Virus record (IMG/VR): IMGVR_UViG_3300025150_000002
Location: 32,001-96,000 of that record
Origin: a virus
Lineage: Duplodnaviria > Caudoviricetes
Reading direction: 5' to 3' (one strand)
DNA length: 64,000 nt
Shown here: piece by piece, positions 1 to 64,000 of the stretch
Layout of the letters: each line of letters begins with the position of its first letter
Position numbering within the stretch: the stretch's first letter is position 1
Position numbers and translations under genes: made by a program
Notes under the pieces: model-generated
Seen by the model: the letters and a program-made list of their open reading frames with translations, nothing else
Told to the model about the DNA's origin: nothing
Database searches by the model: none

Positions 1-2
1 GT

Positions 3-947
3 TTGAGCAACTCCGGCGACTACGACTTGAGCACGTCTGGTGGACTCTTGAACTTCACCGCGAGCACTACGACGGTTGTCGTCTCGTCGGCGCCCGGAAC
101 TGTCACGACACCTGACATGATCGCCGTCGGCGACTTGATCGAGGGCGATGACGGACGCTTCTACGAGGTGGCCTCGATCGCGGGTAGCCCGAACGTCACG
201 TCATTTAACGTCCCTGTGTCTAAGCCATACGTAGGACCGACCCAGGTAAACGTTGCGAGCCGTCGACGACGCCGGTTTCTGCTGGAGTTCAAGATCGTAT
301 CGTCAGGCGTTGAATCAGCTGCCACGCTTGCCGCAGGGACCTACAAGTTCTTCTTCCCGGCGTGGTTTACGCTGGAGAAATCGAACCTCGACGCTACGCT
401 GCAGATGCTCGCGCCGGGCGATACATCAGTCCCTCAGGCATCATCGTCGCTTGCAGGTGTCGCCCTGGCCGCGCCAGGACACGTCTCCTCTCCCGCAGCT
501 CTGATCGGGGCGATCCAGACCGCCACCTCCGGCGGCGGCGGCCCGATCGGTAACGGTAACTTCCACACGATCAACTTCTCTGCTGGCGCCTCTCAGAGCG
601 CTCCAGGCGTCTTGGATGTAGCGCTATCTGCGGGGGCATCCGGACCAGCGGGTCCGACAGGTCCGACAGGTCCGACAGGGCCCATCGGTCCAGGCTTCTC
701 AAGCATCGAGCCCTTCCAAAGCAAGGTTCTGGCGACCGCTGGTCTCCCTGCGAGTGGTACGATTGGTTACACTTTCAGCGGCGCGGTTCGTGGGTTCAAC
801 ACCCAGACGTCCCTGCTTAATACCGGTGCCTTTGGTCCCGGTCAGTACGAGATCTCCAACATCACAGTCTCGACGAATACGGTGAACGTGAGTTGGAGCG
901 GTGTGGCGAACTTCAGCCTCTCAATCGGAGTGACGGCATTCATCTAA
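3..947 (+). CDS. virion structural protein with short collagen-like stretch (probably 5'-partial)
   Basis: Open from the window edge; G/S/T/A-rich beta-type sequence; GPAGPTGPTGPTGPIGPG Gly-X-Y repeat. Confidence 0.7.
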   Translation: MSNSGDYDLSTSGGLLNFTASTTTVVVSSAPGTVTTPDMIAVGDLIEGDDGRFYEVASIAGSPNVTSFNVPVSKPYVGPTQVNVASRRRRRFLLEFKIVSSGVESAATLAAGTYKFFFPAWFTLEKSNLDATLQMLAPGDTSVPQASSSLAGVALAAPGHVSSPAALIGAIQTATSGGGGPIGNGNFHTINFSAGASQSAPGVLDVALSAGASGPAGPTGPTGPTGPIGPGFSSIEPFQSKVLATAGLPASGTIGYTFSGAVRGFNTQTSLLNTGAFGPGQYEISNITVSTNTVNVSWSGVANFSLSIGVTAFI

Positions 948-1528
948 TGAGACACATCATCTGGCTAAAGGCCGACGGGTCTATTGGTGGGTTTCACATC
1001 ATCACCGGAGGATGGGCCCCAGACTTCGACCCGAATGATCTAACCGAGTCCAACACACAGGCCAAGTTCGTTCGGGATCACCACGCAGCTAACCCGAGCA
1101 ACGGGTTCCACTCGTTCTTCGAGTACGAGTGCCCGTGCAGTCCATCTGCAGGATTCTGCGACTGCCCTAACAACACGTGCGCAAACTGCCATGTCGACGG
1201 GGGCCTGCTCAAGATCAAGCCCACGCTATCGTTGCTGCTCACCAACCAGGTGGTAGGAGCTACCTCCGAGATAGCACCTCTCGTGCTGGCTGCAGGAGCC
1301 GAAGTCCCAATCAAGTTCACTGGCTCCCTCCCAGACACTACAGTGGTGTCTGTCGACCGAGTCGGCGGACCTGATAGCTTCGAGACGCTGCCGACGACGT
1401 TCACTTTTGGTGGTAACGAGACCCCAGAGCAGACCTTTTTGGTCCCGGCCAAGGGCCAGATCAGTGTGTTCAGGATAGATGCGGGCAAATACGTGCGGCC
1501 TAGGATCGTAGTCGTGAAGGGCTGGTAG
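947..1528 (+). CDS. hypothetical protein with Cys cluster
   Basis: ATG overlaps the upstream TAA (TAATG); CPCSPSAGFCDCPNNTCANC cluster. Confidence 0.7.
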   Translation: MRHIIWLKADGSIGGFHIITGGWAPDFDPNDLTESNTQAKFVRDHHAANPSNGFHSFFEYECPCSPSAGFCDCPNNTCANCHVDGGLLKIKPTLSLLLTNQVVGATSEIAPLVLAAGAEVPIKFTGSLPDTTVVSVDRVGGPDSFETLPTTFTFGGNETPEQTFLVPAKGQISVFRIDAGKYVRPRIVVVKGW

Positions 1529-1532
1529 CCTG

Positions 1533-2303
1533 TTGTTCTACAGATGTCTCTACGAGCGTCGGTACACATCGGTCGACCTAACAAACGCTTACTCCGGCAC
1601 GCCTGTCTTCATTATCGGAGGAAACCCGAGCCTGAAGACCCTGCCATTGGACCGGCTGGAGTCTTCCAGGCTTCCTACACTAGCGCTCAACAATGCGCTA
1701 TACGTTTACCCAAACCCGACGATGTGGCTCACTGCGGACCGCCCACTCTGCTACGGAGGGCACTTCTTCGCACGCCCGGATATCACCAAGTTCGCCTACA
1801 TGAACTACCGGGACGAGGTGGTCCAGGCGACGGGTAGAGCGCTCAAAGACCACCCAATGATGTTGTTCTACACGGCGTCGGAAGGAGAGATCACCTCTGG
1901 GTTCTTCGAGGACAAACCGGCCTTCACCTGGTGTAAATCGGTCTTCCCGTTGGCATTGCAACTTGCGTGGAGGGCCGGCGCTCGACGCGTCTACTTGGTG
2001 GGTTGCTCGTTTCTGACCAATGGTCAGGTTCCGTACGCATGGGGTGCTCGTCTTACACCCCCACAAGTCACATGGAGCCAGTTGACCTACGATGACGACA
2101 TCAATCGTCTAAGACGGTTGCGGCCCATCTTCGATGCCCATGGATTCGAGATAGTCAGCTGTACGCCGAACAGCAGGGCGAACGAGATCTTTCCGCTGGT
2201 TGACCTAGCATCTGCAATCGCCGTCGAGTTGGCTAGGCTTCCTCAGCCAACGCCGGTTAGCGAGTTGATACACAGCTCAGAGACTAGACTTCCAGGACTT
2301 TGA
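1533..2303 (+). CDS. DUF115/MptE-like (glycosyltransferase-like nucleotide-binding) protein
   Basis: VFIIGGNPSL...LALN and GARRVYLVGCSF motifs typical of this family. Confidence 0.55.
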   Translation: MFYRCLYERRYTSVDLTNAYSGTPVFIIGGNPSLKTLPLDRLESSRLPTLALNNALYVYPNPTMWLTADRPLCYGGHFFARPDITKFAYMNYRDEVVQATGRALKDHPMMLFYTASEGEITSGFFEDKPAFTWCKSVFPLALQLAWRAGARRVYLVGCSFLTNGQVPYAWGARLTPPQVTWSQLTYDDDINRLRRLRPIFDAHGFEIVSCTPNSRANEIFPLVDLASAIAVELARLPQPTPVSELIHSSETRLPGL

Positions 2304-4743
2304 AGCGACCGGTGCGGAAGCGGCTGAGGCGAACCAGATCCTCTCCCTCAGGGAAGAGACTCATCTGACCGCCCTTGGACTCGCCGCCGCCACCGCCGCT
2401 GTAGGCCGGACCTCGCGGGCCGCCGGACTTCTTCTTCTTCGGATCGTAGATGTCCTTGTGGTCACCACGGTTCACCGATGTCATGCCCTCGGGAGTAGGC
2501 TGGTCGGCGGGAATGGAGCCCACATGGCTAGGAGACTTGCCTCCCTTACCTCCGCCTCCGCCTCCGCCCTTACCTCCGCCACCAGCCGGGTTGGCCGCAG
2601 GAGCAGCTCCTGGCTTCGCGGCGCCCAGCCTCGGAACTGCAGGTGACGGCGCCGCAGGCGCCGCCTTCCCTGCCCCGGCGAAGGCCGGCTTGGCTGCGTC
2701 TGGACCGCCCGTCAGCTTGGGCGGCGCGGCAGGCCTTTCAGCAGCAGCAGGAGCTGCCTGCCTAGGCTCTCCGCCCTTCACAGCCTGCGCGTAAGGACTC
2801 GGCTTCGGCTCAGGCTTCGGCTCAGGCCTCTGAGCTGCGGCCTTGGCGAAGATGCTAGGCTTTTCCGGAGCGGCCGGAGCAGCCGGAGCAGGCTTGGACG
2901 CTGGCGCCGGTGCCGGCGGCTTTGCCCCGGGGCGTGCGAACGACGGCAGCTTGGACTTCTTTGCGGCCTGCGCGGCTGCAGCATCAGCGTCCGCCTGCGC
3001 GGCAGCCGCGTCGCCGGGGGCGGCGGCTTGGGCCTTCTCAGCCTGTGCCTTCTCAGCTTTCTTAGCCTGCAGCTTAGCTTCGCGGGCTGCTTTCGCAGCC
3101 TCTGGGTCTGGGATGTCCTTCTTCAGCGCAAACCGCTCGGCTTGCTTCTGCTTGATTGCAGCTTGGTCCGCAGGATCCTTAGGAAGATGCTCAGCTGGAA
3201 CATCTAGCTCGGCGCCCTTTTGAGCGTGCCGCGCTTTGGCCGCCTTGATGTCGGCCAACTCCTTCTCGCGGCGCTCCTGCGCAGGACTCTTGCCGCTGGG
3301 TCCGGGAGCTAGTTCATCTGGCGCGGCACCGGCCATTTGTTGACGACCCTGCTTTTCCAGGGCTGCTCTCTGCTGCTGTTGCTCAGGCGTTTTACCGGCC
3401 TGGTGTTGCTTCTCCCACTTCTTGTGGACCTCTTCGTCTCCAATGGTTTTTTCGGCGCGCGAAACCGCCGCGTCGCCGGCCCGCTGGTCAGCCTTCTCCT
3501 GCCGACGCCTTTGGGACCTTGGTGACCCAGCGACATCTTGATGGAACTGATCGAGCTTACGATCCTTGAGGATCTGTCTTCCACCTGTAGCCTTCGCTAC
3601 GGCCAACTGAATCCTCTGCTTTGCCTTCTCGGCCAGCTTCGGATCGTCTCCTGTGTCTGGCCCATGCTCATCTTCGAAGTCGGACAGAGCCTGATGAGCT
3701 GCGTCCTGAGCAGCTCGGGCGTCAGCCTTCTGTTGAGGACTCTGCCCGCGCAGATGTGCGATACCCCTTCGAGCGGCCCCCGCCACCCGTCCTAGCAGAC
3801 TTCCCTTTGGTTGCGCGCCAGGAGCAGCGCCAGGAGCAGCGCCAGGAGCAGCGCCAGGAGCAGCGCCAGGAGCCGCGTCTGGCTCGCCTGCGGCTAGTGC
3901 TGGAGCGTCAGCAGCCGGAGCAGCAGGAGCAGCAGGAGCAGCAGCCGCCTGGTCTCGTTGATGTGTTTGCTGAATGCGCTGAGTTAGTTCATCTGGGGTC
4001 AGCCCGGCCCTGCCTGCAGCACCTTGCTGGGCCTTGGCCTGAGTCGTGGCCTTGTAGGCGGCCTTGAGAGCCTGGTGGCCCTTCAAGCCGGCCGCCTCGC
4101 CCGCCTTTCGGAGTCCCCTAACATGGCCCAGCGCCTTGCCGAGACCGGCGACCGCTAGTCCGCCAGCCGCGCCAGCAAGACCGCCAAACGCGCCGCCGGC
4201 GGCCATTGCAGCTGACTTCTTCGGATTCTTTCGAACCCACTGGCCGGCCTTGTGAGCAACCGAGCCCTCATCTCCTTGGGCCCCAGCGACACCCTTCACG
4301 AACTGGCCAGCACCCCTAAGCGCTCCGCCCACAACCCCACCGACCGCCTTACGGGCACCCTGTCCAATCTTGTGGGATATGGATCCCTCGTCTCCGCGAG
4401 CGCCAACGACGCCCTTCGCGAACTGACCGAGCGTCGAGCTCTTAGGCTGGGGCGGTGCCGCTTGAGGCGCTTGACCCTGCCCCCTAGTCAATCGGAACGA
4501 GCGATGAGCAGGCGCGGCCGCCTGACGCGGTTGAGTGGGCGGTCCGCGACGCTCAACGAGCATCAGCGGTGTACGCCGCATGTTGATCTGACTCTCACCG
4601 ACCATGGTCCGATAGACCACCAAATCGCGAGGATCGATCAGGTCTTCGGTCAGGCGCGGAGACCGGTCCTCTCCGAGGCAGTAACCACGGAGTTTCACGA
4701 ACTTGTGCTTAGACACAAGGAGTAGTGCGGAGCGATCAGCCAC
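2284..4743 (-). CDS. low-complexity Ala/Gly/Lys/Pro-rich protein, probable head-internal protein
   Basis: 819-aa ORF, compositionally biased; N-terminal LTE-D, VGE-S and LVE motifs. Confidence 0.65.
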   Translation of the reverse strand: MADRSALLLVSKHKFVKLRGYCLGEDRSPRLTEDLIDPRDLVVYRTMVGESQINMRRTPLMLVERRGPPTQPRQAAAPAHRSFRLTRGQGQAPQAAPPQPKSSTLGQFAKGVVGARGDEGSISHKIGQGARKAVGGVVGGALRGAGQFVKGVAGAQGDEGSVAHKAGQWVRKNPKKSAAMAAGGAFGGLAGAAGGLAVAGLGKALGHVRGLRKAGEAAGLKGHQALKAAYKATTQAKAQQGAAGRAGLTPDELTQRIQQTHQRDQAAAAPAAPAAPAADAPALAAGEPDAAPGAAPGAAPGAAPGAAPGAQPKGSLLGRVAGAARRGIAHLRGQSPQQKADARAAQDAAHQALSDFEDEHGPDTGDDPKLAEKAKQRIQLAVAKATGGRQILKDRKLDQFHQDVAGSPRSQRRRQEKADQRAGDAAVSRAEKTIGDEEVHKKWEKQHQAGKTPEQQQQRAALEKQGRQQMAGAAPDELAPGPSGKSPAQERREKELADIKAAKARHAQKGAELDVPAEHLPKDPADQAAIKQKQAERFALKKDIPDPEAAKAAREAKLQAKKAEKAQAEKAQAAAPGDAAAAQADADAAAAQAAKKSKLPSFARPGAKPPAPAPASKPAPAAPAAPEKPSIFAKAAAQRPEPKPEPKPSPYAQAVKGGEPRQAAPAAAERPAAPPKLTGGPDAAKPAFAGAGKAAPAAPSPAVPRLGAAKPGAAPAANPAGGGGKGGGGGGGKGGKSPSHVGSIPADQPTPEGMTSVNRGDHKDIYDPKKKKSGGPRGPAYSGGGGGESKGGQMSLFPEGEDLVRLSRFRTGRFKVLEV
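3815..3874. repeat. 12-bp tandem repeat x5 encoding APGA repeats
   Basis: gcgccaggagca repeated five times (last copy imperfect). Confidence 0.9.
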
Positions 4744-4753
4744 GTAGCCGTCC

Positions 4754-5098
4754 TTAGACGATCAGAGCTCTGAGGTAGTGACGGAACTCCATTGGGCCGG
4801 CCAGGGATGCCTCGATGCGGCCCGATGTGAGTCGCACACGGACGTAGCGGTGTGTCAGTGGTACACCGGCCGTGACGAGGTCGACCATCCGACGGTGGTT
4901 CTTGAAGGTCAGGTTGACCGTCGTCACGTTTGCCATGAGGTCAGGGTCGTTGGTCGCCCCACTCTCGATGACGACGACGGCGGCGTCAGTGACCGATGAG
5001 ACCCACAGCACGGCGTCTACGGGCTGCTCGCGGAACTCGACCCACAGCTCGTCCTTGGGGAACGCGACGAGTGGGATATCGTCCTTCTTGATGTGCAT
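4754..5098 (-). CDS. hypothetical protein (small beta-rich, possibly virion)
   Basis: 114-aa ORF packed in the minus-strand run. Confidence 0.7.
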   Translation of the reverse strand: MHIKKDDIPLVAFPKDELWVEFREQPVDAVLWVSSVTDAAVVVIESGATNDPDLMANVTTVNLTFKNHRRMVDLVTAGVPLTHRYVRVRLTSGRIEASLAGPMEFRHYLRALIV

Positions 5099-5142
5099 CT
5101 ATGTCTCCCGTGTGTTCTTGCTACGAGTGCGCGGATCTGGCG

Positions 5143-5505
5143 CTAGTCACCGGCGATGATGGCTTCCAGCTCCGTGCTATTGGCGCCCGAAGTGACGAAT
5201 AGGGCAGTGATGCCGTTCTCCGACATGAGAATACCGTCGCCGGGCCCGAACGAGAACGCGGGCGCCACTACGCTGTTGAACTTGAGGCTAACCGGGAAGT
5301 TGGTCCGCAGGAACACGCGCTTGGCCAGCGAGACGCCGCCAAAACTCACCTCCTGGTCCACCGTGCTTCCGGCCACCACCATCGGGAAGTGCTGAGTCAC
5401 CTCCGACACGAGTAGTGTGTCAGCGATCACCTTCTGGGCTTCGATGGTGCCCGCAGCGTTGTAGATCTGAAACGTCCCGTTGATCTTGACTGTCTTTGAA
5501 GCCAT
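5143..5505 (-). CDS. hypothetical protein (small beta-rich, possibly virion)
   Basis: ATG at 5505 (MASKTVK); GTG-TAGAAT -10-like box at 5526-5534. Confidence 0.7.
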   Translation of the reverse strand: MASKTVKINGTFQIYNAAGTIEAQKVIADTLLVSEVTQHFPMVVAGSTVDQEVSFGGVSLAKRVFLRTNFPVSLKFNSVVAPAFSFGPGDGILMSENGITALFVTSGANSTELEAIIAGD

Positions 5506-5562
5506 GGTCCGCACCTCGTGCTGGCATTCTACACCTTCGCATCAGTCATGCGAAGGTAGATG

Positions 5563-6537
5563 CTACTTCGACTTAGACTCGGTCCCCTTCGACCGCTTTA
5601 TCTTCGCCTTCGTTTCCTCATTGGACTTAGGGGTCGACACGCGCCCCTCGTAGATGGAATCGAGCTCCCCGGGTGTCTGTGGGGGGATGATCGCCTTGAT
5701 CTTGTCGGCCACGGCCTGGGCCGCAGGACCGAGCAGCACCGGCACCGGTAACTGCTCGTCGCCCTCGACCGCCAGATCGGCCACTTTGGCCGGCTGCTCG
5801 GGGATCTTGAGATCCGCCTTCACCCGGTTAGTGAACTCCTCTACCTCGTCCACTGCCTTGAAGTCAGAGCCAGGCAGCACGTCGATGCGAACTGTATTGT
5901 TCGTGATGGTGTAGATCTTCCGCGTCTGGTTGCGGCCTGCGAGCTCACTCGTGAACGTGAGCTCGGCGAGGCCGATAAGTCCCTCCTTGAGAGCCTCTTC
6001 GGTGGGACGCCAAGCGTTGACGCTGTCAGGGAGCGAACCCTGATGGCCTAGATTGGCTTCGAGGTAGAGTGTTCCGCCCTTCTTCATGGATCCGACTACG
6101 TTCGAGATCAGACCCTTGGGGTGAGGAACCTCGTCGAGCCCCTCTGCCCAAAACACAATGTCGAACGACTCGACCGGCTTGTCGTCGCCCATACGAAGGC
6201 TGAAGGTCGCTCCGATCACGTCATCTGCGAGCTCAGACACGACAGGAAGAGCTCGGTGGTAGATCGACCGTGGCTCAAGCGCAACCACTGTCGATGCGCC
6301 AGCCCGCAGCGCGGCAACAGCAAGCCCGCCATTGCCAGGGCAGACGACCAGGACGTTCTTGCCGGCCACATCGGCCCCAAGGCGGGTCATGTAGCTCACA
6401 GGGTCGAACTTACCGGGTAAAGAGACGTCTTCGCCGAAGTTGATGCTGAACGAAAATGCATCGCCAGGGGTGAAGGACGATGACGCCTTGAAGGTCCGAA
6501 TCCGAAGATCCATGTCGGTGTCAGTAGTGGTCATCAA
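5563..6537 (-). CDS. class I SAM-dependent methyltransferase-fold protein (CmoB/DUF1698-like, degenerate motif I)
   Basis: GKNVLVVCPGNGG...GASTVVALE, FDIVF and KKGGTLYLE motifs. Confidence 0.6.
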   Translation of the reverse strand: MMTTTDTDMDLRIRTFKASSSFTPGDAFSFSINFGEDVSLPGKFDPVSYMTRLGADVAGKNVLVVCPGNGGLAVAALRAGASTVVALEPRSIYHRALPVVSELADDVIGATFSLRMGDDKPVESFDIVFWAEGLDEVPHPKGLISNVVGSMKKGGTLYLEANLGHQGSLPDSVNAWRPTEEALKEGLIGLAELTFTSELAGRNQTRKIYTITNNTVRIDVLPGSDFKAVDEVEEFTNRVKADLKIPEQPAKVADLAVEGDEQLPVPVLLGPAAQAVADKIKAIIPPQTPGELDSIYEGRVSTPKSNEETKAKIKRSKGTESKSK

Positions 6538-6542
6538 TTACC

Positions 6543-6788
6543 TCAGCTTTCGCTGGTTGTCGGGTTATCAGGAGTGCGAGTACGGAGTGGGCTACGAGTC
6601 GGCCCCTCCAGCTTAATGAGGCTACAAAGCCTCTCGAAGTCTGCTTCGTGGATCTCGAAGGTCATGAACGGCCGCTTGCAGCTCTTGCAAGTGCGACGTC
6701 GCTGCTTGCACACATCAACCGGTTTGGTCTCCGGGATGGTGGTCTTCAAGACGTACGTCTTGTCGTTTTCGCAGCGAGGACATTTCAT
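6543..6788 (-). CDS. NrdR-type zinc ribbon protein lacking the ATP-cone
   Basis: MKCPRC...RRRTCKSCKRPFMTFE matches the NrdR N-terminal CPxC...RRRxCxxC..F.TFE pattern; only 81 aa. Confidence 0.75.
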   Translation of the reverse strand: MKCPRCENDKTYVLKTTIPETKPVDVCKQRRRTCKSCKRPFMTFEIHEADFERLCSLIKLEGPTRSPLRTRTPDNPTTSES

Positions 6789-7120
6789 CGAACGCGGAAC
6801 CGTGTGCCAAAACTCTTGCGAGGTGCTCCGGCGACCAGTTTGCGGGCCGCGTAACGCGACCGCTGCTTGCGCTCTCGCTTGGCCCGAAACACGTCGCGCT
6901 CTGGCTTATCAATCCGCTCCATTGTCTTGCGCATGTTGTTCGTGATGCGGTCCACCTTGTGTGGCTCCATGAGTCCGCCCACTCCGGACTTGGCCTTAGG
7001 AAGTGGCTTCACACGAGACTTGAACAGTGATGATTCCTCCAAAAAAGAATCAGCTTCCTGCACGAGGTCGGCAATACCGTGCAAGAGGTCACTTACGCGT
7101 TGGTCACGTGGAAGGCGCAT
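6785..7120 (-). CDS. hypothetical basic protein
   Basis: 111-aa ORF overlapping the next gene by 4 nt. Confidence 0.6.
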   Translation of the reverse strand: MRLPRDQRVSDLLHGIADLVQEADSFLEESSLFKSRVKPLPKAKSGVGGLMEPHKVDRITNNMRKTMERIDKPERDVFRAKRERKQRSRYAARKLVAGAPRKSFGTRFRVR

Positions 7121-7163
7121 CGAAATATCTTACACCTAACTGATGGGATAGGTCCAGCTACCG

Positions 7164-8816
7164 CTAGATGATGTATGTGGGAAACCCACTCCAATCGTCT
7201 CCGCCTTCCATCGGCAGGGGCGGCTCATCGGGCCATCTGAAGTTGCCATCAGCGGTCATTATGGCCTCTCCAGGAACCCCGGCGGCCTCGACGGCCACAC
7301 CCAACGAAATACCGCCTATTCCAATGTGCTGCCAGTTTGTGGCGAGGTAGTGGACAACGGCCGCGAAGGCGTCAGCTAGATCCTTCGACCCGGTCTTCGG
7401 GTGGTCAACCTTCGTTCCCTGATCGTTCAGCTCAAGCTCGCGAAGCTCCTTCGCGAGCATGGGGTAAACAGGCGTCTCGATCCGTCGCTCATACATCGCA
7501 CCCTGGGCCGCGAGGTACGGATCAAGCGTGCGTTGAGTCGAGATCTCCTCTGTCTTGAACCCGTGTCTGGCAATCAGCTGCAGGTTTGGGAGGCCCATCC
7601 AATGGTCCGCTGAGACGGACCGAATCGGAAGCCCTCCCTCGCGCAACTTATAGATGAGTCCTCGAACCAGTTCGTGCTCAATCTCGCCTGCATGAGGAGG
7701 GACAATGCGAAGACACATGTCGATGTGAATGATCGGGGCGTCCTCTTTGACCCGTTCACGAGTGACCGGGTCGAGACGGTCTACCTCTGTTTCTCCCGCT
7801 ACGTGGCCAACGCAGATGCCAGTGGCGTCTTTGTTTTTGGAGAGGTCCATGTGGCAGTGGCGGTGAGCATTAGGACAGCATCTCGGAACCGGATCACCAT
7901 GAACATTCGTCATGGTCATGTTGCCCCAGATGGGATTGATCTCCCGACTGGTGGTCCACTCGTAGACATGGAACGGGTGCGGCCGCTCCGGCTTCTGCAT
8001 GTCCTGGATGGCTTCTCGGTTCGAGAAGAACGGTCGGAACGACTCAAGCGCGATACCGGCGATATCGCGGGCCGCACCCGCCGGATCGTTCATGAACTCC
8101 TTGTAGTACTCGTCTGGGAACTTGAACCAGATCTCATCTTCTTCAGGCTGCTCTTCGTCCTTGAGAACCCGAACTCGACCGTGGTTTTGGTGTACAGCGG
8201 CACGCCACCATTTCTGACCAGCGAACGCGCCGGGCCGAACATCCCATGTCGCGTAGTCGCGACAGAAGACGTTGTTGTCCTCATCGGTAATGGCCTCGCG
8301 GAGTCGTCGCTCGGTAAAGTCGTGTATCGACTTTTTCGACGAGATCATGATCAGCCGACCGCGAAGACCCTTCGCCGCATAGGTGCCTCGAATACGACGG
8401 CGAAGCGAGTCGTAGATGCCCTCGGACTTATCATCCTTTCCACCACCCGCCGATACGTGGTTCCGTTGCTGCTTCGCGAAGAAGTTACCCTCGTCCATCA
8501 GCGCGGCCCAGACGTTGAGACCGAGAGCGGCGCCTTCACTCGAACCACCGGCGATGATGACGATGTCCTTTCCAGGAAACCGTATCTCCTCCTTGGTGTA
8601 ATCGTATCGTCCCTTCCAGAATGGGGCCAGCGTCATCTTCGCGACGATGCCCTTGAAGACGACTCGCTGAGCTGCCTCTTTGGTGTGCGAGATTGGGACG
8701 ATGTGAATAGTCTCGCCGCGTCCCAGGCCCAGGGTGTCAGTGGGGCGCTTAAGGCAATAGAGCTCGTATATGATTCGCAGCAGCGCTGTGGTGGAGAAGT
8801 AGTCCTTTCCATTCAA
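7164..8816 (-). CDS. terL: terminase large subunit, distal part (GKD of Walker A onward: Walker B, nuclease domain)
   Basis: GKDYFS..., AALMDEG Walker B, HCHMDLSKNKDATG and DHPKTGSKDLADA RNase H-like nuclease motifs. Confidence 0.9.
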   Translation of the reverse strand: MNGKDYFSTTALLRIIYELYCLKRPTDTLGLGRGETIHIVPISHTKEAAQRVVFKGIVAKMTLAPFWKGRYDYTKEEIRFPGKDIVIIAGGSSEGAALGLNVWAALMDEGNFFAKQQRNHVSAGGGKDDKSEGIYDSLRRRIRGTYAAKGLRGRLIMISSKKSIHDFTERRLREAITDEDNNVFCRDYATWDVRPGAFAGQKWWRAAVHQNHGRVRVLKDEEQPEEDEIWFKFPDEYYKEFMNDPAGAARDIAGIALESFRPFFSNREAIQDMQKPERPHPFHVYEWTTSREINPIWGNMTMTNVHGDPVPRCCPNAHRHCHMDLSKNKDATGICVGHVAGETEVDRLDPVTRERVKEDAPIIHIDMCLRIVPPHAGEIEHELVRGLIYKLREGGLPIRSVSADHWMGLPNLQLIARHGFKTEEISTQRTLDPYLAAQGAMYERRIETPVYPMLAKELRELELNDQGTKVDHPKTGSKDLADAFAAVVHYLATNWQHIGIGGISLGVAVEAAGVPGEAIMTADGNFRWPDEPPLPMEGGDDWSGFPTYII

Positions 8817-10429
8817 CCCCAGCGGGTGCTGTTATGAACGGAGATCCCATTGGCCGTGAATCGCGTCGGCCCAGGGACACCGATATCAGCAACACCCACT
8901 GGGTGGTTTGCCTCCTTCAGAGTCTTGATTTTTTCGTAAGCAACTGTGCTCGGGTAAGCCTCGGCAAGCGTCGTTACGCCCGCAACGTCACTAAAGTCCT
9001 CGCAGAACTCCTTGAACATTGATCGAGAAAACTGGACTGAGGAGCGCCCCAATCGATTCCATCCAAGCGGTGAGACCCCGCGACTTCTTCGCGATACTGC
9101 TTGCTGCTGCAACAGATGGGCGGCATCACCATAGGTAAAGGGGACGACATCTACATTGGTATTGGCGCGTGTACTGGAGACATAGTTTGCAATTTTCTCT
9201 GTTTCTTTCTCCTTCGCGAATACCTGACCAATGTGCTCCATGAACAGCCTGAGATTGTCAACACCTGTAACCTGAAGGCAGTAGCCGGTGGTTTCTTTAC
9301 CGTTCCTACTGGCCGTGTATTCGCGCGTTCGACTCTGGATGCTCCACCGAAGAAGAAGCAGCTGGACTTGCTGAATGAACCTCTCAGATGTCATTGCAAG
9401 CTGGAATCGGGGCGGCGATCCATCTCTATAGGCAACCGTACCCTCGGCGGCCCACACACGGTTGAGGAACAGAGCTACTTGATTCAGTGGTGCTCTACAT
9501 ACAGCATCTGGAACTTCCGCATCAGAGCAACCCATCCTGAAGATGCCCATCTGCTTGAGCCAGTCGCGGAAACCGCTGGTGATATAACGGCTTACATTAA
9601 CCTCCCAGGCGTTTCCCTTCGCATACGGCTCTGGCTTGGTAGCGTTGAACCCGAGAGCTTCGAGAGCCTCGATGAACTCCTGACCAGTTTTCTTACGACC
9701 ATCGCAGTAGCGAGCGCGAGTATCGGAAGATGAACCGTCAGTGACCATGTAGGCCAGGAGCTTCACCTCTTCGTCCCGAAGAGAGAAGTTCGACGGACGG
9801 TAGGTGATTTGTCTAGGCCGCAAAACGTAGTCCGACTCGACATCAAGCTGATCCGCTCTTACCCACCCACGCTGCGTGAGCACTCGGTGATCGGGGGTCA
9901 GCTTCACTCGCATCCCATTACGGAGTGTGAGCTCTAGCACCTTCATCACGCCCGAGTCGGTGCCCACAGTCGTGTCGTGGTGCCCGACTCCATCAGTCTC
10001 GTGGACGGTGAGGACACGTGTTTTCCGACCGATCAGGTCTCCAAGGATGGGCATGGAGCCGTCGGAGCACTGGACAAGGGCCTGCTTGTCGATGCAACCT
10101 GTGAGGATGCACTCAGCGTAGTCGCCCTCGAAGAACTCAATCATGTCCTCCTTGAGCTTTGGCCACAGTGTACGCGCCGTCTCCCCCAGGTAGTATTCGT
10201 CGTTGACCCACTGCGTTATAGGCACTGGCGGCCCAGTGTCTGGGTCCCATTCCATTCGTTCAGCTGCGTCGACGAGTTCCTGCTGCTGCTTTGAGGCTAG
10301 CTCCTGCACCAGCAGGTCTAGGGCTGCTTTCTCCTCCGCAGTCAGTCCTTTGATCTCTTCTTCGATGAGCTTTCGCGCCTCATCTACTGGACGATGGCTG
10401 CGGAAACGACCATTCGAGTAGACGATCAT
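8813..10429 (-). CDS. terL: terminase large subunit, proximal part with intein; stops inside Walker A (ILTG-intein-STRWG*)
   Basis: N-extein ends ECILTG; after the intein STRWG then TGA; GSTRWG + KD gives the P-loop. Confidence 0.9.
   Translation of the reverse strand: MIVYSNGRFRSHRPVDEARKLIEEEIKGLTAEEKAALDLLVQELASKQQQELVDAAERMEWDPDTGPPVPITQWVNDEYYLGETARTLWPKLKEDMIEFFEGDYAECILTGCIDKQALVQCSDGSMPILGDLIGRKTRVLTVHETDGVGHHDTTVGTDSGVMKVLELTLRNGMRVKLTPDHRVLTQRGWVRADQLDVESDYVLRPRQITYRPSNFSLRDEEVKLLAYMVTDGSSSDTRARYCDGRKKTGQEFIEALEALGFNATKPEPYAKGNAWEVNVSRYITSGFRDWLKQMGIFRMGCSDAEVPDAVCRAPLNQVALFLNRVWAAEGTVAYRDGSPPRFQLAMTSERFIQQVQLLLLRWSIQSRTREYTASRNGKETTGYCLQVTGVDNLRLFMEHIGQVFAKEKETEKIANYVSSTRANTNVDVVPFTYGDAAHLLQQQAVSRRSRGVSPLGWNRLGRSSVQFSRSMFKEFCEDFSDVAGVTTLAEAYPSTVAYEKIKTLKEANHPVGVADIGVPGPTRFTANGISVHNSTRWG
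8831..10096 (-). mobile_element. intein (422 aa, class 1) with LAGLIDADG endonuclease in TerL Walker A
   Basis: Starts CIDKQ; block B LTPDHRV; LAYMVTDG and FLNRVWAAEG motifs; ends GISVHN followed by Ser. Confidence 0.93.
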
Positions 10430-12427
10430 CTACTCACCATCCGTTAGCCGCTTCGGATCGTTGTCGACAACCGCGCCATTTACATCGATGGTGTTGGCAT
10501 CTTCAGTAGCCGCCCTGAGGATCTTCTCGGCAAGCCCGAGCAGTCGGTGGCGGGAGTTGGGGTTGTCAAGCGCGGTGAGCGGGTGGTCCTGACCAAACCG
10601 GTCCGCGAAGGTCGGCTGCTTGTCGATCCTGGCCCGGATCTCAATGCCAGCCTTGGGTAGGTAACCGGTCTCCTGGAGAATTCGGGTCTTGGTGCTCAGG
10701 GTCTTGGTAGCTATGTCCAGAAACTTGGCCTTTTCGCTGTTGTGTACGACTATGCCATCTGCGACAAAGTTGTGCTCCTTGTGCCCTACTTCGATGTCGT
10801 AAACAACTGCTTCCCCGCACGCTTCGATAGAGATCACCGACTCGGCGTGGAACGGCCGCTGTAGCTTCCTACGTGTGAAGTTAAGCGAGTGACTTGTCCC
10901 GCTCTTGATGAAACTACCATCCTTCAGGATGTGGTCGTCGGTCCTAGTCCGAGAGAGAATTCGACCGGATGCGTAGCCCAGACCATCGACTAGGCACTTC
11001 AAGTCCCGCACGAGCGCGTAGTTACAGAGCTCGACCGACACCTTCATCGAGTGGTGCGGCTTTGGTCTACAGCGGTGCCCGTCCCCATCCATGAATCCTA
11101 CGAGGAATGCCTCCCGATAGTCCTCAGACAGGCCGAAAACCCAGCCAGGAATGCGCTTGACGTGGGCTCCGTCAATCCAGCCGAGCCGGTCAAATACCCG
11201 TGCGAGCGCGACGGACGTCGAGTAGATGTTCTGACACCCTTGGTCTGTTGGGCGAATGTAGGCACGAGGATTAAACTGGCGCATCAGCTTGAGATAGACA
11301 TCGGCCAGATGACGGTCCTTACCGGGGTTTGCCACCAGCGTCGCCGTTCGCGAAGCGCGGTTGATCCAACCATCTGCAAGCCAGAACCCGAACAATCGAC
11401 AGAAATCGGGTGTTACCCGAGTTGGCAGGGTCAGATCGCTACAACCAGTGGCGCCGTGGCCGCCTGTCAACTCCCAGTGCGGTTTGTCCAAAACAAGGCC
11501 TACTCGGTCGAACATGTCAACCATCACGTGCAGCCGCACTCCATGCTTCCCTTCACGGATGTGGCTCCACTGGATCTTTAGCCCGTGGTCCTCCAGAAAC
11601 CGAGTTCTGAAGCCGTGCTTCTTCCACGTAATAGAGGCTGAATCCAACGTATCTTTGCCAAGAGTCGTCAGCCGCACGAAACTATCGTCTGAGAATCGCG
11701 GAGCGAGGGCGCGCAAAATGGGAGGAGCTGCGACAAACGCAGGCTCCGTCGCGATGACTATCTTGTCACCGACAACCCTAGGTGACACACTTCGGTTGCT
11801 CGTCGTGAGCTGGTCAAGGGCGGTCCACCGCAGACTACCCTTGGTGCTGCAGATAAATGGGTGATTCCCTGTGGCTACGATTTCGCGGTGCCGGGTTCTT
11901 AGCCTGTACACAGGCTGCTTGCCCTTCGGAATAAGCGCCACAACAGGGGCCATAACCGCCCCTCCCTCATCATGCACCATGACCAAATCACCGGCTTTGA
12001 TGTCCTGAATCTGCACCATACCTCGATTAGTCCAGATCCTGGTTTCGCCGAGTAGGCATCCGCTCTTGGCCATCGAATACTCTTGGAAGGCGGCAGCCGT
12101 AAGAGCGTCCAGCTTCTGCACGGTCATCCCGAGCTCGATATTGGCGTAATCGGGGTTGTCCTTGATGCGCCCAACTCGTTCTGCGACCTGCTCTCGCCAG
12201 TACTTGACATCCAGTGCTACCGTAGACCGGGCCACACCCAATAGGCCAGCCATCTCAGTCTGAGGAACCTCCTGACACATCATCTCCCAGATGTCTTGTC
12301 GACGACGCTCAATCGCCTGAGCGGTGTGCTTCTTCCGCTTGCTTTCCAACTGATCGAACTTCTTGCGAAATTCGTCGATTGATGCCTGAGCAGCCGAAGC
12401 CTTCTTGCTCAGCCTCTTCTTGGCCAT
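10430..12427 (-). CDS. putative terminase small subunit (HTH) with intein
   Basis: HTH QTEMAGLLGVARSTVALDV; abuts terL; about 225 aa after intein removal. Confidence 0.65.
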   Translation of the reverse strand: MAKKRLSKKASAAQASIDEFRKKFDQLESKRKKHTAQAIERRRQDIWEMMCQEVPQTEMAGLLGVARSTVALDVKYWREQVAERVGRIKDNPDYANIELGMTVQKLDALTAAAFQEYSMAKSGCLLGETRIWTNRGMVQIQDIKAGDLVMVHDEGGAVMAPVVALIPKGKQPVYRLRTRHREIVATGNHPFICSTKGSLRWTALDQLTTSNRSVSPRVVGDKIVIATEPAFVAAPPILRALAPRFSDDSFVRLTTLGKDTLDSASITWKKHGFRTRFLEDHGLKIQWSHIREGKHGVRLHVMVDMFDRVGLVLDKPHWELTGGHGATGCSDLTLPTRVTPDFCRLFGFWLADGWINRASRTATLVANPGKDRHLADVYLKLMRQFNPRAYIRPTDQGCQNIYSTSVALARVFDRLGWIDGAHVKRIPGWVFGLSEDYREAFLVGFMDGDGHRCRPKPHHSMKVSVELCNYALVRDLKCLVDGLGYASGRILSRTRTDDHILKDGSFIKSGTSHSLNFTRRKLQRPFHAESVISIEACGEAVVYDIEVGHKEHNFVADGIVVHNSEKAKFLDIATKTLSTKTRILQETGYLPKAGIEIRARIDKQPTFADRFGQDHPLTALDNPNSRHRLLGLAEKILRAATEDANTIDVNGAVVDNDPKRLTDGE
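10739..12058 (-). mobile_element. intein (440 aa, class 1) with LAGLIDADG endonuclease
   Basis: Starts CLLGETRI; ATGNHPF; LFGFWLADG and FLVGFMDGDG; VYDIEV; ends GIVVHN followed by Ser. Confidence 0.93.
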
Positions 12428-12571
12428 GGTCTCCCTCGGATGTCCGCCGTACCACTATAGCAACAGTTCGGCCCGTACAGACCTAACATAAGCTACATTA
12501 CCTTGTTGTGTATCCGTGAATGATGCTATCCTCTCAGTGTCTGAACCTCCATCAGTAGATTTCGTGGAGAC

Positions 12572-14266
12572 GTGGTAATGGGTAACTCGCCTCAGATAGA
12601 TCGCGTCGCGCGGATTCGCAGCGTCCTTGCGAGCGCAGGAGCCGCCATCAACGAAACGCCGTCACTTGTGGAAGATGGCGCTCACGCGGTCCCCCTTGGA
12701 CTACGACGAAGCATCTCGCGAACTGCGATTCGCATGATCGACGAGGCCGAGCTTAGGAAGCGCAGTCGCATCGATCAGCTTCTCGCCATCGCTGAGTCCG
12801 TGCTCTCTGAGGCACGTAAGCCGATGAGCACGGATGAGTTCGAGGCCGCCAGAGCCAAGCGCTTCGCTGCCCGTGAGGCAGCAAACAGGAAGAAGAAGAT
12901 CAAGGCCCGAATGGGCGCCATTGAGAAGGCCGAGGAGGGCGGCAAGAAGCTAAACCCTAAGGATATTCGGGCGCGACTAGTCGACCCCGACCTTCGCAAG
13001 AAGAAGAAGAAGAAGGCGATGCCGAAGGCGTCGGGGAAGCAAGCCCCGCCCACAGACCCGCCTCCTCCCCCGCCTCCCCCGGCAGCTGGCGCAGCAGCCG
13101 CGTCCGCAGGCTCGGTTCATGGCAAGATCGCTGCGCTAGAAAAGTCACACAACGAGCTCAGAGCCATCGTCCACGATGCAGCTGACCGTGGTGGCGGCGC
13201 CGGCAATGCGCTTCGTCAGGCACGCGAGCGTCTACGGCAGGTTGGCGCCAAGGCCGATAGAGGACAGATCCACGCTCCTCCAGGACAATCGGTCGGTCGT
13301 CGCCGCCAGATGCCAATGCCGCCTGATGAGATGCCCGGCAAGTTCGCCCGCGCTCAGGATAAGAAGTCCAAGGACTTGGACTGGTTGGAGAAGGAGCGCC
13401 AGCGCCGTACGGGCGTCACGAAGTCAGCCGGCAAGCTGGCCCGTATGCAGCATCGGCACGAGCTGCTGCGCAGTCGCGACCACGATCAGGCCAAAGGCTA
13501 CGACCAGTCACCTCCCCGAACTACCGGTAAGAAGGACCATCACGTCGCCTCGGACGGCAGTGAGGTTCACTCGTCGGGCAAGAAGGACAATAAGAAGTTC
13601 GCCAACGCGACTACGTTCCGCGACTCCGATGACGACGCGATGCTTCACACCGACAAGTCGACGGAAGGGTCCCGCGCGTCGGCAGACTCGGACGAGTTCG
13701 TCTTCAAGGGTGACACCAAGAAGGACCCTCGTCAGAAGTGGTATCGCGTTTCGAAGGAGGGTGGCTACGCCTCGGCCATGGCTTCGCTGGGTAAGGCCTA
13801 CCACAAGTCTCCTGACATGAGGTCCAAGGTCGCGGCTAAGGTCAAGTCCACCGGCTTCACCGACGCCTCTGGGCACCAGATCGACGTCAAGCCCACGGGC
13901 GCCCTACACAACGAGCGCGGCGCCTGCGTTCACAAGGATACGGGCCGCCTGACCTCTGTCGGGAAAGCGCTGAAGAAGCACCGTCCTGACGAGTTCTACC
14001 GCCTGTGCAAGGGCCCGCACGGCGGCAGTGGTACAGCGGCAGGTCGTAGCGAGTACGAGCGTGGTTTCGACCCGCGTCACGACGATGCTCACAAGGTCCG
14101 CAAGCTCCACAAGGCGGCGGAGGCCGGTAAGGCCGACAAGCCTGAGAAGAACATCGCGCAGCACATGGCCGCTCGTCCAGGCCGCCGAGCCGATATCCAC
14201 GGCGCGGTCAGGAGCATCGGGCGCAAGGCTGTCCGCACCAAGTGGAAGATGCGGAACAAGGGCTAG
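12572..14266 (+). CDS. basic low-complexity protein, probable head-internal protein
   Basis: K/R/H-rich body; N-terminal INE-T, LVE-D, IDE-A, IAE-S, LSE-A motifs; TGC-TATCCT extended -10 upstream. Confidence 0.7.
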   Translation: MVMGNSPQIDRVARIRSVLASAGAAINETPSLVEDGAHAVPLGLRRSISRTAIRMIDEAELRKRSRIDQLLAIAESVLSEARKPMSTDEFEAARAKRFAAREAANRKKKIKARMGAIEKAEEGGKKLNPKDIRARLVDPDLRKKKKKKAMPKASGKQAPPTDPPPPPPPPAAGAAAASAGSVHGKIAALEKSHNELRAIVHDAADRGGGAGNALRQARERLRQVGAKADRGQIHAPPGQSVGRRRQMPMPPDEMPGKFARAQDKKSKDLDWLEKERQRRTGVTKSAGKLARMQHRHELLRSRDHDQAKGYDQSPPRTTGKKDHHVASDGSEVHSSGKKDNKKFANATTFRDSDDDAMLHTDKSTEGSRASADSDEFVFKGDTKKDPRQKWYRVSKEGGYASAMASLGKAYHKSPDMRSKVAAKVKSTGFTDASGHQIDVKPTGALHNERGACVHKDTGRLTSVGKALKKHRPDEFYRLCKGPHGGSGTAAGRSEYERGFDPRHDDAHKVRKLHKAAEAGKADKPEKNIAQHMAARPGRRADIHGAVRSIGRKAVRTKWKMRNKG

Positions 14267-14271
14267 TAGCA

Positions 14272-15216
14272 GTGGCGAAGTCTCCAGGATCCAAGGCCGG
14301 TGCGGCGTCTCAAGAGGGTCTTGCACCCTGGGAGGCCGCCGTCCTAATTCCACTCGACGATCTGGTTCTCTGCGACTGGAACGTCAACGAAATGGACCCT
14401 CCGGAATTTGCCGCTCTACTCAAGGCGGTTCGCGAGGGAGGGTTCGACGAGCCTGGCCAGGTTATCCCTATCGAGAAGGGGGACTACGCAGGGAAGTTCC
14501 TGCTTCTCGGTGGTGAGCACAGGAAGAAGGTGTGCCTCGCGCTTGAGATGACGCACATGCCGTGCGTCGTAAAGAAGCACCTCACTGGGGCTGACGAAGA
14601 GACCCTGATGATGTGGAGCGTTGAGCGAAACAACATCCGTGGAAAGATCAACGAGCAGCGATTCGCCGAGCTGCAGAAGCGAATCACTGGTAGAGGAAAA
14701 ATATCTGCCGAAGCTGCTCGACGCCGTATGTTGATCCGAGACGAACGGCACGCTCATCTCAAGGAACGCTTCAGCCAAGACGTGATCGACGTCATGGTCG
14801 AAGAGGGCAAGAGGGGGATTGGTGACGGGTCGTCGGGATCCGCAGCGCCTTCGGAGAAGGTCAACGTCGGAGCGTCGCCGGACAAGCGTCGCCCGCCATC
14901 CGATGATGACGACTACGATGACGACGGCGTTACCACCGCACCCGGTAAGGGGAAGAAGAAGGCGTTCGCGGACCAGCGCGCTCTTCTGACGTCGCTGAAG
15001 GCGTTCCAGCAGGATGTCCTGCAACAAAGCGCCGACACAGTTGAGCAGGGTTATCTCTACTTCGGAATTGCGGGCCACACCCATCTCGTAGTGAACGAAA
15101 CAGCCACCCTGAACAAACTAGTGGGTGAGCTGGTCGAGTGCTGCAAGGCGAACTCAGACAAGATCAATGAGTTCCTCATAAGCGCCATCAAAAAGGAGCT
15201 CCCCCTGTGGCTGTAG
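14272..15216 (+). CDS. ParB/Srx N-terminal domain protein
   Basis: LDDLV...NVNEM...GFDEPGQV...LLGGEHR motif; likely GTG start at 14272. Confidence 0.85.
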   Translation: MAKSPGSKAGAASQEGLAPWEAAVLIPLDDLVLCDWNVNEMDPPEFAALLKAVREGGFDEPGQVIPIEKGDYAGKFLLLGGEHRKKVCLALEMTHMPCVVKKHLTGADEETLMMWSVERNNIRGKINEQRFAELQKRITGRGKISAEAARRRMLIRDERHAHLKERFSQDVIDVMVEEGKRGIGDGSSGSAAPSEKVNVGASPDKRRPPSDDDDYDDDGVTTAPGKGKKKAFADQRALLTSLKAFQQDVLQQSADTVEQGYLYFGIAGHTHLVVNETATLNKLVGELVECCKANSDKINEFLISAIKKELPLWL

Positions 15217-16937
15217 ACATCGGAGCTGTGATCGCCGAGTCGATCAACAGGAGCTATAGCTGGAACACCCTGGTGGAGAGCTACCGGGAGAAGGTCCGGG
15301 CTCGCATTCGAGATGTCACCGACGGTAGCCTGCACGAGGCTATGGCTGACCCAAATCTCCGCAAGGACCCGGAATATCGTAAGGGTTACAAGACTGGGTG
15401 GCGAGCCTCGAAGGAAGGTCGTCCTCACGCCCCGGAGCAAGGTGGTAACTACGGGGCTGGCTACTCAGCCGGCTATGAGGCGTCCGGTCACGCCAACCAG
15501 CTTGTTCAACACCACGAAGCCGGAGACCACGACACCGCAGCTGACTACAGCATGGAGAACGTTCACGGTAAGCACTACGCTCAGCTCTACGGGGCCGGTA
15601 AGGGTCAGAACTTCGAAGACGCGCTTATGCGCTGGGACAGCCCTGGAAGAAACGCCGCAGGGGAACGCACCCACCACCAGTCCGTCAAGGACTCCGTCGA
15701 CGTAATCAACAAGATCAATCAGAACCTTGATCTACCTGACGAGCAGCACAATGTGCGCGCCGCACCACATCCTGCTGATTTCGGCCCCGCGATAGTCAAC
15801 AAGCTGAAGTTCCACGCCGGACTAGAGGGTGGAAAGAAGAAGCGTCAGGCCGGCCAAGAGGGTGGGCAAAGTATAGAGCCTGAGGGAGGGATTGACGTCG
15901 CCGATGAGCGTGGTCAGCGCCCGGATGAGCTAGCGGCGGGCGCCGAGGGCGCAGCTCAAGCTCAAGCGGATCGTGCTGCGCGCATCGAACACGCTCGAAA
16001 GACGCTTCACAACGACCTGGAGACGCTAGCATTCGGCGAAGACGCGATCTCTAAGCACGATGCTGGTACGGAAAAGCACCCAGGAATTGAAGCGTTCCGA
16101 GCCGCACAACATCAGGGTTACGACCCCGCCGTCCACCACGCCCATGACCTGTGGAAGAAGGGGCTCATCGAGCACATCAGAAAGAGCAAGGCTTCTGGTG
16201 AGGGTCCACTACAGACAATGACCGGTATCAAGGCTGGTCAGGCCGGCCCTGATTCCGATACTGCACACCTGCAACATACAGGTCACGTTGAGTTCGACCC
16301 CGCTGAGGCTCTAATTCACTCCATATCAGCCCCTGAAGGCTTCAGGGCCAAGGGGTGGAAGGTGCGGGCCGCGCAGGCTCAACCCGGCCTGGAGAACTTC
16401 ACCAAGGCTCGTGCGGCCAAAGACCCGACTAACCCGAAGAAGCTGACCTCTGTCCACCCGGCCAACGGGCAGGTCGAGGGTGCGACGAATAGGGCCGTCG
16501 CGTGGCTTCACAACCAGGACCAATACAACCCTGAACACGAGATGTGGGCCTACCACTTTGGTGTGAGCGACAAGGCTCGTCAGGCGCGAGAGAAAAAGCA
16601 GGCGAAGCTGGCTCTGAAGGGCCAAGACCTTTCGCCAGATGATCAGATGCTTAGACAGGAGCCAAGCGCTCAGTTCAAGGCCCATGGCTCTCTCTCTTCG
16701 CCCAGGTCAAGGGAGACGGCCGAGAAGCTCAAGGCGCAAAGAGCCGAACTGCGCGGGCGCATCTATGCCCGTCGCAAGGCGATGGAGCAGGCCTTCGAGC
16801 TGGCGCTCAAGGTCGTGGCGGAGTGGCTTAACGAGTACGTCCAGATCCCCTCTGATCGCATGCCGGTTGTGATCGAGGAGATTTACTCCAGGATCCAGGC
16901 TAACTACGGTGTCCTCTTCGAGGATGAGGAGGGCTAG
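15207..16937 (+). CDS. hypothetical protein, probable head-internal protein
   Basis: 576 aa, H/A/G/K-rich; IAE-S, LVE-S, LHE-A near the N-terminus. Confidence 0.7.
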   Translation: MAVDIGAVIAESINRSYSWNTLVESYREKVRARIRDVTDGSLHEAMADPNLRKDPEYRKGYKTGWRASKEGRPHAPEQGGNYGAGYSAGYEASGHANQLVQHHEAGDHDTAADYSMENVHGKHYAQLYGAGKGQNFEDALMRWDSPGRNAAGERTHHQSVKDSVDVINKINQNLDLPDEQHNVRAAPHPADFGPAIVNKLKFHAGLEGGKKKRQAGQEGGQSIEPEGGIDVADERGQRPDELAAGAEGAAQAQADRAARIEHARKTLHNDLETLAFGEDAISKHDAGTEKHPGIEAFRAAQHQGYDPAVHHAHDLWKKGLIEHIRKSKASGEGPLQTMTGIKAGQAGPDSDTAHLQHTGHVEFDPAEALIHSISAPEGFRAKGWKVRAAQAQPGLENFTKARAAKDPTNPKKLTSVHPANGQVEGATNRAVAWLHNQDQYNPEHEMWAYHFGVSDKARQAREKKQAKLALKGQDLSPDDQMLRQEPSAQFKAHGSLSSPRSRETAEKLKAQRAELRGRIYARRKAMEQAFELALKVVAEWLNEYVQIPSDRMPVVIEEIYSRIQANYGVLFEDEEG

Positions 16938-17248
16938 TGGGCTATCTATCCAATAACCTACCTCAACGGCTTGACCAGATCGTTGAGTGCCCCGCGCTCT
17001 ACAAGCTGGTCCTGCACGTCCGTCATCGCAGCGAGTTCCACGCCTTGATTGCCGGAGAAACCGACGACACCATCGGCAAGATCATTCGATCTGTAGTGCC
17101 AGATCCCGAGGATTGGCAGTACGGCGCCGGACGTCTGGTCGGCCCCAAGGGGTTCGTCGAGTTCAGGTTTCACATCCCTAGTCACCGCTCACGAGCCCAG
17201 GAAGAACTGCGATTCAAGGGCTACTACACAGAGACAGTAGACGAGTAG
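16937..17248 (+). CDS. hypothetical protein
   Basis: GTG start overlapping the upstream stop. Confidence 0.65.
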   Translation: MGYLSNNLPQRLDQIVECPALYKLVLHVRHRSEFHALIAGETDDTIGKIIRSVVPDPEDWQYGAGRLVGPKGFVEFRFHIPSHRSRAQEELRFKGYYTETVDE

Positions 17249-17327
17249 AGTGTGATCGAGTGATGTATTGTGCATCAACAGGCGGTAGACTGTTTGATAT
17301 CAACTGCCGCGAGGCCGGGGTTTACGA

Positions 17328-18764
17328 ATGAGCAAGAACAAGTTCAGCACAGCCGCGTCGGGTTTCCGCCAGAGGCTTTCTGAAAACTCGCCGCTTGAGG
17401 CCCCTGTTCGCGGCTTCAGCCGTTACGCCCGAGACATGAGCCCGGCAACCCGTGAGCTGGTATTGCGCGCACGCATGCCTGAGATCATGTCGTTCGCCGA
17501 GGATCGCCGGATCGACCCGGCTGTCCTCGCCGGAGTCGTCGAGGCATCGATGCGCTTGGGCCGCATCCCTGACCTCGGCCTCTACGGCCTTGCCGGCGAC
17601 GAGGCGCTCGCCGTCAAGGATTTCGTAGCTACCGCAATGCTCGGGCTTGAGTACGAGCTCAACCAGGGTCTGCCGGTGCTCTCCGAGGACGCCGGCAAGG
17701 CAGCACAACACAAGGGCTACGCTGACCACTATCGGCGCCTTGCCGACCATCACGCGCAGTCGATGGACTTCCACACTCAGGCAGCCAAGGAGGCGAACCG
17801 AGAGGGCCGTCCGTTCACGGCAGCTCGTCACCAGGGCAAGCTTGCTATGCTCAAGCAGCTCCATATGTCGCACGCAGCGTTGGCGGACTACCACGACTGC
17901 GAACACGCGCGCTGCAACAAGAATGCTCAGCGGACCGCCGTCCCGACTGGGGCTGGTCCGACCAAGGTCGACCAGCCGACCGGAGCTCCAGAGGCGACCA
18001 CACACCCGACTCAGGGCTCGACGGCGGCCCAGCGTCAAGAGACGCCTGCTACACACCAGGAGCAAACCACGGCTGCCTCATTGGCGCCCATCATGAAGCC
18101 CATCGGATCCGCCTTCCTTCAGCGATCGCCTATTCGCTCGGTCGCCATCCGAAAGAAGGACAAGGACCGTGAGAGCGATGTCGCCTTCCGCAAGGAGCAG
18201 GCCGACAACGAGAGGCGTCGTATCCGTGCCAAGTCTTCGAATGGGTTCTTCCAGAAAACATCGATGATCGAGGACATGCTCAGCGAGGCCGCGAAGTCCG
18301 AGGACAAGAAGAAGGAGAAGAAGAAGAAGAAGGGTGGCGCCAAGACGCCCACTAAGAAGGAGCTCGGTCTCAAGGCCGACCCGGATAAGGTCGGATTGAC
18401 GGCGGCCAACGCCAAGGTCGCCGGGCTTTTCCAGCAGCTTGGCCACAAGATGGACCACGCCTGTGCCCAGTTGAAGCAGCACAAGGTCAACGACAAGTGG
18501 GCCAAGAAGCTGCACAGTGCCTGCCTGAGCAAGGGCGCTCCTAATGCCTACCACGAGGTTGTCAAGGAGTCGTTGACTGAACCTTGGATCCGCGATCAAG
18601 GGTTCGTGGACGAGGCGGCTCAGCTTAACCACCTCTGGCAGACGACGATGTCGGCTGAGACCGAGACGACGGTCAGCAAGGCGTCTCCGACATCACCTGA
18701 GCCACTGGTGTTCACGATCAATCGCATGATCGACATGTCTCAAGGTCGCGGTTCGATCTACTAA
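17328..18764 (+). CDS. hypothetical protein, probable head-internal protein
   Basis: 478 aa; multiple LSE/VVE/LTE motifs bounding basic blocks. Confidence 0.7.
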   Translation: MSKNKFSTAASGFRQRLSENSPLEAPVRGFSRYARDMSPATRELVLRARMPEIMSFAEDRRIDPAVLAGVVEASMRLGRIPDLGLYGLAGDEALAVKDFVATAMLGLEYELNQGLPVLSEDAGKAAQHKGYADHYRRLADHHAQSMDFHTQAAKEANREGRPFTAARHQGKLAMLKQLHMSHAALADYHDCEHARCNKNAQRTAVPTGAGPTKVDQPTGAPEATTHPTQGSTAAQRQETPATHQEQTTAASLAPIMKPIGSAFLQRSPIRSVAIRKKDKDRESDVAFRKEQADNERRRIRAKSSNGFFQKTSMIEDMLSEAAKSEDKKKEKKKKKGGAKTPTKKELGLKADPDKVGLTAANAKVAGLFQQLGHKMDHACAQLKQHKVNDKWAKKLHSACLSKGAPNAYHEVVKESLTEPWIRDQGFVDEAAQLNHLWQTTMSAETETTVSKASPTSPEPLVFTINRMIDMSQGRGSIY

Positions 18765-18774
18765 GGCGGCATCA

Positions 18775-19785
18775 GTGGGACTGTTCATGGCGCCATTCTC
18801 AGGGAACGCGGTTGGTGGAGGTGGTCACGGACTCATCGATCCACCACCCCCTGGTGTGGACCCTCAAAGCGGTCCCAGGAGCGAGGTTGATACGGTCAAT
18901 CGGTCACCTCTCCACTTGCTACGTACCACAATGAACAAGCACAAGCCGAAGATCATGAAGATCGTCCCACCTGGTCAACAGCGCGGTGCGCTCGCGCCTC
19001 CATACGCCTGGGAGCCGCGCGAGCGCGATGATTGGAAGTATGCGCTGTCCCAACCAAAGAGCGGCCTGAAGGAGGCTCAGGGCGAGTTCAGTACTCGTGT
19101 GGTGCCGCCCAGAGCCCCTAAGCCGCTGGAACACCCAAGTGGCGGGTTTAACACTCCGCGACGCGGTGACACGCGTCGTCTCAAGCGACCTGTTGATCCC
19201 CGTCATACCCGTGTCGAGCAAATCAGGGCGGAGCTTCAGAAGCTCCACCAGGAGGTGCGCGCTCTCATGGCCAGACAGCGCGACCTCGTTCAACAGGGTA
19301 AGCGTCAGTTGACGACTCAGCCGGCGAGTTCGACCCCGCAGGGCTCGTTCAAGGGCACAGGGTCTTCAGACCCGGGGCACTGGGGTCCGCGCGAGGCTCT
19401 CTGCAGGTCGGAGCTGTTCCTTGTAGAGGCCGACTACACTCCCTTTGGGATCCAGCGAGGGCCAGGTGATGATCCTCATCCCTCCGCTGAGGGGACCCCT
19501 GAGCTGGCAAAGGATGAGAAGGGTCCGGATGTTCTGAGGCGTGAGTTCTTCCGAGAGCGGCGCGCGCGGCTGAACCTACCACTCGGACTGAGTCCGAAAA
19601 AGGAGCCGCCGAAGCAGTCCGCCGAGATCATCCAAATTCATCAGCGCGTCGCGCAGGCGCAGGCTCGCATCCACCAGCTCACTCAGGAGCTGCAGCAACT
19701 ACGCCAGCAGATGCGGACCGCAAAGTCAGAGTCTGTTGGACTCGGTTCTAACAACATACACCGCACAGTCCTACTGTTGAAGTAG
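18775..19785 (+). CDS. Pro/Arg-rich coiled-coil hypothetical protein
   Basis: 336-aa ORF collinear with the cluster; two heptad-like segments. Confidence 0.65.
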   Translation: MGLFMAPFSGNAVGGGGHGLIDPPPPGVDPQSGPRSEVDTVNRSPLHLLRTTMNKHKPKIMKIVPPGQQRGALAPPYAWEPRERDDWKYALSQPKSGLKEAQGEFSTRVVPPRAPKPLEHPSGGFNTPRRGDTRRLKRPVDPRHTRVEQIRAELQKLHQEVRALMARQRDLVQQGKRQLTTQPASSTPQGSFKGTGSSDPGHWGPREALCRSELFLVEADYTPFGIQRGPGDDPHPSAEGTPELAKDEKGPDVLRREFFRERRARLNLPLGLSPKKEPPKQSAEIIQIHQRVAQAQARIHQLTQELQQLRQQMRTAKSESVGLGSNNIHRTVLLLK

Positions 19786-19789
19786 ACTA

Positions 19790-21475
19790 GTGAGTGATGC
19801 AGAATACGGTGAAGAGGTCAACATGAGCGCCAACGACGCGATTAGCATGATCCTGCACAATTCCACTGGTAAGCGCGCCAGTGGGCGAGAGATGTTGGTC
19901 TCCGAGAAGCGCTCGATCTTGGACCCCAAGATTGCCGCTGGCCTAAGGGAGCAGTGGAATAGTGCCGGTCGCGATAACGCGAAGGTGTTGATGCACCTGA
20001 CCGAGAACGACGGTGCAAATTCCTTCTACGTCACCGGTTGGGACGGCAAGGACAAGTTCGTGGCTCTCACCGAGTCCGGCCTAACCTATGTCGACTACCG
20101 GAAGCTGGAGAAGATGGCGCATGACGCCGACTGGAACCCAGAGACCCGACTGATCGAGGTCCGCACTCCTCTTCTTCGTGAGAACATGGAGCGGACCGAC
20201 ATCGACATGCTCTTGGATCGTATCAAGAAGACGTTGACCAAGAGCAACAAGACGCGGCGAAAGAGCCGTCTCCGGAACATGGGGAAGTTCTTCGACGTGT
20301 CTGTAGTCGAGTCCGACACCAACGCGGAGAAGGCGGCCAACTCGGGCCCAGATTCCGAGATGGAGTTCGAGAAGGTCAAGGAAAAGGACGACCGTGTCCC
20401 TGAGGGGCCTAAGGCACCGAGCACGACTAAGCTTCCAACGGGACGCTTCAAGGAGTCCTTCAGCTGGGATCAGCTAGACGCCAACGGTCGCCCGGTTCGC
20501 CGTGGCCTGCAACATCCTTGGATGGAGTCCAACAAGACCGAGCCTCAACTCGACAAGCGTCAGCATGTCCGTCAGAACTCAGAGGGGTCAGGCGGCTCCG
20601 GCTCCGGCACCCCAGGTGGTAACAAAACCGACGCACAGTTGAGCGATCGCGAGCAGATCGATGTTCGGAGTGAGTCGAACCAGACTCAGCCTCAGCTCGA
20701 TAAGCGTCAACATGTGCGCCTGAACAAGGAGAGCGGCCCCAGTTGTGGCGTTACTCTTGGCGGTAACAAGACCGACGCTCAGCTGACCGACCGTGAGCAG
20801 GTCGATGTAAGGAGCGAGGCTCAGTCACTGGGCGCGAAGGACTCGTCCGATCGTTCGGACGATGAGGATACGACGACCTATGCTGGGGAGACCGGCAAGG
20901 ACAAGGAGTTCTCATCCCGTCCGAAGATCGCGGTTCGGCATGAGGCCCTGAACCTGAAGAGCAAGGGCAAGAGTCTCTTCGGCCCGGATGCTTCAAAGAA
21001 GGCCCCCATGGGTGCCAAGAAGCCCCTTCTGATGCTCGTGCTCATGAGTAAGGGAAAGAAGGCTCCGAAGCGGACCATGTCCGAGGGAACCACCTTCTGC
21101 CCACGCTGCGCGGGAACCCACGCCGACGACGGTCACCCCAAGGCGAAGTTCGGCCCCATGCGCGGCCTGTTTCCCGCTCCTCCCAAGACGAGGCCCGGTC
21201 AGGCACCCGAGGAGTCGTGCCCGACCTGCGCGGCTAAGCGGGCACAGACCGGTGGAGGCCTGAAGCTCAGGCTGCAGATGGGCAAGAAGCCACCGAGCAC
21301 TTTCGAGTCACGTCTAAACCGCTCCTCACTTCGTCTGGCCGAGGGCAAGATGCCTGAGTCCTTTTTGGCTAACATCGAGAAGATGCGCGCCAAGGGAAAA
21401 GGATCGGCCGACAAGAGCGGTGCTCCAGCCTTCGGCAAGAAGAAGAGTAAGTTCAACCTCAGCAAGGGTCTCTAG
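19790..21475 (+). CDS. hypothetical protein, probable head-internal protein with internal duplication
   Basis: 561 aa; many xxE-S/G motifs; 48-49 aa duplication. Confidence 0.7.
   Translation: MSDAEYGEEVNMSANDAISMILHNSTGKRASGREMLVSEKRSILDPKIAAGLREQWNSAGRDNAKVLMHLTENDGANSFYVTGWDGKDKFVALTESGLTYVDYRKLEKMAHDADWNPETRLIEVRTPLLRENMERTDIDMLLDRIKKTLTKSNKTRRKSRLRNMGKFFDVSVVESDTNAEKAANSGPDSEMEFEKVKEKDDRVPEGPKAPSTTKLPTGRFKESFSWDQLDANGRPVRRGLQHPWMESNKTEPQLDKRQHVRQNSEGSGGSGSGTPGGNKTDAQLSDREQIDVRSESNQTQPQLDKRQHVRLNKESGPSCGVTLGGNKTDAQLTDREQVDVRSEAQSLGAKDSSDRSDDEDTTTYAGETGKDKEFSSRPKIAVRHEALNLKSKGKSLFGPDASKKAPMGAKKPLLMLVLMSKGKKAPKRTMSEGTTFCPRCAGTHADDGHPKAKFGPMRGLFPAPPKTRPGQAPEESCPTCAAKRAQTGGGLKLRLQMGKKPPSTFESRLNRSSLRLAEGKMPESFLANIEKMRAKGKGSADKSGAPAFGKKKSKFNLSKGL
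20525..20815 (+). repeat. tandem duplication (147 + 144 bp) within CDS
   Basis: ESNKTEPQLDKRQHVR...GGNKTDAQLSDREQIDVRS followed by ESNQTQPQLDKRQHVR...GGNKTDAQLTDREQVDVRS. Confidence 0.9.
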
Positions 21476-21500
21476 ACATCTCGTCAATCAAAGAGGTGCG

Positions 21501-21875
21501 ATGAGCAACCACAACCTGAGAACACAAGCTGAAGAGCTCGAAGCGCTGCTATCCGCGTCACCACGAGTGATGGCGACAGCGCCGCACATCGACGAGTCCT
21601 ATCTCGTGGCTGCTGCATCGGTTGAATCCCCTGAGGCCGAGGCAGTGAACGAGGACAGCTCGCTACTGCCCGAGCTGGTACGCTCGATAGTGGACTACGC
21701 CATCCGCCGTGCACCCGCTACGGCGTCCGCGAGCGCTATCGGTGAGGCCATCGGCGAGGGTGTGTTCGAAGCAGCCAACCAGTTGAAGCTCGATGATGGG
21801 AAGCTTGTGGAAGCCGTGGACGCCTTCCTAAACGAGCTTCACGAGTCAGTGCTCGACGTTCTGGCCGGAAAGTGA
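21501..21875 (+). CDS. acidic helical hypothetical protein (scaffold-like)
   Basis: GAGG RBS before ATG 21501; IDE-S, VNE-D, LVE-A, LHE-S motifs. Confidence 0.7.
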   Translation: MSNHNLRTQAEELEALLSASPRVMATAPHIDESYLVAAASVESPEAEAVNEDSSLLPELVRSIVDYAIRRAPATASASAIGEAIGEGVFEAANQLKLDDGKLVEAVDAFLNELHESVLDVLAGK

Positions 21876-21879
21876 CCCG

Positions 21880-22203
21880 ATGCGCCGTCACAAACTGATT
21901 TGTTTGGAGAAGGCGGGCTTAGTCCAAGAGGTTCGTGATTGCGGCTATGGCGCTGCCGTGACGTCCGGGATGTCCGAGCTTAACCCGTCCGGAGATGGAG
22001 TTGAAGACGAGCGCCTGCGCGCCTACATGATCCGAAAGGCGCGAGAAGACGCCATTGCCCGCGACCGACGCATGCGCCGGCTTCGCAAGCTCGCCCGCAT
22101 GGACTTCAAGATGGTCGGTGGCGTGGCGCCTATTGGGTTCTATGGCGGCGGGGGCGGCGAGGGCTCGTCAATGCGTCCCGGCAGCATGTCCGCCCGAAGC
22201 TAA
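21880..22203 (+). CDS. hypothetical protein
   Basis: 107-aa ORF at the end of the plus-strand run. Confidence 0.55.
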   Translation: MRRHKLICLEKAGLVQEVRDCGYGAAVTSGMSELNPSGDGVEDERLRAYMIRKAREDAIARDRRMRRLRKLARMDFKMVGGVAPIGFYGGGGGEGSSMRPGSMSARS

Positions 22204-23219
22204 CCCTTCTTGTAGCAAGCCCTCATGCAGCGCGTCACAAAGATGCTGTGCTGCTCTCGCTTCGGCTCCTCCCAGAGGGATCCGGTCAGGTGTCCGAGAG
22301 TGGTTGCGATAGACATCCGAACATCATCGAACTTGAGTGCGTCACGGGCCAGGAACTCGCAAACAGTCTCCCTATAGCCATCAGGGTCGTTCTTGACGTT
22401 CTCGGACTTGAGGATATCGCGGACCGTCGGCCAGTCCTTCTCGACCAGTCCCTTCACCAGCGCGAAGATATCCGGCGATCCTGTGCTTATCTCCTCCTCG
22501 GCGGTGTCCGAGCCCACTTTGTAGGTTCCGCGCAGGAAGGACTCCAGCAGAACGAGCAGGTCTCGAACCGATCCGTTTGCTCGACGGAAGAGGTCCTCAG
22601 ACGTGGCATCGTCCGGTAGATCGCGCTTTTCGTCCTCGCAAACCTGCTCGATGATCGAGCCACACTGCTTCATAGTCATGCGGCGGAAATTGATCTTCGC
22701 GCATCGTCCTAACAGGGTACGTTTGAGTCCCTTCTTGTTGGTTGTGCACAAGAAGATCAACGAGTGCTCGACCGGCTCCTCCAGGACCTTGTTGAGAAGC
22801 TCCTGGGCTTGGGGGGTTATCTGTTGTGCCTCGTCGAAGACGTAAACCTTACGCTTGAAGAAGTTAGGGTAGGTCCGCATGTCCGACGTAATGGCGCGCA
22901 TGTCATCGATGCCGCGACAGTCAGCGCCGTTGATCTCCATGAAATCTGGATTACCCTCCATGGTCCTGCATGGAGAGCACTGGAGGCACGGGTTAGCCGT
23001 GTCAGCCTCGCAGACAGACATCCTGGCGATGATCCTGGCCAGGGTCGTCTTACCGCAGCCGGTAATCCCCTCGAAAAGCCACACCCGTGAGGCGTTGGGA
23101 TCGCTAAGGATCGACTGGGCGTCCTTCAGGTGGAAGGTGGGGCAGATTTCGTTCAGGCGCTGCGGTCGATACCGTGTCTTGAGGTCGCCTAAGCCGCGAG
23201 CGGTAATGCGGAATACCAT
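22200..23219 (-). CDS. dnaX: DNA polymerase III gamma/tau-like clamp loader AAA+ ATPase (short form)
   Basis: GITGCGKTT Walker A, C...CLQCSPC Zn motif, EINGAD, VFDEAQ Walker B, GRC (SRC-type) motif, GSVRD sensor 2. Confidence 0.88.
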   Translation of the reverse strand: MVFRITARGLGDLKTRYRPQRLNEICPTFHLKDAQSILSDPNASRVWLFEGITGCGKTTLARIIARMSVCEADTANPCLQCSPCRTMEGNPDFMEINGADCRGIDDMRAITSDMRTYPNFFKRKVYVFDEAQQITPQAQELLNKVLEEPVEHSLIFLCTTNKKGLKRTLLGRCAKINFRRMTMKQCGSIIEQVCEDEKRDLPDDATSEDLFRRANGSVRDLLVLLESFLRGTYKVGSDTAEEEISTGSPDIFALVKGLVEKDWPTVRDILKSENVKNDPDGYRETVCEFLARDALKFDDVRMSIATTLGHLTGSLWEEPKREQHSIFVTRCMRACYKKG

Positions 23220-23241
23220 GGTTGTGTTCTACCCATAAACC

Positions 23242-23272
23242 AAAGAAAGAGGACCCCTGACGGGGCCCTCTT
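23242..23272 (-). terminator. rho-independent terminator after nrdJ
   Basis: GAGGgCCCC-gtca-GGGGtCCTC stem followed by TTTCTTT on the minus strand. Confidence 0.75.
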
Positions 23273-23303
23273 CCCTTCCGATCACCTCCTGCATAGGAAC
23301 AAG

Positions 23304-26300
23304 CTATGGAAGAGCCTGATCCTTAGTGGCCCGAGCTGGCACGACACACGAGTCGCCGTCGCAATACTTCGGCGTCGCGTCGATGTCATGCCCGATGTTG
23401 TTGAAACTAGCATCACCAAGGAGCGATGACGCGGCCTCGTATTCCTCCTTCGTGATGGTGATGTATGGCGCCTGTTCGTAGCCGTGGTCGTCCAATGGGA
23501 GAAACGAGACCGTCTTCATGCGGCCCTCGTAGAGCTCCAGGCAGCGCTGGATGTCGCTCGCCTCTTCAGGCTTGAACGTGACAGTGACCGACACGCTGTT
23601 GTCGGACCACACCTTCTGCATCTGGGCCGCGTTCTCCATCTGCTCCCAGATGGAGACCTCGGACTTGCCACGATCGAAAAGCTGTGCCTTGATCGGGAAA
23701 TAGATGACGGCGGTTCGACCGTGCTGGTCATAGACGTCGTCCTCAACACGGTAGCCAGCGTTGCGATACTCCTCGACGATCGGGTTGTGCTTCGCAACAC
23801 GAACCGTGCGAAAGTAGTAATCGGCGTGCTCGAAGTGAATGCCAGGGGTAACCCCAGGCAGAAGCGACGTCGTCCCGGCTGGCTTGACCGTTGTCTTCTT
23901 GATGGACTTACGAACGCAGAGCCACTCCGAGTAGATGCGATCCAGCTTGGTAACGTAGGCGTAGCCCTGGTCGCACCAGGTAAAGTGCTTGCGTCGGCCG
24001 TGGCGCTTGAAACTCTGGACGATCCCCGACTGACTGAGACCGATCCGACGGTTACGAAGCATAACCGCGTTGGTCTTAGGGTTGTGAGTCGGGATGAGGG
24101 AGACCGTCTTGGCGTAGAGGTAGGCGTACTTAATTGTGCGCTCAAACTCTTCGTAGCTGCTGTGACGGCTTGGAAACAATTCTACGAGGTTGCACTGGTA
24201 CGTGAGGACGTTGCCGAAGACCGCCATGTGGTTCTCCGGCTCCTCGAAGCAGTAGGTAGTGTGTTTGCCGGACAAGCGCTCGACGCTTATAACTTTCTGC
24301 TTACGCGCACGATCGATCGAAGCTCCATCTGGATAGGCGTTGTTTACCGCATAGCGAGGTCCGATGGCGTCGATGGTCTTGAGTCGGGTGGGGATCTCAG
24401 CACACTCATAGCTCGGAATCTGGCAGTACCAGAGGTCGTAGTTGCGCTCACCGAAGTTCGTGACATCGCCCTCTTCGCCGAAGAGTCGAATCGTAGAGTG
24501 GTTTATGCCAATTCTGCGGAGTAGGATTTGGAGGTCCCGCATCTTCGACTCGGCGCCGTAGATACGATAGCCCTCAGCTTTCACGCCCTTGTTGGTGATG
24601 GTTCCGTCCGACTCGATCCAACCGGCCACGAACTGGAGAGTCGACTCCCGGTCCATGTTGAACACTGACTGCGGAAGTCCGTTCGTCTTATCGTTGATGT
24701 GAGTGGCATCCTCCATCGTCAGTAGACCGCGCAGGCAGAGTCGGTTGTAGGGAGCAGAGTAGCCCTCCAAGATCTGAGGCTTGTACCACACGCCACCAAC
24801 GTCCAGATCCTTGAGCGCACCCTTCTCGCCACAGATAGCGACCATTGGGTAGTCAGCCTGCTTCTCGATATACCCGTCACCGGCGAACAAACCCCACTCG
24901 AATGCGTTCGGCTCGTGGCGACCGCTGATTGGGGCCGAGATGTCGAACTCAACGACCTTGTCGCCGGACTTGAGATTCTGTGTCTCAACCCGACGGAAGA
25001 CTTGCTTACCAGAGGGCCTGACGTGCCAACCATGATTGGCGGTACAGTCAAGGTAGGACCCGTCCGAGAGTGTCACTCGGTAAAGATCTCGTCCCAGCCC
25101 CGTGATACGCGGCTCAACGGTGGACCAGCTATCACCGTTCCACACGTCGACCTTCTTCCCGACGAGGTCTTCGATCGGGAGAACTCCGGTCCTGGTTTGA
25201 ATCTTCGTCTGCCCACTAACGCACAGTTCGTAGCTCTCCAGACTGATCTCAGCGCATGGGTTAAACCCGAGCACTCGATGGTCGTTGCACGGTTCACCCA
25301 TACGGCCGAACTTGCGGGCGTTATCGAGCCATATGTAGCCTGGCTCACCAGCCTTCGCAGAGATGGCCGCTGTCTGGGTGTAGTCCATGCCTACATCGGC
25401 TAGGACGCTGTTGTTGCTAGCCCATCGATGGGTCTTCATGGCCGCTGAGTTGAGAGCCGGGTTCTTCAGGTTGAGGAACCCCTCATCAGTGCCATCTCCG
25501 AACATAATGATCGCGGTTCTTCTGATGTTACCCGCTACGACACAAACACCAATCAGATCGCAGAGGTCGACGATGGCCTCAGACGTGATTGGCTTACCGA
25601 TCAGCGGCTCCAGAACACGTCTGACCTCAAAGATGAGCTTGATGAGCGGGTCTGGTCCCGAAGCTGTACCACCAAACCCCTTGATGAGAGAGCCGTAGGG
25701 GCGGACCTTGCTGTAGTCGATCTCCTTCGGCAGCGAGCCGTTACCGACGTAGGCCTCCAGCACACGGAAGAGGATGTCCACCCAGCCCTCACGGCTGTCC
25801 TCGACGACATGAGTGTCATCGCCCTGGGCGGGCCGCACGATCGTGACCTTGCCCGCGCCACGGCAGTCGCTGCCGACGCCAACACCCAGCATGGAGAAGT
25901 CCATGAGGAAGCAGAACGGCTCTGCGAAGGAGATGTCGATGTCCTGCGTGCTGGTGAACGCGCAGTTCGACGTGAGGATGAACCCGTCGATCACGAACTG
26001 CTCGTAGCCCGGAACCTCAGCGCACAGAACCGGCCACTCACCCGTGAGGCCAGCGATGGACTTGACCTTCATCCAGTCGCGCTTCGAGGTCCCGACCGCT
26101 GTCTCCCAGCGCTCACGCTGATCCTTGCGCAGGAAGAACTTGGAGTCGAGGTCGATCGGCGTGATCTTGATGGCGTAGAGAGCGCTACGGTCCTCCACGA
26201 GGTTGTTCGTGGCCCCAGCCTGGATCGTCTCGATCGGCTCCGACACGCGCACACCCAGATCGCGGAAGAGCTTCGCAACCTCAACGAGCTCATCACGGCG

Positions 26301-27386
26301 AGCCGACGAGATCGAGACGTTGCCCTTCTCATCGACATGCCCATCAGCTGCCACATAGCCGGAGAGGAAGCCCCACACGTAGCGCTGATCCTTCTGGTAG
26401 TCACCGGTCGGAACAGAGCCCCACGCGATGGGGCACTGCCGCAGCACCAGCTCGCCATCACGCGTAACAGCGTCCAGGACATCGGCAGCCGCAACCAGCT
26501 GAGCCACATCGGCCTTGGCGCCGAACAGGTGGAGCTCACCGTTGGACCGCGTGCCATCGCCGAAGAACATGCCGTGCAGGAAGCCGATGGGGCTCGGCTT
26601 GAAGTTCCGGTAAGGCTTCACGATCGGAACGTAGTCGCCGACACGGAGCTCCTCGGTCGCGACGCGCTCCCACTCCTGCTTGGTTGTCCGACGCCGGAAC
26701 CAGCGGTGGTTCTGAGACGAGACGATCTTGGTCGCGTTGCCGCTGCGGTCCTCGAACTCGATCTCCAGGCAGGGGTGCCGCTCGACGTGAGAGATGTTGG
26801 CCTCGACCCACTTGGAGGTCGAGACGCCGGCAGCACGGGAGACGTTCTTCGCGTGCGATCCGTAGTCGTAGGCAGACGAGAGGACGTGAACCTTCTGCCC
26901 CTCGATGTCACCGAGCCGCGTCCACCCGTGCTCACGGGTGAGGATCTTCGTGTCCTCGTGCAGCGGGTTGTTAAGAGCTGCACTACCGTGCCTCTCGACG
27001 TAGTCCGTACCCATCATCCAGAGGCCGCGCCCGCCAGGCAGGAACTTGAAGTCCCACATCAGGCGGAACATGGTCTGCGCGCTACGCTGCGCCTTACCAT
27101 CAGACCACGGGAGGTTGTGATGGCGGCAGTGCCACTTCTGGATGGAGTAGATGCCGTTGACGATTCGCTCCAGCGTCTGCCAGAACTCCTCTGTCTTGTC
27201 GTTTGTCTCGGAAACCGGCCGCGCGTACGTGCGCTTGAAGGTGAAAAGACCTACTGGACCCCAGTCGGGTTCTCGCCCTTCAAAGGTCGATAGGAACTCA
27301 GGGTCGAGGCGGAACCTGTCGAGCTCTTGAACGCTGATTACGGGTCGCTTGATGGCGTTCGAGTAGTACGAAGTGGTCCCGCTCAT
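23304..27386 (-). CDS. nrdJ: class II (AdoCbl-dependent, monomeric RTPR-type) ribonucleotide reductase with two inteins
   Basis: LPGGRGLW, NNCAF (reconstituted), FNPCAEI, ELCNL (reconstituted), TTVKPAGT, C-terminal CDGDSC; about 683 aa after splicing. Confidence 0.95.
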   Translation of the reverse strand: MSGTTSYYSNAIKRPVISVQELDRFRLDPEFLSTFEGREPDWGPVGLFTFKRTYARPVSETNDKTEEFWQTLERIVNGIYSIQKWHCRHHNLPWSDGKAQRSAQTMFRLMWDFKFLPGGRGLWMMGTDYVERHGSAALNNPLHEDTKILTREHGWTRLGDIEGQKVHVLSSAYDYGSHAKNVSRAAGVSTSKWVEANISHVERHPCLEIEFEDRSGNATKIVSSQNHRWFRRRTTKQEWERVATEELRVGDYVPIVKPYRNFKPSPIGFLHGMFFGDGTRSNGELHLFGAKADVAQLVAAADVLDAVTRDGELVLRQCPIAWGSVPTGDYQKDQRYVWGFLSGYVAADGHVDEKGNVSISSARRDELVEVAKLFRDLGVRVSEPIETIQAGATNNLVEDRSALYAIKITPIDLDSKFFLRKDQRERWETAVGTSKRDWMKVKSIAGLTGEWPVLCAEVPGYEQFVIDGFILTSNCAFTSTQDIDISFAEPFCFLMDFSMLGVGVGSDCRGAGKVTIVRPAQGDDTHVVEDSREGWVDILFRVLEAYVGNGSLPKEIDYSKVRPYGSLIKGFGGTASGPDPLIKLIFEVRRVLEPLIGKPITSEAIVDLCDLIGVCVVAGNIRRTAIIMFGDGTDEGFLNLKNPALNSAAMKTHRWASNNSVLADVGMDYTQTAAISAKAGEPGYIWLDNARKFGRMGEPCNDHRVLGFNPCAEISLESYELCVSGQTKIQTRTGVLPIEDLVGKKVDVWNGDSWSTVEPRITGLGRDLYRVTLSDGSYLDCTANHGWHVRPSGKQVFRRVETQNLKSGDKVVEFDISAPISGRHEPNAFEWGLFAGDGYIEKQADYPMVAICGEKGALKDLDVGGVWYKPQILEGYSAPYNRLCLRGLLTMEDATHINDKTNGLPQSVFNMDRESTLQFVAGWIESDGTITNKGVKAEGYRIYGAESKMRDLQILLRRIGINHSTIRLFGEEGDVTNFGERNYDLWYCQIPSYECAEIPTRLKTIDAIGPRYAVNNAYPDGASIDRARKQKVISVERLSGKHTTYCFEEPENHMAVFGNVLTYQCNLVELFPSRHSSYEEFERTIKYAYLYAKTVSLIPTHNPKTNAVMLRNRRIGLSQSGIVQSFKRHGRRKHFTWCDQGYAYVTKLDRIYSEWLCVRKSIKKTTVKPAGTTSLLPGVTPGIHFEHADYYFRTVRVAKHNPIVEEYRNAGYRVEDDVYDQHGRTAVIYFPIKAQLFDRGKSEVSIWEQMENAAQMQKVWSDNSVSVTVTFKPEEASDIQRCLELYEGRMKTVSFLPLDDHGYEQAPYITITKEEYEAASSLLGDASFNNIGHDIDATPKYCDGDSCVVPARATKDQALP
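24195..25223 (-). mobile_element. intein (343 aa) with LAGLIDADG endonuclease, C-terminal Gln
   Basis: Starts CVSGQT; CTANHGW; WGLFAGDG and FVAGWIESDG; TYCFEEP; ends VLTYQ followed by Cys. Confidence 0.92.
25965..26966 (-). mobile_element. class 3 intein (334 aa), Pro1, WCT triplet, LAGLIDADG endonuclease
   Basis: Starts PLHEDT; block B SQNHRW; block F VLCAEV; block G GFILTSN followed by Cys; FLHGMFFGDG and FLSGYVAADG. Confidence 0.9.
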
Positions 27387-27820
27387 GTAAGTCCCTTACG
27401 CAGTTCATGGCCACTGGATGTGGTTTGATGTGTAGGGATCGGAATGAGTGATGCGAACCTGCTCAACCACCCGACAACCCTCGCGACCACAGTCATAATA
27501 CCGCTCAACCCGCGCCAGTGGTGTCGCGGTTACAGGTTGACTGACTGCAGTGATAGACCGGTGTTATACCGGGTTCGATGAGCGGTTGAGATTGCGATCT
27601 CGATCGATGATCTGGTTTTAGTGAGGCTAACTTTGGGCTGTCTCACTGCTGCCACATCATTCTCTCGTCGTCGTTGTCGACCGCTACGCCTAATGTGATA
27701 ACCGCCCCATGCCGAGCTCGTCAAGTGTCCCCTGCTGCGAACGCGACAACCGACGCGTGGCGTTGAAGATGTAGTTTCGTCTCTCGCGAAGCGCATCGAT
27801 AGCGCTCTGGTGATGGAGGA

Positions 27821-27835
27821 TGAGTCTGCTAGAAT
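27821..27835 (+). promoter_or_regulatory. TGAGTCT-N3-AGAAT motif copy 1
   Basis: TGAGTCTGCTAGAAT; same motif at 33568, 40817, 46974, all intergenic. Confidence 0.55.
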
Positions 27836-27868
27836 ACACATCGCTAGACATTGCTCTGCGGAGAGACT

Positions 27869-28678
27869 ATGGGCTTACTCGACTACGTTGCTGCGCCACG
27901 ACAACGCGTCGCTTATCTCTTCCCTGAAGTTCCAGGTTCGGGAGTTCTGAGCAAACCGCAGCTTCGGTCAGGTGGCGGCGCTCGCCCAACTGCCAGCCTC
28001 AACGATGTGTTCGTCTTTCAGTTCTGGCCCAACCAGGTAACAGACAACTACACCCCGAACTGGGCCACGAAGCAGATTCCTGGCGCTAGTCATCCGCTCT
28101 ACCAGTGGGTGAGCGGAAATGGTCGTGACATCTCGTTCACGGCTAACTTCGTGTCTGAGGTTCGCGAGGACAGCTTCACCGTACAGGGCGCGAGCGCAAA
28201 CAGCTCGTTCACCGCAAGAATACAGGCAGCAAGCGCCGGTTCTGCAGTTCGCGCCCAAGAAACCCTGGGTGCGGCGTTTTTACCGTCGTCACGCTACACA
28301 GTGAATGTGGCTGGCGCCATTGCTGCACTACAGCAGTACCTCTATCCTACCTACTCCGACCACGACGCGAACAAGGGCATCACCAGACCCCCTAAGAAGC
28401 TGGTGCTGGTGCTACCGGGAACCAAACTAGGTCGACAGGAGGGGAACGACGGCATTCTCTGCATCCTGAAGGCGGCGAATGTTACGATGGAGTCGTGGTT
28501 TCCGACCGGCGAGTTAAGGGCCGCATCAGTAGCCCTATCATTCGCGGAGATAATCCAGTACACGTCAGGCGAAGGGACCAACATCCGCTACATTGGCGCC
28601 GAGATCTACGAGGGCCTGGCCGACAAGTACGTAGTAGACAACGTCTCCGTGAGCGCTCCAGCAGACCTATCCTTCTGA
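27869..28678 (+). CDS. tail tube initiator / baseplate-tube adaptor-like protein
   Basis: FQFWPNQVTDNYTPNW...IPGASHPLYQWVSGNGRDISF pattern typical of contractile-tail tube-initiator proteins. Confidence 0.65.
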   Translation: MGLLDYVAAPRQRVAYLFPEVPGSGVLSKPQLRSGGGARPTASLNDVFVFQFWPNQVTDNYTPNWATKQIPGASHPLYQWVSGNGRDISFTANFVSEVREDSFTVQGASANSSFTARIQAASAGSAVRAQETLGAAFLPSSRYTVNVAGAIAALQQYLYPTYSDHDANKGITRPPKKLVLVLPGTKLGRQEGNDGILCILKAANVTMESWFPTGELRAASVALSFAEIIQYTSGEGTNIRYIGAEIYEGLADKYVVDNVSVSAPADLSF

Positions 28679-28687
28679 GGTTAGAAC

Positions 28688-29017
28688 ATGAATCCATTTG
28701 ACACGAGTGTTCGCAGCTACCGGTTCTACGAGCGAGATACGGCTAGTGGTGGCACAGCCCCAAACCTGACGTTGGATTTCGCCGACTGCAAGCTGGTCTT
28801 CATCGATAAGGGAGATGGAAAGACGAACTTCAACAGTCAGGGCGTGATCGTCGCCAATGATCACAACACCAACGAGATACAGTTCTCATTCGACGGCATC
28901 ACCGTCGAAGGCGACCTTCTACCTCAGGAGTCCATGAACTTCTTCACCTTCCGACGAAAGGTGATCTACCTCCGAGGCGAGGCTGGCGCCGAACCGTTCC
29001 GAGTCTGGGCCTGGTAG
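28688..29017 (+). CDS. hypothetical small beta-rich virion-type protein
   Basis: 109-aa ORF ending FRVWAW. Confidence 0.7.
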   Translation: MNPFDTSVRSYRFYERDTASGGTAPNLTLDFADCKLVFIDKGDGKTNFNSQGVIVANDHNTNEIQFSFDGITVEGDLLPQESMNFFTFRRKVIYLRGEAGAEPFRVWAW

Positions 29018-29081
29018 ACGAGTATGTCGATAAGCCTTTGCCCCCTGGTAAGCTATAGGCCGAAAGCCCGAGGACAGTAAC

Positions 29082-31145
29082 ATGCTAAGTCGTGGTGGCG
29101 GCGCAGTCGCATTCCAGAAGGTCGTGAGCAAGGTCTCCGATCTGCCATCTCCTCTGGACGCCGAGCCGGGTTCGCGCATCATCGTCCGAGAGACCGAAGA
29201 GGTCTATGGGCTCAACCACACGACTCGCATGTGGGAGCCCATCGGCACCCTCAAGAAGGTCGGTGGTAAGAGTCCTGAGGAGCTCGGGCGCCACGTTGAT
29301 ACCGAGGGGAACCCGCACAAGACAACGCTTCAGGATGTGCTCGCCGCAGGGCAACAGGCATCCGTTGACGGCGAGATCCTCATCACCGGCAAAGGGGCGT
29401 CGCAGATCCGCCTACTCTCTGGCACATCCGCGTTGCGTGTCGGCCCGGACGTCGGCAACAAGGACGGCGTCTTCTGGATCAACGCAGGGCCTGGCCGAAC
29501 GACCATCCTTCGAGTAGTCAACTCGGATGGGGCTGACCAGGTCGTGCTCGGCAGTGACGGATCACTCACATCGAAGGGAGTTGCGCGCTTCGAAGGTGGA
29601 TTCAAGGGTCCGGCACACTTCGAGGACGCTATCACAGCGGCTGAGGGTGTAAACAGCGCCGAGGGCTATGACCTCGTACTATCGGGCGACAAGGGTGTAA
29701 TGCTGCGAGTTGGGGGCCAGGAGCGAGCTTTGTTCCTGGACGACGGACTAGCCCTGAGGGGTAACTTGTCCGTCAAGGACCTGAGCCTCACCGGACAAGT
29801 TCACGGGAGCATTATCCCGTCCAAGCCCGATCTCAAGCTCGGCGATCCAAACGCGCGATGGTTGGCAGCGTTCGTGGGGTCCATCAATGTTGGCGGTCAG
29901 GTAATGGTGAAGGTGCCAGCCAACAGCAAGGATCACCCATTCCAGATCGTCAGTGACGTTCCCGGCGACAGTGTGGTTCTCACCGCTGGTGGGTCGCTTG
30001 GGCTCGGAACAGACAGCCCGGAGGCCCGCCTCGACGTTCGCGGCCGTGTGCTAGTCGATGGTGGTCTCGCACTGACAGGTTCAGGCCTGGCGTCCAGCGG
30101 TTGGAGTGTTCAGTTTGCCGACACCTTGACCATCGCGCACAACGGCATGCCGGCCATCACGGCCGGTGCTGATGGTACCGTGCTGTCTAGTAACACCAAG
30201 ATAGCTGGCGATCTGGTCGTGGTCGGAAAGCTCGCCCTGGGCAGCCTCTATGGACTCAAGCACGAAGAGATCGAGTTCAAGGGTGGGTCGGCGACCTACC
30301 GGGCCTCGATGCACAAGTTCACCGGGCCGATCAAGGTCGACACCACCGAGCCGCGCCCACTGGATGTCCCCGGTCTAACCGTCGACAACGGCAATCTGCT
30401 CGGCCAAGGCGACATCAAGGGCTGGAAGTCGGCTCAGTTGGATGAGAGTCTCGTGGTCGGCACCACCACGATCGTCAATGGCACAATCGACGCTCCAGAC
30501 GGTCTCACCGTTCGCGGGCCGCGACTCGTCGCCGACACACTTCACCTCCGCAACGGATTGATCAAGTCCCACGCGCTTCGTCTTGAAGGAGCGAATGGTT
30601 CGGCTGAGTTCTCGATGGGCGGCCCGACCTGCGGCCTGACGTTCGAGGGCAAGCGCTGGGAGGTCAATGGCATCAGCCAGTTGACTGCAGACGATGTAAG
30701 CACCAAGGGGCTCAAGGTCGAGGGCGGCGCCATTCTCTGCGGCGGGGCCGCCAACTTTAGCAAGCAGGGCCTCGCACTGACCGGCGTTCTCAGTGTCGGC
30801 GGGCTAGGATTCAAGCGGCTCGAAGAAGACCTTGAGCTCAACGGTGTTCAGGTCGCCACACAGTTCCAGTTGCCGGTCGGGGTTCGGATTGAGGCGGTGG
30901 TCGTCAAGCTCAAGAGCGACGTGTCGGGAGCGAGGTTCCTGCAGGTCGGCGATCTCGCCACGCCTGATCGGTTCGCAAGCCCCAACACGTCTCTGCGGAC
31001 GGGTTCTGTAATCCGTGGCCTCAACCACTGCGACCGAGGTCAGTCCGTCCAACTCACCGAGGGACCAGTTGTGATCTCTTGTGATGCTCCGGCGACCGGT
31101 AAGGTCCACGTCACCGTCTACTTCGTCGACCCAGCGGCGCTCTAG
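29082..31145 (+). CDS. tail fibre-like protein
   Basis: 687 aa, G/V/L-rich beta repeats; LGLGTDSPEARLDVRG fibre motif. Confidence 0.65.
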   Translation: MLSRGGGAVAFQKVVSKVSDLPSPLDAEPGSRIIVRETEEVYGLNHTTRMWEPIGTLKKVGGKSPEELGRHVDTEGNPHKTTLQDVLAAGQQASVDGEILITGKGASQIRLLSGTSALRVGPDVGNKDGVFWINAGPGRTTILRVVNSDGADQVVLGSDGSLTSKGVARFEGGFKGPAHFEDAITAAEGVNSAEGYDLVLSGDKGVMLRVGGQERALFLDDGLALRGNLSVKDLSLTGQVHGSIIPSKPDLKLGDPNARWLAAFVGSINVGGQVMVKVPANSKDHPFQIVSDVPGDSVVLTAGGSLGLGTDSPEARLDVRGRVLVDGGLALTGSGLASSGWSVQFADTLTIAHNGMPAITAGADGTVLSSNTKIAGDLVVVGKLALGSLYGLKHEEIEFKGGSATYRASMHKFTGPIKVDTTEPRPLDVPGLTVDNGNLLGQGDIKGWKSAQLDESLVVGTTTIVNGTIDAPDGLTVRGPRLVADTLHLRNGLIKSHALRLEGANGSAEFSMGGPTCGLTFEGKRWEVNGISQLTADDVSTKGLKVEGGAILCGGAANFSKQGLALTGVLSVGGLGFKRLEEDLELNGVQVATQFQLPVGVRIEAVVVKLKSDVSGARFLQVGDLATPDRFASPNTSLRTGSVIRGLNHCDRGQSVQLTEGPVVISCDAPATGKVHVTVYFVDPAAL

Positions 31146-31215
31146 CCTCGGATCGACGATGCTTAGGGGGCCCTCGACTCTCTGAAATCGATAGACTGGA
31201 GGTCCAGGAAAAGTT

Positions 31216-31671
31216 ATGGGCACCTTCGGTCTCGGCGGTCTACACAGGAAAAGCACTTGGCTCTACCCAGTACCCACGGCTGCGTTTCTGCCGCCTACAG
31301 CCATTGATGGTGCCGTAGCTGTCGCCCTCGATACCAATGTCGGCTACCAATAGTACGCGGCACTCCCGGGATGGATCGCCTTTTCCGGCGGCGGCGGCGG
31401 CGCCGGCACTAGAACATTCAACGAAATCCTTACAGGGACCATCAACGGCATCAACACGGTATTCACGACAACTGTTGATTTCGTGGCTAACTCGGAGTCG
31501 GTTTACTTCAACGGGGTGAGACAACACCCAGGCGCATCAAACGATTACATTATCTCGGAGTCGGGCGGAGTAGGTACCGGATACGACACAGTGACGTTAG
31601 TTGTGGCCCCACGAGCAAGACCAAGTCCTAAGGTCGATGACCGGGTTACGATAGATTACGAACCCGCGTAG
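31216..31671 (+). pseudogene. virion-type protein interrupted by one in-frame TAG (31351-31353); nonsense allele or readthrough
   Basis: ATG 31216 is in frame with the 31483 ORF; reads ...DTNVGYQ*YAALPGW...; C-terminal half has FNEILTGTINGINTVF...YFNGVRQ fibre-type motif. Confidence 0.65.
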
Positions 31672-31685
31672 GAGTGGTGTAAAAA

Positions 31686-32759
31686 ATGTCCAGGACATTC
31701 ATCCGTCAAGACACGCAGATTCAGTCGAGTGATGCTTACGACGATACCGTCGCTCCCTCGCTGGCGAACTTCGAGACAAATCCGACGCACATCGAAACGG
31801 ACCTCAACAACGTCCGGTCGATGCTATCGCACCTGCTCGACGTTCAAGTCGGTAATTGGTATGACGTTATCTCGACGCCGGTCACACTAGAAACCGGCTC
31901 GCAACGAGGCGTCAGTGACCTCAACACCGCGCTGCACCTGGTCGAGAAGAAGCGCATTCTGCGGGACGTCTGCAATCTCGTGGACATCACCGTTCCGGCT
32001 TCTGTTACGGCTACGAGCTCGATCGTCACTGATGTCCAGGCAAACTACACGGACGGACAGACGTTCGCACTGATTGATGCGACCGGTCAGACCATCACGT
32101 TCGAGTTTGACACAGTTCCCAACGGGGTCGGCGGTGGCAACACAGCTGTTGACATTTCCGGAGACACTACGGCCGACAACGTCCGAGACTCGATCATCTC
32201 GGCGATCAACGGTGTCGGCGGCACACTACTCATAACCGCCGGCATCGGCGGTGCCGGAACTGTCTCGTTGACGCAAGACGTCGGCGGTTCGAGCGGTAAC
32301 ACGAACGTTGCCACGACCGGCGGCCCTCCCGGCACCTACAACGCTTTCACTGGCGGAACTGGTGACGTGGTCATCCTCGGGACTGGCGAGCTTCCGACCC
32401 AGACAACCGCCGCCGTAGGTGCTGTCACGACTCTGGGAACCGTCGTAGCGGCCCACACGGGGATCTTCGGGAACATCACTCTCGACGAGGTTTCGGGACC
32501 TAACGCCGTCCAGCCCAAGAACCTGATGCAGATCGTGGACGGGAATACCAGGGACCCGATTCTGTCGTCGAGCCGCACCGTTTACGGCCTGCTGCAGGGC
32601 GAGTCTGGTGTTGTCGACGGCGCGACCATTACAGACACAACCACCACACGAGTTCAGATCAGTTTTGTGCGGATCACCTCCAACGGTTCGGACCTGGAGC
32701 GTGTTCCGGCATCAGATATCGCTGGAATGACAATCAACTACTGCACCCGCGAGCGGTGA
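31686..32759 (+). CDS. virion structural protein
   Basis: 357 aa, T/G/V-rich; TITFEFD...GNTAVDI module. Confidence 0.7.
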   Translation: MSRTFIRQDTQIQSSDAYDDTVAPSLANFETNPTHIETDLNNVRSMLSHLLDVQVGNWYDVISTPVTLETGSQRGVSDLNTALHLVEKKRILRDVCNLVDITVPASVTATSSIVTDVQANYTDGQTFALIDATGQTITFEFDTVPNGVGGGNTAVDISGDTTADNVRDSIISAINGVGGTLLITAGIGGAGTVSLTQDVGGSSGNTNVATTGGPPGTYNAFTGGTGDVVILGTGELPTQTTAAVGAVTTLGTVVAAHTGIFGNITLDEVSGPNAVQPKNLMQIVDGNTRDPILSSSRTVYGLLQGESGVVDGATITDTTTTRVQISFVRITSNGSDLERVPASDIAGMTINYCTRER

Positions 32760-32847
32760 TGCGTCCAACGAGGCAATCATAGACTTGTCGCATGGAAAGG
32801 TCGGCGACGAGAACGACATCGTGCCGCCCGGTGGGTTCTGGAGAGCT

Positions 32848-33516
32848 ATGGGACACAGTCGATACTACCCAACGCCGACCAACCCGTTCGGGCTATGGGG
32901 GACACACTCCGCTGACCTTTCAGGATATGTTCCCATCGTCACCGTAAACGAGATCGAAAAGATCGAGCGGGGTTACGCGACGTCTACCGGTGGTGACTAC
33001 GAGATCGACTACAAAGCTGGGACCTTGACCTTCTACGAAGGAGTCGAGGCCGATGACGTTGTTTCGGTCACCTATTTCTACGTCGACGGCACTGGTGAGG
33101 GAAAGCTACTTGTTGCGCCTGGTGCAGGTAAAAAGTTCTTGATCGACAAAATCGAGATCCAAACAACAACCGATGTGGTCATTAAGGCTGACATGGTCAG
33201 CAATGTTTACGTCGACTCTAGTGTGTTCGGTCTTCCGCCCGGCACTCCGATGGCAGGGCGTCGCCCGACGATCCTCAAGAACTTCAAAGACGTTCACAAC
33301 TGGGCTCATCTGATACATCCAGAGAGTCAAGCACAAGCGGCTAATGACCCGCGCGGGCTCCCAGCCGCTGTTAGAGTCCACGAGGTTCGTTATCTCTCTG
33401 AGATCCCGTTGCTTTCGTCAATGGGCGCTACCCTGAAGACGGCGATCGTTGGCAACGTCCCGTTCGAGGGAACCTGGGCCTCGGTGGTCATTTACGGCAT
33501 CACCGATGTTGAGTAA
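32848..33516 (+). CDS. hypothetical virion-type protein
   Basis: GGAG RBS before ATG 32848; YEIDYKAGTLTF motif. Confidence 0.65.
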   Translation: MGHSRYYPTPTNPFGLWGTHSADLSGYVPIVTVNEIEKIERGYATSTGGDYEIDYKAGTLTFYEGVEADDVVSVTYFYVDGTGEGKLLVAPGAGKKFLIDKIEIQTTTDVVIKADMVSNVYVDSSVFGLPPGTPMAGRRPTILKNFKDVHNWAHLIHPESQAQAANDPRGLPAAVRVHEVRYLSEIPLLSSMGATLKTAIVGNVPFEGTWASVVIYGITDVE

Positions 33517-33567
33517 TAGCTCATGGTCGTCAAATAGAGCACCGGTTACCTTCTAGTCCAGCCCATG

Positions 33568-33582
33568 TGAGTCTGTTAGAAT
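33568..33582 (+). promoter_or_regulatory. TGAGTCT-N3-AGAAT motif copy 2
   Basis: TGAGTCTGTTAGAAT, 43 nt before ATG 33611. Confidence 0.55.
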
Positions 33583-33610
33583 CCCATACACCACTGATGC
33601 TGGACCCAAC

Positions 33611-33895
33611 ATGAACATCGAAACCATGCCTGGTCAGATCGTCGCCCTGAAGCTCTCCGCTTCGGACAAGCACCGCCTCGTAGCGAAGGCCCTCGAAGCC
33701 GAGATCGCCAAGAAAAAGGCGAACCTGGCTCACGCCGAGTGGCAGATGGCAACTGCTGTGTCCGAAGCCGCAGGCGACGCCATGGCCGCCAGATTGAAAG
33801 TGCCCCAGGAGGCACAGGACGTTACGATCGACCTGAACGAGGGCGTCATTCGGTATCGTATGCCCGGCGTCCCGCCAGTGGTCCACGAAGGCTAA
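33611..33895 (+). CDS. small coiled-coil hypothetical protein
   Basis: 94-aa Ala-rich helical ORF. Confidence 0.65.
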   Translation: MNIETMPGQIVALKLSASDKHRLVAKALEAEIAKKKANLAHAEWQMATAVSEAAGDAMAARLKVPQEAQDVTIDLNEGVIRYRMPGVPPVVHEG

Positions 33896-33907
33896 CGAGG
33901 TCACTCC

Positions 33908-36850
33908 ATGGCTACTACCAAGCAAGTACTTCGTCTTCAGAGTGACCAGACACTAGACGATCCACAAATCGCCACGCGTATACGGCTCAAGGATTTGGCC
34001 GCTACGAGAGCTATCCAGCTTGTTTGGATCGAGCCGGCGGCGGCCGACCGGGACATCACGTTCAAGGACCCTGGCGCGAACGACTCAGTGGTCTACGAGA
34101 ACCTGGCCCAGCCTCTCAACAACAAGACGCTCGGCACCCCGACCATCACGGACTTCACCGACGCCCAGCACACCCACGCTAGCGCGGCGCAGGGTGGGAC
34201 GGTGGCCCATTCCGACATTGGCACTCCAGACGCCGCAGATGACCACCAGCAGTACGCTAGGCTGGCGGGCCGCGTTGGTGGGCAAGTCCTGATCGGCGGT
34301 AGTGCGGCCTCGGAGAACCTGTCCCTGCAGTCGACTTCTGACGCCGCGCGCGGCGACATCATCGCGATCGACGACATCGTGATGGGAACCGGTAAGGAGG
34401 TCACTGGGCTTCCCGCGACACCCAGCGGGCCAACCGCTGCTGCGTCAAAGGCTTATGTCGACCTGGCCATCTCCGGCGGAGCTTCGTGGAAGGAAGTTCT
34501 CCTCACATCGGACCAGCTAGACAACACGAACGATGGAATAGCCCAAGGTGTCGCGTTCTACCTCGTCAACACCGCCCAGATCGGTGACTCGATCACACTA
34601 GACGACGATATCGCAACCGAATCGTGGGTGTTCGCGGGCGTCTCAGCACCTAACCAGCCGGCAGTCGGTGCAAGCGCTCTTGACTCGATGACCGACCTGG
34701 CGGCCCGTATCAATGCCGACTCCGCCACCTGGGCCGCAAGCCTCTTCACCGGCACACTACAGGGGATCAACTCTGCGACCGGTGATGTGGTCGTTATCTA
34801 CAGGCGAATTCCGGCTGCCGCTACTATGGACCGTGTGTTTGGCGTTTTCGCCACCCCGGCCGATGCTCAGTACGTCGACTTCGGCGGCGCGTCTGACTAC
34901 CGTAGCAGCATCAGCGCCAACCTGCCGGCTGTGGATCCCACAACCGCCAACTTCGGCATCGGTCGTGTTACCTCTGGTTTGACGCCGAACGAGGCACACC
35001 TGGTTCGGGCCGAGGACAGCGCCTACATCTGGAACGATGACGCTGGGGTTTGGCAGCTCAGCGCTGGTGCTGTGGCGCTGGCCACGTCTGGATCGGGCGG
35101 CGGTGTTATCGGCCAGTCGACCTTTGACTCCGACAAGGGTCTTTTGGTCGCCGGAGGTGTGGCCGAGGTCCGAGTCGATAACTCGACAATCACTTTCACG
35201 GCTGGTCAGCTCTCTGTTGCTGGTGGAGCTGTTCCCTTTGGAACCTCCGGTTCTGGTGGTGCTATCGCCGGTAAGGTCACAGCAGACTCTGATAAGGGAC
35301 TGGAGATCACTGGCGGTCCAGCAAACGCCATCTTGGCTACCAAGGTGGACGGCATCACGATCACACACAACCTAAGCGGTGAGCTCTCGGCGAGCGGCTC
35401 TCCGCTCGCTCCCACCGGAAGTGTTTCTCACGGCGTACTCCTGACCCGTGACATTGGTGGCGTCGCGGCCCCTACTGCTACCTTCATCTCCACAGACATT
35501 CCGGTTCAAGACTACATCGACGGTTCTACAACCGGTCAGTTGTTCGATTTCGTTGTGCCAACCGACTACGACGGCGGTGATATCGAGCTCCTAGCCTCGT
35601 ATCAGATGACCACCGCCTTCGCCGGCGCCATCGTACTGGAGACCTACGCCAAGATCGTCAAGGCGTCTACCGGATCTGTAGACACCGTTACTTTCCCGCC
35701 CGTCTCCGCGCTTCTGAGCCCTCCTGTGACGACGGACCTAACTCGTAGCATCATCAAGACACTACCAAACCCGTCTGGCGCCAATTACCAGCGCGGCGAC
35801 ACCATCCAGTTCTATGTCAAGCGACTGGGCGCCGACGGCAGTGATGCCCACACCGGCGATTGGCGCGTCGCCGCTTTCGCCTACCGCTATACAGGCCAAG
35901 TCAGCACACGGCTCATGGAGCCGGTTTCAGACATCTTTACGCCGGTTACCGGTGTCCCGTCCCCGTCTATTGACCTCTTCTCCACTGACATCCCAGTGCT
36001 CACCTTCTCCGACGGCACGGACCAGGCTACAGCAGCCCTATTCGTCGTCCCGGACAACTGGGATGGTATTAGCGACGCATTGTTTCGGGTTCAGTACGCG
36101 CTCGACACAGCAGCGGGCGGAACGGTCCGCCTCAACACCTTGGTCAAAGTAGCGGACGTTGCTGGGGGCGCGGTTGTTGTGCTACCAGCCATCGACTTCG
36201 ACCGCACAGTAACAGCCGACACCGACCCGCACAGGACCGAGATCATCAGGTCAGTGCCTGGCGCCTCGATGACGCCTGGTAGCGTCATCCAGATAATCAT
36301 CACACGTGACACGTCGGTCGGTGGTAACGCAGCAGCTGGGTTCCAGCTCATCAACGGCACACTGGCCTTTGGTGTCACGCCTGTCTCCGGGATCTCCGCG
36401 ACCGGCGAGTATTACCTGGACGACCCGGTCGTTGGAAACCTCTCCGGAACCGTGTTCGCAGACTGGCAGTATCCTGCCTACGGAGGTGACTTCGAGCAGT
36501 TCTTCCGCATGCGCTCTACGGCTGCGGCCGGCGTTGTCCACGTCGCATTTGCGGGCCGCCTGGGAACAAGCCAGGCGACCATCGACCAGATAGCCGTGAA
36601 CGTCAAAGGTGTCGACACAGGCACAGTTCAGTACCAGATTCACATCTACGCAGAGGGCTCTGGCGCTGTCCCCGTCTATTCCTCAGTAGCTGCGACACCT
36701 CCTGGGGCGTCGACCTTGGTAGCGATCACTGGAACCTCGCTGAGCGCACAGCCGACCGTCGGTAAGCGGTTCTTCGTAGTCGTTGAGGCTACTGCGATGG
36801 CTAACGGCGAAGAAGTCCTGGTGAGCAAGCCTCTGGTCAGGGTGTCGTAA
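33908..36850 (+). CDS. large virion structural / fibre protein
   Basis: 980 aa; AASKAYVD fibre motif, VDNSTI/VDGITI repeats, two similar C-terminal beta-sandwich repeats. Confidence 0.75.
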   Translation: MATTKQVLRLQSDQTLDDPQIATRIRLKDLAATRAIQLVWIEPAAADRDITFKDPGANDSVVYENLAQPLNNKTLGTPTITDFTDAQHTHASAAQGGTVAHSDIGTPDAADDHQQYARLAGRVGGQVLIGGSAASENLSLQSTSDAARGDIIAIDDIVMGTGKEVTGLPATPSGPTAAASKAYVDLAISGGASWKEVLLTSDQLDNTNDGIAQGVAFYLVNTAQIGDSITLDDDIATESWVFAGVSAPNQPAVGASALDSMTDLAARINADSATWAASLFTGTLQGINSATGDVVVIYRRIPAAATMDRVFGVFATPADAQYVDFGGASDYRSSISANLPAVDPTTANFGIGRVTSGLTPNEAHLVRAEDSAYIWNDDAGVWQLSAGAVALATSGSGGGVIGQSTFDSDKGLLVAGGVAEVRVDNSTITFTAGQLSVAGGAVPFGTSGSGGAIAGKVTADSDKGLEITGGPANAILATKVDGITITHNLSGELSASGSPLAPTGSVSHGVLLTRDIGGVAAPTATFISTDIPVQDYIDGSTTGQLFDFVVPTDYDGGDIELLASYQMTTAFAGAIVLETYAKIVKASTGSVDTVTFPPVSALLSPPVTTDLTRSIIKTLPNPSGANYQRGDTIQFYVKRLGADGSDAHTGDWRVAAFAYRYTGQVSTRLMEPVSDIFTPVTGVPSPSIDLFSTDIPVLTFSDGTDQATAALFVVPDNWDGISDALFRVQYALDTAAGGTVRLNTLVKVADVAGGAVVVLPAIDFDRTVTADTDPHRTEIIRSVPGASMTPGSVIQIIITRDTSVGGNAAAGFQLINGTLAFGVTPVSGISATGEYYLDDPVVGNLSGTVFADWQYPAYGGDFEQFFRMRSTAAAGVVHVAFAGRLGTSQATIDQIAVNVKGVDTGTVQYQIHIYAEGSGAVPVYSSVAATPPGASTLVAITGTSLSAQPTVGKRFFVVVEATAMANGEEVLVSKPLVRVS

Positions 36851-36899
36851 CACGCCCCCTTGTATAGTGTTGCGTTGGTAGTCATACTTGAAACCAGGT

Positions 36900-37379
36900 A
36901 TGACTCATAACGAACTAGTCAAGATCGCCAAGAAATGGCTTATCAAGGCCAGAGCATGCGTCGTCGTTCTTACAGAGACTCAGGCCCAAAGTGGGGAAAT
37001 CCCTGATGTCATCGGATGGCGGGGTCAACTCTCGATTCTGATTGAGTGCAAAACATCGGTGACCGACTTCCGCCGCGATCTGTCGAAGTGGTATCGAAAT
37101 TCAGGTCCGGGAATAGGTCAGCATCGGTATTTCATGGCGCCGAAGGGTGTTATTCCCCAAGATGAAGTTCCCCCGGGATGGGGACTCCTTGAGGTATCTG
37201 GCGATACGGTCAAGACCACCAGGAAGGTCGACCTTCTCTACCTGGACGAGCATGTCTCGGCGGCCGAAGTTCCACTACTTGTGGCGGCCCTGAGGCGCAC
37301 GTCGATGCGCGCATCAACAGCTAGAAACCACAAAAAAAAGGGGTATAGTCGGTCTCAGCAAAGGAGCTCATCGAAATGA
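36900..37379 (+). CDS. PD-(D/E)xK nuclease-fold protein (MmcB-like)
   Basis: EIPDVIGW...LIECKTSVTDFRRD...GQHRYFMAP. Confidence 0.7.
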   Translation: MTHNELVKIAKKWLIKARACVVVLTETQAQSGEIPDVIGWRGQLSILIECKTSVTDFRRDLSKWYRNSGPGIGQHRYFMAPKGVIPQDEVPPGWGLLEVSGDTVKTTRKVDLLYLDEHVSAAEVPLLVAALRRTSMRASTARNHKKKGYSRSQQRSSSK

Positions 37380-37693
37380 AGGAAGCACTAGCAGGTCTCA
37401 TTGGGTCCAAGAAGGCGCTCGCCGCCATCGGTGGAGCAGCCGCTTCCGCCCTGGCACTCTTGGCAAGCAAGTACGGCTATGGTCTGGATGCTGCAGCTAC
37501 CCAGACATTGATCCAGTCGATCCTCGGCCTCGTAGGCCTCTACATCGTCGGACAGGGCGCTGCTGACTGGGGCAAGGAGAAGGCCAAGGTCGAGGCCGCA
37601 GCAATGGAGTTCGCCATGAAGGCTCACAAGCTGGAGCTGGACGAGCTCGAAGCGGACGACGATGATCTCAAGGTACTGACCGAGGACATCTAG
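37376..37693 (+). CDS. holin-like membrane protein
   Basis: Two hydrophobic helices followed by a charged tail; AAGGAG RBS. Confidence 0.55.
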   Translation: MKEALAGLIGSKKALAAIGGAAASALALLASKYGYGLDAAATQTLIQSILGLVGLYIVGQGAADWGKEKAKVEAAAMEFAMKAHKLELDELEADDDDLKVLTEDI

Positions 37694-37839
37694 ATCGTGG
37701 GAATCTTCTTTTGCGGGACGGAAGGGTGCGCCGGCTACTTCTGCAGCGTCGACATGTCCTTCCGACCACACGCGCTCCACTGTGAGCACTACGTAGCGCC
37801 ACAGAACGCCCCTGAGGCGCCGTCTCAGGTCGAGGGAGT

Positions 37840-38343
37840 CTAGTCCTCCTTCGCCGGCTGCCAGCGCCCTGCGAGGACGTCTCTGATCCATGTCAGGGCG
37901 TCCTCGTAGCTCATCATGCGGCCCGCAAAACTCTGGTAATCAGACAAGGCCTTGGCAACGCCTTCGGGCGAAACCTGAAGCCCACGCCGACGATACTCCT
38001 GGATTTGGAGATACCAGCCACGTAGCTCCTCGTCCCGCATGAAGGAGAGGTCCGTCAAGTAACGCCCAAGCCACTTGGTGAGCCCCATATCGAGCTGTCG
38101 CTGAGCGTGAAGCTGTTCATGCAACATGATGGCGTGGAACAGCGGCGATCCTGGAGGATGCTTCTCCAACCACTCGTCGAGGTCCCTCACGTAACAGGAC
38201 TTTCCGAGCGTTGTGATCCCGGTCCCAGGACGCATGACGCTCTCGCGTATCTGCTCTAGGGGCCGATACTGTGAGTCGAGCTTGTGGGCATGGCTGCAGC
38301 CACTGACCAACAGAACGACCATTATGAGCAATCTCCGCATCAC
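37840..38343 (-). CDS. lipoprotein with HExxH zincin motif
   Basis: Signal peptide with lipobox LVSG-C; IMLHEQLHAQRQ. Confidence 0.65.
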   Translation of the reverse strand: MMRRLLIMVVLLVSGCSHAHKLDSQYRPLEQIRESVMRPGTGITTLGKSCYVRDLDEWLEKHPPGSPLFHAIMLHEQLHAQRQLDMGLTKWLGRYLTDLSFMRDEELRGWYLQIQEYRRRGLQVSPEGVAKALSDYQSFAGRMMSYEDALTWIRDVLAGRWQPAKED

Positions 38344-38436
38344 TCACCTCTGTGGTCATCCTATCATCGATAACTGTACAAACAGAAACGGCGGACCGAA
38401 GTCCGCCGTTTCCAGACACCACAAGGAGCAGATCGC

Positions 38437-38883
38437 TTAGAGCGAGAGCTGAACCTTGCTGTTGACGCCCTGGCCCAGGGTCGCGTCGCTGGAGACGCGG
38501 GTGGCCGAGAAGCGGCTGTTGACGGTCAGCCCGTCAATCTGGTGGTTACCCGAGGCGGCGTTCGCCAGCAGTGCAACCTTGTGCTCACCCTTGGTCAGTA
38601 CCACGGGCAGCTCTACATGGAACTCATGCGCGAGCTGACCGGTCAGATAGGTGTGAGCAGCAAGGGGCAGCACAGACGCGGCCACGAAGCCAGCACCTGA
38701 GTCAACCGCGAAGTTCAGGGTGACCAGCTCGGCGGTGACGCCAGTGAGCCGTCCCTGGAACCGGAGGAGAAGCAGCATCTGCTCCTCCTCGACGCGGACG
38801 CTCATCTGCGACCCTGTGACATTGGCGGCGCCACCGGTGGGCAGCGTAACGTCTCCGAACTGAACGAAGCTGTAGAGGCTCAT
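38437..38883 (-). CDS. hypothetical beta-rich protein
   Basis: AAGGAG RBS, 148 aa. Confidence 0.75.
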   Translation of the reverse strand: MSLYSFVQFGDVTLPTGGAANVTGSQMSVRVEEEQMLLLLRFQGRLTGVTAELVTLNFAVDSGAGFVAASVLPLAAHTYLTGQLAHEFHVELPVVLTKGEHKVALLANAASGNHQIDGLTVNSRFSATRVSSDATLGQGVNSKVQLSL

Positions 38884-38939
38884 GTTGGTTCTCCTTGTTT
38901 CCTAGGTAGATCAACCAGGTTTGTTCTAAGCCGCAAGGC

Positions 38940-39404
38940 TTAGAGACCCTGGTTGCTCCCGTAGTTGGCGTTGTGAAGGCCGAAGTCGAACCGGCCGGTG
39001 ACACCACTGTTGGCGAGCGTGCCAGCGGTGACCTTGATCACCGAGACGCGGACACCAGCCTCGTCCTCCTTGATGATCAGCCGAGCCAGCAGGTCGGTGG
39101 TGATCTGAGCGTTGCCGAGGTAGGCGTTCAGGGTCGTGCTGAGCACGGTGCGGACGACGTTGCCGCTCCAGTCGATGATCTCGACTGCACGAACAGCGGC
39201 GTCGGCCACGGCAAGCACAGCGTTCAGCTGCAACACCGCGAGGCCACCCTCGAACTCCTGACGAGTGTAGGGGCGCACGACGTGGTCGATCGTGTTGCGC
39301 TCGACCGGAAGGTTGCGAGGCCGAAGGACCTCAAAGGGTACCGCTGCGACATTGGTCACACTGGCCAATGCTGACGGCACACCGTACTGAGTGCGGACTG
39401 TCAT
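38940..39404 (-). CDS. hypothetical protein
   Basis: AGGAG RBS, 154 aa. Confidence 0.75.
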   Translation of the reverse strand: MTVRTQYGVPSALASVTNVAAVPFEVLRPRNLPVERNTIDHVVRPYTRQEFEGGLAVLQLNAVLAVADAAVRAVEIIDWSGNVVRTVLSTTLNAYLGNAQITTDLLARLIIKEDEAGVRVSVIKVTAGTLANSGVTGRFDFGLHNANYGSNQGL

Positions 39405-39587
39405 GATTCTCTCCTGCCCTATTGGTTAGGCGTCAATCACCCAAATGGTGATGCAGCTATCGTAATAGCATCAATGCTGCTAGGCAATACACATCCCTAC
39501 TTCTTTAGGGAGTGAACCCCGATTGAGAGAGCGCCCCGTGCGCGACTGGGGGGTTGGGCTTGCGTATTACGGACGGAAAGTAAGGAC

Positions 39588-39947
39588 TTAGCCGATCCCG
39601 CCGGTTAGCGTCTTCAAGCCAGCCTTGGCGATCATGCCCAGTGAGGCTCCGACCACGCCCATGACCTTACCGAAGGACTCCCAGAAAGTCCGAACTGCGA
39701 GAACCTCGCCGGCCACCTTCAGGTTGAGGAGTTGAGCGTGGATGTGCTTCTCCTCCTCAGAGACATCAGCGCCTCCCATTTTCTGGACAGCGAGACGTCC
39801 AGCATCCTTGGCGACATCTGCCAGGATATCCTTGACTTCGGCCTTGACCCCATCCCAGGCGCTGCCGAAGTCTTCCTTGACCTGGTCAAGAACCTTGGCT
39901 CCAAGGTCCTTGGCAAGATCCTCCAGGCTTCCTACTAGCTCGCTCAT
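39588..39947 (-). CDS. amphipathic helical protein with C-terminal hydrophobic segment
   Basis: ATG 39947 (MSELVGSLE) directly after the lipoprotein gene. Confidence 0.65.
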   Translation of the reverse strand: MSELVGSLEDLAKDLGAKVLDQVKEDFGSAWDGVKAEVKDILADVAKDAGRLAVQKMGGADVSEEEKHIHAQLLNLKVAGEVLAVRTFWESFGKVMGVVGASLGMIAKAGLKTLTGGIG

Positions 39948-39951
39948 GAAG

Positions 39952-40224
39952 TTACTGCCCTTCCCCGCTAGGAGCGGGCTGGACTGGCTGCTCAGCCTGT
40001 TCCAGGCGAAGCTTCCAGGTGGAAATAGTGCGCTCACGGCGCTTCTTCTCGTCGGAGTCGAGAGACTGATCACCCTGCACGTATTGCAGATACTTCGGGG
40101 CGACCGCGTCGTAGGTGGCCCGATCAGCGGCAGTGTAGTCCGCGCGGATCAGGTCAGTGGTTGCGCAGCAACCGGCGGTGGACAGGAGTGCGATGGACAG
40201 GATTGAGGCGCGTAGTAGCTTCAC
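39952..40224 (-). CDS. small lipoprotein (spanin-like candidate)
   Basis: GGAGG RBS; signal peptide with lipobox TAG-C. Confidence 0.6.
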   Translation of the reverse strand: MKLLRASILSIALLSTAGCCATTDLIRADYTAADRATYDAVAPKYLQYVQGDQSLDSDEKKRRERTISTWKLRLEQAEQPVQPAPSGEGQ

Positions 40225-40272
40225 GATTTCCTCCGTGACTTGGATTATCTGATGCGCAGTCCGAAAAGTCTA

Positions 40273-40794
40273 TCAGGTTACCGGCGTGCCTGGGATGACC
40301 TCTACATTATTAACCGACATCGTGAGTGACTCGATGGATACGTCACTTGAGGAGGCATCCATGTTCGTTGACGGGGTCCACCCCTTAGGAACGCAGCCAA
40401 ACAGGTTGTAAACCCGTCTGGGAATCAACTTATCGCGGCCCGTCTGCACGACCGTGAAATTCCGACGAGGGGCACCTGTTCCCCACACCGCCTGGAAGAG
40501 CCACAGGTAGAAGTCCATAGAAAGCGATGTGACTGCAGATTCGATCGTACAATCACCAGCTTTCAGGAACCCAAGGGGAACCTCGTGGGCCCACGGCCAA
40601 TTTCCTTCCTGAATCGTCTTCGTCTGCATGGTGACGTTCGGGATGGAGATGGACTTGAAGCTCAGCAATTGTCCCTCGGAGGCTCCCTGGCCGACCTTGA
40701 ATGGAAACGCCACAGGCAGCAGGCTGATCGTGGGAATGTCCAGCAGGTAGAACGAGTAGTTCTGGAGTGGATCTGTGTCTTCGGCTCTAGCCAT
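40273..40794 (-). CDS. tail tube protein paralog (T4 gp19-like)
   Basis: MARAEDTDPLQNYSF...FKSISIP...EGN...FNLFGCVP..W..ST.MDASSSDVSIESL. Confidence 0.85.
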   Translation of the reverse strand: MARAEDTDPLQNYSFYLLDIPTISLLPVAFPFKVGQGASEGQLLSFKSISIPNVTMQTKTIQEGNWPWAHEVPLGFLKAGDCTIESAVTSLSMDFYLWLFQAVWGTGAPRRNFTVVQTGRDKLIPRRVYNLFGCVPKGWTPSTNMDASSSDVSIESLTMSVNNVEVIPGTPVT

Positions 40795-40816
40795 AACCGC
40801 CTCGTGTGAGCATCAT

Positions 40817-40831
40817 TGAGTCTATCAGAAT
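40817..40831 (+). promoter_or_regulatory. TGAGTCT-N3-AGAAT motif copy 3
   Basis: TGAGTCTATCAGAAT in a divergent intergenic region. Confidence 0.55.
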
Positions 40832-40893
40832 ACGTCCGACAGCCGAGGCCTGATTACCCGTATGTTACAGGAACCCCCACAAGGAGATTTCCC

Positions 40894-40959
40894 ATGCGTC
40901 TGCTCGAACAGCTCTCTGTTTCAGTCAATCGACGGAACACAAGTAGCTACCACTTCTAG
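40894..40959 (+). CDS. 21-codon leader ORF, in frame with the 41071 gene
   Basis: AAGGAG RBS 7 nt before ATG; MRLLEQLSVSVNRRNTSSYHF*. Confidence 0.45.
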   Translation: MRLLEQLSVSVNRRNTSSYHF

Positions 40960-41070
40960 GTAGGCGACTAGAGAGCGGTTCTCTAGGGCCTGCCAAGTAG
41001 CGGTGCTACCAAGCAGGAGCTAGAAGTAAACGACAAGCGCAGCATCGAGGCCGCGTTCGCGAAGGCGAAC

Positions 41071-41850
41071 GTGCCTCTGGAGATCACCAAGCGGTCCATC
41101 AACCGCCGGCTGATCAACGGCGGTGGCGGGCAGATCGTCCAGATGGGCATCGTCCGTGACCGTCAGGGTAACGAGATCATCCAGATGAACATCCCCGACG
41201 GGGAGGACATCAACGTGCGGGCGCTCGGGGCCGACCCTGAGCACCAGCAAGTCGTGATGATGGTCCACGAGCCCGACCGGAAGATCACCGAGCGGCGGTG
41301 GAACTCCGGGACGAAGCAGTTCGAGAACGCGACCATCAAGGTCCCCGGTGGGAAGCGCCGCTTCCTGGTGGGGATGGACGAGTGCCACCTCTTCATCGCC
41401 CAGATGCCCAACACGGCTGGGGCGACCTCGGTCAAGCAGGCTCACGAGGACCTGCGGCCCCGGGGCGTGCCGAAGGGCCGCAAGGCCAAGAAGCAGAAGG
41501 TGAAGCGGACCGGAGAGTGGTTCTTGACGCCCGCGAGCTCCGAGGAGCTCAAGGCGATCGAGGACCACATCAAGGTCTATGGCATCCGCAAGAAGGTTGG
41601 GATCGGGTCTCACCTGGGCCGCATGCGGGGTCGCCCGCACGTGGTCAGCGAGTCCGTCGTCGTCGGGTTCCGCACCCGCATCGAGGACCCCACGACTGGT
41701 CAGCACCGGATCCTGGTGGCCCGCCGGGGGACGGAGTACGTCCGGGGCCGGATCCTCCACCCCGACCACAAGGTGGTCGATGTGAAGGTCTGGTCCAAGG
41801 TGACCATGAACGCCGAGGACCGGGCCGCCGGGGCCCAGTGGGTGGATTAG
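41071..41850 (+). CDS. conserved-looking hypothetical protein (start uncertain)
   Basis: Frame open from 40987; FLVGMDECHLF, RTGEWF and YVRGRILHPDH motifs; very GC-rich third positions. Confidence 0.75.
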   Translation: MPLEITKRSINRRLINGGGGQIVQMGIVRDRQGNEIIQMNIPDGEDINVRALGADPEHQQVVMMVHEPDRKITERRWNSGTKQFENATIKVPGGKRRFLVGMDECHLFIAQMPNTAGATSVKQAHEDLRPRGVPKGRKAKKQKVKRTGEWFLTPASSEELKAIEDHIKVYGIRKKVGIGSHLGRMRGRPHVVSESVVVGFRTRIEDPTTGQHRILVARRGTEYVRGRILHPDHKVVDVKVWSKVTMNAEDRAAGAQWVD

Positions 41851-41893
41851 GAAGTTGATTCAAGGGGCCAGGCGATCACCTGGCCCCGCTTCC

Positions 41894-42271
41894 TTAGATG
41901 CTGGCCAATCGGTCGAGGACGGTGGTATCGATCAGGCCGGCGATAACCACCTTGGCGAGAGGGTACGGCTCAACAGGATCTTCGGCCACCAACACCTCAT
42001 TCTCCATGTTGTCCAGATTCAGCCAGACCGGGATTTTGAAGAGCGAGCCGACCCGCGCCACCATTTGGCCAGGCGTGGACAGCCGGTCCGCAAACCACAC
42101 TCGTGGGGCAGAGACCTCAAGTATGGACGCTATTTCGGCGCTAACAACGAAAACAGCATCCTTATTACCGGCCTCACGGAACGCCAACAGCATGAATTGT
42201 GGCAACTGCCTGCAGTGCTCTTGCAGCGCGACGCCAGAAGGGGGTGTGTAACGCCAAGATACGGTGATCAT
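41894..42271 (-). CDS. small protein resembling a T4 gp23-type capsid A-domain fragment; paralog of 43235
   Basis: GNKDAVFVVSAEIASIL...VGSLFKIPVWLN...EVLV; ends VLDRLASI. Confidence 0.6.
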   Translation of the reverse strand: MITVSWRYTPPSGVALQEHCRQLPQFMLLAFREAGNKDAVFVVSAEIASILEVSAPRVWFADRLSTPGQMVARVGSLFKIPVWLNLDNMENEVLVAEDPVEPYPLAKVVIAGLIDTTVLDRLASI

Positions 42272-42798
42272 TTGTCTTGGTAGCGGAACTTGAGGTGATC
42301 GTAGGTCAACAAGTTAAACTCGGGCGTGTTTGGGCTGATGGGCAGCAACGGTGTTGGGTCAAGCAAGTCGCCGGGCGGTTGATCCGTGATCCGCCACCAA
42401 CCAGTCGCCCGAGCGCCAGACCGCATAAGCTCCAAATGAAGCATGACCATCGGTCGGCCTTTGAACCGTTGAAGAACGGGTGCCACATAACCGATAATGT
42501 CACCCTGCTCGACGGATGCACCGACCTTTAGCCCTGTCGTAACCTCACCGTAGACGACCACACCGCTCGCACCCTCGACGAGTACAGCATCTGTAGGACA
42601 CCACCAAGACGACCCGGCCTTCTCGCCGGTGAAAGGCTCGATGTTGACTACCAAGCCTCTTTCTACAGCAACAACCGGAGTGCCAACCTCGCAGTAAAGG
42701 TCTACCCCGGTGTGCCGGTCGAACCGCCTCAAGGCGCCAAAAGAACCAGCGTTATCAGGCAACAGCGGATCAGCGAGTAGCGGCCAAATCCAGCTCAC
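42268..42798 (-). CDS. M23/LytM family peptidase-like protein
   Basis: HTGVD (HxxxD), GTPVVAVERG, GASVEQGDIIG, MLHLE. Confidence 0.8.
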   Translation of the reverse strand: MSWIWPLLADPLLPDNAGSFGALRRFDRHTGVDLYCEVGTPVVAVERGLVVNIEPFTGEKAGSSWWCPTDAVLVEGASGVVVYGEVTTGLKVGASVEQGDIIGYVAPVLQRFKGRPMVMLHLELMRSGARATGWWRITDQPPGDLLDPTPLLPISPNTPEFNLLTYDHLKFRYQDK

Positions 42799-43220
42799 TA
42801 CACCTCCCTCGCATCACCCAGGTAAACCGGAACAGGATACAACCCGAACGAGAACCGAGGCCAACGTCCGCACGGGCATGAGTAGACGTAGATGTCCTCG
42901 GATTCGTTTTCGTAGGCGCCGTATACTCCAGGCGCACGGGTGAGGTCTCGGTTGCACGTGCAGTAGACCGCGTTGGAGTAGGCCGGGCCGCCGTTCTCTT
43001 CACAGTAAGGCTTCCCGCGTACGATACCCCCCGGGTGGTTTCCTGTCATGCGGTAACACTCCTCGCGCTTCATTCTGACCCAGATCTCGCCGTGGCACGG
43101 ATCTCCAAGTGTCTGTCGCTCCCAGTGACCACCCCAGAGTCGGCGGTAGACAGGTAGGAAGCTCAGGCAATGGTCAATGATGTAGAAGGGCGAGAAAAGA
43201 ACCAGTAGAACCATATTCAT
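42798..43220 (-). CDS. Cys-rich hypothetical protein
   Basis: 140-aa ORF; GGTAGAAC-N6-ATG leader. Confidence 0.6.
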   Translation of the reverse strand: MNMVLLVLFSPFYIIDHCLSFLPVYRRLWGGHWERQTLGDPCHGEIWVRMKREECYRMTGNHPGGIVRGKPYCEENGGPAYSNAVYCTCNRDLTRAPGVYGAYENESEDIYVYSCPCGRWPRFSFGLYPVPVYLGDAREV

Positions 43221-43234
43221 GGTGTAGTTCTACC

Positions 43235-43630
43235 TCATCTGATCTGAGCCAGTCGGTCGAGCGCCCGGACGGTTACAAAGTTGATGAGCCTGATTTTGGC
43301 CCGAGGCTGAAGGTCCTCTGGATCGTCGACGATGAGAACCTCATCGGCCCGAACGGCCGTGTTGGCCCAGATAGGGACGCCCCCAAGTCTTCCGGCCGCA
43401 ATGGAACTTCCCGTTGGCCCGTCCCATAAGAACTCTTTACCCAGGAAGGCCGAGGATGTGCAGATCAACATCGATATGGTCATAGGGTGAGACAGAATCA
43501 CTCCCTTTCCTCCGGTCTCGAAAAATATCTGCACCATCATGAGCGCTAGCCCTTGCATGTGATCTATGGCGGAGACGCCCATAGGGATGGCGTGGTCCCA
43601 CATCCGGGTGAAGATCTGCTCGTTCTGCAT
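43235..43630 (-). CDS. small protein resembling a capsid A-domain fragment; paralog of 41894
   Basis: GGKGVILSHPMTISML...AGRLGGVPIWAN...DEVLI; ends ALDRLAQIR. Confidence 0.6.
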   Translation of the reverse strand: MQNEQIFTRMWDHAIPMGVSAIDHMQGLALMMVQIFFETGGKGVILSHPMTISMLICTSSAFLGKEFLWDGPTGSSIAAGRLGGVPIWANTAVRADEVLIVDDPEDLQPRAKIRLINFVTVRALDRLAQIR

Positions 43631-43718
43631 CTTTAGGCTGCCCTGTCTAGTGTAGACTGATGCTACTGCCGGTGTTACCCGGGCTTAGACCTACCAGCCT
43701 ACATCACAAGGTCTCACG

Positions 43719-43919
43719 ATGCACCTCCACCGAAACTTCGTATGGACTCTGAACCTGAGCGACCGAGAGCTAAAGGTCATCATCAAGTGTCTTCAGGATG
43801 AAGATCTCACAGACGATGAGCAGAGCCTCGTCGACAAGCTGTCCGAGACACTGCCCGAGAACGCGGTTCGCCTAGAGCGGGTCAGTACGGGCCGCAAGCG
43901 CAATACGCCCAAGAATTGA
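43719..43919 (+). CDS. hypothetical protein
   Basis: 66-aa ORF; GTG-TAGACT box upstream; hairpin downstream. Confidence 0.6.
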   Translation: MHLHRNFVWTLNLSDRELKVIIKCLQDEDLTDDEQSLVDKLSETLPENAVRLERVSTGRKRNTPKN

Positions 43920-43936
43920 CCCGTCCGTACACGGAA

Positions 43937-43961
43937 ACGCGGCCCACGAAATGGGCCGCGT
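43937..43961. terminator. hairpin between convergent genes
   Basis: ACGCGGCCCA-cgaaa-TGGGCCGCGT perfect 10-bp stem. Confidence 0.7.
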
Positions 43962-43997
43962 CTCTACATCCAACTGAATCGGCGGACTTGACGGGGG

Positions 43998-45143
43998 CTA
44001 GTTAACCACCAGCTCCACCACGATCTTCTTGGCGTAGTAGTTGATGAGACTATGGCTAACTCCGAGCTCGTGGGCGATGTTCTTCTGGGTCTTACCGTCA
44101 GCTAGTAGACCAGGGATGGATGCGATCTGCTCTGTCGTGAGCTTGGCATTCCCGTGCCTTTGAATCAGACTGGGAAGTCCCCAGGCGCAGCCGCGCAGGA
44201 TCGCAGAAATCTGCGCCGGTGTCACTCCATACTCGACAGCCAGTTGCTTACCGGTGACCTGACTGGCTGACTTAAGACCCTTCTGGTATCTGGTTCTGAT
44301 CTCATCAACCTGTGCACGGCTCAGCTTTGCCATACCGTGGCTGTCGCCTCTAGGTCGGTTTGATGGGTTTGCCTTGAGCGCGGCTTGCATTTTATCGATG
44401 TTACGCCTAGCGTAATCTGGATCCCTGTTCCACGGGTGTCTCTCGCCGCGCAGCACCTTCTCTGGATACTTGCGCGTCCAGTGATCATCGCCGGTGGGTG
44501 CGGTCTGGCCGCCATCAGCGTCGTTGGTCAGAAGGTTCAATCCTATTGAACTGATGTGCTCGACTTCGAGCTTCAGCGCCTCGGACTCGGTGAGCTTCTC
44601 GGCAATCCTGCGCTCAGCAGGACTGAGCCCCATCTTGAGCAGCTTGCGGATCACAGAGAACTTATGACCCTTCTTTCCCTTCTTCGCCTTCCTGATGTGA
44701 TCGCCGATCCTCGGGCAGTGCCGATCCGAGCCCTTACCCACGTAGAACACCTTGTTGGTGTCTGGTCGGATCAACTCGTAGACGTAGTAGATAGGGGTCG
44801 GATCAAGGTCTGGCGAGTCAGGGTCTGCCTGCTGATGGACCCTTGGCCGGGAGACTCCTCTACGGGAGCACCGTACACCTTGCTGCTCCCTCAATCCATC
44901 AATGAGCGTGTTCGCAGAATCCTTATCCAGGTTGGTAGCCTTTACCTCCTGGACAGGTGCAATCCCACGAGAGCGGAGGAGTCTCACCTCGTCATACCTG
45001 CGACCGGACGCCCCTGTGGCGGCCTCGTTGATGAGCCTGGTAAGACTGCTGTTCTTATGGGACTTGGCGGATTGTCTAGCAACGTGAATGACCCGACCGT
45101 CAGTCGGGTCATTCAGCGCGACCACCGAATAGCGTAACGACAT
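43998..45143 (-). CDS. free-standing GIY-YIG homing endonuclease with C-terminal DNA-binding modules
   Basis: YYVYELIRPD...FYVGKG...RI..H...EAL.LE catalytic domain; degenerate copy of it at the N-terminus; GDDHW, GERHPW, GDSHG..KL repeats and HTH. Confidence 0.85.
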   Translation of the reverse strand: MSLRYSVVALNDPTDGRVIHVARQSAKSHKNSSLTRLINEAATGASGRRYDEVRLLRSRGIAPVQEVKATNLDKDSANTLIDGLREQQGVRCSRRGVSRPRVHQQADPDSPDLDPTPIYYVYELIRPDTNKVFYVGKGSDRHCPRIGDHIRKAKKGKKGHKFSVIRKLLKMGLSPAERRIAEKLTESEALKLEVEHISSIGLNLLTNDADGGQTAPTGDDHWTRKYPEKVLRGERHPWNRDPDYARRNIDKMQAALKANPSNRPRGDSHGMAKLSRAQVDEIRTRYQKGLKSASQVTGKQLAVEYGVTPAQISAILRGCAWGLPSLIQRHGNAKLTTEQIASIPGLLADGKTQKNIAHELGVSHSLINYYAKKIVVELVVN

Positions 45144-45169
45144 GTGAGCCCCAGTATTACTGGTCTCAC
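45144..45169 (-). promoter_or_regulatory. hairpin occluding the GIY-YIG start region
   Basis: GTGAG-a-CCAGT-aat-ACTGG-gg-CTCAC immediately followed by ATG. Confidence 0.55.
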
Positions 45170-45220
45170 TCTGGTCGCGTCAGGCTGGAAATTCAACCTA
45201 AATTCGAGACCTTCTCGTAA

Positions 45221-46005
45221 CTACGTTACTACCAACTCGATGGAAACTTCCTCAACCGCAAGACTGAGCTCCTGGATCGCGACATCGGAGCTCGATGCAT
45301 CCTTGTCACCGGTCGGCTTGACAGAGGTCGGGAAGACCTCCTTCAGCTGGATCACCTTCGACGGCGAACCGTCGATGCCGAACTCGTCGGCGATGTGGTA
45401 CTCCTGGATGGTGATGTCAGAGCGGTAGGTCTCCCCACCGTTGATGCACTTGAAAATCCAGACCAGGAAGTCCGACTCCTTCTTCACGACGCCCTTGCTC
45501 AGAGAGCAATCGCCGACCTTCGGAATCCCCGGATACTTCCGGGTGTACTTATAGACACCCTCACGGTACTCGACCATGTCGACCGTGAGGTCCGGAATGC
45601 TGGCCGTCCGGAACCCGGCCACAGGGTCCAGGTTCCCGCCGGCCGGGTCGACGACGTGGAAGCGGAAGTTCGTTATGTTACGAGTTGGTCGCACCCACCA
45701 ACTCTCCTCGACTTTCACCGAGGCCCAGACTATATCATCACCCTTTCTGGGGTGCCGCGCACTTCGGGCTCGCTTGAGCCCTACTCCCTTACGGGATAGT
45801 CGTTGAACCTTCCACAGAGCTTGTGGCTTGGCTGCTGATTATCCAATTCCTGAACTTTTCAAGCCTTCACGTTTGATCTTCCGATCTCCGCAGTGGCATC
45901 AGGACTCTAAGGACTTCCCAGCAATTCACGCAGTTTTCGCTACCGGATCACTCCGGTAGGCCACTATTCCTAATGGTACAAGTCGGTGTCAACAGCACGT
46001 GCCAT
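45221..46005 (-). CDS. tail tube protein (T4 gp19-like), two exons: join complement(45973..46005, 45221..45670), 160 aa
   Basis: AAAGGAG RBS, exon 1 MARAVDTDLYH, exon 2 NFRFHV...VEYREG...RKYPG; spliced N-terminus matches paralog MARAEDTDPLQNYSF. Confidence 0.9.
45671..45972 (-). mobile_element. group I intron (302 nt, ORF-less, IA2-like)
   Basis: 5' exon ends in U and intron ends in G; P1 with U.G pair and GGAA loop; P2 (GUGA loop); P AAUUGCUGGGAA; Q AAUCAGCAGCC; R UUCAACGACUA; S GAUAUAGUCU; P7.1, P7.2, P8, P9 (GAAA), P9.1 all pair. Confidence 0.93.
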
Positions 46006-46032
46006 GACGATCTCCTTTGATCGAGTTTCAAA

Positions 46033-46875
46033 CTACGAACAAACCCTGTCTGACCGACCATCGGCCAACACGCCACGTCGTTTGAGTTCCCAGTAGTCCC
46101 AGATCTGTAGGTTCAGATCTGGACGGCTCTCTTGAAGAGCCTTGATCTTCTTCATCTGTTCTGGACTCTCGACCCCCTTGACATCGACCACGGTGGTATC
46201 AGCACCGTCGTAGATCCAGAAGTCGGGGGTATAGCGTTTGGGCCTGTCGTCGACCTCGACCTCGTAGGTGACAAGCTCGTAGTCCCACGACATTCCCTGC
46301 TCATCAAGCCAACTCGCCATTCCAAGTTCCCAAGTTGACCGCATTTTGAACTTACGGCCGAGCTTGTCTGTGAAACTTAGTCGTGGACCACCACCCCATG
46401 CCGCTGGTCGCATACCCACACCGTTGCGCGATAGGACAAGACAGATAGCGGATTGGGAGGTGCCGTAGCGACGAGATAGGGCAATTGTGTCCTCGCCGCC
46501 CAAGTAAAGCCGGACCATCTCCGACTCTTCGGCATCAGACCACCGCCTGTTACGGGTGCCTGTCCTATCGACGTCCACACCTTGCTTGTGGAGAGTTTTG
46601 TAGACGCAATCAGGCTTAACGTCCATCTTCGCAGCGATGTCGGGCCCGGATACTCCCTGGTTGTAGAGCTCAACCATCTGCATCTGCTGTTTCTTTGTGG
46701 TCTTGATATGAGTCAAGTTCTTATACAGTAGCTTGACGCCGAGCTTCTTTGCGCGACAACGCGTCGTCGACTGGTCCCGGTCAAGCTGTTCGGCACACCA
46801 CTTCCCTCCGCGAGTAGGGTAGTTCTCGCGGATGAAAGAATCGTCAGAAGTGATCCAAGGGCGTCCCATCCTCAA
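46033..46875 (-). CDS. HTH + PD-(D/E)xK (TnsA-N-like) free-standing endonuclease
   Basis: MRSTWE...WLDE..MSWDYE...YTPDFW...VDVKG; several N-terminal HTH repeats. Confidence 0.8.
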   Translation of the reverse strand: MRMGRPWITSDDSFIRENYPTRGGKWCAEQLDRDQSTTRCRAKKLGVKLLYKNLTHIKTTKKQQMQMVELYNQGVSGPDIAAKMDVKPDCVYKTLHKQGVDVDRTGTRNRRWSDAEESEMVRLYLGGEDTIALSRRYGTSQSAICLVLSRNGVGMRPAAWGGGPRLSFTDKLGRKFKMRSTWELGMASWLDEQGMSWDYELVTYEVEVDDRPKRYTPDFWIYDGADTTVVDVKGVESPEQMKKIKALQESRPDLNLQIWDYWELKRRGVLADGRSDRVCS

Positions 46876-46973
46876 CTCGAAAGATCTGTGTCAACGGCTC
46901 TGGCCATGTCGTCTCCTGCTTGCGCCTTCAGTCTACCGTGTTGGCAGAGGCTGCATCACTCGCGCATCACGAG

Positions 46974-46988
46974 TGAGTCTAGCAGAAT
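46974..46988 (+). promoter_or_regulatory. TGAGTCT-N3-AGAAT motif copy 4
   Basis: TGAGTCTAGCAGAAT, intergenic, between two minus-strand genes. Confidence 0.5.
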
Positions 46989-47022
46989 CGTAGCATGTGG
47001 TCCAGGCTATCGATGCTCCGAA

Positions 47023-47526
47023 TTATCTACGCCACTTGGTCCAGGCGGACTTGTTACCGACCAAGTGCTCCAACTGATGAATAAGCTGCACGAACCGTGG
47101 GTTGCAGAGCGGTGTCAAACCCCCCTGAGGTGCTCTCAACCTCTGAACACGTTCAACCGCTTGCTGCGGGCCCATGCCAGCGACCTTCATCAAGGTGAGC
47201 GCTGAAACCAGTGAGGACCTGTTCAAGCCCATGGCACAAGACGAAAGACATGACTTCCCATCGCGGAGACGATCGCTGAACAGATCAGACGCCTTGTCGG
47301 CGCGCACTGCGGTCTGCGTCAGCTCGTCTTTCTCTGCCTGTGGGTTGTCGTCGTAGCCCATTTTGATGAGCTCGTAACTACCGCTCGGGTCGTTCGGCTG
47401 GTACTCCTGGGCAAAGAGCCCGATTACGTGAATCCGGCCATCTGGTTGGCGCAAAAGCTGGGTTACATCGGTCAGGTCACCCTGCCAAAGTTGCGCACCA
47501 GACCTATGAGTGAAAAGTCGATCCAT
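47023..47526 (-). CDS. dual-specificity / tyrosine phosphatase
   Basis: CX5R loop CAMGLNRS; LCNPRF. Confidence 0.85.
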   Translation of the reverse strand: MDRLFTHRSGAQLWQGDLTDVTQLLRQPDGRIHVIGLFAQEYQPNDPSGSYELIKMGYDDNPQAEKDELTQTAVRADKASDLFSDRLRDGKSCLSSCAMGLNRSSLVSALTLMKVAGMGPQQAVERVQRLRAPQGGLTPLCNPRFVQLIHQLEHLVGNKSAWTKWRR

Positions 47527-47590
47527 GTCCTAATTGTATCCGGGGTGTAAGCTAACCAAGGGCGCATCAGCGCTCAATGCTGAATCCTGA

Positions 47591-48100
47591 ATGCTGAACG
47601 GGGGTGCGGTGCCGACAGACAGGAGAATGTTGTTCATCGAAGCCCTGGCAGGGATATCTGCTAAGCCTACTCGACGCAGGCGCGGAAGCGCTAGGTGCTA
47701 CGGGCCACCGTGTGAAATCAACGACTGTCCTGGTCAGACAGTGGGCAACAAGCCTTACTGTCTCGATCACGTTCACCTCATGCCCTACGCGGCCAAAATC
47801 CAGGAACGCGAGGCCGCCAGAGATGTCGAAATCGCGAGCGCAGACGGTCCGCCACTAGATGGGTTCGTCGCCCAAGACCTTCTCGGCGCGATCAAGCTGA
47901 CGCAGTCATCCATACCAGCCCTTGCTCGTGATCTTCGTGTGCCGCAAAAGGTCGTGGACAAGCTGGTGCGACAGCTCATAAAACTCGGCAAGGTTAGGAT
48001 TCGTCGGTCGAAGCGCAGCGTCTACGTGATCCGTATTCCAGACCCTAGCGACGATTTTCCTGGATCAGCCGTAGAACCTCCGGACGAATCGAGCGAGTGA
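47591..48100 (+). CDS. zinc-finger + winged HTH DNA-binding protein
   Basis: CEINDC...YCLDH; SIPALARDLRVPQKVVDKLVRQLIKLGKV. Confidence 0.6.
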   Translation: MLNGGAVPTDRRMLFIEALAGISAKPTRRRRGSARCYGPPCEINDCPGQTVGNKPYCLDHVHLMPYAAKIQEREAARDVEIASADGPPLDGFVAQDLLGAIKLTQSSIPALARDLRVPQKVVDKLVRQLIKLGKVRIRRSKRSVYVIRIPDPSDDFPGSAVEPPDESSE

Positions 48101-48347
48101 ACCACTCCCCCCGATGACGCCACTCGGCGAACCGAAGGTGCAGCTGCCGCTCAGTTGTGCCGGTCCCATCATCGGCGACGATCACGCCTAGAAGGCGCAG
48201 CTCGCAATCAGAACCGGTCTGAAGCTGCGCAACCCGCGAGCTCACGGATCCCGTGGTAAACCCGACCTTGATTCGGCCGGTCTCGACGTTCTCCAGGAAA
48301 TAGACCTTGGTCATTCGATTCGAGATTGCCGGGTAGAAGAGGTTCAT
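48045..48347 (-). CDS. GIY-YIG T5orf172/MUG113-like protein
   Basis: VYFLE...RIKVGFT...RVAQLQTG...ERQLHLRF...GEWF; start at 48347 or the next Met. Confidence 0.8.
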   Translation of the reverse strand: MNLFYPAISNRMTKVYFLENVETGRIKVGFTTGSVSSRVAQLQTGSDCELRLLGVIVADDGTGTTERQLHLRFAEWRHRGEWFTRSIRPEVLRLIQENRR

Positions 48348-48506
48348 GACTTCTTCTACCAGAATACCGGATCCTGCGGATCGAAACCCCACCCTGACGA
48401 ACGACCAGTTGCGGCTCTACTTGCGGCCCGAGTCCTGCATCAGCTTCGCGCTGCAGGCTGTGGTCCGCGAGCTTCTGGAGCGCGCGCTGAAGGAGGTGAT
48501 CGCCCG

Positions 48507-49442
48507 ATGAAGAACTTCGTAACCGATGAGCTGATCTTCATGACGGTGGCCGGCAGCCGCATGTACGGCACCAACATCGCCACGTCGGACGTCGACAAGC
48601 GAGGTGTCTGCGTCCCACCTAAGAAGGTGGTCTACGGGTTCGCCAGAAACTTCAATCAACAGGAGTTTCCCAACGAAGACACGGTGGTGTTTTCGCTGAT
48701 GAAGTTCATGCAGCTTGCAGCTGATGCGAATCCAAACGTCATCGAGCTGCTGTTCGCGCCCGACGACTGCGTCGAGGTGTGCCACCCCACATGGGGGCGC
48801 CTGCTGGAGAGGCGAAACCTCTTCCTCACGGCCAAGGCCTATCACACCTTCACCGGCTACGCGCACAGCCAGCTCAAGCGGATCAATGGTCACAGGGCGT
48901 GGCTGATGAACCCACCGACACACAAGCCTACTCGCGAGGAGTACGGCTTGACGGAGGCGGGACAGGGCGTGCGCGATCTGGCCCGTGGTATCGACCTCTC
49001 CGAGATCAGCCCGGAGACCCTCCAGATCATCGAGAGGGAGAAGGCCTACAAGGCTGCCCTGACCACCTGGAACCAATACGAGAAGTGGAAGACGGAGCGA
49101 AACAAGGACCGGGCCGCGCTAGAGGCGGCCCACGGATTCGACGTCAAGCACGCTATGCACCTGATGCGGCTCCTTCGGATGGGAAAGGAGATTCTGACCA
49201 CAGGATCGCTTCACGTTCGTCGGCCCGACGCCGCCGAGCTACTGGCGATACGCGCCGGTGAGTGGAGCTACGACAGGTTGGTCGGAGAGGCTGAGACTCT
49301 CAAGGCCGAGCTTGACGAGGTATACGAGAACAAGACTTACGTGGTACCCTTCGGGGCCCCACACCAGGAGATCTCGGACTTCTGCATCGAGCTCCACGAT
49401 TACCACTGGGCGAACCACGCCAAGAGCGCCGAGGACGAGTGA
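48507..49442 (+). CDS. nucleotidyltransferase, DNA polymerase beta superfamily (phage RNA-repair-type)
   Basis: AGSRMYGT...SDVDKRGV, NPNVIELLF, FDVKHAMHLMRLL, ELLAIRAGE. Confidence 0.85.
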   Translation: MKNFVTDELIFMTVAGSRMYGTNIATSDVDKRGVCVPPKKVVYGFARNFNQQEFPNEDTVVFSLMKFMQLAADANPNVIELLFAPDDCVEVCHPTWGRLLERRNLFLTAKAYHTFTGYAHSQLKRINGHRAWLMNPPTHKPTREEYGLTEAGQGVRDLARGIDLSEISPETLQIIEREKAYKAALTTWNQYEKWKTERNKDRAALEAAHGFDVKHAMHLMRLLRMGKEILTTGSLHVRRPDAAELLAIRAGEWSYDRLVGEAETLKAELDEVYENKTYVVPFGAPHQEISDFCIELHDYHWANHAKSAEDE

Positions 49443-49446
49443 GGCT

Positions 49447-49632
49447 GTGAGAAACCTTCAGCATCTCAAAGAGCCGGACCTCAAACCTGACCGCTTAGAG
49501 GCCTGGAGAGCTTTTCAGGCTGCGCTCGCCGAGGCGCGAACCAAACTAGCCGCTCTCTCCGCTCGCACACCAGGTGGGGTAAGCGAGAGATGTTGGGCAG
49601 GGCTCTACGAGGCCGACCTGTGGTCGAGGTAA
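49447..49632 (+). CDS. small hypothetical protein
   Basis: GTG-started 61-aa ORF filling the gap. Confidence 0.4.
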   Translation: MRNLQHLKEPDLKPDRLEAWRAFQAALAEARTKLAALSARTPGGVSERCWAGLYEADLWSR

Positions 49633-49654
49633 CCCACCTTACAAGGAGAATACG

Positions 49655-50248
49655 ATGAAGCCTGGGCTCTACGACATGGTTCGCGTCACCGACCAGACCG
49701 GTGTCTCCGGTACGGGCCGCGTTGCCCAGGTAGCGGTCTTCGAGGACGGTTCTGCCGTCGTGAGGTGGATGACGGGGAAGGACTCCACCGTCTGCTGGGC
49801 CAAGGTCCAAGACGCACTGGACGTTCACATCAACTGTCACCCCGATACAACCAAGCTTATCCCGGTGGGGGCCCTTCGGGAGCAGCACCAGAGTCCACGA
49901 GAGGTCGACGAGTCTGCCAGGTGGGCCGCGATCCGTGACGTCGACAGGCGAACTACTAAGGCCATCTACGACTGGTGTGCCTCCCGTGCGGTCCGGTGCA
50001 AGGAGCACAATAGTCACGGGCTCTACTTCGATGTCTGGGTGGGGACCAAGCAGATCATGTTCGACTGCTCGCCCGAGGACATCTCCCACGAGCTACGGCG
50101 CGGCAAGGGCATCGTCGTCGTACGTGACGCGTCCCACGGTTGGGACAACATGAGGATCTACGGAACCATCAACATGTTGGACAACGACGCTGGCCGAACG
50201 CTGGACATCTGGCTTGGATGTGGAGAGGAGCGGATCGAGAAGGACTAA
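49655..50248 (+). CDS. hypothetical protein
   Basis: AAGGAG RBS; DQTGVSGTGRVA...F.DG..VVRW N-terminal motif. Confidence 0.75.
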   Translation: MKPGLYDMVRVTDQTGVSGTGRVAQVAVFEDGSAVVRWMTGKDSTVCWAKVQDALDVHINCHPDTTKLIPVGALREQHQSPREVDESARWAAIRDVDRRTTKAIYDWCASRAVRCKEHNSHGLYFDVWVGTKQIMFDCSPEDISHELRRGKGIVVVRDASHGWDNMRIYGTINMLDNDAGRTLDIWLGCGEERIEKD

Positions 50249-50294
50249 CTCGATGCATCCGACACCAGACTCCTTACGGTCAAAGGACAGCTAG

Positions 50295-50636
50295 ATGGGA
50301 GCTCAAGTGCATATTCGGTTGGAGAACTGCGGCCAGCGGAAGATCCAGGTCATCAAGGACTTGCGGACCGCCTACGGGTTCAACCTCGTGACGGCCAAGT
50401 CTTGGGCCGACAAGGCGCCGTGCATCTTGCCCGCGACTCCACCTGGAGTGGCCGGTAAGCTGATCAAGGATCTGCGGGACAGCGGGGCGACGGTTTCTGT
50501 GGTCGACCCGTCGGTGTTGGACCAGATGGCGGCGGTGTCCTTCATCCAGTCGGCTGCGGCCTCTCTTGGAGAGGGCGATCTGGCAGAGACCCGGACCGCA
50601 CTGAGAGCCGCGCTTGCTCTGGTTGGCGATGTCTGA
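50295..50636 (+). CDS. ribosomal protein bL12 (L7/L12) C-terminal domain homolog
   Basis: GQRKIQVIKDLRTAYGFNLVTAK...AP.IL...A..LI..L...GATV aligns to the L7/L12 CTD [23 protein letters not shown]. Confidence 0.8.
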   Translation: MGAQVHIRLENCGQRKIQVIKDLRTAYGFNLVTAKSWADKAPCILPATPPGVAGKLIKDLRDSGATVSVVDPSVLDQMAAVSFIQSAAASLGEGDLAETRTALRAALALVGDV

Positions 50637-50973
50637 GGACTACGACTGCCAGGCCTGCGGGGCGTGTTGCATCTCCAACTGGGACACCGAGACCTACATC
50701 TATGTCTCGGACAACGACATCAGGCGCCTCCGGATGGCATATGCCGAGCCGACCGTTAAGCGCCTCGTTGGCGGACTGGACGATCCCATGGAGCAAGGAA
50801 TACGCACCAAGAAGAACACCCAGGGCCACATCGCCTGCATTGCACTGCGCGGCGCTGTAGGAAAGCGGTGCTCGTGCGGAATCTACGAGGCACGGCCCAA
50901 GGTGTGCCGAGGCTTTAAGCCGGGGTCAGAGTCGTGCCAGTATGCCCGCCAAGAGGCGGGCATTGACACCTAG
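50629..50973 (+). CDS. YkgJ-family CxxCxxCC cluster protein
   Basis: DCQACGACC...CIAL...CSCGIYEARPKVCRGF. Confidence 0.85.
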   Translation: MSEDYDCQACGACCISNWDTETYIYVSDNDIRRLRMAYAEPTVKRLVGGLDDPMEQGIRTKKNTQGHIACIALRGAVGKRCSCGIYEARPKVCRGFKPGSESCQYARQEAGIDT

Positions 50974-51272
50974 CCTTGTTGAACCGCCGACCTGGGAAGT
51001 CGCCAGTAGGTTCCATCAGAACGCGCTTGCAGGATGGAGCCGCTCCCTACGTTGTAGGTCTGGTCCAGCCTGTCGATCTCCACCTGGGCCGCGAGCGCCT
51101 TCATCCGGGCGAGCTCGACCTGTAGGTCAGCTACCAGTGATCGGAGGTTCGCCGCCTCGGCGGTTACCTCCCGCAGCCGGGCTGCAAGAAATACAGACGC
51201 ATCGACCTGAACAGGGACATCGGCGGACGCCGGTGACAAGCCCTCCTGCGCGGTGGTCGTATTCTGGTCCAT
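50970..51272 (-). CDS. small coiled-coil protein
   Basis: 100-aa ORF with heptad segment. Confidence 0.6.
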   Translation of the reverse strand: MDQNTTTAQEGLSPASADVPVQVDASVFLAARLREVTAEAANLRSLVADLQVELARMKALAAQVEIDRLDQTYNVGSGSILQARSDGTYWRLPRSAVQQG

Positions 51273-51350
51273 CTATCACTCCGAGGGTAAGTCCGCCCGC
51301 ACATTGAGGGCGGCCGTTTAGTGTTTAGGCTTCGGCAGACGTTGTGCCAA

Positions 51351-53408
51351 CTACGCCATCAGTCCGAGGTCTCGGAGCGTTGTTCTGATCGTATTGATCT
51401 TAGCAGTCAGATCCGAGAAGTTGTCGTTGATGGTAGCGTCGTCCCCTGTACCAGCTACGGCCACGACCGTGTCGTTAGCCGTGCCGCCAGTACTGTCTGT
51501 TAGCGCCACCATATCCACCGGCTGGGCGACTAGGGCTGCTCCGAAAAACCCAACCTGAGTTGATGTAAGCCGATGAAAATCGGCTCCGATGACCGCGCTG
51601 GTCCCGAAATACCCGGTGCGTGGGCGAGTGGCGCCATCTGCGCCGATGTCGTAGGTGTCGTCTGCTACCGCCAACAGGTGACCGGAGTTTGTGACCTGCC
51701 AGCGGCCAACCCCGGCCGTGTCTAGCTGAACTCGCCCGTGGGTTCCACCTCCGGCGGCTATACCACCGCGAACAAACGCGTTGGCACCGTGGTTATTGTT
51801 GGAGACGCCGTCCCCGCCCTTGAGAATACCGTCGGCGGCCAGACTAACCAGCGTGGCGCTGGCATCACCTCCGCTAAAGGTGCCGGTCCCGGACACCCCG
51901 CCTACAGCGTCTGTGACCCCTCCTCTTACCACCAGAGGTCCGGCGGTGGTTCCGGGCCCTCCCTCAACGGTGACTGCGCCTCCGGTAATACTAGGGCCAG
52001 CACCACCGACCACCAAAACAGCGCCGCCTCCAGCGGCACCGGATCCACCTCTGATCTCAGCTAACCCACCAACGCCGGACGCACCACCGCTACCACCTCG
52101 AAACCGGCTAGCGCCGCCAGCCCCGGTGGTTAGCCCATTACCGGCGATGAGGTCAAGACTGGCTCCGTCGACGGTGGCGCTGATGGAATCGACACCACGA
52201 ATAGTGGTGACCGCCCCCTCTAGTCCGATGTTCAGTTGTAGTCCGGCTGGATCCCAGTGGACCAGATTTGACCCGTCACTGGCGGCGAATTCCCCTGGCG
52301 CGTTAGCAACAGATGTCGATCCGATATTCAACCAGTTTGTGATCGATACGCCCTCACCCACAATCACCTGCGTGGACAGTACCTGTTGGGTGTTACCAGG
52401 CGCTCCGGCGGGCGCAGTTCGGAGCTGGATGGTGCTTGGTGTGGCGTTGCCGGTCCCAGGGCCCGCGACGATGATAAGGTCAGACCCAGCCTCGTTGGTT
52501 TGAGCAGTACTGATCCTAGAGGACGAGACGGTTACCGATTGAGCGGTGGTGCCCACCTCACCCTTACCGAGGTAGAAAACAGCGATCGGGTTTGACTGCG
52601 ACCCGAACACGAACTGGTTTACGGCCGTGGTGGCGGCGCCCGCACCCCAGGCGTGCGCTCCGTCGAACGTCGATGCGGCCCCACGTCCCCACGCAGAGCT
52701 GTCGACACCCGAAGCTCCCGCGCCGTATCCGACCGCTTGAGCTCCGGCCGCCGTGGCCGAACTGCTAGCCCCGACAACCACTGTCTCAATGGCTGTGGCG
52801 GACGATGATCGGCCGGAGGCTACGCTATCCTGCGCGGCGGCGGCGCTGCTTCCAACGGCAACGCTAAAATCACCAGAAGTGGAGGCGCCGGCTCCGATGG
52901 CCGTCGAGTTGGCAAAGGGAGTTGACGCCGCGTTTCCGACCGCCAGCGAAGACGCTCCAGCAGCAACAGACCCCAGTCCAAACCGCTCGCTTGAGCCCCC
53001 GGCGCCAGGTGAACTAATGGCGCCGTTTACGACCAGGAGTCCGGTCGTAAATCCTCCAGGCGCGGCATCAATGGTGAACTTGACGGTGCCTGAAGGCGAT
53101 GCCAACCCAGCGCTCACCTGATCTGCGTCATTGACCAGACGAACCAGCGACCCGGTGTCGTGCCACCCCGCGTCCACGCCTGGGCCCGTGGGCCCCTCTG
53201 GACCCGCCACAACGGTGAACCCGGTCGCTGGCGGACCAACAGTTTCGGTGATTTTGTTCGCTGCTAGAAGCCGAGCTACGGATGGGTTGCTCGACAGCGA
53301 TGTGAAAACGGCGCCCGGTGCATAGCTCGTCGACCCGTAACCATCTACCTCTTCCACGACGACGGGGAGTGGGGAGACCACAAGGTATGTCGTAAGCACT
53401 GCTTGCAT
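51351..53408 (-). CDS. fibre/adhesin-like virion protein with YadA-head-type repeats and Gly-rich beta-helix
   Basis: STAIGAGA, SVAVGSSA, AQAVGYGA, SSAWGRGA repeats; GG.G..GG repeats. Confidence 0.75.
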   Translation of the reverse strand: MQAVLTTYLVVSPLPVVVEEVDGYGSTSYAPGAVFTSLSSNPSVARLLAANKITETVGPPATGFTVVAGPEGPTGPGVDAGWHDTGSLVRLVNDADQVSAGLASPSGTVKFTIDAAPGGFTTGLLVVNGAISSPGAGGSSERFGLGSVAAGASSLAVGNAASTPFANSTAIGAGASTSGDFSVAVGSSAAAAQDSVASGRSSSATAIETVVVGASSSATAAGAQAVGYGAGASGVDSSAWGRGAASTFDGAHAWGAGAATTAVNQFVFGSQSNPIAVFYLGKGEVGTTAQSVTVSSSRISTAQTNEAGSDLIIVAGPGTGNATPSTIQLRTAPAGAPGNTQQVLSTQVIVGEGVSITNWLNIGSTSVANAPGEFAASDGSNLVHWDPAGLQLNIGLEGAVTTIRGVDSISATVDGASLDLIAGNGLTTGAGGASRFRGGSGGASGVGGLAEIRGGSGAAGGGAVLVVGGAGPSITGGAVTVEGGPGTTAGPLVVRGGVTDAVGGVSGTGTFSGGDASATLVSLAADGILKGGDGVSNNNHGANAFVRGGIAAGGGTHGRVQLDTAGVGRWQVTNSGHLLAVADDTYDIGADGATRPRTGYFGTSAVIGADFHRLTSTQVGFFGAALVAQPVDMVALTDSTGGTANDTVVAVAGTGDDATINDNFSDLTAKINTIRTTLRDLGLMA

Positions 53409-53502
53409 GATGGCCCCAACGGGTGACGCTTTATCGCCTAGTATACACCGTCGGCATCACCTAAATCCGTAGTCCGGAAACCTACTCGGCGGGCTAGAGC
53501 AG

Positions 53503-53727
53503 TTAGTCGTTGATAGGGCCAGGAAAAGTGAACCTCCGATTGCGGTGTGGTCTCCGCACTCGCGCCAACCCGCCCACCGCTGGTGGTAGCCCATCCAGAG
53601 TGTGGATGAAGGCTGGTCCCTGAATAACCCCCGGAACACCTTGAGATTGATGGCTGAACGCAGGGCCTTGAACCAGTCCTGGCGGCCCTTCCGCAAGGTG
53701 GATAAACGCCGGGCCTTGAACAGCCAT
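53503..53727 (-). CDS. small protein with three QGPAF repeats
   Basis: VQGPAFIH / VQGPAFSH / IQGPAFIH. Confidence 0.6.
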   Translation of the reverse strand: MAVQGPAFIHLAEGPPGLVQGPAFSHQSQGVPGVIQGPAFIHTLDGLPPAVGGLARVRRPHRNRRFTFPGPIND

Positions 53728-53729
53728 TC

Positions 53730-55166
53730 CTACACCGTCTCAGGAACCAGCACAGTTAGATTGGTTCCGTTGAGGATCGAGTCCGTGAAGAAATCCCAGG
53801 TGACAGTGTTCACAGTGGTGCCATCTGCAGTCACGCCCTGAACCTGGTTCCCAACCCGGGTTCCACCCCCTGTGGCTGTCCCGGTCAGTGTCGCCAAAGC
53901 CACTGCGCCCTGCTGGGCGACTGATCGTCGAAACTGAACGTCTACGGTTCCACCGCCCGAGGCTATAAACGCAATGGACTCTCCTCCCGGGACAGGAGTA
54001 ACGGATACGATCCGAACGCCGTCTTGGGTCGGCGTGTAGAAGTAAGCGCCGCCGTTTCTAGTGGAATGATGCATTGAGTCGCGCACAGCGCCGCCCGATC
54101 CTACGAACGTGATCAACGTTGCGGGCCCTTGCCATTGGCGGATACTAAACGGTGTGCTGGGCGCGGAGTCCTCGCTAAACGCAAGATAGGTCAGCAGTGT
54201 ACCAGGAGACGTCTCTGTGTCCTGCACTAGATGGCAACGCTTTGTTAGGCTGGCGCTTGCACTGCCGCCATCGCCGGTAGCGATAAGGTCCGTCGTAAGC
54301 ACGCCGCTTGTGATGTCTGTCATCCCGGTCCCATCGAAAGGAGATGGGATGCGACTGCACCTCCACCCATAAGAAACGTTGTTGATGAAGTGGATCGAGA
54401 ACAGATCAGTACCGTCCGAGAAAAGCGCCAACCGTGTTTCACCGTTGGTGCTTATTACACCTGGTGTCGCCTCAATGACGGCAGCCGCTGACCAGGCACC
54501 TGTGAACTTTAGTAGTCTGATCGTGGACGGACTGGTTGTAAACACCGATAGGTAAAGCACACCGTCTGGACCAATGGCGAACGACGATATGGCGTAGTGT
54601 GAGAACCCAGAGGAGTAGGTAGCCCATGTAGCGGTGGTTGGATCGAAAGAATACAGGACCGCGTTAGACGCGAGTCCGTGTAGAACGTGAATAGTCGTAC
54701 CGTAGAGGATCTCTGCTCCTAGGATAAAGGACGCATTTGATGGGCCCAAGACCTCAGCAGTTGCCCCGTCACTGAGCCTGTAGCTCCAACCAACCATGGT
54801 GTTGGTGACACTACTCTTGAACCATCCGGCGAGATAGGTTTCCTGGGTTCCTGGATCGTAGACAAAGTGGATCCCACCATGTCCGATCCTTAAATCAGTG
54901 GACGCTGCGGGTGAAGTGAACGCGAACACGCTGGTAAAGGTAGCGCCACCGTCTATGCTTCGATAGAGGCCGTCGAACAGGACAGCCCAAAGTCGATCGC
55001 TGTCCGTTTGAAGGCAGCAATTCAGCGGATTATGGGCGTTCGCCCCCTCCGCGCTTATGTTCGTTCCGAAGGCTGCGCTCAGGGCGATCTTGGAGAACCC
55101 TCCGACGTATCGGTAGACGATAGGCTGAGCGACACCTCGCTCGGTTACGGAAAGCCAGTCAGCCAT
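53730..55166 (-). CDS. beta-propeller-like virion protein
   Basis: 478 aa; LYRSIDGGATF (BNR/Asp-box-like), IGPDGVLY blades. Confidence 0.65.
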   Translation of the reverse strand: MADWLSVTERGVAQPIVYRYVGGFSKIALSAAFGTNISAEGANAHNPLNCCLQTDSDRLWAVLFDGLYRSIDGGATFTSVFAFTSPAASTDLRIGHGGIHFVYDPGTQETYLAGWFKSSVTNTMVGWSYRLSDGATAEVLGPSNASFILGAEILYGTTIHVLHGLASNAVLYSFDPTTATWATYSSGFSHYAISSFAIGPDGVLYLSVFTTSPSTIRLLKFTGAWSAAAVIEATPGVISTNGETRLALFSDGTDLFSIHFINNVSYGWRCSRIPSPFDGTGMTDITSGVLTTDLIATGDGGSASASLTKRCHLVQDTETSPGTLLTYLAFSEDSAPSTPFSIRQWQGPATLITFVGSGGAVRDSMHHSTRNGGAYFYTPTQDGVRIVSVTPVPGGESIAFIASGGGTVDVQFRRSVAQQGAVALATLTGTATGGGTRVGNQVQGVTADGTTVNTVTWDFFTDSILNGTNLTVLVPETV

Positions 55167-55690
55167 TAGATTGTCTCCCGGCTATTCACAAGCACAGTAA
55201 ATTGACCTCTAGGACCGAGGCTGAGATAGTCGGCTCCGTCGTTAGACCCGCCGCTGAGGTTAGTGAGCGCCTGAAGTCCAACAGACGATAACCCGTCGCC
55301 GCCGGCCTCAATCGTTACTAGCGCAGCAACAGTTGATGAGACGGCCGCAACAAAATCGGCGGCCGTCGGAGCGATAGATTCACCCGCGCTATCCGTGCCG
55401 AAGATGATGGTAATGGCCGATCCAACTACCGACGCGTTCAGCTCCCGATCTTCGTTTCCAAGGCCGGTGGCGCCGACGAGGTGCTCAACAGTGATGGTGT
55501 TGCCCCACTCGCCACCGCGTGCAGTGTAGGTAACGTCTCCGTTTCCGTCCGATCCAGCCACGACTAGGGAGGCTGAGCTGCCGCCCGTGATGGCATCCGC
55601 CCTCACTGGACCGCGTGTGGTCTTGACCAACTGATCATCTGGGAGCGGACCATGAACATCACGTCCGCAGTTTGTATAGATGTACTGCAT
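55166..55690 (-). CDS. virion protein with a sheath-insertion-domain-like motif
   Basis: TYTARGGEWGNTITV...LSGGSN resembles the sheath FTANGQGVWGNDLKI. Confidence 0.55.
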   Translation of the reverse strand: MQYIYTNCGRDVHGPLPDDQLVKTTRGPVRADAITGGSSASLVVAGSDGNGDVTYTARGGEWGNTITVEHLVGATGLGNEDRELNASVVGSAITIIFGTDSAGESIAPTAADFVAAVSSTVAALVTIEAGGDGLSSVGLQALTNLSGGSNDGADYLSLGPRGQFTVLVNSRETI

Positions 55691-55705
55691 GTTGACCTAT
55701 CTTGG

Positions 55706-56041
55706 TTAGGCGATTCGGTTAACCCAGCCGACGACGTTCACGCCGGCGGCGTCTGCGAAGGCTGTGACAACCAAACTGTTTGAAAGCACAAGCCCGGGTG
55801 AGACAAGCACAAGCCCGGTGTTCTGGTCGATCTGGACTACGATCAGATTCCCTGATGCAGCGCCGCCGTACTCGATGGTCAGGGTCCTCTGAGCACCGGA
55901 CGTGTTCACAGCGTAAATCCAAACCTCGTCCTTGCTCGTAGCGTGGGCGGTATGCACCGTATCACCAAGGGTCGCGGTTTGAGTTATCGCAATAGGCTGA
56001 CCGTTAGTCGACCCACTTAGAAATTCCTTCGTGATTGCCAT
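55706..56041 (-). CDS. small virion-type protein
   Basis: LSGSTNG...DEVWIYAVN...LTIEYGG. Confidence 0.7.
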   Translation of the reverse strand: MAITKEFLSGSTNGQPIAITQTATLGDTVHTAHATSKDEVWIYAVNTSGAQRTLTIEYGGAASGNLIVVQIDQNTGLVLVSPGLVLSNSLVVTAFADAAGVNVVGWVNRIA

Positions 56042-56049
56042 TATCGCTC

Positions 56050-56937
56050 CTAGGAGAAGACTTGCGCTATCAGAGCTACTTGTCCTAGTAGCTCATTGAT
56101 AGCCGCAACTACCTCTGTAGATGTGGTATCCAGCCCCACACTCAGGTCGAGCGAGCTCTGGGCTCCGGTGACCGCATCCCCTGAAGTCATCGAGATGTCA
56201 CTGCCGCCGGTGGAATTTGCGACCCCAAGCGTCGCTGCTAGCCCGGTGGATGCAATAGTTACATCGGTGGCGGTCGGTGTAAGGCCTATGCCAGCCCCCG
56301 CAGTCAGACCTCTGAACGGCAAATCAGCGCCGGACTTAGCCAGAGGTAGGGCGACGGTCCCGCCAGCACTACTAGACGTGTTGGCCTCTGCAGTCGTTGC
56401 GATCGTGACATCTGTCGCTGTTGGGGTGAGCGTAACCGCAGTACCTGCAGTCAGACCTCTGAACGGCAGATCAGCGCCGGACTTAGCCAGAGGTAGCGCC
56501 ACCGTTCCACCCGCGCTGCTGCTGGTGTTGGCCTCTGCAGTCGTTGCGATCGTGACATCTGTCGCTGTTGGGGTGAGCGTAACCGCAGTACCTGCAGTCA
56601 GACCTCTGAACGGCAAGTCGAACACCACCTTGGCCAAGGCAAGACCGACATCGCCGCCTGCGTTACTAGAGGTGTTGGGCTCCGCTGTTCCTGCCGGCCC
56701 AGTCGGACCCGTCGGGCCCTGCTGTCCAGTAACAAGGGCGAACCCTTGCAGCGTTTGGCCTCCGCCCATAACCTCGACAATCCGCCCATCCGCGAGCAGC
56801 TGGCGAACCGAGAAGTTGTTCTCCCTAGCCTGAAACGTCGCACCAGGCTGGTAGCTGATGGCGCTTCCGTCGAGCGGTTCCTCGATCACTATGGGTGTCG
56901 GGGACGTTACGAAATAGGTCTTGATTGTCCAGGCCAT
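56050..56937 (-). CDS. fibre/decoration protein with collagen stub and 3 x 49-aa repeats
   Basis: GQQGPTGPTGPAG; LPFRGLTAG repeats. Confidence 0.75.
   Translation of the reverse strand: MAWTIKTYFVTSPTPIVIEEPLDGSAISYQPGATFQARENNFSVRQLLADGRIVEVMGGGQTLQGFALVTGQQGPTGPTGPAGTAEPNTSSNAGGDVGLALAKVVFDLPFRGLTAGTAVTLTPTATDVTIATTAEANTSSSAGGTVALPLAKSGADLPFRGLTAGTAVTLTPTATDVTIATTAEANTSSSAGGTVALPLAKSGADLPFRGLTAGAGIGLTPTATDVTIASTGLAATLGVANSTGGSDISMTSGDAVTGAQSSLDLSVGLDTTSTEVVAAINELLGQVALIAQVFS
56245..56685. repeat. 147-bp tandem repeat x3
   Basis: cagtcagacctctgaacggca recurs at 147-bp spacing. Confidence 0.92.
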
Positions 56938-57009
56938 AGGGTGCCCTCGACGTGATCTAACGCCTGGGCATCAGTATACACTGATGATGCGCCTGCATCT
57001 AAGAACCGA

Positions 57010-57366
57010 TTACGCCTTGTCGGGAATTACTGGAAACAGCTCGGACGAGAAGGTCTTCTCGACAGCAGACCGGCACAGCAACCCGTCGCAGAATCCGCGC
57101 TTGAGCACATCACTGGTGTTGGCCTTGACCCAGTTGATGATAGCGTCGCAACGGGGGTCCTGCGCGTCCCAAGCTAGCAGGAACCCTTCTTCGTAGCCCT
57201 CGGTGAGCTGCTCGCGGAGATCCTCTGTCGCAACCCCGTGGTGGATAGCTAGGGCGTCGATCGCGCACCCTCCACGACTGTCAGTCGTTGTCCAGGCGCA
57301 GCGAATGGGGATCAGGTTGGTCGCAGCATAAGCCTTGACGACGTCGTCGGGTAGGACACGGATCAT
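57010..57366 (-). CDS. hypothetical protein
   Basis: AGGAGG RBS before ATG 57366. Confidence 0.7.
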   Translation of the reverse strand: MIRVLPDDVVKAYAATNLIPIRCAWTTTDSRGGCAIDALAIHHGVATEDLREQLTEGYEEGFLLAWDAQDPRCDAIINWVKANTSDVLKRGFCDGLLCRSAVEKTFSSELFPVIPDKA

Positions 57367-57428
57367 CGGGCACCTCCTGCCATCAGTCAATCTACCAATG
57401 GTGGACCCTTTGTTAGTGCCTGTGTGCC

Positions 57429-57911
57429 CTAAGATTGCCGCTTTTTGTTCTCCGCGTCCTCCGCGTCCTCCGCGTCCTCTACGGCCTCGACGATGTCATC
57501 GAGCACGGTCCGCAACTCGTAGTTGGATGGATCGAGCAATACATCAACGCCCGAAACCGAAACGTCCTCAATCGTGGCTCCTACACCTCTGAGGACACCC
57601 GGCCGTTGTATCCCACCCTCAAGCATCGCTCTCAGATACTTACCTGCCTCGGTGTCCAGAACCTCGATGTCAACCAGAAGTGATCTCCCTTTGACACGAG
57701 CTGTTGGAAGAACGACGTGAGAGGCATCGTTGATGCGGGTTCGACCGTCTATGGGCGGGTCTATCTGGCCGAGCATCTGACGGCCCTGAGCCCTATCGTT
57801 GATCTTGGTCGCAAGCTTTTCCAGCAAGTTACGAGAGACGCGCTGACCCAGTCCCGGCTCCTCATTCAAGGTGCTCGGAACGACGACAACGCACTTGAAC
57901 GAGTCAGCCAT
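57429..57911 (-). CDS. T4 gp21-type prohead protease homolog lacking catalytic His and Ser
   Basis: LLEK...LGQIDPP (cf. LGELNHP), VLDTEAGK, GVLRGVG (cf. GVSSRGLG), GVDVLLDPS (cf. GVDAVWGPS). Confidence 0.7.
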   Translation of the reverse strand: MADSFKCVVVVPSTLNEEPGLGQRVSRNLLEKLATKINDRAQGRQMLGQIDPPIDGRTRINDASHVVLPTARVKGRSLLVDIEVLDTEAGKYLRAMLEGGIQRPGVLRGVGATIEDVSVSGVDVLLDPSNYELRTVLDDIVEAVEDAEDAEDAENKKRQS

Positions 57912-57992
57912 GCGGTAGTTATACCGAATTACGGACAGTCGATGCATTCGATCGCCGATTCGTTACGAGCAGAAAGTGGGTAGAAGAACACC

Positions 57993-58448
57993 ATGAACAA
58001 GCGAACGCACCGAGACAAGAAACACCCCAATATGCAGGATCTCATGCTCGACCTGATCGAGCAGAGCTCCTTCAACGCCTTCGACGGGCACCAGGTCCAT
58101 GACGACCTGCGCGAGGCCTTCGCGCTCTGGGACGCAGCCTCGCTGATCCCTGACAGCGCTGGGTTGTTCATCCGCGACCTTCCGGATGGGAGCTTCCACT
58201 GCGACACGCTCTACATTCTGACCACCAAGGACCGGTGGAAGAGGTTGCGGCCCATCGTCGAGAACTGGCGGGCCGACAGCATCACGAAGATCACCAGCAA
58301 GGGGACCAAGGTCGCCAATCGATGGAACTCCGACGATAGCGAAACCTACTCGTACAAGAAGTACGAGAGTCAGAATGTGGGCTCCTTTCTGGGCTCCTTC
58401 CAGGGTAAGGAGGACGACCGCGTTGTTCTCTGCCTTTGGTGGGACTAA
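57993..58448 (+). CDS. hypothetical protein
   Basis: 151-aa ORF; GGTAGAAG-N6-ATG leader. Confidence 0.75.
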   Translation: MNKRTHRDKKHPNMQDLMLDLIEQSSFNAFDGHQVHDDLREAFALWDAASLIPDSAGLFIRDLPDGSFHCDTLYILTTKDRWKRLRPIVENWRADSITKITSKGTKVANRWNSDDSETYSYKKYESQNVGSFLGSFQGKEDDRVVLCLWWD

Positions 58449-58588
58449 TGGCCGCCAAGCGCCGAACCCGCAAACGGGTTCCGAAAGGTGATTACACACT
58501 GCGTTACTGCCGCGTGTGCTTCGGTTTTCCGATGAAGATCATCGACGGGACAAGCGGCCTTGCACCTTGGGCAGTAGAACGGTGTCAT
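58445..58588 (-). CDS. tiny CxxC protein
   Basis: MTPFYCPRCKAAC..., ATG overlaps the upstream TAA. Confidence 0.4.
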   Translation of the reverse strand: MTPFYCPRCKAACPVDDLHRKTEAHAAVTQCVITFRNPFAGSALGGH

Positions 58589-59766
58589 TAGACGGAACCT
58601 CTTCTTGTCCTGTTTATACCGCGACGCTTGATCTCTCCATGGACCACATCGCGGCTCAGTCCGGTCTTCTGCGCAACCGTGGTGATGGAGTCGCCTGCGG
58701 CGTAGAGATTTGCGGCCCGATCGCGGTCCTCCTGAGGAACCCGGGCCCGGTTCGACTGAGCCTTGGTGGTAACGCGGCCCGTCGACTTCAAGAAGCTGCT
58801 TACGGTGCTGGAACCCCTCTGGATAACCTCGGCAATATTGGCGTAGGACATGCCCTCGTCGAACAGGTTCATCGCCTGGAGTCGCTCCTTGTTCGACATC
58901 CTGGAAGGAGATCCAGCAAACTTGACGCGAGCCGGCTGGTTGCAAATCTCTACATCAAGGATGCCTCTCTTCTTGAGATCGGCCTCCTCCCAAACCTCGA
59001 ACGGGAGCTCCGGGTGGTCCTGCCTGAAGAGGTTCATGCGGCGCTCACATGCCTCGGACAGCCAGCCCTTGACCTCGATGATCTGGGCTACCGACCCATC
59101 AGTTGCGTAGACCCAGAAATCCGGCGTGTAGCGACGGCGCTTACCGTCATCGTCTACTACATAGCTCTTGAGCTCGTAGTCCCAGAGTGCTCCCCGGTCG
59201 TCCAACCACTGAGCGGTGCAGACCTCCCACAAGCTACGCATAAGGTGCTCACGACCCCTGGCGTCGGACCACCTGAGCCCTACGGACTCCAGATGATTGC
59301 GCCGTTGAACCCCAGCGTCGTCGAGCGCCTTATTGATCGCGTCTCGGGAGCACTTGAACTTGATGGCCAGGAAACTAGAGGAGAACCCGTTGGTGTAATG
59401 TTCGACGATGGTCTGCTTGTCGCCCTCATCAGAGATCCGTGGCGGGGCTCCGGAGGGGCGGAAATCGTCGTAGCCGGTCTTGAGCAACCTTCGCCTTATG
59501 GTCGATGCGTCGGTGTCGAACTTCTCAGCAATCTCAGATAGCGTTTGGCCGCCAGTGTAGAGATTGGCGCACTGGTCTACATCAACGGCTGTCAAGGCTC
59601 TACGCCGCTTAGTTCGGCGTCGTGAAACCCCCACCTCATCAATGATCCTGTAAGCCGTCTGGTGGGAACAACCAACTAATCTGGCGATTTCGTTGGGACT
59701 TTTACCCTCCTTGGCCAACTCAATGATTTGTAAGCGCTCTTGATTGGATAGGCGACGTCCAGACAT
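58588..59766 (-). CDS. HTH + PD-(D/E)xK (TnsA-N-like) free-standing endonuclease, paralog of 46033
   Basis: MRSLWE...WLDD...WDYE...YTPDFW...IEVKG; HTH repeats on both sides. Confidence 0.8.
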   Translation of the reverse strand: MSGRRLSNQERLQIIELAKEGKSPNEIARLVGCSHQTAYRIIDEVGVSRRRTKRRRALTAVDVDQCANLYTGGQTLSEIAEKFDTDASTIRRRLLKTGYDDFRPSGAPPRISDEGDKQTIVEHYTNGFSSSFLAIKFKCSRDAINKALDDAGVQRRNHLESVGLRWSDARGREHLMRSLWEVCTAQWLDDRGALWDYELKSYVVDDDGKRRRYTPDFWVYATDGSVAQIIEVKGWLSEACERRMNLFRQDHPELPFEVWEEADLKKRGILDVEICNQPARVKFAGSPSRMSNKERLQAMNLFDEGMSYANIAEVIQRGSSTVSSFLKSTGRVTTKAQSNRARVPQEDRDRAANLYAAGDSITTVAQKTGLSRDVVHGEIKRRGINRTRRGSV

Positions 59767-59771
59767 GCAGA

Positions 59772-59825
59772 AACTCCTGGTGGATCACCACCAGGAGTTC
59801 TACTTCGCCGAGTTGTGGTTGTCAA
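59772..59825 (-). promoter_or_regulatory. sigma70-type promoter plus RBS-sequestering hairpin for the 58588 endonuclease
   Basis: TTGACA-17 bp-TAGAAC; perfect 12-bp stem AACTCCTGGTGG-tgat-CCACCAGGAGTT whose 3' arm holds the AGGAG RBS. Confidence 0.75.
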
Positions 59826-59865
59826 GATCGCCGACTACAGTCGGCGTCGACCCAACACCTTGATG

Positions 59866-62796
59866 CTAGATGATAGCACTAGTGCTAGCAGTTCCAGCAG
59901 GTTGCGTCAAGTTAAATATGACAAATTCAGCTGGCTTGTTCGGCGAGAAGCCGATGTCGATGATCACCTTGCCCTGATCCATCGTCACCTGGCTGTTGTT
60001 GTTGCCGTTGCACTTGACGAAGAAGGCCTCCTCCTGGGTGTTACCGGAGAAGTACCCCAGACGAAAGAGCGAGCTGTAGTAGCCCCGGAGAGCTGTCTCG
60101 ATCTTCTGCCAGAGCTGCGGCCCGTTGTTCTCGAAAACCGTCCACTGCAGCTGCAGCTTGGTGGTGTACATCAGGAAGATGTGGAGTTGACGAGCGTTGA
60201 CGTAGCGCCAACGAGCCTCCTTCGAGAGGGACCGCGCTCCGTTGACGATGAACCCGGTAGCAACACCCGTTGGGAGAGGGTTGATTCGCGACTGGTAGAG
60301 GTTGTCCTGATCCAAGCGGGAGAGCTTGATCTCCGGTCCGACCGTTCCAGGCGCGTCCAGTGCCCCATCGACGATCCCCGCAGGGCTCTTTCCTACGTTC
60401 TTGTTCCGAGCGGTCTTCGCATAGACGCCAGCGGCGAAGGGCGACGCCGGGATAAGCTCAGGTAGCTCGGTCGAGTCGTTCAGGAAGTAGACGTTCGGGT
60501 AGTAGATGGCCGCGTTCTTGGTGTTGAACGCCTGAGTCACCAGCACGTACTGGATCGCCTCTGGCACCGTCGTTCCGTTCGCTAGCGCAAAGATCCCGAA
60601 CCGATCCTGGCGCGCATCGCAGAAGTCAACGATGTCCGCCTGGACGAAGGCCGAACCCTCGAAGTCTGGGACGACGACGTTGACCGGCTCCTCGATCAGG
60701 TCCAGAGCGTAGATGCCCTGCTTGGACCCCTCAAGGGTTGGGTTCGAGACATCGTTGCGCGTGATGACGGTGCCGTCCGTTCCGCCCGTCATCTGGTACT
60801 GAACCGCCGAGGACAGCTTCGTGTAGGCCGCCGTGATTGGCGTCGAAGCGGGCGGAGGAACAGCCCAAGTGAAGTCCAACGCTCCGGTGTTGTAGTCGAT
60901 CGTGTTCTCACCGGCGGCATCCACGTCCCCCACAATCACACCCAGCCCGTTGTCCTGGGCGTATTGACCGGTGTTGTAGAGCACATCGATCGTAGAACCT
61001 GTGAGAGGGGCGGATGTCGTGGTGAGTGAAACAGCACCGGTATCGGCGTTGATCACCGACGCTGTCGTCACGTCACCAAGCAGGTTGCCGGTCGTGTTGG
61101 CCCACACGTTGCCGAGGGCGATGTAGTCGACGTAGAAGAACGTACCGGCGATCGGGGCTACTAGTGTAGTCACCTCGATCGGTCCGGATCCAACAGACGA
61201 GGCTGTCTGACTATCGACCAGGTCGATAGTGTTGATGCCGCCACCATCAATCGAGCCGAGTAGCGGGACATCAACTTCCAGGTTGTTGAAATAGACCAGG
61301 TCGATGGTCGCCGTACCGCCGGTAGTCACAATCGCGCCGGGCGCGAAAGACCCACCCGCGATGTTACCGACACGGGCCACGCCCGAGGAAAAGGACAGGA
61401 CGTCACCTGTGACAGCACCCTGCGTGAACGTGTCACCGGGGGCGATGGCCCCTACGATAGCGCTGAGCTCCATCGTAGCGACGTTATCCTTGGTGATGAC
61501 GCTGGATACGTCGTGGTTGGCGACTACAGTCGACAGGGCTACAAGCTCGGCGGTGGTGCCGGTTAGAGCCCCAGTGTCGTAATTGACTGTACCGCCGAGA
61601 GGTAGTGCACCACCGGATCCGGTTAGGTTGCCGGCACCGTCGTCGGTGATGGTTGCCAGACCAATGCCATTCACGTTGACAGAGATCGCCAGCGTACCGG
61701 GGTGAACCGGTACGGATGCCAGAGGTGTTCCAGCCAGGCTGTAGGTCGCCGCAGTGCCACCGATGGTGGTTAGTGTCTGCGGCGCGGCCGCAGCACCAGC
61801 GTACTTCAGACGGAAGACCGTAACCTCCCGGTGAACCGGATTGTCTACGACGCCCGCATTGAAGGTGAACTCCTTGTTCGCACCGTCGATCAGTCCAGCA
61901 CTGGCTGGCAGGACCTCGTTCGCCACCGAAGACCGCTGGTAGAAGATCCGAGTGGACCCCTCCACCACAGGCAGATTGGTGAGCTGAAGCTCGAAGGCAG
62001 TGTTGGTGCTGTTGATTGTTCCTGAGGTCGGAGTGGTCGGCACGTGCTTGGTGGTACCGGACACAGCCGTGAGCTTCAGGGTGTTCGAGAGCACCGGCAC
62101 GTTGGCCAGCGATGCGATGAACCGCTGGGCTAGTGGTGCGCCACCACCAGTGCCGATCGACTCTGACAGTACGGTAACTGGAAGCATCGCCGTCGGCGTA
62201 CCGCCGACACCGATGGTCGTGGTCACCAGGAGACTTGGCCGACGGGGATCCTGAATCACGTTCAGGAGGTAGTCGGAGGCCGACGGGTCGTCGAACTGGA
62301 CCGCCTCGTAGGTCTCAACCGCATCGTCGAATGCCGGGTTGAAGTCCGCCGGGGCCAGGATCTGAAGGTCGTACTTCTCCCACGAGTTCGTGGTGTAGTC
62401 GAGGAAGTTCCGGTTACCCGAGACTCGGATCTTGAGGTCGTTACCCCACACACCCTGTCCGTTGGCTGTGAAGGTCCACTTCTCAGGACCAGGCGTCGCG
62501 TCGATGCTGACCGATGCGAAGGTCGAATCAGCCGGTGCAATGCGGTTGATCCAGGCCCTCTCTCCGCCAGTTCCGAAGAACGCCCGGATGGCCTGGGGAA
62601 CCACACCGCGCGTGTTGACCGGACCGAACACGCGAGTGAAGTCCTCAACAGACCTCACCTCGATAGGGTAGTTGGTCGGACCCTTCTGGGTCCAACCTAC
62701 GACGCCCATCTTTGCGGGCGAGAACTGATCGGGTGCGCGGGCCGGCGCCTTCTCCTGCCCGTAGACACCTGCTGACCGGTATTCAACGATCGGCAT
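59866..62796 (-). CDS. tail sheath protein
   Basis: YRSAGVYGQE, VGWTQKGP, FFGTGG..AWI, C-terminal AAIYYP...SPFAAG..A...RINP...GAR.L...WRYVN.R...FE.N...IGFSP.KPAEF. Confidence 0.95.
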   Translation of the reverse strand: MPIVEYRSAGVYGQEKAPARAPDQFSPAKMGVVGWTQKGPTNYPIEVRSVEDFTRVFGPVNTRGVVPQAIRAFFGTGGERAWINRIAPADSTFASVSIDATPGPEKWTFTANGQGVWGNDLKIRVSGNRNFLDYTTNSWEKYDLQILAPADFNPAFDDAVETYEAVQFDDPSASDYLLNVIQDPRRPSLLVTTTIGVGGTPTAMLPVTVLSESIGTGGGAPLAQRFIASLANVPVLSNTLKLTAVSGTTKHVPTTPTSGTINSTNTAFELQLTNLPVVEGSTRIFYQRSSVANEVLPASAGLIDGANKEFTFNAGVVDNPVHREVTVFRLKYAGAAAAPQTLTTIGGTAATYSLAGTPLASVPVHPGTLAISVNVNGIGLATITDDGAGNLTGSGGALPLGGTVNYDTGALTGTTAELVALSTVVANHDVSSVITKDNVATMELSAIVGAIAPGDTFTQGAVTGDVLSFSSGVARVGNIAGGSFAPGAIVTTGGTATIDLVYFNNLEVDVPLLGSIDGGGINTIDLVDSQTASSVGSGPIEVTTLVAPIAGTFFYVDYIALGNVWANTTGNLLGDVTTASVINADTGAVSLTTTSAPLTGSTIDVLYNTGQYAQDNGLGVIVGDVDAAGENTIDYNTGALDFTWAVPPPASTPITAAYTKLSSAVQYQMTGGTDGTVITRNDVSNPTLEGSKQGIYALDLIEEPVNVVVPDFEGSAFVQADIVDFCDARQDRFGIFALANGTTVPEAIQYVLVTQAFNTKNAAIYYPNVYFLNDSTELPELIPASPFAAGVYAKTARNKNVGKSPAGIVDGALDAPGTVGPEIKLSRLDQDNLYQSRINPLPTGVATGFIVNGARSLSKEARWRYVNARQLHIFLMYTTKLQLQWTVFENNGPQLWQKIETALRGYYSSLFRLGYFSGNTQEEAFFVKCNGNNNSQVTMDQGKVIIDIGFSPNKPAEFVIFNLTQPAGTASTSAII

Positions 62797-62799
62797 TGG

Positions 62800-63102
62800 T
62801 TACTCCTCGCCCTTCGGCTTCTTGGTGGACTTCTTCTTGGCAGCCTCGGCCGCCTGGAGCGGAGTCATCGCCGGCACCGCCGGGATGGCCTTCAACATCG
62901 ATTTGTCGTCGATGGCGAAGTTCGGCACCTCGCGAGGGGTGACCATCCGGATCATGTTCTGTCTTACAAGGCGTGCGACCGACGCGTTGGTCGGATGCGC
63001 CTTGAACATGAACCCGGCTGGATAGCTCACGACGTTCCCGTTCGGGAACTCAACCGTGACAGCCGCTCGTGAGACCACTTGGTAAGTTTGATCGCGCTTC
63101 AT
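62800..63102 (-). CDS. small protein consisting of the N-terminal module shared with the 51351 and 56050 fibres
   Basis: TYQVVSRAAVTVE...VSYPAG..F.A...N.SVARL. Confidence 0.7.
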   Translation of the reverse strand: MKRDQTYQVVSRAAVTVEFPNGNVVSYPAGFMFKAHPTNASVARLVRQNMIRMVTPREVPNFAIDDKSMLKAIPAVPAMTPLQAAEAAKKKSTKKPKGEE

Positions 63103-63971
63103 CGTGAGCTCCCGTATACGCCTGTGCGAACGATGGGCCTACCTGTGCCGTAGAGTCCACCCTCACCAGGATCTGGATTCTGTACACCACCAGGGGAAAG
63201 AGGAACGCCGTTGGCATCAGCGGGAACCAATCCATAACCACCCGGTCCAGGGACAAGCTGGTAACCCGGACCGCCATATCCTGGCAGTGGCTGCGTAGTC
63301 TGCGTCCCCGTGAAAGCGGGAATGCAGATCGGCTCTCGATCCAATGTCAGTTCGCCCTCTACCTTCAACGAGAGTGAGTATCCCGGCACTCGTTCCACCA
63401 GAGAGCTTACATCAGTAAGGTCAGTAACGCCCTGTTGGAACGCGGCGTAGGTACGAGGATTGTTGATGCCGTCGAGCACAACAACCGTCTGACCGCGCAT
63501 TGGGAACCGGCGCATCATTATCTGAAGCAGGATCTGCGCTACCGTCCGGAACCGGGCCCAGCACTCGATTGAGTAGAAGAAGTCATAAGGTTGCTCCTTG
63601 TCCTTCTGCTCGTAGGAGGTCCACCCAGTGAGACCACCGGCAGACACACGCTTGGCGCCTTCGCACGGAAGACGGTAGGAGACCACAGGCGACAGAAGGC
63701 GGTCCTCAGCCGGAATGGTCGAGTCGCGGATGATGGAAATCATCGGCAAAACCGCACCAATCTGAGTCGGCTCAGGGCGCTTATAGACTACGAGTGCCCG
63801 ATCGATCGGTGTCTGGCGACCGTCGATCGTCACAAAGATGCCTTCGAGCGGCAGATACCACTCGTTCTTGACCTCGTCGGGGAGCGCACCGAGAGCCCTA
63901 GCGACAGCTTCGTCGAAGTCGTAGAAATCTACGCTTCCGGTCCGCTCGCCGAACTCTAGTCCATTGCTCAC
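63099..63971 (-). CDS. tail completion / neck-type protein (putative)
   Basis: Upstream of sheath; PMISIIR...PYDFFYSIECWAR...VEGEL pattern. Confidence 0.55.
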   Translation of the reverse strand: MSNGLEFGERTGSVDFYDFDEAVARALGALPDEVKNEWYLPLEGIFVTIDGRQTPIDRALVVYKRPEPTQIGAVLPMISIIRDSTIPAEDRLLSPVVSYRLPCEGAKRVSAGGLTGWTSYEQKDKEQPYDFFYSIECWARFRTVAQILLQIMMRRFPMRGQTVVVLDGINNPRTYAAFQQGVTDLTDVSSLVERVPGYSLSLKVEGELTLDREPICIPAFTGTQTTQPLPGYGGPGYQLVPGPGGYGLVPADANGVPLSPGGVQNPDPGEGGLYGTGRPIVRTGVYGSSR

Positions 63972-64000
63972 GTGATCCTCTGTCGCATCAGATCGTGATG

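Follow-up and report, generated by a model that had tools for sequence, protein, structure and literature searches.

How can a phage produce a working large terminase (TerL) when the Walker A motif of the gene is split by a stop codon and a change of reading frame? The question is raised by the terL locus of a 203.5-kb groundwater phage record, a metagenomic assembly with an estimated completeness of 89%, of which a stretch of 64,000 nt (the window) was analyzed. terL is the only DNA-packaging motor gene found in this 203-kb record. An earlier note on the window had proposed that ribosomes hop over 8 nt within the motif, next to an intein.

Structure of the interrupted terL locus

All features described here lie on the minus strand of the window. 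ORF1 (10429..8813; 538 aa) comprises an N-extein, an intein, the residues STRWG, and a TGA stop codon. The N-extein (10094..10429; 112 aa, ending in ...AECILTG) was collinear with residues 1-112 of intact homologues. The intein (8831..10093; 421 aa) interrupts the P-loop between TG and ST, a position designated site b. It starts with Cys1 (CIDKQ...), contains TPDH in block B, and ends with ...ANGISVHN; together with matches to Pfam Intein_splicing (8e-12) and LAGLIDADG_3 (2.5e-14), the C...TPDH...VHN/S pattern identifies it as a LAGLIDADG homing intein for which splicing is predicted. Trans-splicing by a split intein was rejected, as no intein fragment was present on ORF2.

The C-extein stub (8816..8830) consists of AGC ACC CGC TGG GGT (S T R W G), identical to the STRWG of intact homologues, and its last codon is the putative take-off Gly codon GGT (8818-8816). 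The reading given by the earlier note, in which the stub is preceded by ...GTT CAT AAC and followed by TGA AT GGA AAG GAC TAC, was confirmed. The stub is separated from the rest of the gene by the 8-nt sequence TGAATGGA (8808..8815), which contains TGA (8815-8813), AT, and a landing-type Gly codon, GGA (8810-8808), and has no counterpart in intact alleles. The remainder of TerL (7164..8807; 547 codons plus the stop) begins with AAG (8807-8805), the codon of the Walker A Lys. ORF2 (8816..7164) is in the -1 frame relative to ORF1; its terL part reads from AAG (KDYF...) and holds the Walker B motif LMDEGNF and the nuclease motifs.

Searches of ORF2 against Pfam, PHROGs, and PDB sequences returned no match, so the assignment as TerL required a fold search. 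The model of an intact homologue (P0003; pLDDT 83) matched the TerL structures of HK97, T4 (gp17), D6E, and Sf6 with E-values from 8e-16 to 1e-11, as expected for a protein that joins an ASCE ATPase (Walker A and B) at the N terminus to a C-terminal RNase H-like nuclease, and in agreement with the identity that the note had assigned. ORF1 and ORF2, which are collinear with intact homologues, are thus the two halves of one TerL. The database tag of this family is PF27249 MJ0330_N.

The five intact homologues of 662-663 aa (P0003, P0005, P0006, P0008, and P0010) read ECILTGSTRWGKDYFSTTAL without interruption; removal of the 8 nt therefore restores the family motif exactly, as had been claimed. 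Because intact relatives read ILTGSTRWGKDYF, TGAATGGA represents 8 extra nucleotides. The P-loop Gly and Lys that flank the break were invariant among 43 to 48 homologues.

An assembly error, which the note had listed as an alternative, was not borne out. The same 8 nt were seen in independent samples: contigs X4, X5, and X7, from three other runs, covered positions 8805-8833 with 0 differences and 0 gaps relative to the window in a contig-level comparison, and the 90% identical allele L107, from a different sample, carried the same 8 nt. The note had also held that a second intact terL elsewhere in the genome would count against the hop; a search of the 203.5-kb record yielded neither a second terL nor another terminase family, although a second terL is conceivable at an estimated completeness of 89%.

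Gaps of different lengths at the same junction

Alignment of related TerLs showed that the site of the gap is conserved and its length variable. At least 13 alleles, 44-90% identical and derived from many samples, were interrupted at the same G|K junction; 13 were read at the DNA level, and a 14th (P0029) was deduced from its protein alone. The gaps were of 5 nt (TAAGC, TGAGT, and TGAGC), 6 nt (TGAGGA), 8 nt (TGAATGGA, TGAATGGT, and TGAATCGC), and, at the longest, 16 nt. Removal of the gap restored the invariant motif exactly in 13/13 DNA-read alleles, all of which have a stop codon, TGA or TAA, directly after the take-off Gly. Reading resumed at the Lys codon AAG in every gap allele. The gap sequences lacked codon periodicity and, as their length varies, are free of codon constraint. 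ORF2 was intact in every gap allele (547-560 codons in contigs that cover it completely), and dN/dS values of 0.06-0.35 between gap alleles revealed purifying selection on it. The break in terL requires recoding, as the note had supposed.

These data also bear on the possibility that the window carries a dead or artefactual allele, produced by a frameshift mutation or an assembly error, belonging to a defective phage, or complemented by another terminase. The incompletely recovered metagenomic source, examined at contig level, would allow for it. Given that the same 8 nt recur in three other runs and in L107, that intact and selected ORF2s follow the same junction in 13 alleles, that an RNA stem specific to gap alleles covaries (described below), and that the record yielded no further family of terminases, we regard it as very improbable. 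Reading TGA as Gly or Trp under an alternative genetic code was likewise rejected: the frame would remain broken, and allele L004 has TAA.

The putative landing triplets were more diverse than the window suggests. GGN occurred in five of the nine distinct gap sequences, and take-off and landing were both Gly codons in the window (GGT/GGA) and in L001, L097, L101, L107, and L113. Unmatched triplets were of two kinds. AGC or AGT, found in gaps of 5 nt, and CGC, found in two of the 8-nt gaps, would form two of the three pairs with tRNA-Gly(GCC), whereas CTC, from the gap of 16 nt, would form one. The matched Gly codons described by the note thus exist in the window but do not form a general rule. 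The allele L111/L099, recovered from two independent samples, would need two events, ATT-AG-ATC (Ile to Ile, with the rare codon AGA in the A site) and GGT-TGA-GGA, both with matched codons.

Programmed slippage by a single nucleotide was considered as another route across the break: a -1 shift on G-GGG-T at the stop could serve gaps of 5 and 8 nt and a +1 shift the gap of 16 nt, and TerL would gain two to five extra residues in Walker A (WG-LNG-KD in the window). A run of four Gs ahead of a stop is a classic shifty-stop context and occurs here, the 8-nt GGA/GGT forms retain the GK dipeptide in the -1 frame, and the few substitutions within the gap (GGA/GGT, AGC/AGT, and TTG/CTG/TTA) are synonymous in that frame. 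However, the predicted inserts between the invariant Gly and Lys differ among alleles (LS, LNG, LNR, and DLEIL), and most of them abolish GK. Moreover, no single direction of frameshifting fits all alleles, because the gap lengths place ORF2 in the -1, 0, or +1 frame: L017, with its 16-nt gap, would need +1, opposite to the alleles with 5- and 8-nt gaps, and L111 more than one event. Neither an X XXY YYZ heptamer nor a conserved 3' structure was detected, the hairpins 3' of the gap being weak and heterogeneous. The structure that is conserved lies 5' of the gap, which favors forward movement over a -1 shift. Single-nucleotide frameshifting is therefore an improbable explanation in our assessment.

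Association of the gap with inteins

Gaps were found solely where an intein sits 5-7 codons upstream. Among alleles with an intein at site a or site b, 14/17 had a gap, versus 0/~45 intein-less alleles (Fisher p = 2e-11, with alleles that are phylogenetically non-independent). Because gaps are confined to intein-bearing alleles, the link to a homing element proposed in the earlier note is real. The same TGAATGGA was present in terminase backgrounds that are only 47% identical.

A long-range mRNA stem specific to gap alleles

The conserved signal at the locus is a long-range mRNA stem 5' of the gap, which the note had missed. In the window, folding and duplex calculations showed a 14-bp stem between a 5' arm within the intein coding sequence (CCCAGUGGGUGUUG; 8890..8903) and a 3' arm (CAGCACCCGCUGGG; 8818..8831) that spans the entire C-extein stub as far as base 1 of the take-off codon. 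Intein sequence adjoining an AAGGAGG motif thereby pairs with the codons of the P-loop, ending at the take-off Gly. The 116-nt fold had a free energy of -50.3 kcal/mol (z -3.48), and the arm duplex, at -23.7 kcal/mol, was matched by 1/1042 control positions within the same gene. L107 retained the stem (-21.7), whereas in the gap-less L105 four synonymous substitutions within the STRWG codons have abolished it (-8.3); the values for gap-less intein alleles without the stem were -6.3, -9.5, and -8.3. One gap-less allele, L197 (P0064), was downgraded as a clean control since a different intein site in its TerL carries a second lesion.

The stem is maintained by compensatory changes and is specific to gap alleles. 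When arms were exchanged among all 11 site-a alleles, cognate duplexes averaged -15.4 kcal/mol, a mean reached by 0/50000 permutations, and non-cognate duplexes -12.3 kcal/mol. The column-wise covariation score was 0.245, versus 0.143 +/- 0.021 for shuffled data (0/500), and as many as four pair types occurred at a single position; this test was limited to eight sequences because the MAFFT alignment of 11 misregistered L110, L200, and L111. RNAalifold independently recovered the same helix, and its G.U pairs assign the structure to the sense RNA. By contrast, the bulged 7-bp stem (UGGA-AAG/CUU-C-UCCA) that the note had placed at the landing site is not conserved across gap alleles. It formed in the window, in L001, and also in the gap-less L197, and was absent or different in most other gap alleles, which identifies it as a product of chance or of coding sequence.

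In the window, a Shine-Dalgarno-like motif (GAAGGAGGC; 8910..8918) is located 7 nt 5' of the stem. In most gap alleles, AAGGAGG-like motifs preceded the stem by 4-7 nt, in differing reading frames and about 60-100 nt upstream in the linear sequence; the motif was about 6-13 nt from the stem in L200 and degenerate in L017 and L111.

This motif could instead serve reinitiation. ORF1 would then end at TGA, giving after splicing a 117-aa N-fragment that ends in ...GSTRWG; the hairpin would bring a ribosome held by AAGGAGG to the stop, and translation would restart at an overlapping TTG, CTG, or GTG to give M-N-G-K-D-Y-F..., the two chains assembling non-covalently into a two-piece TerL. A split ribosome-binding site has a precedent in T4 gene 38. 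The near-perfect motif is conserved at the nucleotide level, in differing frames, and in the folded stem it lies only ~5-9 nt from the overlap of stop and TTG (gTTGa in the window); variable gap length would suit independent initiation, and GTG or TTG occurs in the frame of ORF2 in several alleles. However, that frame lacks ATG, GTG, and TTG ahead of the Lys codon in L107 (CTG only), L017, and L111, and starting at the first Met in L111 would remove the Walker Lys. TTG and CTG, found in about half of the cases each, simply track the wobble base of the Gly codon, so that the start is not under selection. The ATG within the gap was rejected as a start codon, as it opens only a 59-aa ORF in the third frame (8812..8633) and is missing from the 5-nt gaps. 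A split at this point would also separate the invariant Gly and Lys of the P-loop, an arrangement for which we know of no precedent, and would leave unexplained why all bases of the intact motif are kept on both sides of the gap. Reinitiation is thus an unlikely source of TerL.

Short programmed bypassing as the preferred reading

Because relatives have gaps of 5 to 16 bases at the same spot, together with a co-evolving hairpin, ribosomes probably cross the gap by a short programmed translational bypass. A forward hop fits the family best: it would accommodate gaps of 5, 6, 8, and 16 nt in all three frames, a stop immediately after take-off, and exact restoration of the motif. Collinearity with intact homologues, a stop codon in the A site, a gap free of codon constraint, and a conserved mRNA structure of putative function are all features of bypassing. 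Counting against it are the landing triplets other than GGN in some of the gap sequences and the low level, ~1%, at which short unassisted hops reportedly occur in E. coli.

In the proposed sequence of events, the ribosome would read the N-extein, the intein, and the S-T-R-W-G codons. When TGA enters the A site while peptidyl-tRNA-Gly occupies GGT, that tRNA would detach, the mRNA would slide by 8 nt, and the tRNA would re-pair at GGA, so that decoding restarts at AAG. Protein splicing of the resulting single chain would then yield TerL with an intact Walker A motif (GSTRWGKD). We infer, by analogy, that the long-range stem probably drives the forward movement: since the 5' arm is intein sequence and the 3' arm would still be inside the ribosome at take-off, the stem could zip up as the mRNA exits. 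Landing may be positioned with the aid of the AAGGAGG motif at the stem base. With half of the signal supplied by intein RNA, a gap would be possible only in alleles that carry the intein. A 5' structure suits forward movement, as proposed for T4 gene 60 (bioRxiv 10.1101/2024.12.09.627546) and phiHau3.

Comparison with known systems

To our knowledge, natural translational bypassing comprises very few systems, namely T4 gene 60 and its relatives, one yeast mitochondrion, and the phiHau3 candidate. The closest counterpart is the candidate bypass of the Streptomyces phage phiHau3 (Smith et al., 2013; PMC10732093), which, as the note had stated, is also in a terminase. Its TerL is broken between the Gly and Lys of ...GWG|KD... 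in Walker A, the same position as in the window, by a 10-nt frame-shifting gap (GGC TTACTCCGGT AAG), and the junction peptide was detected by mass spectrometry from E. coli (PMC10732093). Take-off at GGC, landing at GGT, and resumption at AAG GAC resemble the present case, as do the signals proposed there, a 5' stem-loop, an SD-like sequence, and a WG nascent peptide. In phiHau3, however, the A-site codon is the rare UUA, proposed to be regulatory via the host bldA tRNA, whereas a stop codon is found here. Particular to the present alleles are the series of 5-, 6-, 8-, and 16-nt gaps, the strict link to a P-loop intein, and the covarying stem with its 5' arm in the intein; their TerL also belongs to a different sequence family (PF27249-type, with no PF03354 match).

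T4 gene 60 (mobA cassette) shares the Gly take-off codon with an immediate stop, the matched Gly landing seen in the window allele, a 5' mRNA structure linked to forward movement, the joining of two ORFs into one chain, and the genetic linkage of the gap to a homing element. Its gap is 50 nt rather than 5-16 nt, landing codons here are sometimes unmatched, and its mobile element is a free-standing endonuclease gene rather than an intein. No counterpart of the gene 60-type take-off stem-loop or KKYK... nascent peptide was found at this locus. The byp elements of Magnusiomyces capitatus mitochondria are likewise short, length-variable, mobile non-coding inserts in essential genes that ribosomes bypass, with landing pairing at 2/3 positions (PMC5009743); in contrast to the single intein-tied site in a phage gene, they are GC-rich elements of 27-55 nt in a eukaryotic organelle with relaxed decoding. 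In stop-hopping of E. coli by +5 or +6 (Weiss et al., 1987), peptidyl-tRNA re-pairs 5-6 nt downstream past a stop, a pattern that GGT-TGA-GGA of L111 fits. Those are low-level laboratory events, whereas the hop proposed here would be obligatory in an essential gene with conserved stimulatory elements.

The intein and the gap as a possible module

A more tentative possibility is that the intein and the gap constitute one interdependent selfish module that spreads by homing with co-conversion and may also confer immunity to an endonuclease. Because the intein RNA would supply the 5' half of the recoding signal, a gap would be tolerable only as long as the intein persists. The occurrence of the same TGAATGGA in such divergent terminases would then reflect spread of the module between them. 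If this were true, precise loss of the intein would abolish TerL expression, an "addiction" that blocks intein loss, and the gap in the downstream extein may protect its carrier from the site-a HNH endonuclease or from rival P-loop inteins. Protein splicing and ribosome hopping would be linked within five codons of an essential ATPase motif. The data suggest that a recoding signal can come to include intein RNA; a selfish element would thereby have a new means of resisting loss.

The alleles form a natural series at one site, with gaps of four lengths, matched and unmatched landing, a double hop, a covarying 5' stem, and gap-less controls with the same inteins, which opens the rules of short hops to direct tests, among them the proposal that forward sliding is driven by the pairing of mRNA as it exits. 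Such terminases escape phage annotation and TerL-based phylogenies because gene callers report each of them as two separate "hypothetical" ORFs. A pattern scan of IMG/VR (TGGGGY-TRA-N(2-20)-AAGGAYTWYTT) gave 82 matches, one of which, the L017 contig, was a true relative, and about a dozen ORF2-only proteins of 540-570 aa were present among the 87 homologues. Immediately upstream of terL, a small-terminase-like HTH gene (10430..12427), whose relatives show HTH and sigma-70 region 4 matches, carries a LAGLIDADG intein of its own.

Structure and identity of the interrupted terL gene

The window encodes its large terminase (TerL) on the minus strand as two open reading frames. ORF1 (538 aa; 10429..8813) comprises an N-extein (112 aa, ending in AECILTG), an intein (421 aa) with Cys1, TPDH, two LAGLIDADG motifs, and a terminal VHN, and a C-extein stub of five codons (STRWG) followed by TGA. 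The intein matched the Pfam domains Intein_splicing (8e-12) and LAGLIDADG_3 (2.5e-14). ORF2 lies in the -1 frame (8816..7164, minus strand), with the translation (L)NGKDYFSTTALL... The junction reads as the earlier note transcribed it: ...GTT CAT AAC, AGC ACC CGC TGG GGT TGA AT GGA AAG GAC TAC...

ORF2 had no match in local Pfam, PHROGs, or PDB sequence libraries. A large protein collection contained 87 homologues, mostly of 660-680 aa, with an unbroken ...ECILTGSTRWGKDYFSTTAL..., and alignments of 43 and 48 homologues showed no variation in the G and K on either side of the break. The AlphaFold model of an intact homologue (P0003; pLDDT 83) matched the large terminases of HK97 (E 8e-16) and T4 gp17, D6E, and Sf6 gp2 (~1e-12) in Foldseek. 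The gene directly upstream (10430-12427, minus strand) encodes an HTH, small-terminase-like protein with its own LAGLIDADG intein of ~440 aa (AKSG↓C...VVHN↓SEKAKF; arrows in motifs mark junctions), so that both packaging genes need protein splicing. A second terL, which by the earlier note would have counted against the hop, was not found: the family occurs once in the 203,521-bp IMG/VR record, and Terminase_6N, TerL_ATPase, Terminase_3, and Terminase_6C gave no match there. By these searches, the break therefore falls in the Walker A loop of what is apparently the phage's sole packaging ATPase.

Among ORFs of at least 250 codons in the whole window (a crude ORF set), stops were TAG in 20/29, TGA in 5, and TAA in 4; as TGA is the gap stop in nearly all alleles, a minority stop codon of the phage is used at the gap. 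An ATG within the 8-nt gap starts a third-frame ORF of 59 aa (8633-8812, minus strand) overlapping the ORF2 start; it has no counterpart in alleles with 5-nt gaps and is probably meaningless.

Recurrence of the gap in related alleles

Ten public runs, mostly from groundwater or aquifers, contained at least half of the window's sampled words. Contigs of three runs, not the likely source, spanned 8805-8833 with 0 differences and 0 gaps, a comparison of contigs rather than raw reads in which minority variants could go unseen. About 12 homologues had ORF2-only lengths, and DNA was recovered for many of them. At least 13 distinct alleles, with ORF2s 44-90% identical, were broken at one junction: the W-G Gly codon precedes the break, and the K-D AAG follows it. 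In every gap allele, a stop codon directly followed the Gly codon, and taking out the insert regained the family motif. Across these alleles, the position was kept and the length varied: 8 nt as TGAATGGA (window, L107, L001, and L101), TGAATGGT (L097 and L113), or TGAATCGC (L114 and L200); 5 nt as TAAGC (L004), TGAGT (L005), or TGAGC (L110); 16 nt as TGACCTCGAAATTCTC (L017, with ORF2 in the +1 frame); and 6 nt as TGAGGA (L111/L099, with an in-frame stop). L111/L099 carried an additional 5-nt insert, ATT-AG-ATC, three codons 5' of the main gap; this site (L111, 2270-2320, equal to the L099/L112 sequence) was present in two independent assemblies.

Fully covered ORF2s were open across 547-560 codons, or longer with further in-frame inteins, and their pairwise dN/dS was 0.06-0.35. 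Judged from these sequences, the gap-bearing genes are functional rather than decaying. Against a dead allele or an assembly error stand the recurrence of the gap in independent samples, the purifying selection acting on ORF2, and a covarying stem specific to gap alleles (described below).

Association of the gap with inteins

Inteins cluster in the P-loop of this TerL family, a hotspot with three sites: site a (IL↓TG), with HNH-type inteins and derived mini-inteins ending in ...GV(F/I)SSN; site b (TG↓ST), with the LAGLIDADG intein of the window; and site c (GK↓T), occupied in a more distantly related clade, where the intein is in frame and the gene gap-less. In every gap allele, an intein at site a or site b lay 5-7 codons 5' of the gap. 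The link to a homing element proposed earlier was borne out in that the gap occurred in 14/17 alleles with such inteins and in none of ~45 intein-less alleles (Fisher p = 2e-11, although alleles are not phylogenetically independent). The three gap-less intein alleles were L105 (site b), L198, and L197 (both site a). As a control, L197 is questionable: its TerL (P0064) carries another lesion (1360-1400) at the RDY↓ATWDV intein site, where TCCAA stands in place of the 15 nt for ATWDV and changes the reading frame. An intein lost imprecisely could have left such a scar, but the contig may also be chimeric or the gene dead.

The gap TGAATGGA was found with both intein types, in backgrounds only 47% identical, and L101 shares the STRWG variant that characterizes the clade of the window, which suggests that the gap may have spread by homing with co-conversion. 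By analogy with mobA and gene 60, the gap may plausibly protect against endonuclease cleavage. At least seven intein sites were observed in the family (IL↓TG, TG↓ST, GK↓T, Walker B DE↓(T/S)NF, RDY↓STWDV, DP(A/T)G↓S(T/L)RD, and HPKTG↓SKD), with up to three inteins per gene (homologues P0004, P0009, P0011, P0016, P0018, P0019, P0021, P0023, P0036, P0049, P0080, and P0081; loci L031, L039, L062, L080, and L082).

A long-range stem between intein and extein

The landing-site stem of the earlier note was not conserved; the key signal is a long-range intein-extein stem that it had missed. When the region was folded for each allele, most site-a gap alleles formed a hairpin whose outer stem pairs 7-10 nt of the intein with the P-loop codons and ends on the take-off GG, that is, the Gly codon before the stop. 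The arms showed compensatory pairs (CGG/CCG, GGT/ACC, GGA/TCC, GGC/AGT with G.U, and CGC/GTG), and the G.U pairs assign the structure to the sense RNA. Upon swapping arms, cognate duplexes averaged -15.4 kcal/mol vs -12.3 kcal/mol for non-cognate ones; 0/50000 permutations reached the cognate mean. The column-wise covariation score was 0.245 vs 0.143 +/- 0.021 in shuffles (0/500; 8 in-register sequences), with four pair types at one stem pair, and fell to <=0.136 when the 3' partners were slid by 1-3 columns. RNAalifold returned the identical helix and carried it on through positions 1 and 2 of the stop codon, where the TAA of L004 contributes a U-A pair.

The window, with a site-b intein unrelated to the site-a type, had the same layout: a 14-bp stem pairing CCCAGUGGGUGUUG (8903-8890) with CAGCACCCGCUGGG (8831-8818) and covering the entire C-extein stub. 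Its duplex energy of -23.7 kcal/mol was reached at 1/1042 control positions of the gene, and the 116-nt fold had z = -3.48. At one other terL position, the control scan (7164-10429, minus strand) gave a local 12-mer that pairs even more strongly with the sequence upstream of it (-28.2 kcal/mol). Among the other site-b alleles, gap-bearing L107 kept the stem (-21.7), and in gap-less L105 it was abolished (-8.3) because the stub codons are changed (AGT ACA AGA TGG GGA vs AGC ACC CGC TGG GGT). Gap-less site-a alleles also lacked it (-6.3 and -9.5). Additionally, an AAGGAGG-like, SD-like motif closely preceded the stem on the 5' side, at a distance of 4-7 nt in most alleles, its nucleotides conserved despite a differing frame (K-E in L001, K-G-G in L114, and E-G-G in L110). 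Since half of the candidate recoding signal is intein sequence, this by itself would account for the gap-intein association, and it implies that precise intein loss from a gap allele would be lethal.

Proposed recoding across the gap

These sequence features are best fitted by a short forward hop across the gap, the reading that the earlier note had favored. A hop would restore the conserved Walker A exactly in each allele, accommodate any gap length, and account for the obligatory stop after take-off. Matched Gly codons, also part of that proposal, held in alleles such as the window and L111 (both GGT/GGA) and were not universal; unmatched landing triplets, the last 3 nt of the gap, were AGC/AGT (5-nt gaps), CGC (two 8-nt gaps), and CTC (16-nt gap). 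A single frameshift across the gap would separate the invariant G from the invariant K by LS, LNG, or LNR (-1) or DLEIL (+1) and require opposite directions in different alleles; moreover, neither a slippery heptamer nor a conserved 3' structure was found in gap alleles. For L111, hopping would be the only simple model. Its two events would each join matched codons, ATT to ATC for Ile, where the rare AGA (the rarest Arg codon of the window) occupies the A site, and GGT to GGA for Gly, over TGA.

The most serious rival is termination and reinitiation yielding a two-piece TerL, for which the SD-like motif, bridged by the hairpin, could serve. However, no usable start codon is present in L107, L017, or L111, the choice of TTG or CTG is a mere consequence of the Gly wobble base, and the cut through the ATPase would fall between G and K. 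For the preferred forward hop, the 5' stem would act as a driver that zips up while the mRNA exits the ribosome; the length of its 3' arm roughly equals that of the mRNA stretch reaching from the P site to the exit channel, as expected of such a driver. In T4 gene 60, a 5' structure has been argued to drive forward movement as the mRNA leaves the ribosome (bioRxiv 10.1101/2024.12.09.627546).

The locus would belong to a very rare but already known kind of recoding, and it offers an unusually informative natural allelic series. For phiHau3, a 5' structure with a flanking SD has been proposed for bypass, and a junction peptide was detected by mass spectrometry in E. coli (PMC10732093); a stimulating role has also been suggested for the WG nascent peptide. 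Its first gap (TGG GGC TTACTCCGGT AAG GAC) lies at GWG↓KD, the position shared with the window's family.

Follow-up and report, generated by a model that had tools for sequence, protein, structure and literature searches.

A 302-nt group I intron that carries no open reading frame splits a tail-tube gene after codon 11 in the genome of an uncultured groundwater phage of about 203 kb. The window analysed here is a stretch of 64,000 nucleotides (bases 32001-96000) of a 203,521-base IMG/VR virus record, which is estimated to be 89% complete. We consider it about 90% probable that the intron belongs to subgroup IA2, that the tube protein can be made only after splicing, and that the intron is a mobile selfish element residing in a hotspot at the 5' end of its host gene. 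The sequence evidence shows the fold, the exact boundaries, the selection on fold and exons, and the patchy distribution, whereas catalysis in vivo and the way in which the intron moves are inferred. The G+C content of the intron is 53%, and that of the window is 59%.

The interrupted tail-tube gene

The list of open reading frames contains a 165-aa frame at 45221..45718 on the minus strand, with a GTG start and an N-terminus reading MKVEESWW. A sequence-only reading of this DNA had judged that start to be wrong and placed the real one at 46005. Our inspection agrees: the ATG at 46005 is preceded by a Shine-Dalgarno sequence and opens MARAVDTDLYH, which is followed by TAG. The parts of the gene and its paralog are as follows, in window coordinates.

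46012..46018, minus strand: Shine-Dalgarno sequence AAAGGAG, 6 nt ahead of the true ATG, read directly
45973..46005, minus strand: exon 1 of the tail-tube gene, 33 nt, MARAVDTDLYH; its last base, U45973, is the U of the P1 U.G pair
45671..45972, minus strand: group I intron, ORF-less, 302 nt, opening with an in-frame UAG and ending with G45671
45221..45670, minus strand: exon 2 of the tail-tube gene, NFRFHV... to the stop, PF06841
40273..40794, minus strand: uninterrupted PF06841 paralog, a second tube-like protein (Pfam, alignment)

Exon 2 alone matches PF06841, the family of T4 gp19-like tail tube proteins, with 61 bits (cut-off 28.2), and it also matches phrog_4542, a tail tube protein. Joining the two exons gives a 160-aa protein with the predicted N-terminus MARAVDTDLYHNF. 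This product aligns with the paralog from residue 1 (31% identity, E 1e-25), in keeping with the likeness noted in the sequence-only reading. The corrected gene model is a tube protein of 160 aa starting from MARAVDTDLYH, rather than the 165-aa frame with the GTG start. The copies of the gene in relatives have also been truncated by gene callers, as in P0008 with 145 aa.

When the window was searched with all Rfam families at curated thresholds, the single match above threshold was to the group I intron model RF00028. The match lies at 45706..45982 on the minus strand, extends over the full length of the model (positions 1-253 of 253) and reaches 75.1 bits (gathering score 50, E 3e-17). No further RF00028 match occurs elsewhere in the 203.5-kb record. 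A Six3os1_3 match at 20574..20646 fell far below its cut-off and was set aside as chance.

The splice sites are fixed independently of the RNA model, because orthologous proteins and intronless DNA alleles agree on them. A protein search with exon 2 alone returned 102 relatives, mostly of about 160 aa. The closest of these (P0001, P0002, P0004 and P0005) are 87-95% identical, are 160 aa long and start MARAVDTDLYHNFRFHV; their beginning, MARAVDTDLYHNFRFHVVDPAGG, agrees with the predicted ligation product at every residue on both sides of the junction. At the DNA level, the alleles L003 and L004 (94% aa identity) are colinear through the site and read ...TATCAC/AACTTCCGG..., without the 302 nt. 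Across our metagenome survey, about 25 of the roughly 30 alleles that can be judged are uninterrupted. The boundaries drawn in the sequence-only reading thus coincide with the uninterrupted orthologues at the junction, and the intronless alleles that it proposed to look for do exist.

Both intron-exon junctions are bridged, with no difference, by contigs of four additional runs (groundwater, aquifer, hot spring), which excludes an assembly error. Near-identical intronless forms were not found over 44900..46400, where four sets of partially matching contigs were all identical and intron-bearing.

Family membership and gene order suggest that the gene encodes the main tube subunit. The sheath gene stands directly before the tube gene in the relatives L005, L054-L056, L058 and L059, and in L005 and other relatives without mobile elements the second PF06841 paralog lies about 1 kb beyond the tube gene. 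PHROGs gave no matches for ten neighbouring ORFs of the window, so a tblastn search with the sheath of L005 was used to place the sheath gene; none of the six ORFs tested in the sheath-tube interval matches a PHROG. Its homologue at 59893..61947 lies about 14 kb upstream of the tube gene. On the assumption that the sheath-tube order of L005 is informative here, tail assembly would depend strictly on the interrupted gene; a second paralog is present.

We notice several further features of this region. The sheath homologue is contained in an ORF at 59866..62796, and the gap between sheath and tube, at 46005-59866, measures about 14 kb. Within it, 47023-47526 (minus strand) has a sub-threshold match to the PF00782 dual-specificity phosphatase family (21.9 bits vs cut-off 33.5), and both L002 and L003 conserve this stretch upstream of their nuclease gene. 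On the other side, the segment 40795-43234 from the tube region to the paralog holds extra genes that are absent from L003 at the same place, including an M23 peptidase (42268..42798) and a plus-strand ORF of 259 aa (41071..41850).

RNA fold, subgroup and splicing

The sequence-only reading described a complete group I core in the 302 nt, and every element, from the U.G pair of P1 through P2-P9.1 to the terminal G, is present. The helices are listed below.

45961..45976, minus strand: P1, in which CCAU and the intron bases UA (45976..45971) pair with the guide UAGUGG (45966..45961), loop GGAA
45940..45959, minus strand: P2 hairpin, 8 bp, with compensatory changes in 5 of 8 pairs among five introns
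45933..45927 with 45761..45755, minus strand: P3, enclosing P4/P5, P6/P6a, the 5' strand of P7, P7.1 and P7.2
45923..45833, minus strand: P4/P5 with a long P5 extension (model alignment, covariation)
45832..45807, minus strand: P6/P6a (model alignment, covariation)
45801..45797 (GACUA) with 45732..45728 (UAGUC), minus strand: P7 pseudoknot, the guanosine-binding site
45785..45796, minus strand: P7.1, UCCC GUAA GGGA
45766..45781, minus strand: P7.2, GGGCUC AAGC GAGCCC, with two compensatory and three G-U changes
45754..45739, minus strand: P8 (pair table)
45723..45706, minus strand: P9, with a GAAA loop
45704..45682, minus strand: P9.1, with compensatory changes in 7 of 8 pairs

The thermodynamic fold has a z-score of -4.05 against shuffled sequences. 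Covariation was assessed with RNAalifold on five introns, all from the same tube-gene family (window, L002, L051, L023 and L057), and compensatory double changes were observed in 34 of the 86 predicted pairs; with three introns, 17 pairs showed such changes. The covarying pairs fall in P2, P3, P5 and its extension, P6a, P7.2, P8, P9 and P9.1, and the GACUA/UAGUC pairs of P7 are invariant in the three introns tabulated. The alignment of five sequences dropped P1, as the guide of L057 differs, and drew two small spurious helices, which we disregarded. Broken pairs are few and are concentrated in the peripheral helices, aligned by MAFFT, of the most divergent copies. Several phage lineages thus keep the fold under selection. 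All five introns retain the U.G pair where P1 meets the 5' splice site, and all end in G.

A P10 helix between the GGAA loop and UUCC of the 3' exon had also been proposed. The window sequence would allow this pairing, which would involve exon positions +4 to +7 and begin 3 nt from the splice site, but its register is not conserved, as the corresponding loop is ACAAG in L002 and AGAGU in L051. Because P10 is weak and not conserved, the 3' splice site is defined by the terminal G and the alignment with orthologues.

The Rfam alignment places the insert UCCC-GUAA-GGGA GU AGGGCUC-AAGC-GAGCCC GA between P7 and the 3' strand of P3. An insert of near-identical sequence occupies this model position in the introns of T4 td, T4 nrdD and Twort orf142-I2. 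Michel and Westhof in 1990 reportedly assigned the combination of P7.1 and P7.2 to IA2 specifically. P7.1/P7.2 are among the features by which group I introns are classed (PMC3984707), and T4 td has been called a group IA2 ribozyme (PMC4498298). The assignment to IA2, td type, which the sequence-only reading had made from the two hairpins, is therefore supported.

The tube pre-mRNA is probably spliced, and the indirect case for this is strong. The tube proteins of the window and L002 are 89% identical in amino acids, with third codon positions only 55% identical, and most differences among the window, L002 and L051 in the 11 codons of exon 1 are synonymous. In intron-bearing alleles both exons have thus stayed under coding selection. 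Every intron-bearing allele has a U at position -1 (CAT; GACT in L057). Codon 11 of the intronless alleles is CAC (His) or CTG/TTG (Leu) in all that can be evaluated, with the exception of L043 (CAT). All five introns bring an in-frame stop within their first two codons, an arrangement reported to be frequent in group I introns of phages and bacteria (PMC2504315, PMC3984707). We found no conserved alternative start for exon 2 among the relatives, in which gene callers choose different starts.

We propose the following course of splicing. In the folded pre-mRNA, CCAU and the first two intron bases would pair with the guide UAGUGG to form P1, placing U45973 in the U.G wobble. Exogenous guanosine held in P7 would attack after U45973, the terminal G45671 would then occupy the guanosine site, and the exons would be joined as ...UAC CAU/AAC UUC..., yielding the 160-aa tube protein. 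Since an in-frame UAG stands at the very start of the intron and exon 2 comes without a start of its own, unspliced RNA would give only an 11-residue peptide, so that production of the tube protein would depend on splicing.

Insertion sites, flanking nucleases and movement

Four further copies of the intron are found in the tube-gene family. Those of L002 and L051 occupy the same site as the window intron at nt 33 of the gene (CCAU/, guide GUGG), and the other two occupy different sites. The L023 copy (2699-3003, the same in L024 and L046) is a related ORF-less intron of 305 nt at nt 48, after codon 16, in the context TTCCAT/GTA; it lies 15 nt downstream of the window site and has the pairing of CCAU/ with guide GUGG in common with it. 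The L057 copy (453-777) is a related 325-nt intron after nt 25, in phase 1 (GACU/, guide GGUC), whose ligated product is MARAASTDFYLNFRFHV.

The distribution is patchy, with five intron-bearing lineages among about 30 alleles. The introns of the window and L002 are 89-93% identical, compared with 81% for exon 2, and this greater likeness of the introns points to exchange after the host genes had diverged. We propose that the intron is a mobile selfish element, which would have been swapped between phage lineages more recently than the tube genes diverged. The tube-gene introns, mutually 64-74% identical (window vs L002 89%), are closer to one another than to members of the lineage in other genes, which reach at most 65%. 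The idea that the nt-48 intron is specially close to the window intron was rejected, all lineages being about equally distant.

Beyond the tube gene, the exact 31-nt P7-P7.1 core of the window intron occurs in 16 viral contigs. In uncultured phages, the genes split by introns with this core encode portal, tail sheath and PhoH-like proteins, the anaerobic RNR large subunit and phrog_4088 (L019, L020, L021, L013, L015, L007 and L018); the core of these introns is identical, whereas host genes and peripheral helices differ. Portal, sheath and tube genes show that this intron lineage is common among the structural genes of such phages. Two introns each, within a few kb, were seen in L015, L007 and L018. 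Among cultured phages, PhiPA3, Serratia 2050HW and Escherichia phage nepoznato match the intron core with 71-75% identity over about 170-210 nt; the DNA search found no relatives of the host gene in cultured phages, only these matches to the core.

Nuclease genes abut the tube gene on both sides.

46033..46875, minus strand: free-standing nuclease gene with HTH and PD-(D/E)xK (endonuclease I-like) domains, inserted in the 5' end of the tube gene
46872..46907, minus strand: the tube gene's original 5' end, now orphaned, with its own Shine-Dalgarno sequence, reading MARAVDTDLSS and then a stop
43998..45143, minus strand: free-standing GIY-YIG nuclease gene with C-terminal HTH domains (PF22945, 34.6 bits), directly after the tube gene

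The PD-(D/E)xK gene scores 28.4 bits against PF05367, just under the cut-off of 29.1, and matches HTH_23 and the endonuclease family phrog_945; its presence in relatives is mosaic. Its insertion point in the tube gene is at about nt 27, some 6 nt from the intron site. The orphaned copy corresponds to the first 9 tube codons; different codons are used for these residues in the working exon 1 at 46005. Variants of this arrangement occur in relatives. L003 has a shorter orphan version, and its nuclease ORF itself begins MARAV. The PD-(D/E)xK ORF of L002 (1801-2700) has no stop of its own and runs in frame through the tube Shine-Dalgarno sequence and exon 1 to the stop at the intron start. In L057, a short PD-(D/E)xK remnant lies between sheath and tube.

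On the downstream side, the last codons of the GIY-YIG gene repeat the C-terminus of the tube protein (..ELVVN / ..ELVVT, at 43998-44042 and 45221-45265, minus strand), and the final 33 nt of the two genes are nearly identical in L003 (3418-3450 and 4621-4653). It looks as if the GIY-YIG gene was inserted just before the tube stop, duplicating the end of the tube gene.

No linkage between intron and nucleases is apparent among the relatives, as all combinations occur. Both nuclease genes accompany three of the five intron lineages (window, L002 and L023), L057 keeps the remnant, and in L051 the intron stands alone, neither nuclease occurring within 1.6 kb. Both nucleases occur without the intron in L003, L044 and L045, and L039 and L061 are intronless with at least the upstream nuclease.

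How the intron reached its sites can be read in more than one way. Collaborative homing is a possible route, to which we give limited credence: a flanking nuclease would cut intronless tube genes near nt 25-48, repair would co-convert the intron, and the intron, by destroying the nuclease target, would protect its carrier. The PD-(D/E)xK enzyme is the better candidate, since its own gene was inserted so close to the intron site and left behind the orphaned, differently coded first 9 codons. The presence of both nuclease genes in three intron lineages, with the remnant in a fourth, agrees with this route, and so does the fit with cases described in PMC3984707, in which an ORF-less intron and a free-standing nuclease converge on one site. 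However, the intron of L051 stands without nucleases and three relatives have both nucleases without the intron. Moreover, no co-conversion tract is visible between the window and L002, exon identity not being raised beside the intron.

Reverse splicing into guide-complementary sites of the same mRNA, followed by reverse transcription and recombination, strikes us as an unlikely route. The introns at nt 33 and nt 48 both follow CCAU directly and both use the guide GUGG, and CCAT stands at both positions in L002. The best circumstantial evidence for this route is considered to be the occurrence of related introns at two sites within a single gene, although PMC3984707 also states that the route has never been shown directly. 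Against it, the guide of the nt-25 intron in L057 is GGUC instead, distances among the four intron lineages are about equal, with no recent hop visible, and a working intron must match its 5' exon whatever its route of insertion.

The first 48 nt of the gene, with one IA2 clade at three sites and a nuclease insertion, might form a natural hotspot shaped by reverse splicing or by immunity against the nuclease; we are rather doubtful of this, though we hold it slightly below homing and above reverse splicing as such. If it is true, the hotspot would be a protein-coding phage system in which reverse splicing and nuclease immunity are directly testable. Three alternative sites within 23 nt, beside a nuclease insertion, also offer a compact data set on how ORF-less introns reach new sites.

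It is very improbable that the intron is a decayed, non-splicing relic in a pseudogene whose role was taken over by the paralog at 40273..40794: such a paralog is present, and loss of the endonuclease is expected late in the homing cycle of PMC3984707, but every core helix is intact, and compensatory changes affect 34 pairs across the five copies. Where the intron is present, coding selection acts on both exons, and none of the five introns lacks the U at -1 or the terminal G. Both paralogs also occur in the intronless relatives L003 and L005, so the second is not a replacement.

Comparison with known introns

The sequence-only reading set the tail-tube host against the DNA-metabolism genes in which most phage group I introns sit, but tail-tube hosts have been described before. 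In Twort, the product of orf142 is a tail tube protein (PMC11878797), and the prophages of Bacillus weihenstephanensis KBAB4 (pBWB401) and B. cereus B4264 share a tail-tube group I intron (PMC2504315). What our analysis adds is the multi-site hotspot in the 5' end of the tube gene.

One parallel in host gene is Twort orf142, which likewise contains small ORF-less group I introns; in that comparison the RF00028 matches range over 64-101 bits. The insert of P7.1/P7.2 between P7 and P3' is shared as well, with nearly the same sequence in I2. In contrast to Twort, a low-GC member of the Herelleviridae with three introns in one gene, the tube genes studied here have one intron per allele, the window comes from a 203-kb phage of 59% GC, and its intron lies only 33 nt into the ORF.

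The T4 td and nrdD (sunY) introns resemble the window intron in core architecture and in the in-frame stop at the intron start. The T4 introns carry the endonuclease ORFs I-TevI and I-TevII. The likeness to td and nrdD is near base-for-base in J8/7-P7 (GAUAUAGUCU), in P7.1 (UCCC...GGGA) and in P7.2 (AGGG(C)UCAAG.GA(G)CCC). The T4 introns sit in nucleotide-metabolism genes, whereas the window intron is ORF-less and sits in a virion gene.

The KBAB4 and B4264 prophages also have introns in tape-measure, terminase and head genes, and many introns of the B. cereus group begin with an in-frame stop or soon reach one (PMC2504315). Their hosts are temperate Bacillus phages, unlike the phage described here.

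Collaborative homing has been reviewed for two phage systems (PMC3984707) and described for F-CphI of cyanophage S-PM2 (PMC6083498). The window shares with these systems an ORF-less intron, free-standing nucleases that abut the host gene and a nuclease insertion within 6 nt of the intron site. It differs in that intron and nuclease genes occur independently in relatives. With this intron, a high-GC, uncultured jumbo phage from groundwater would join the phages whose virion genes depend on RNA self-splicing.
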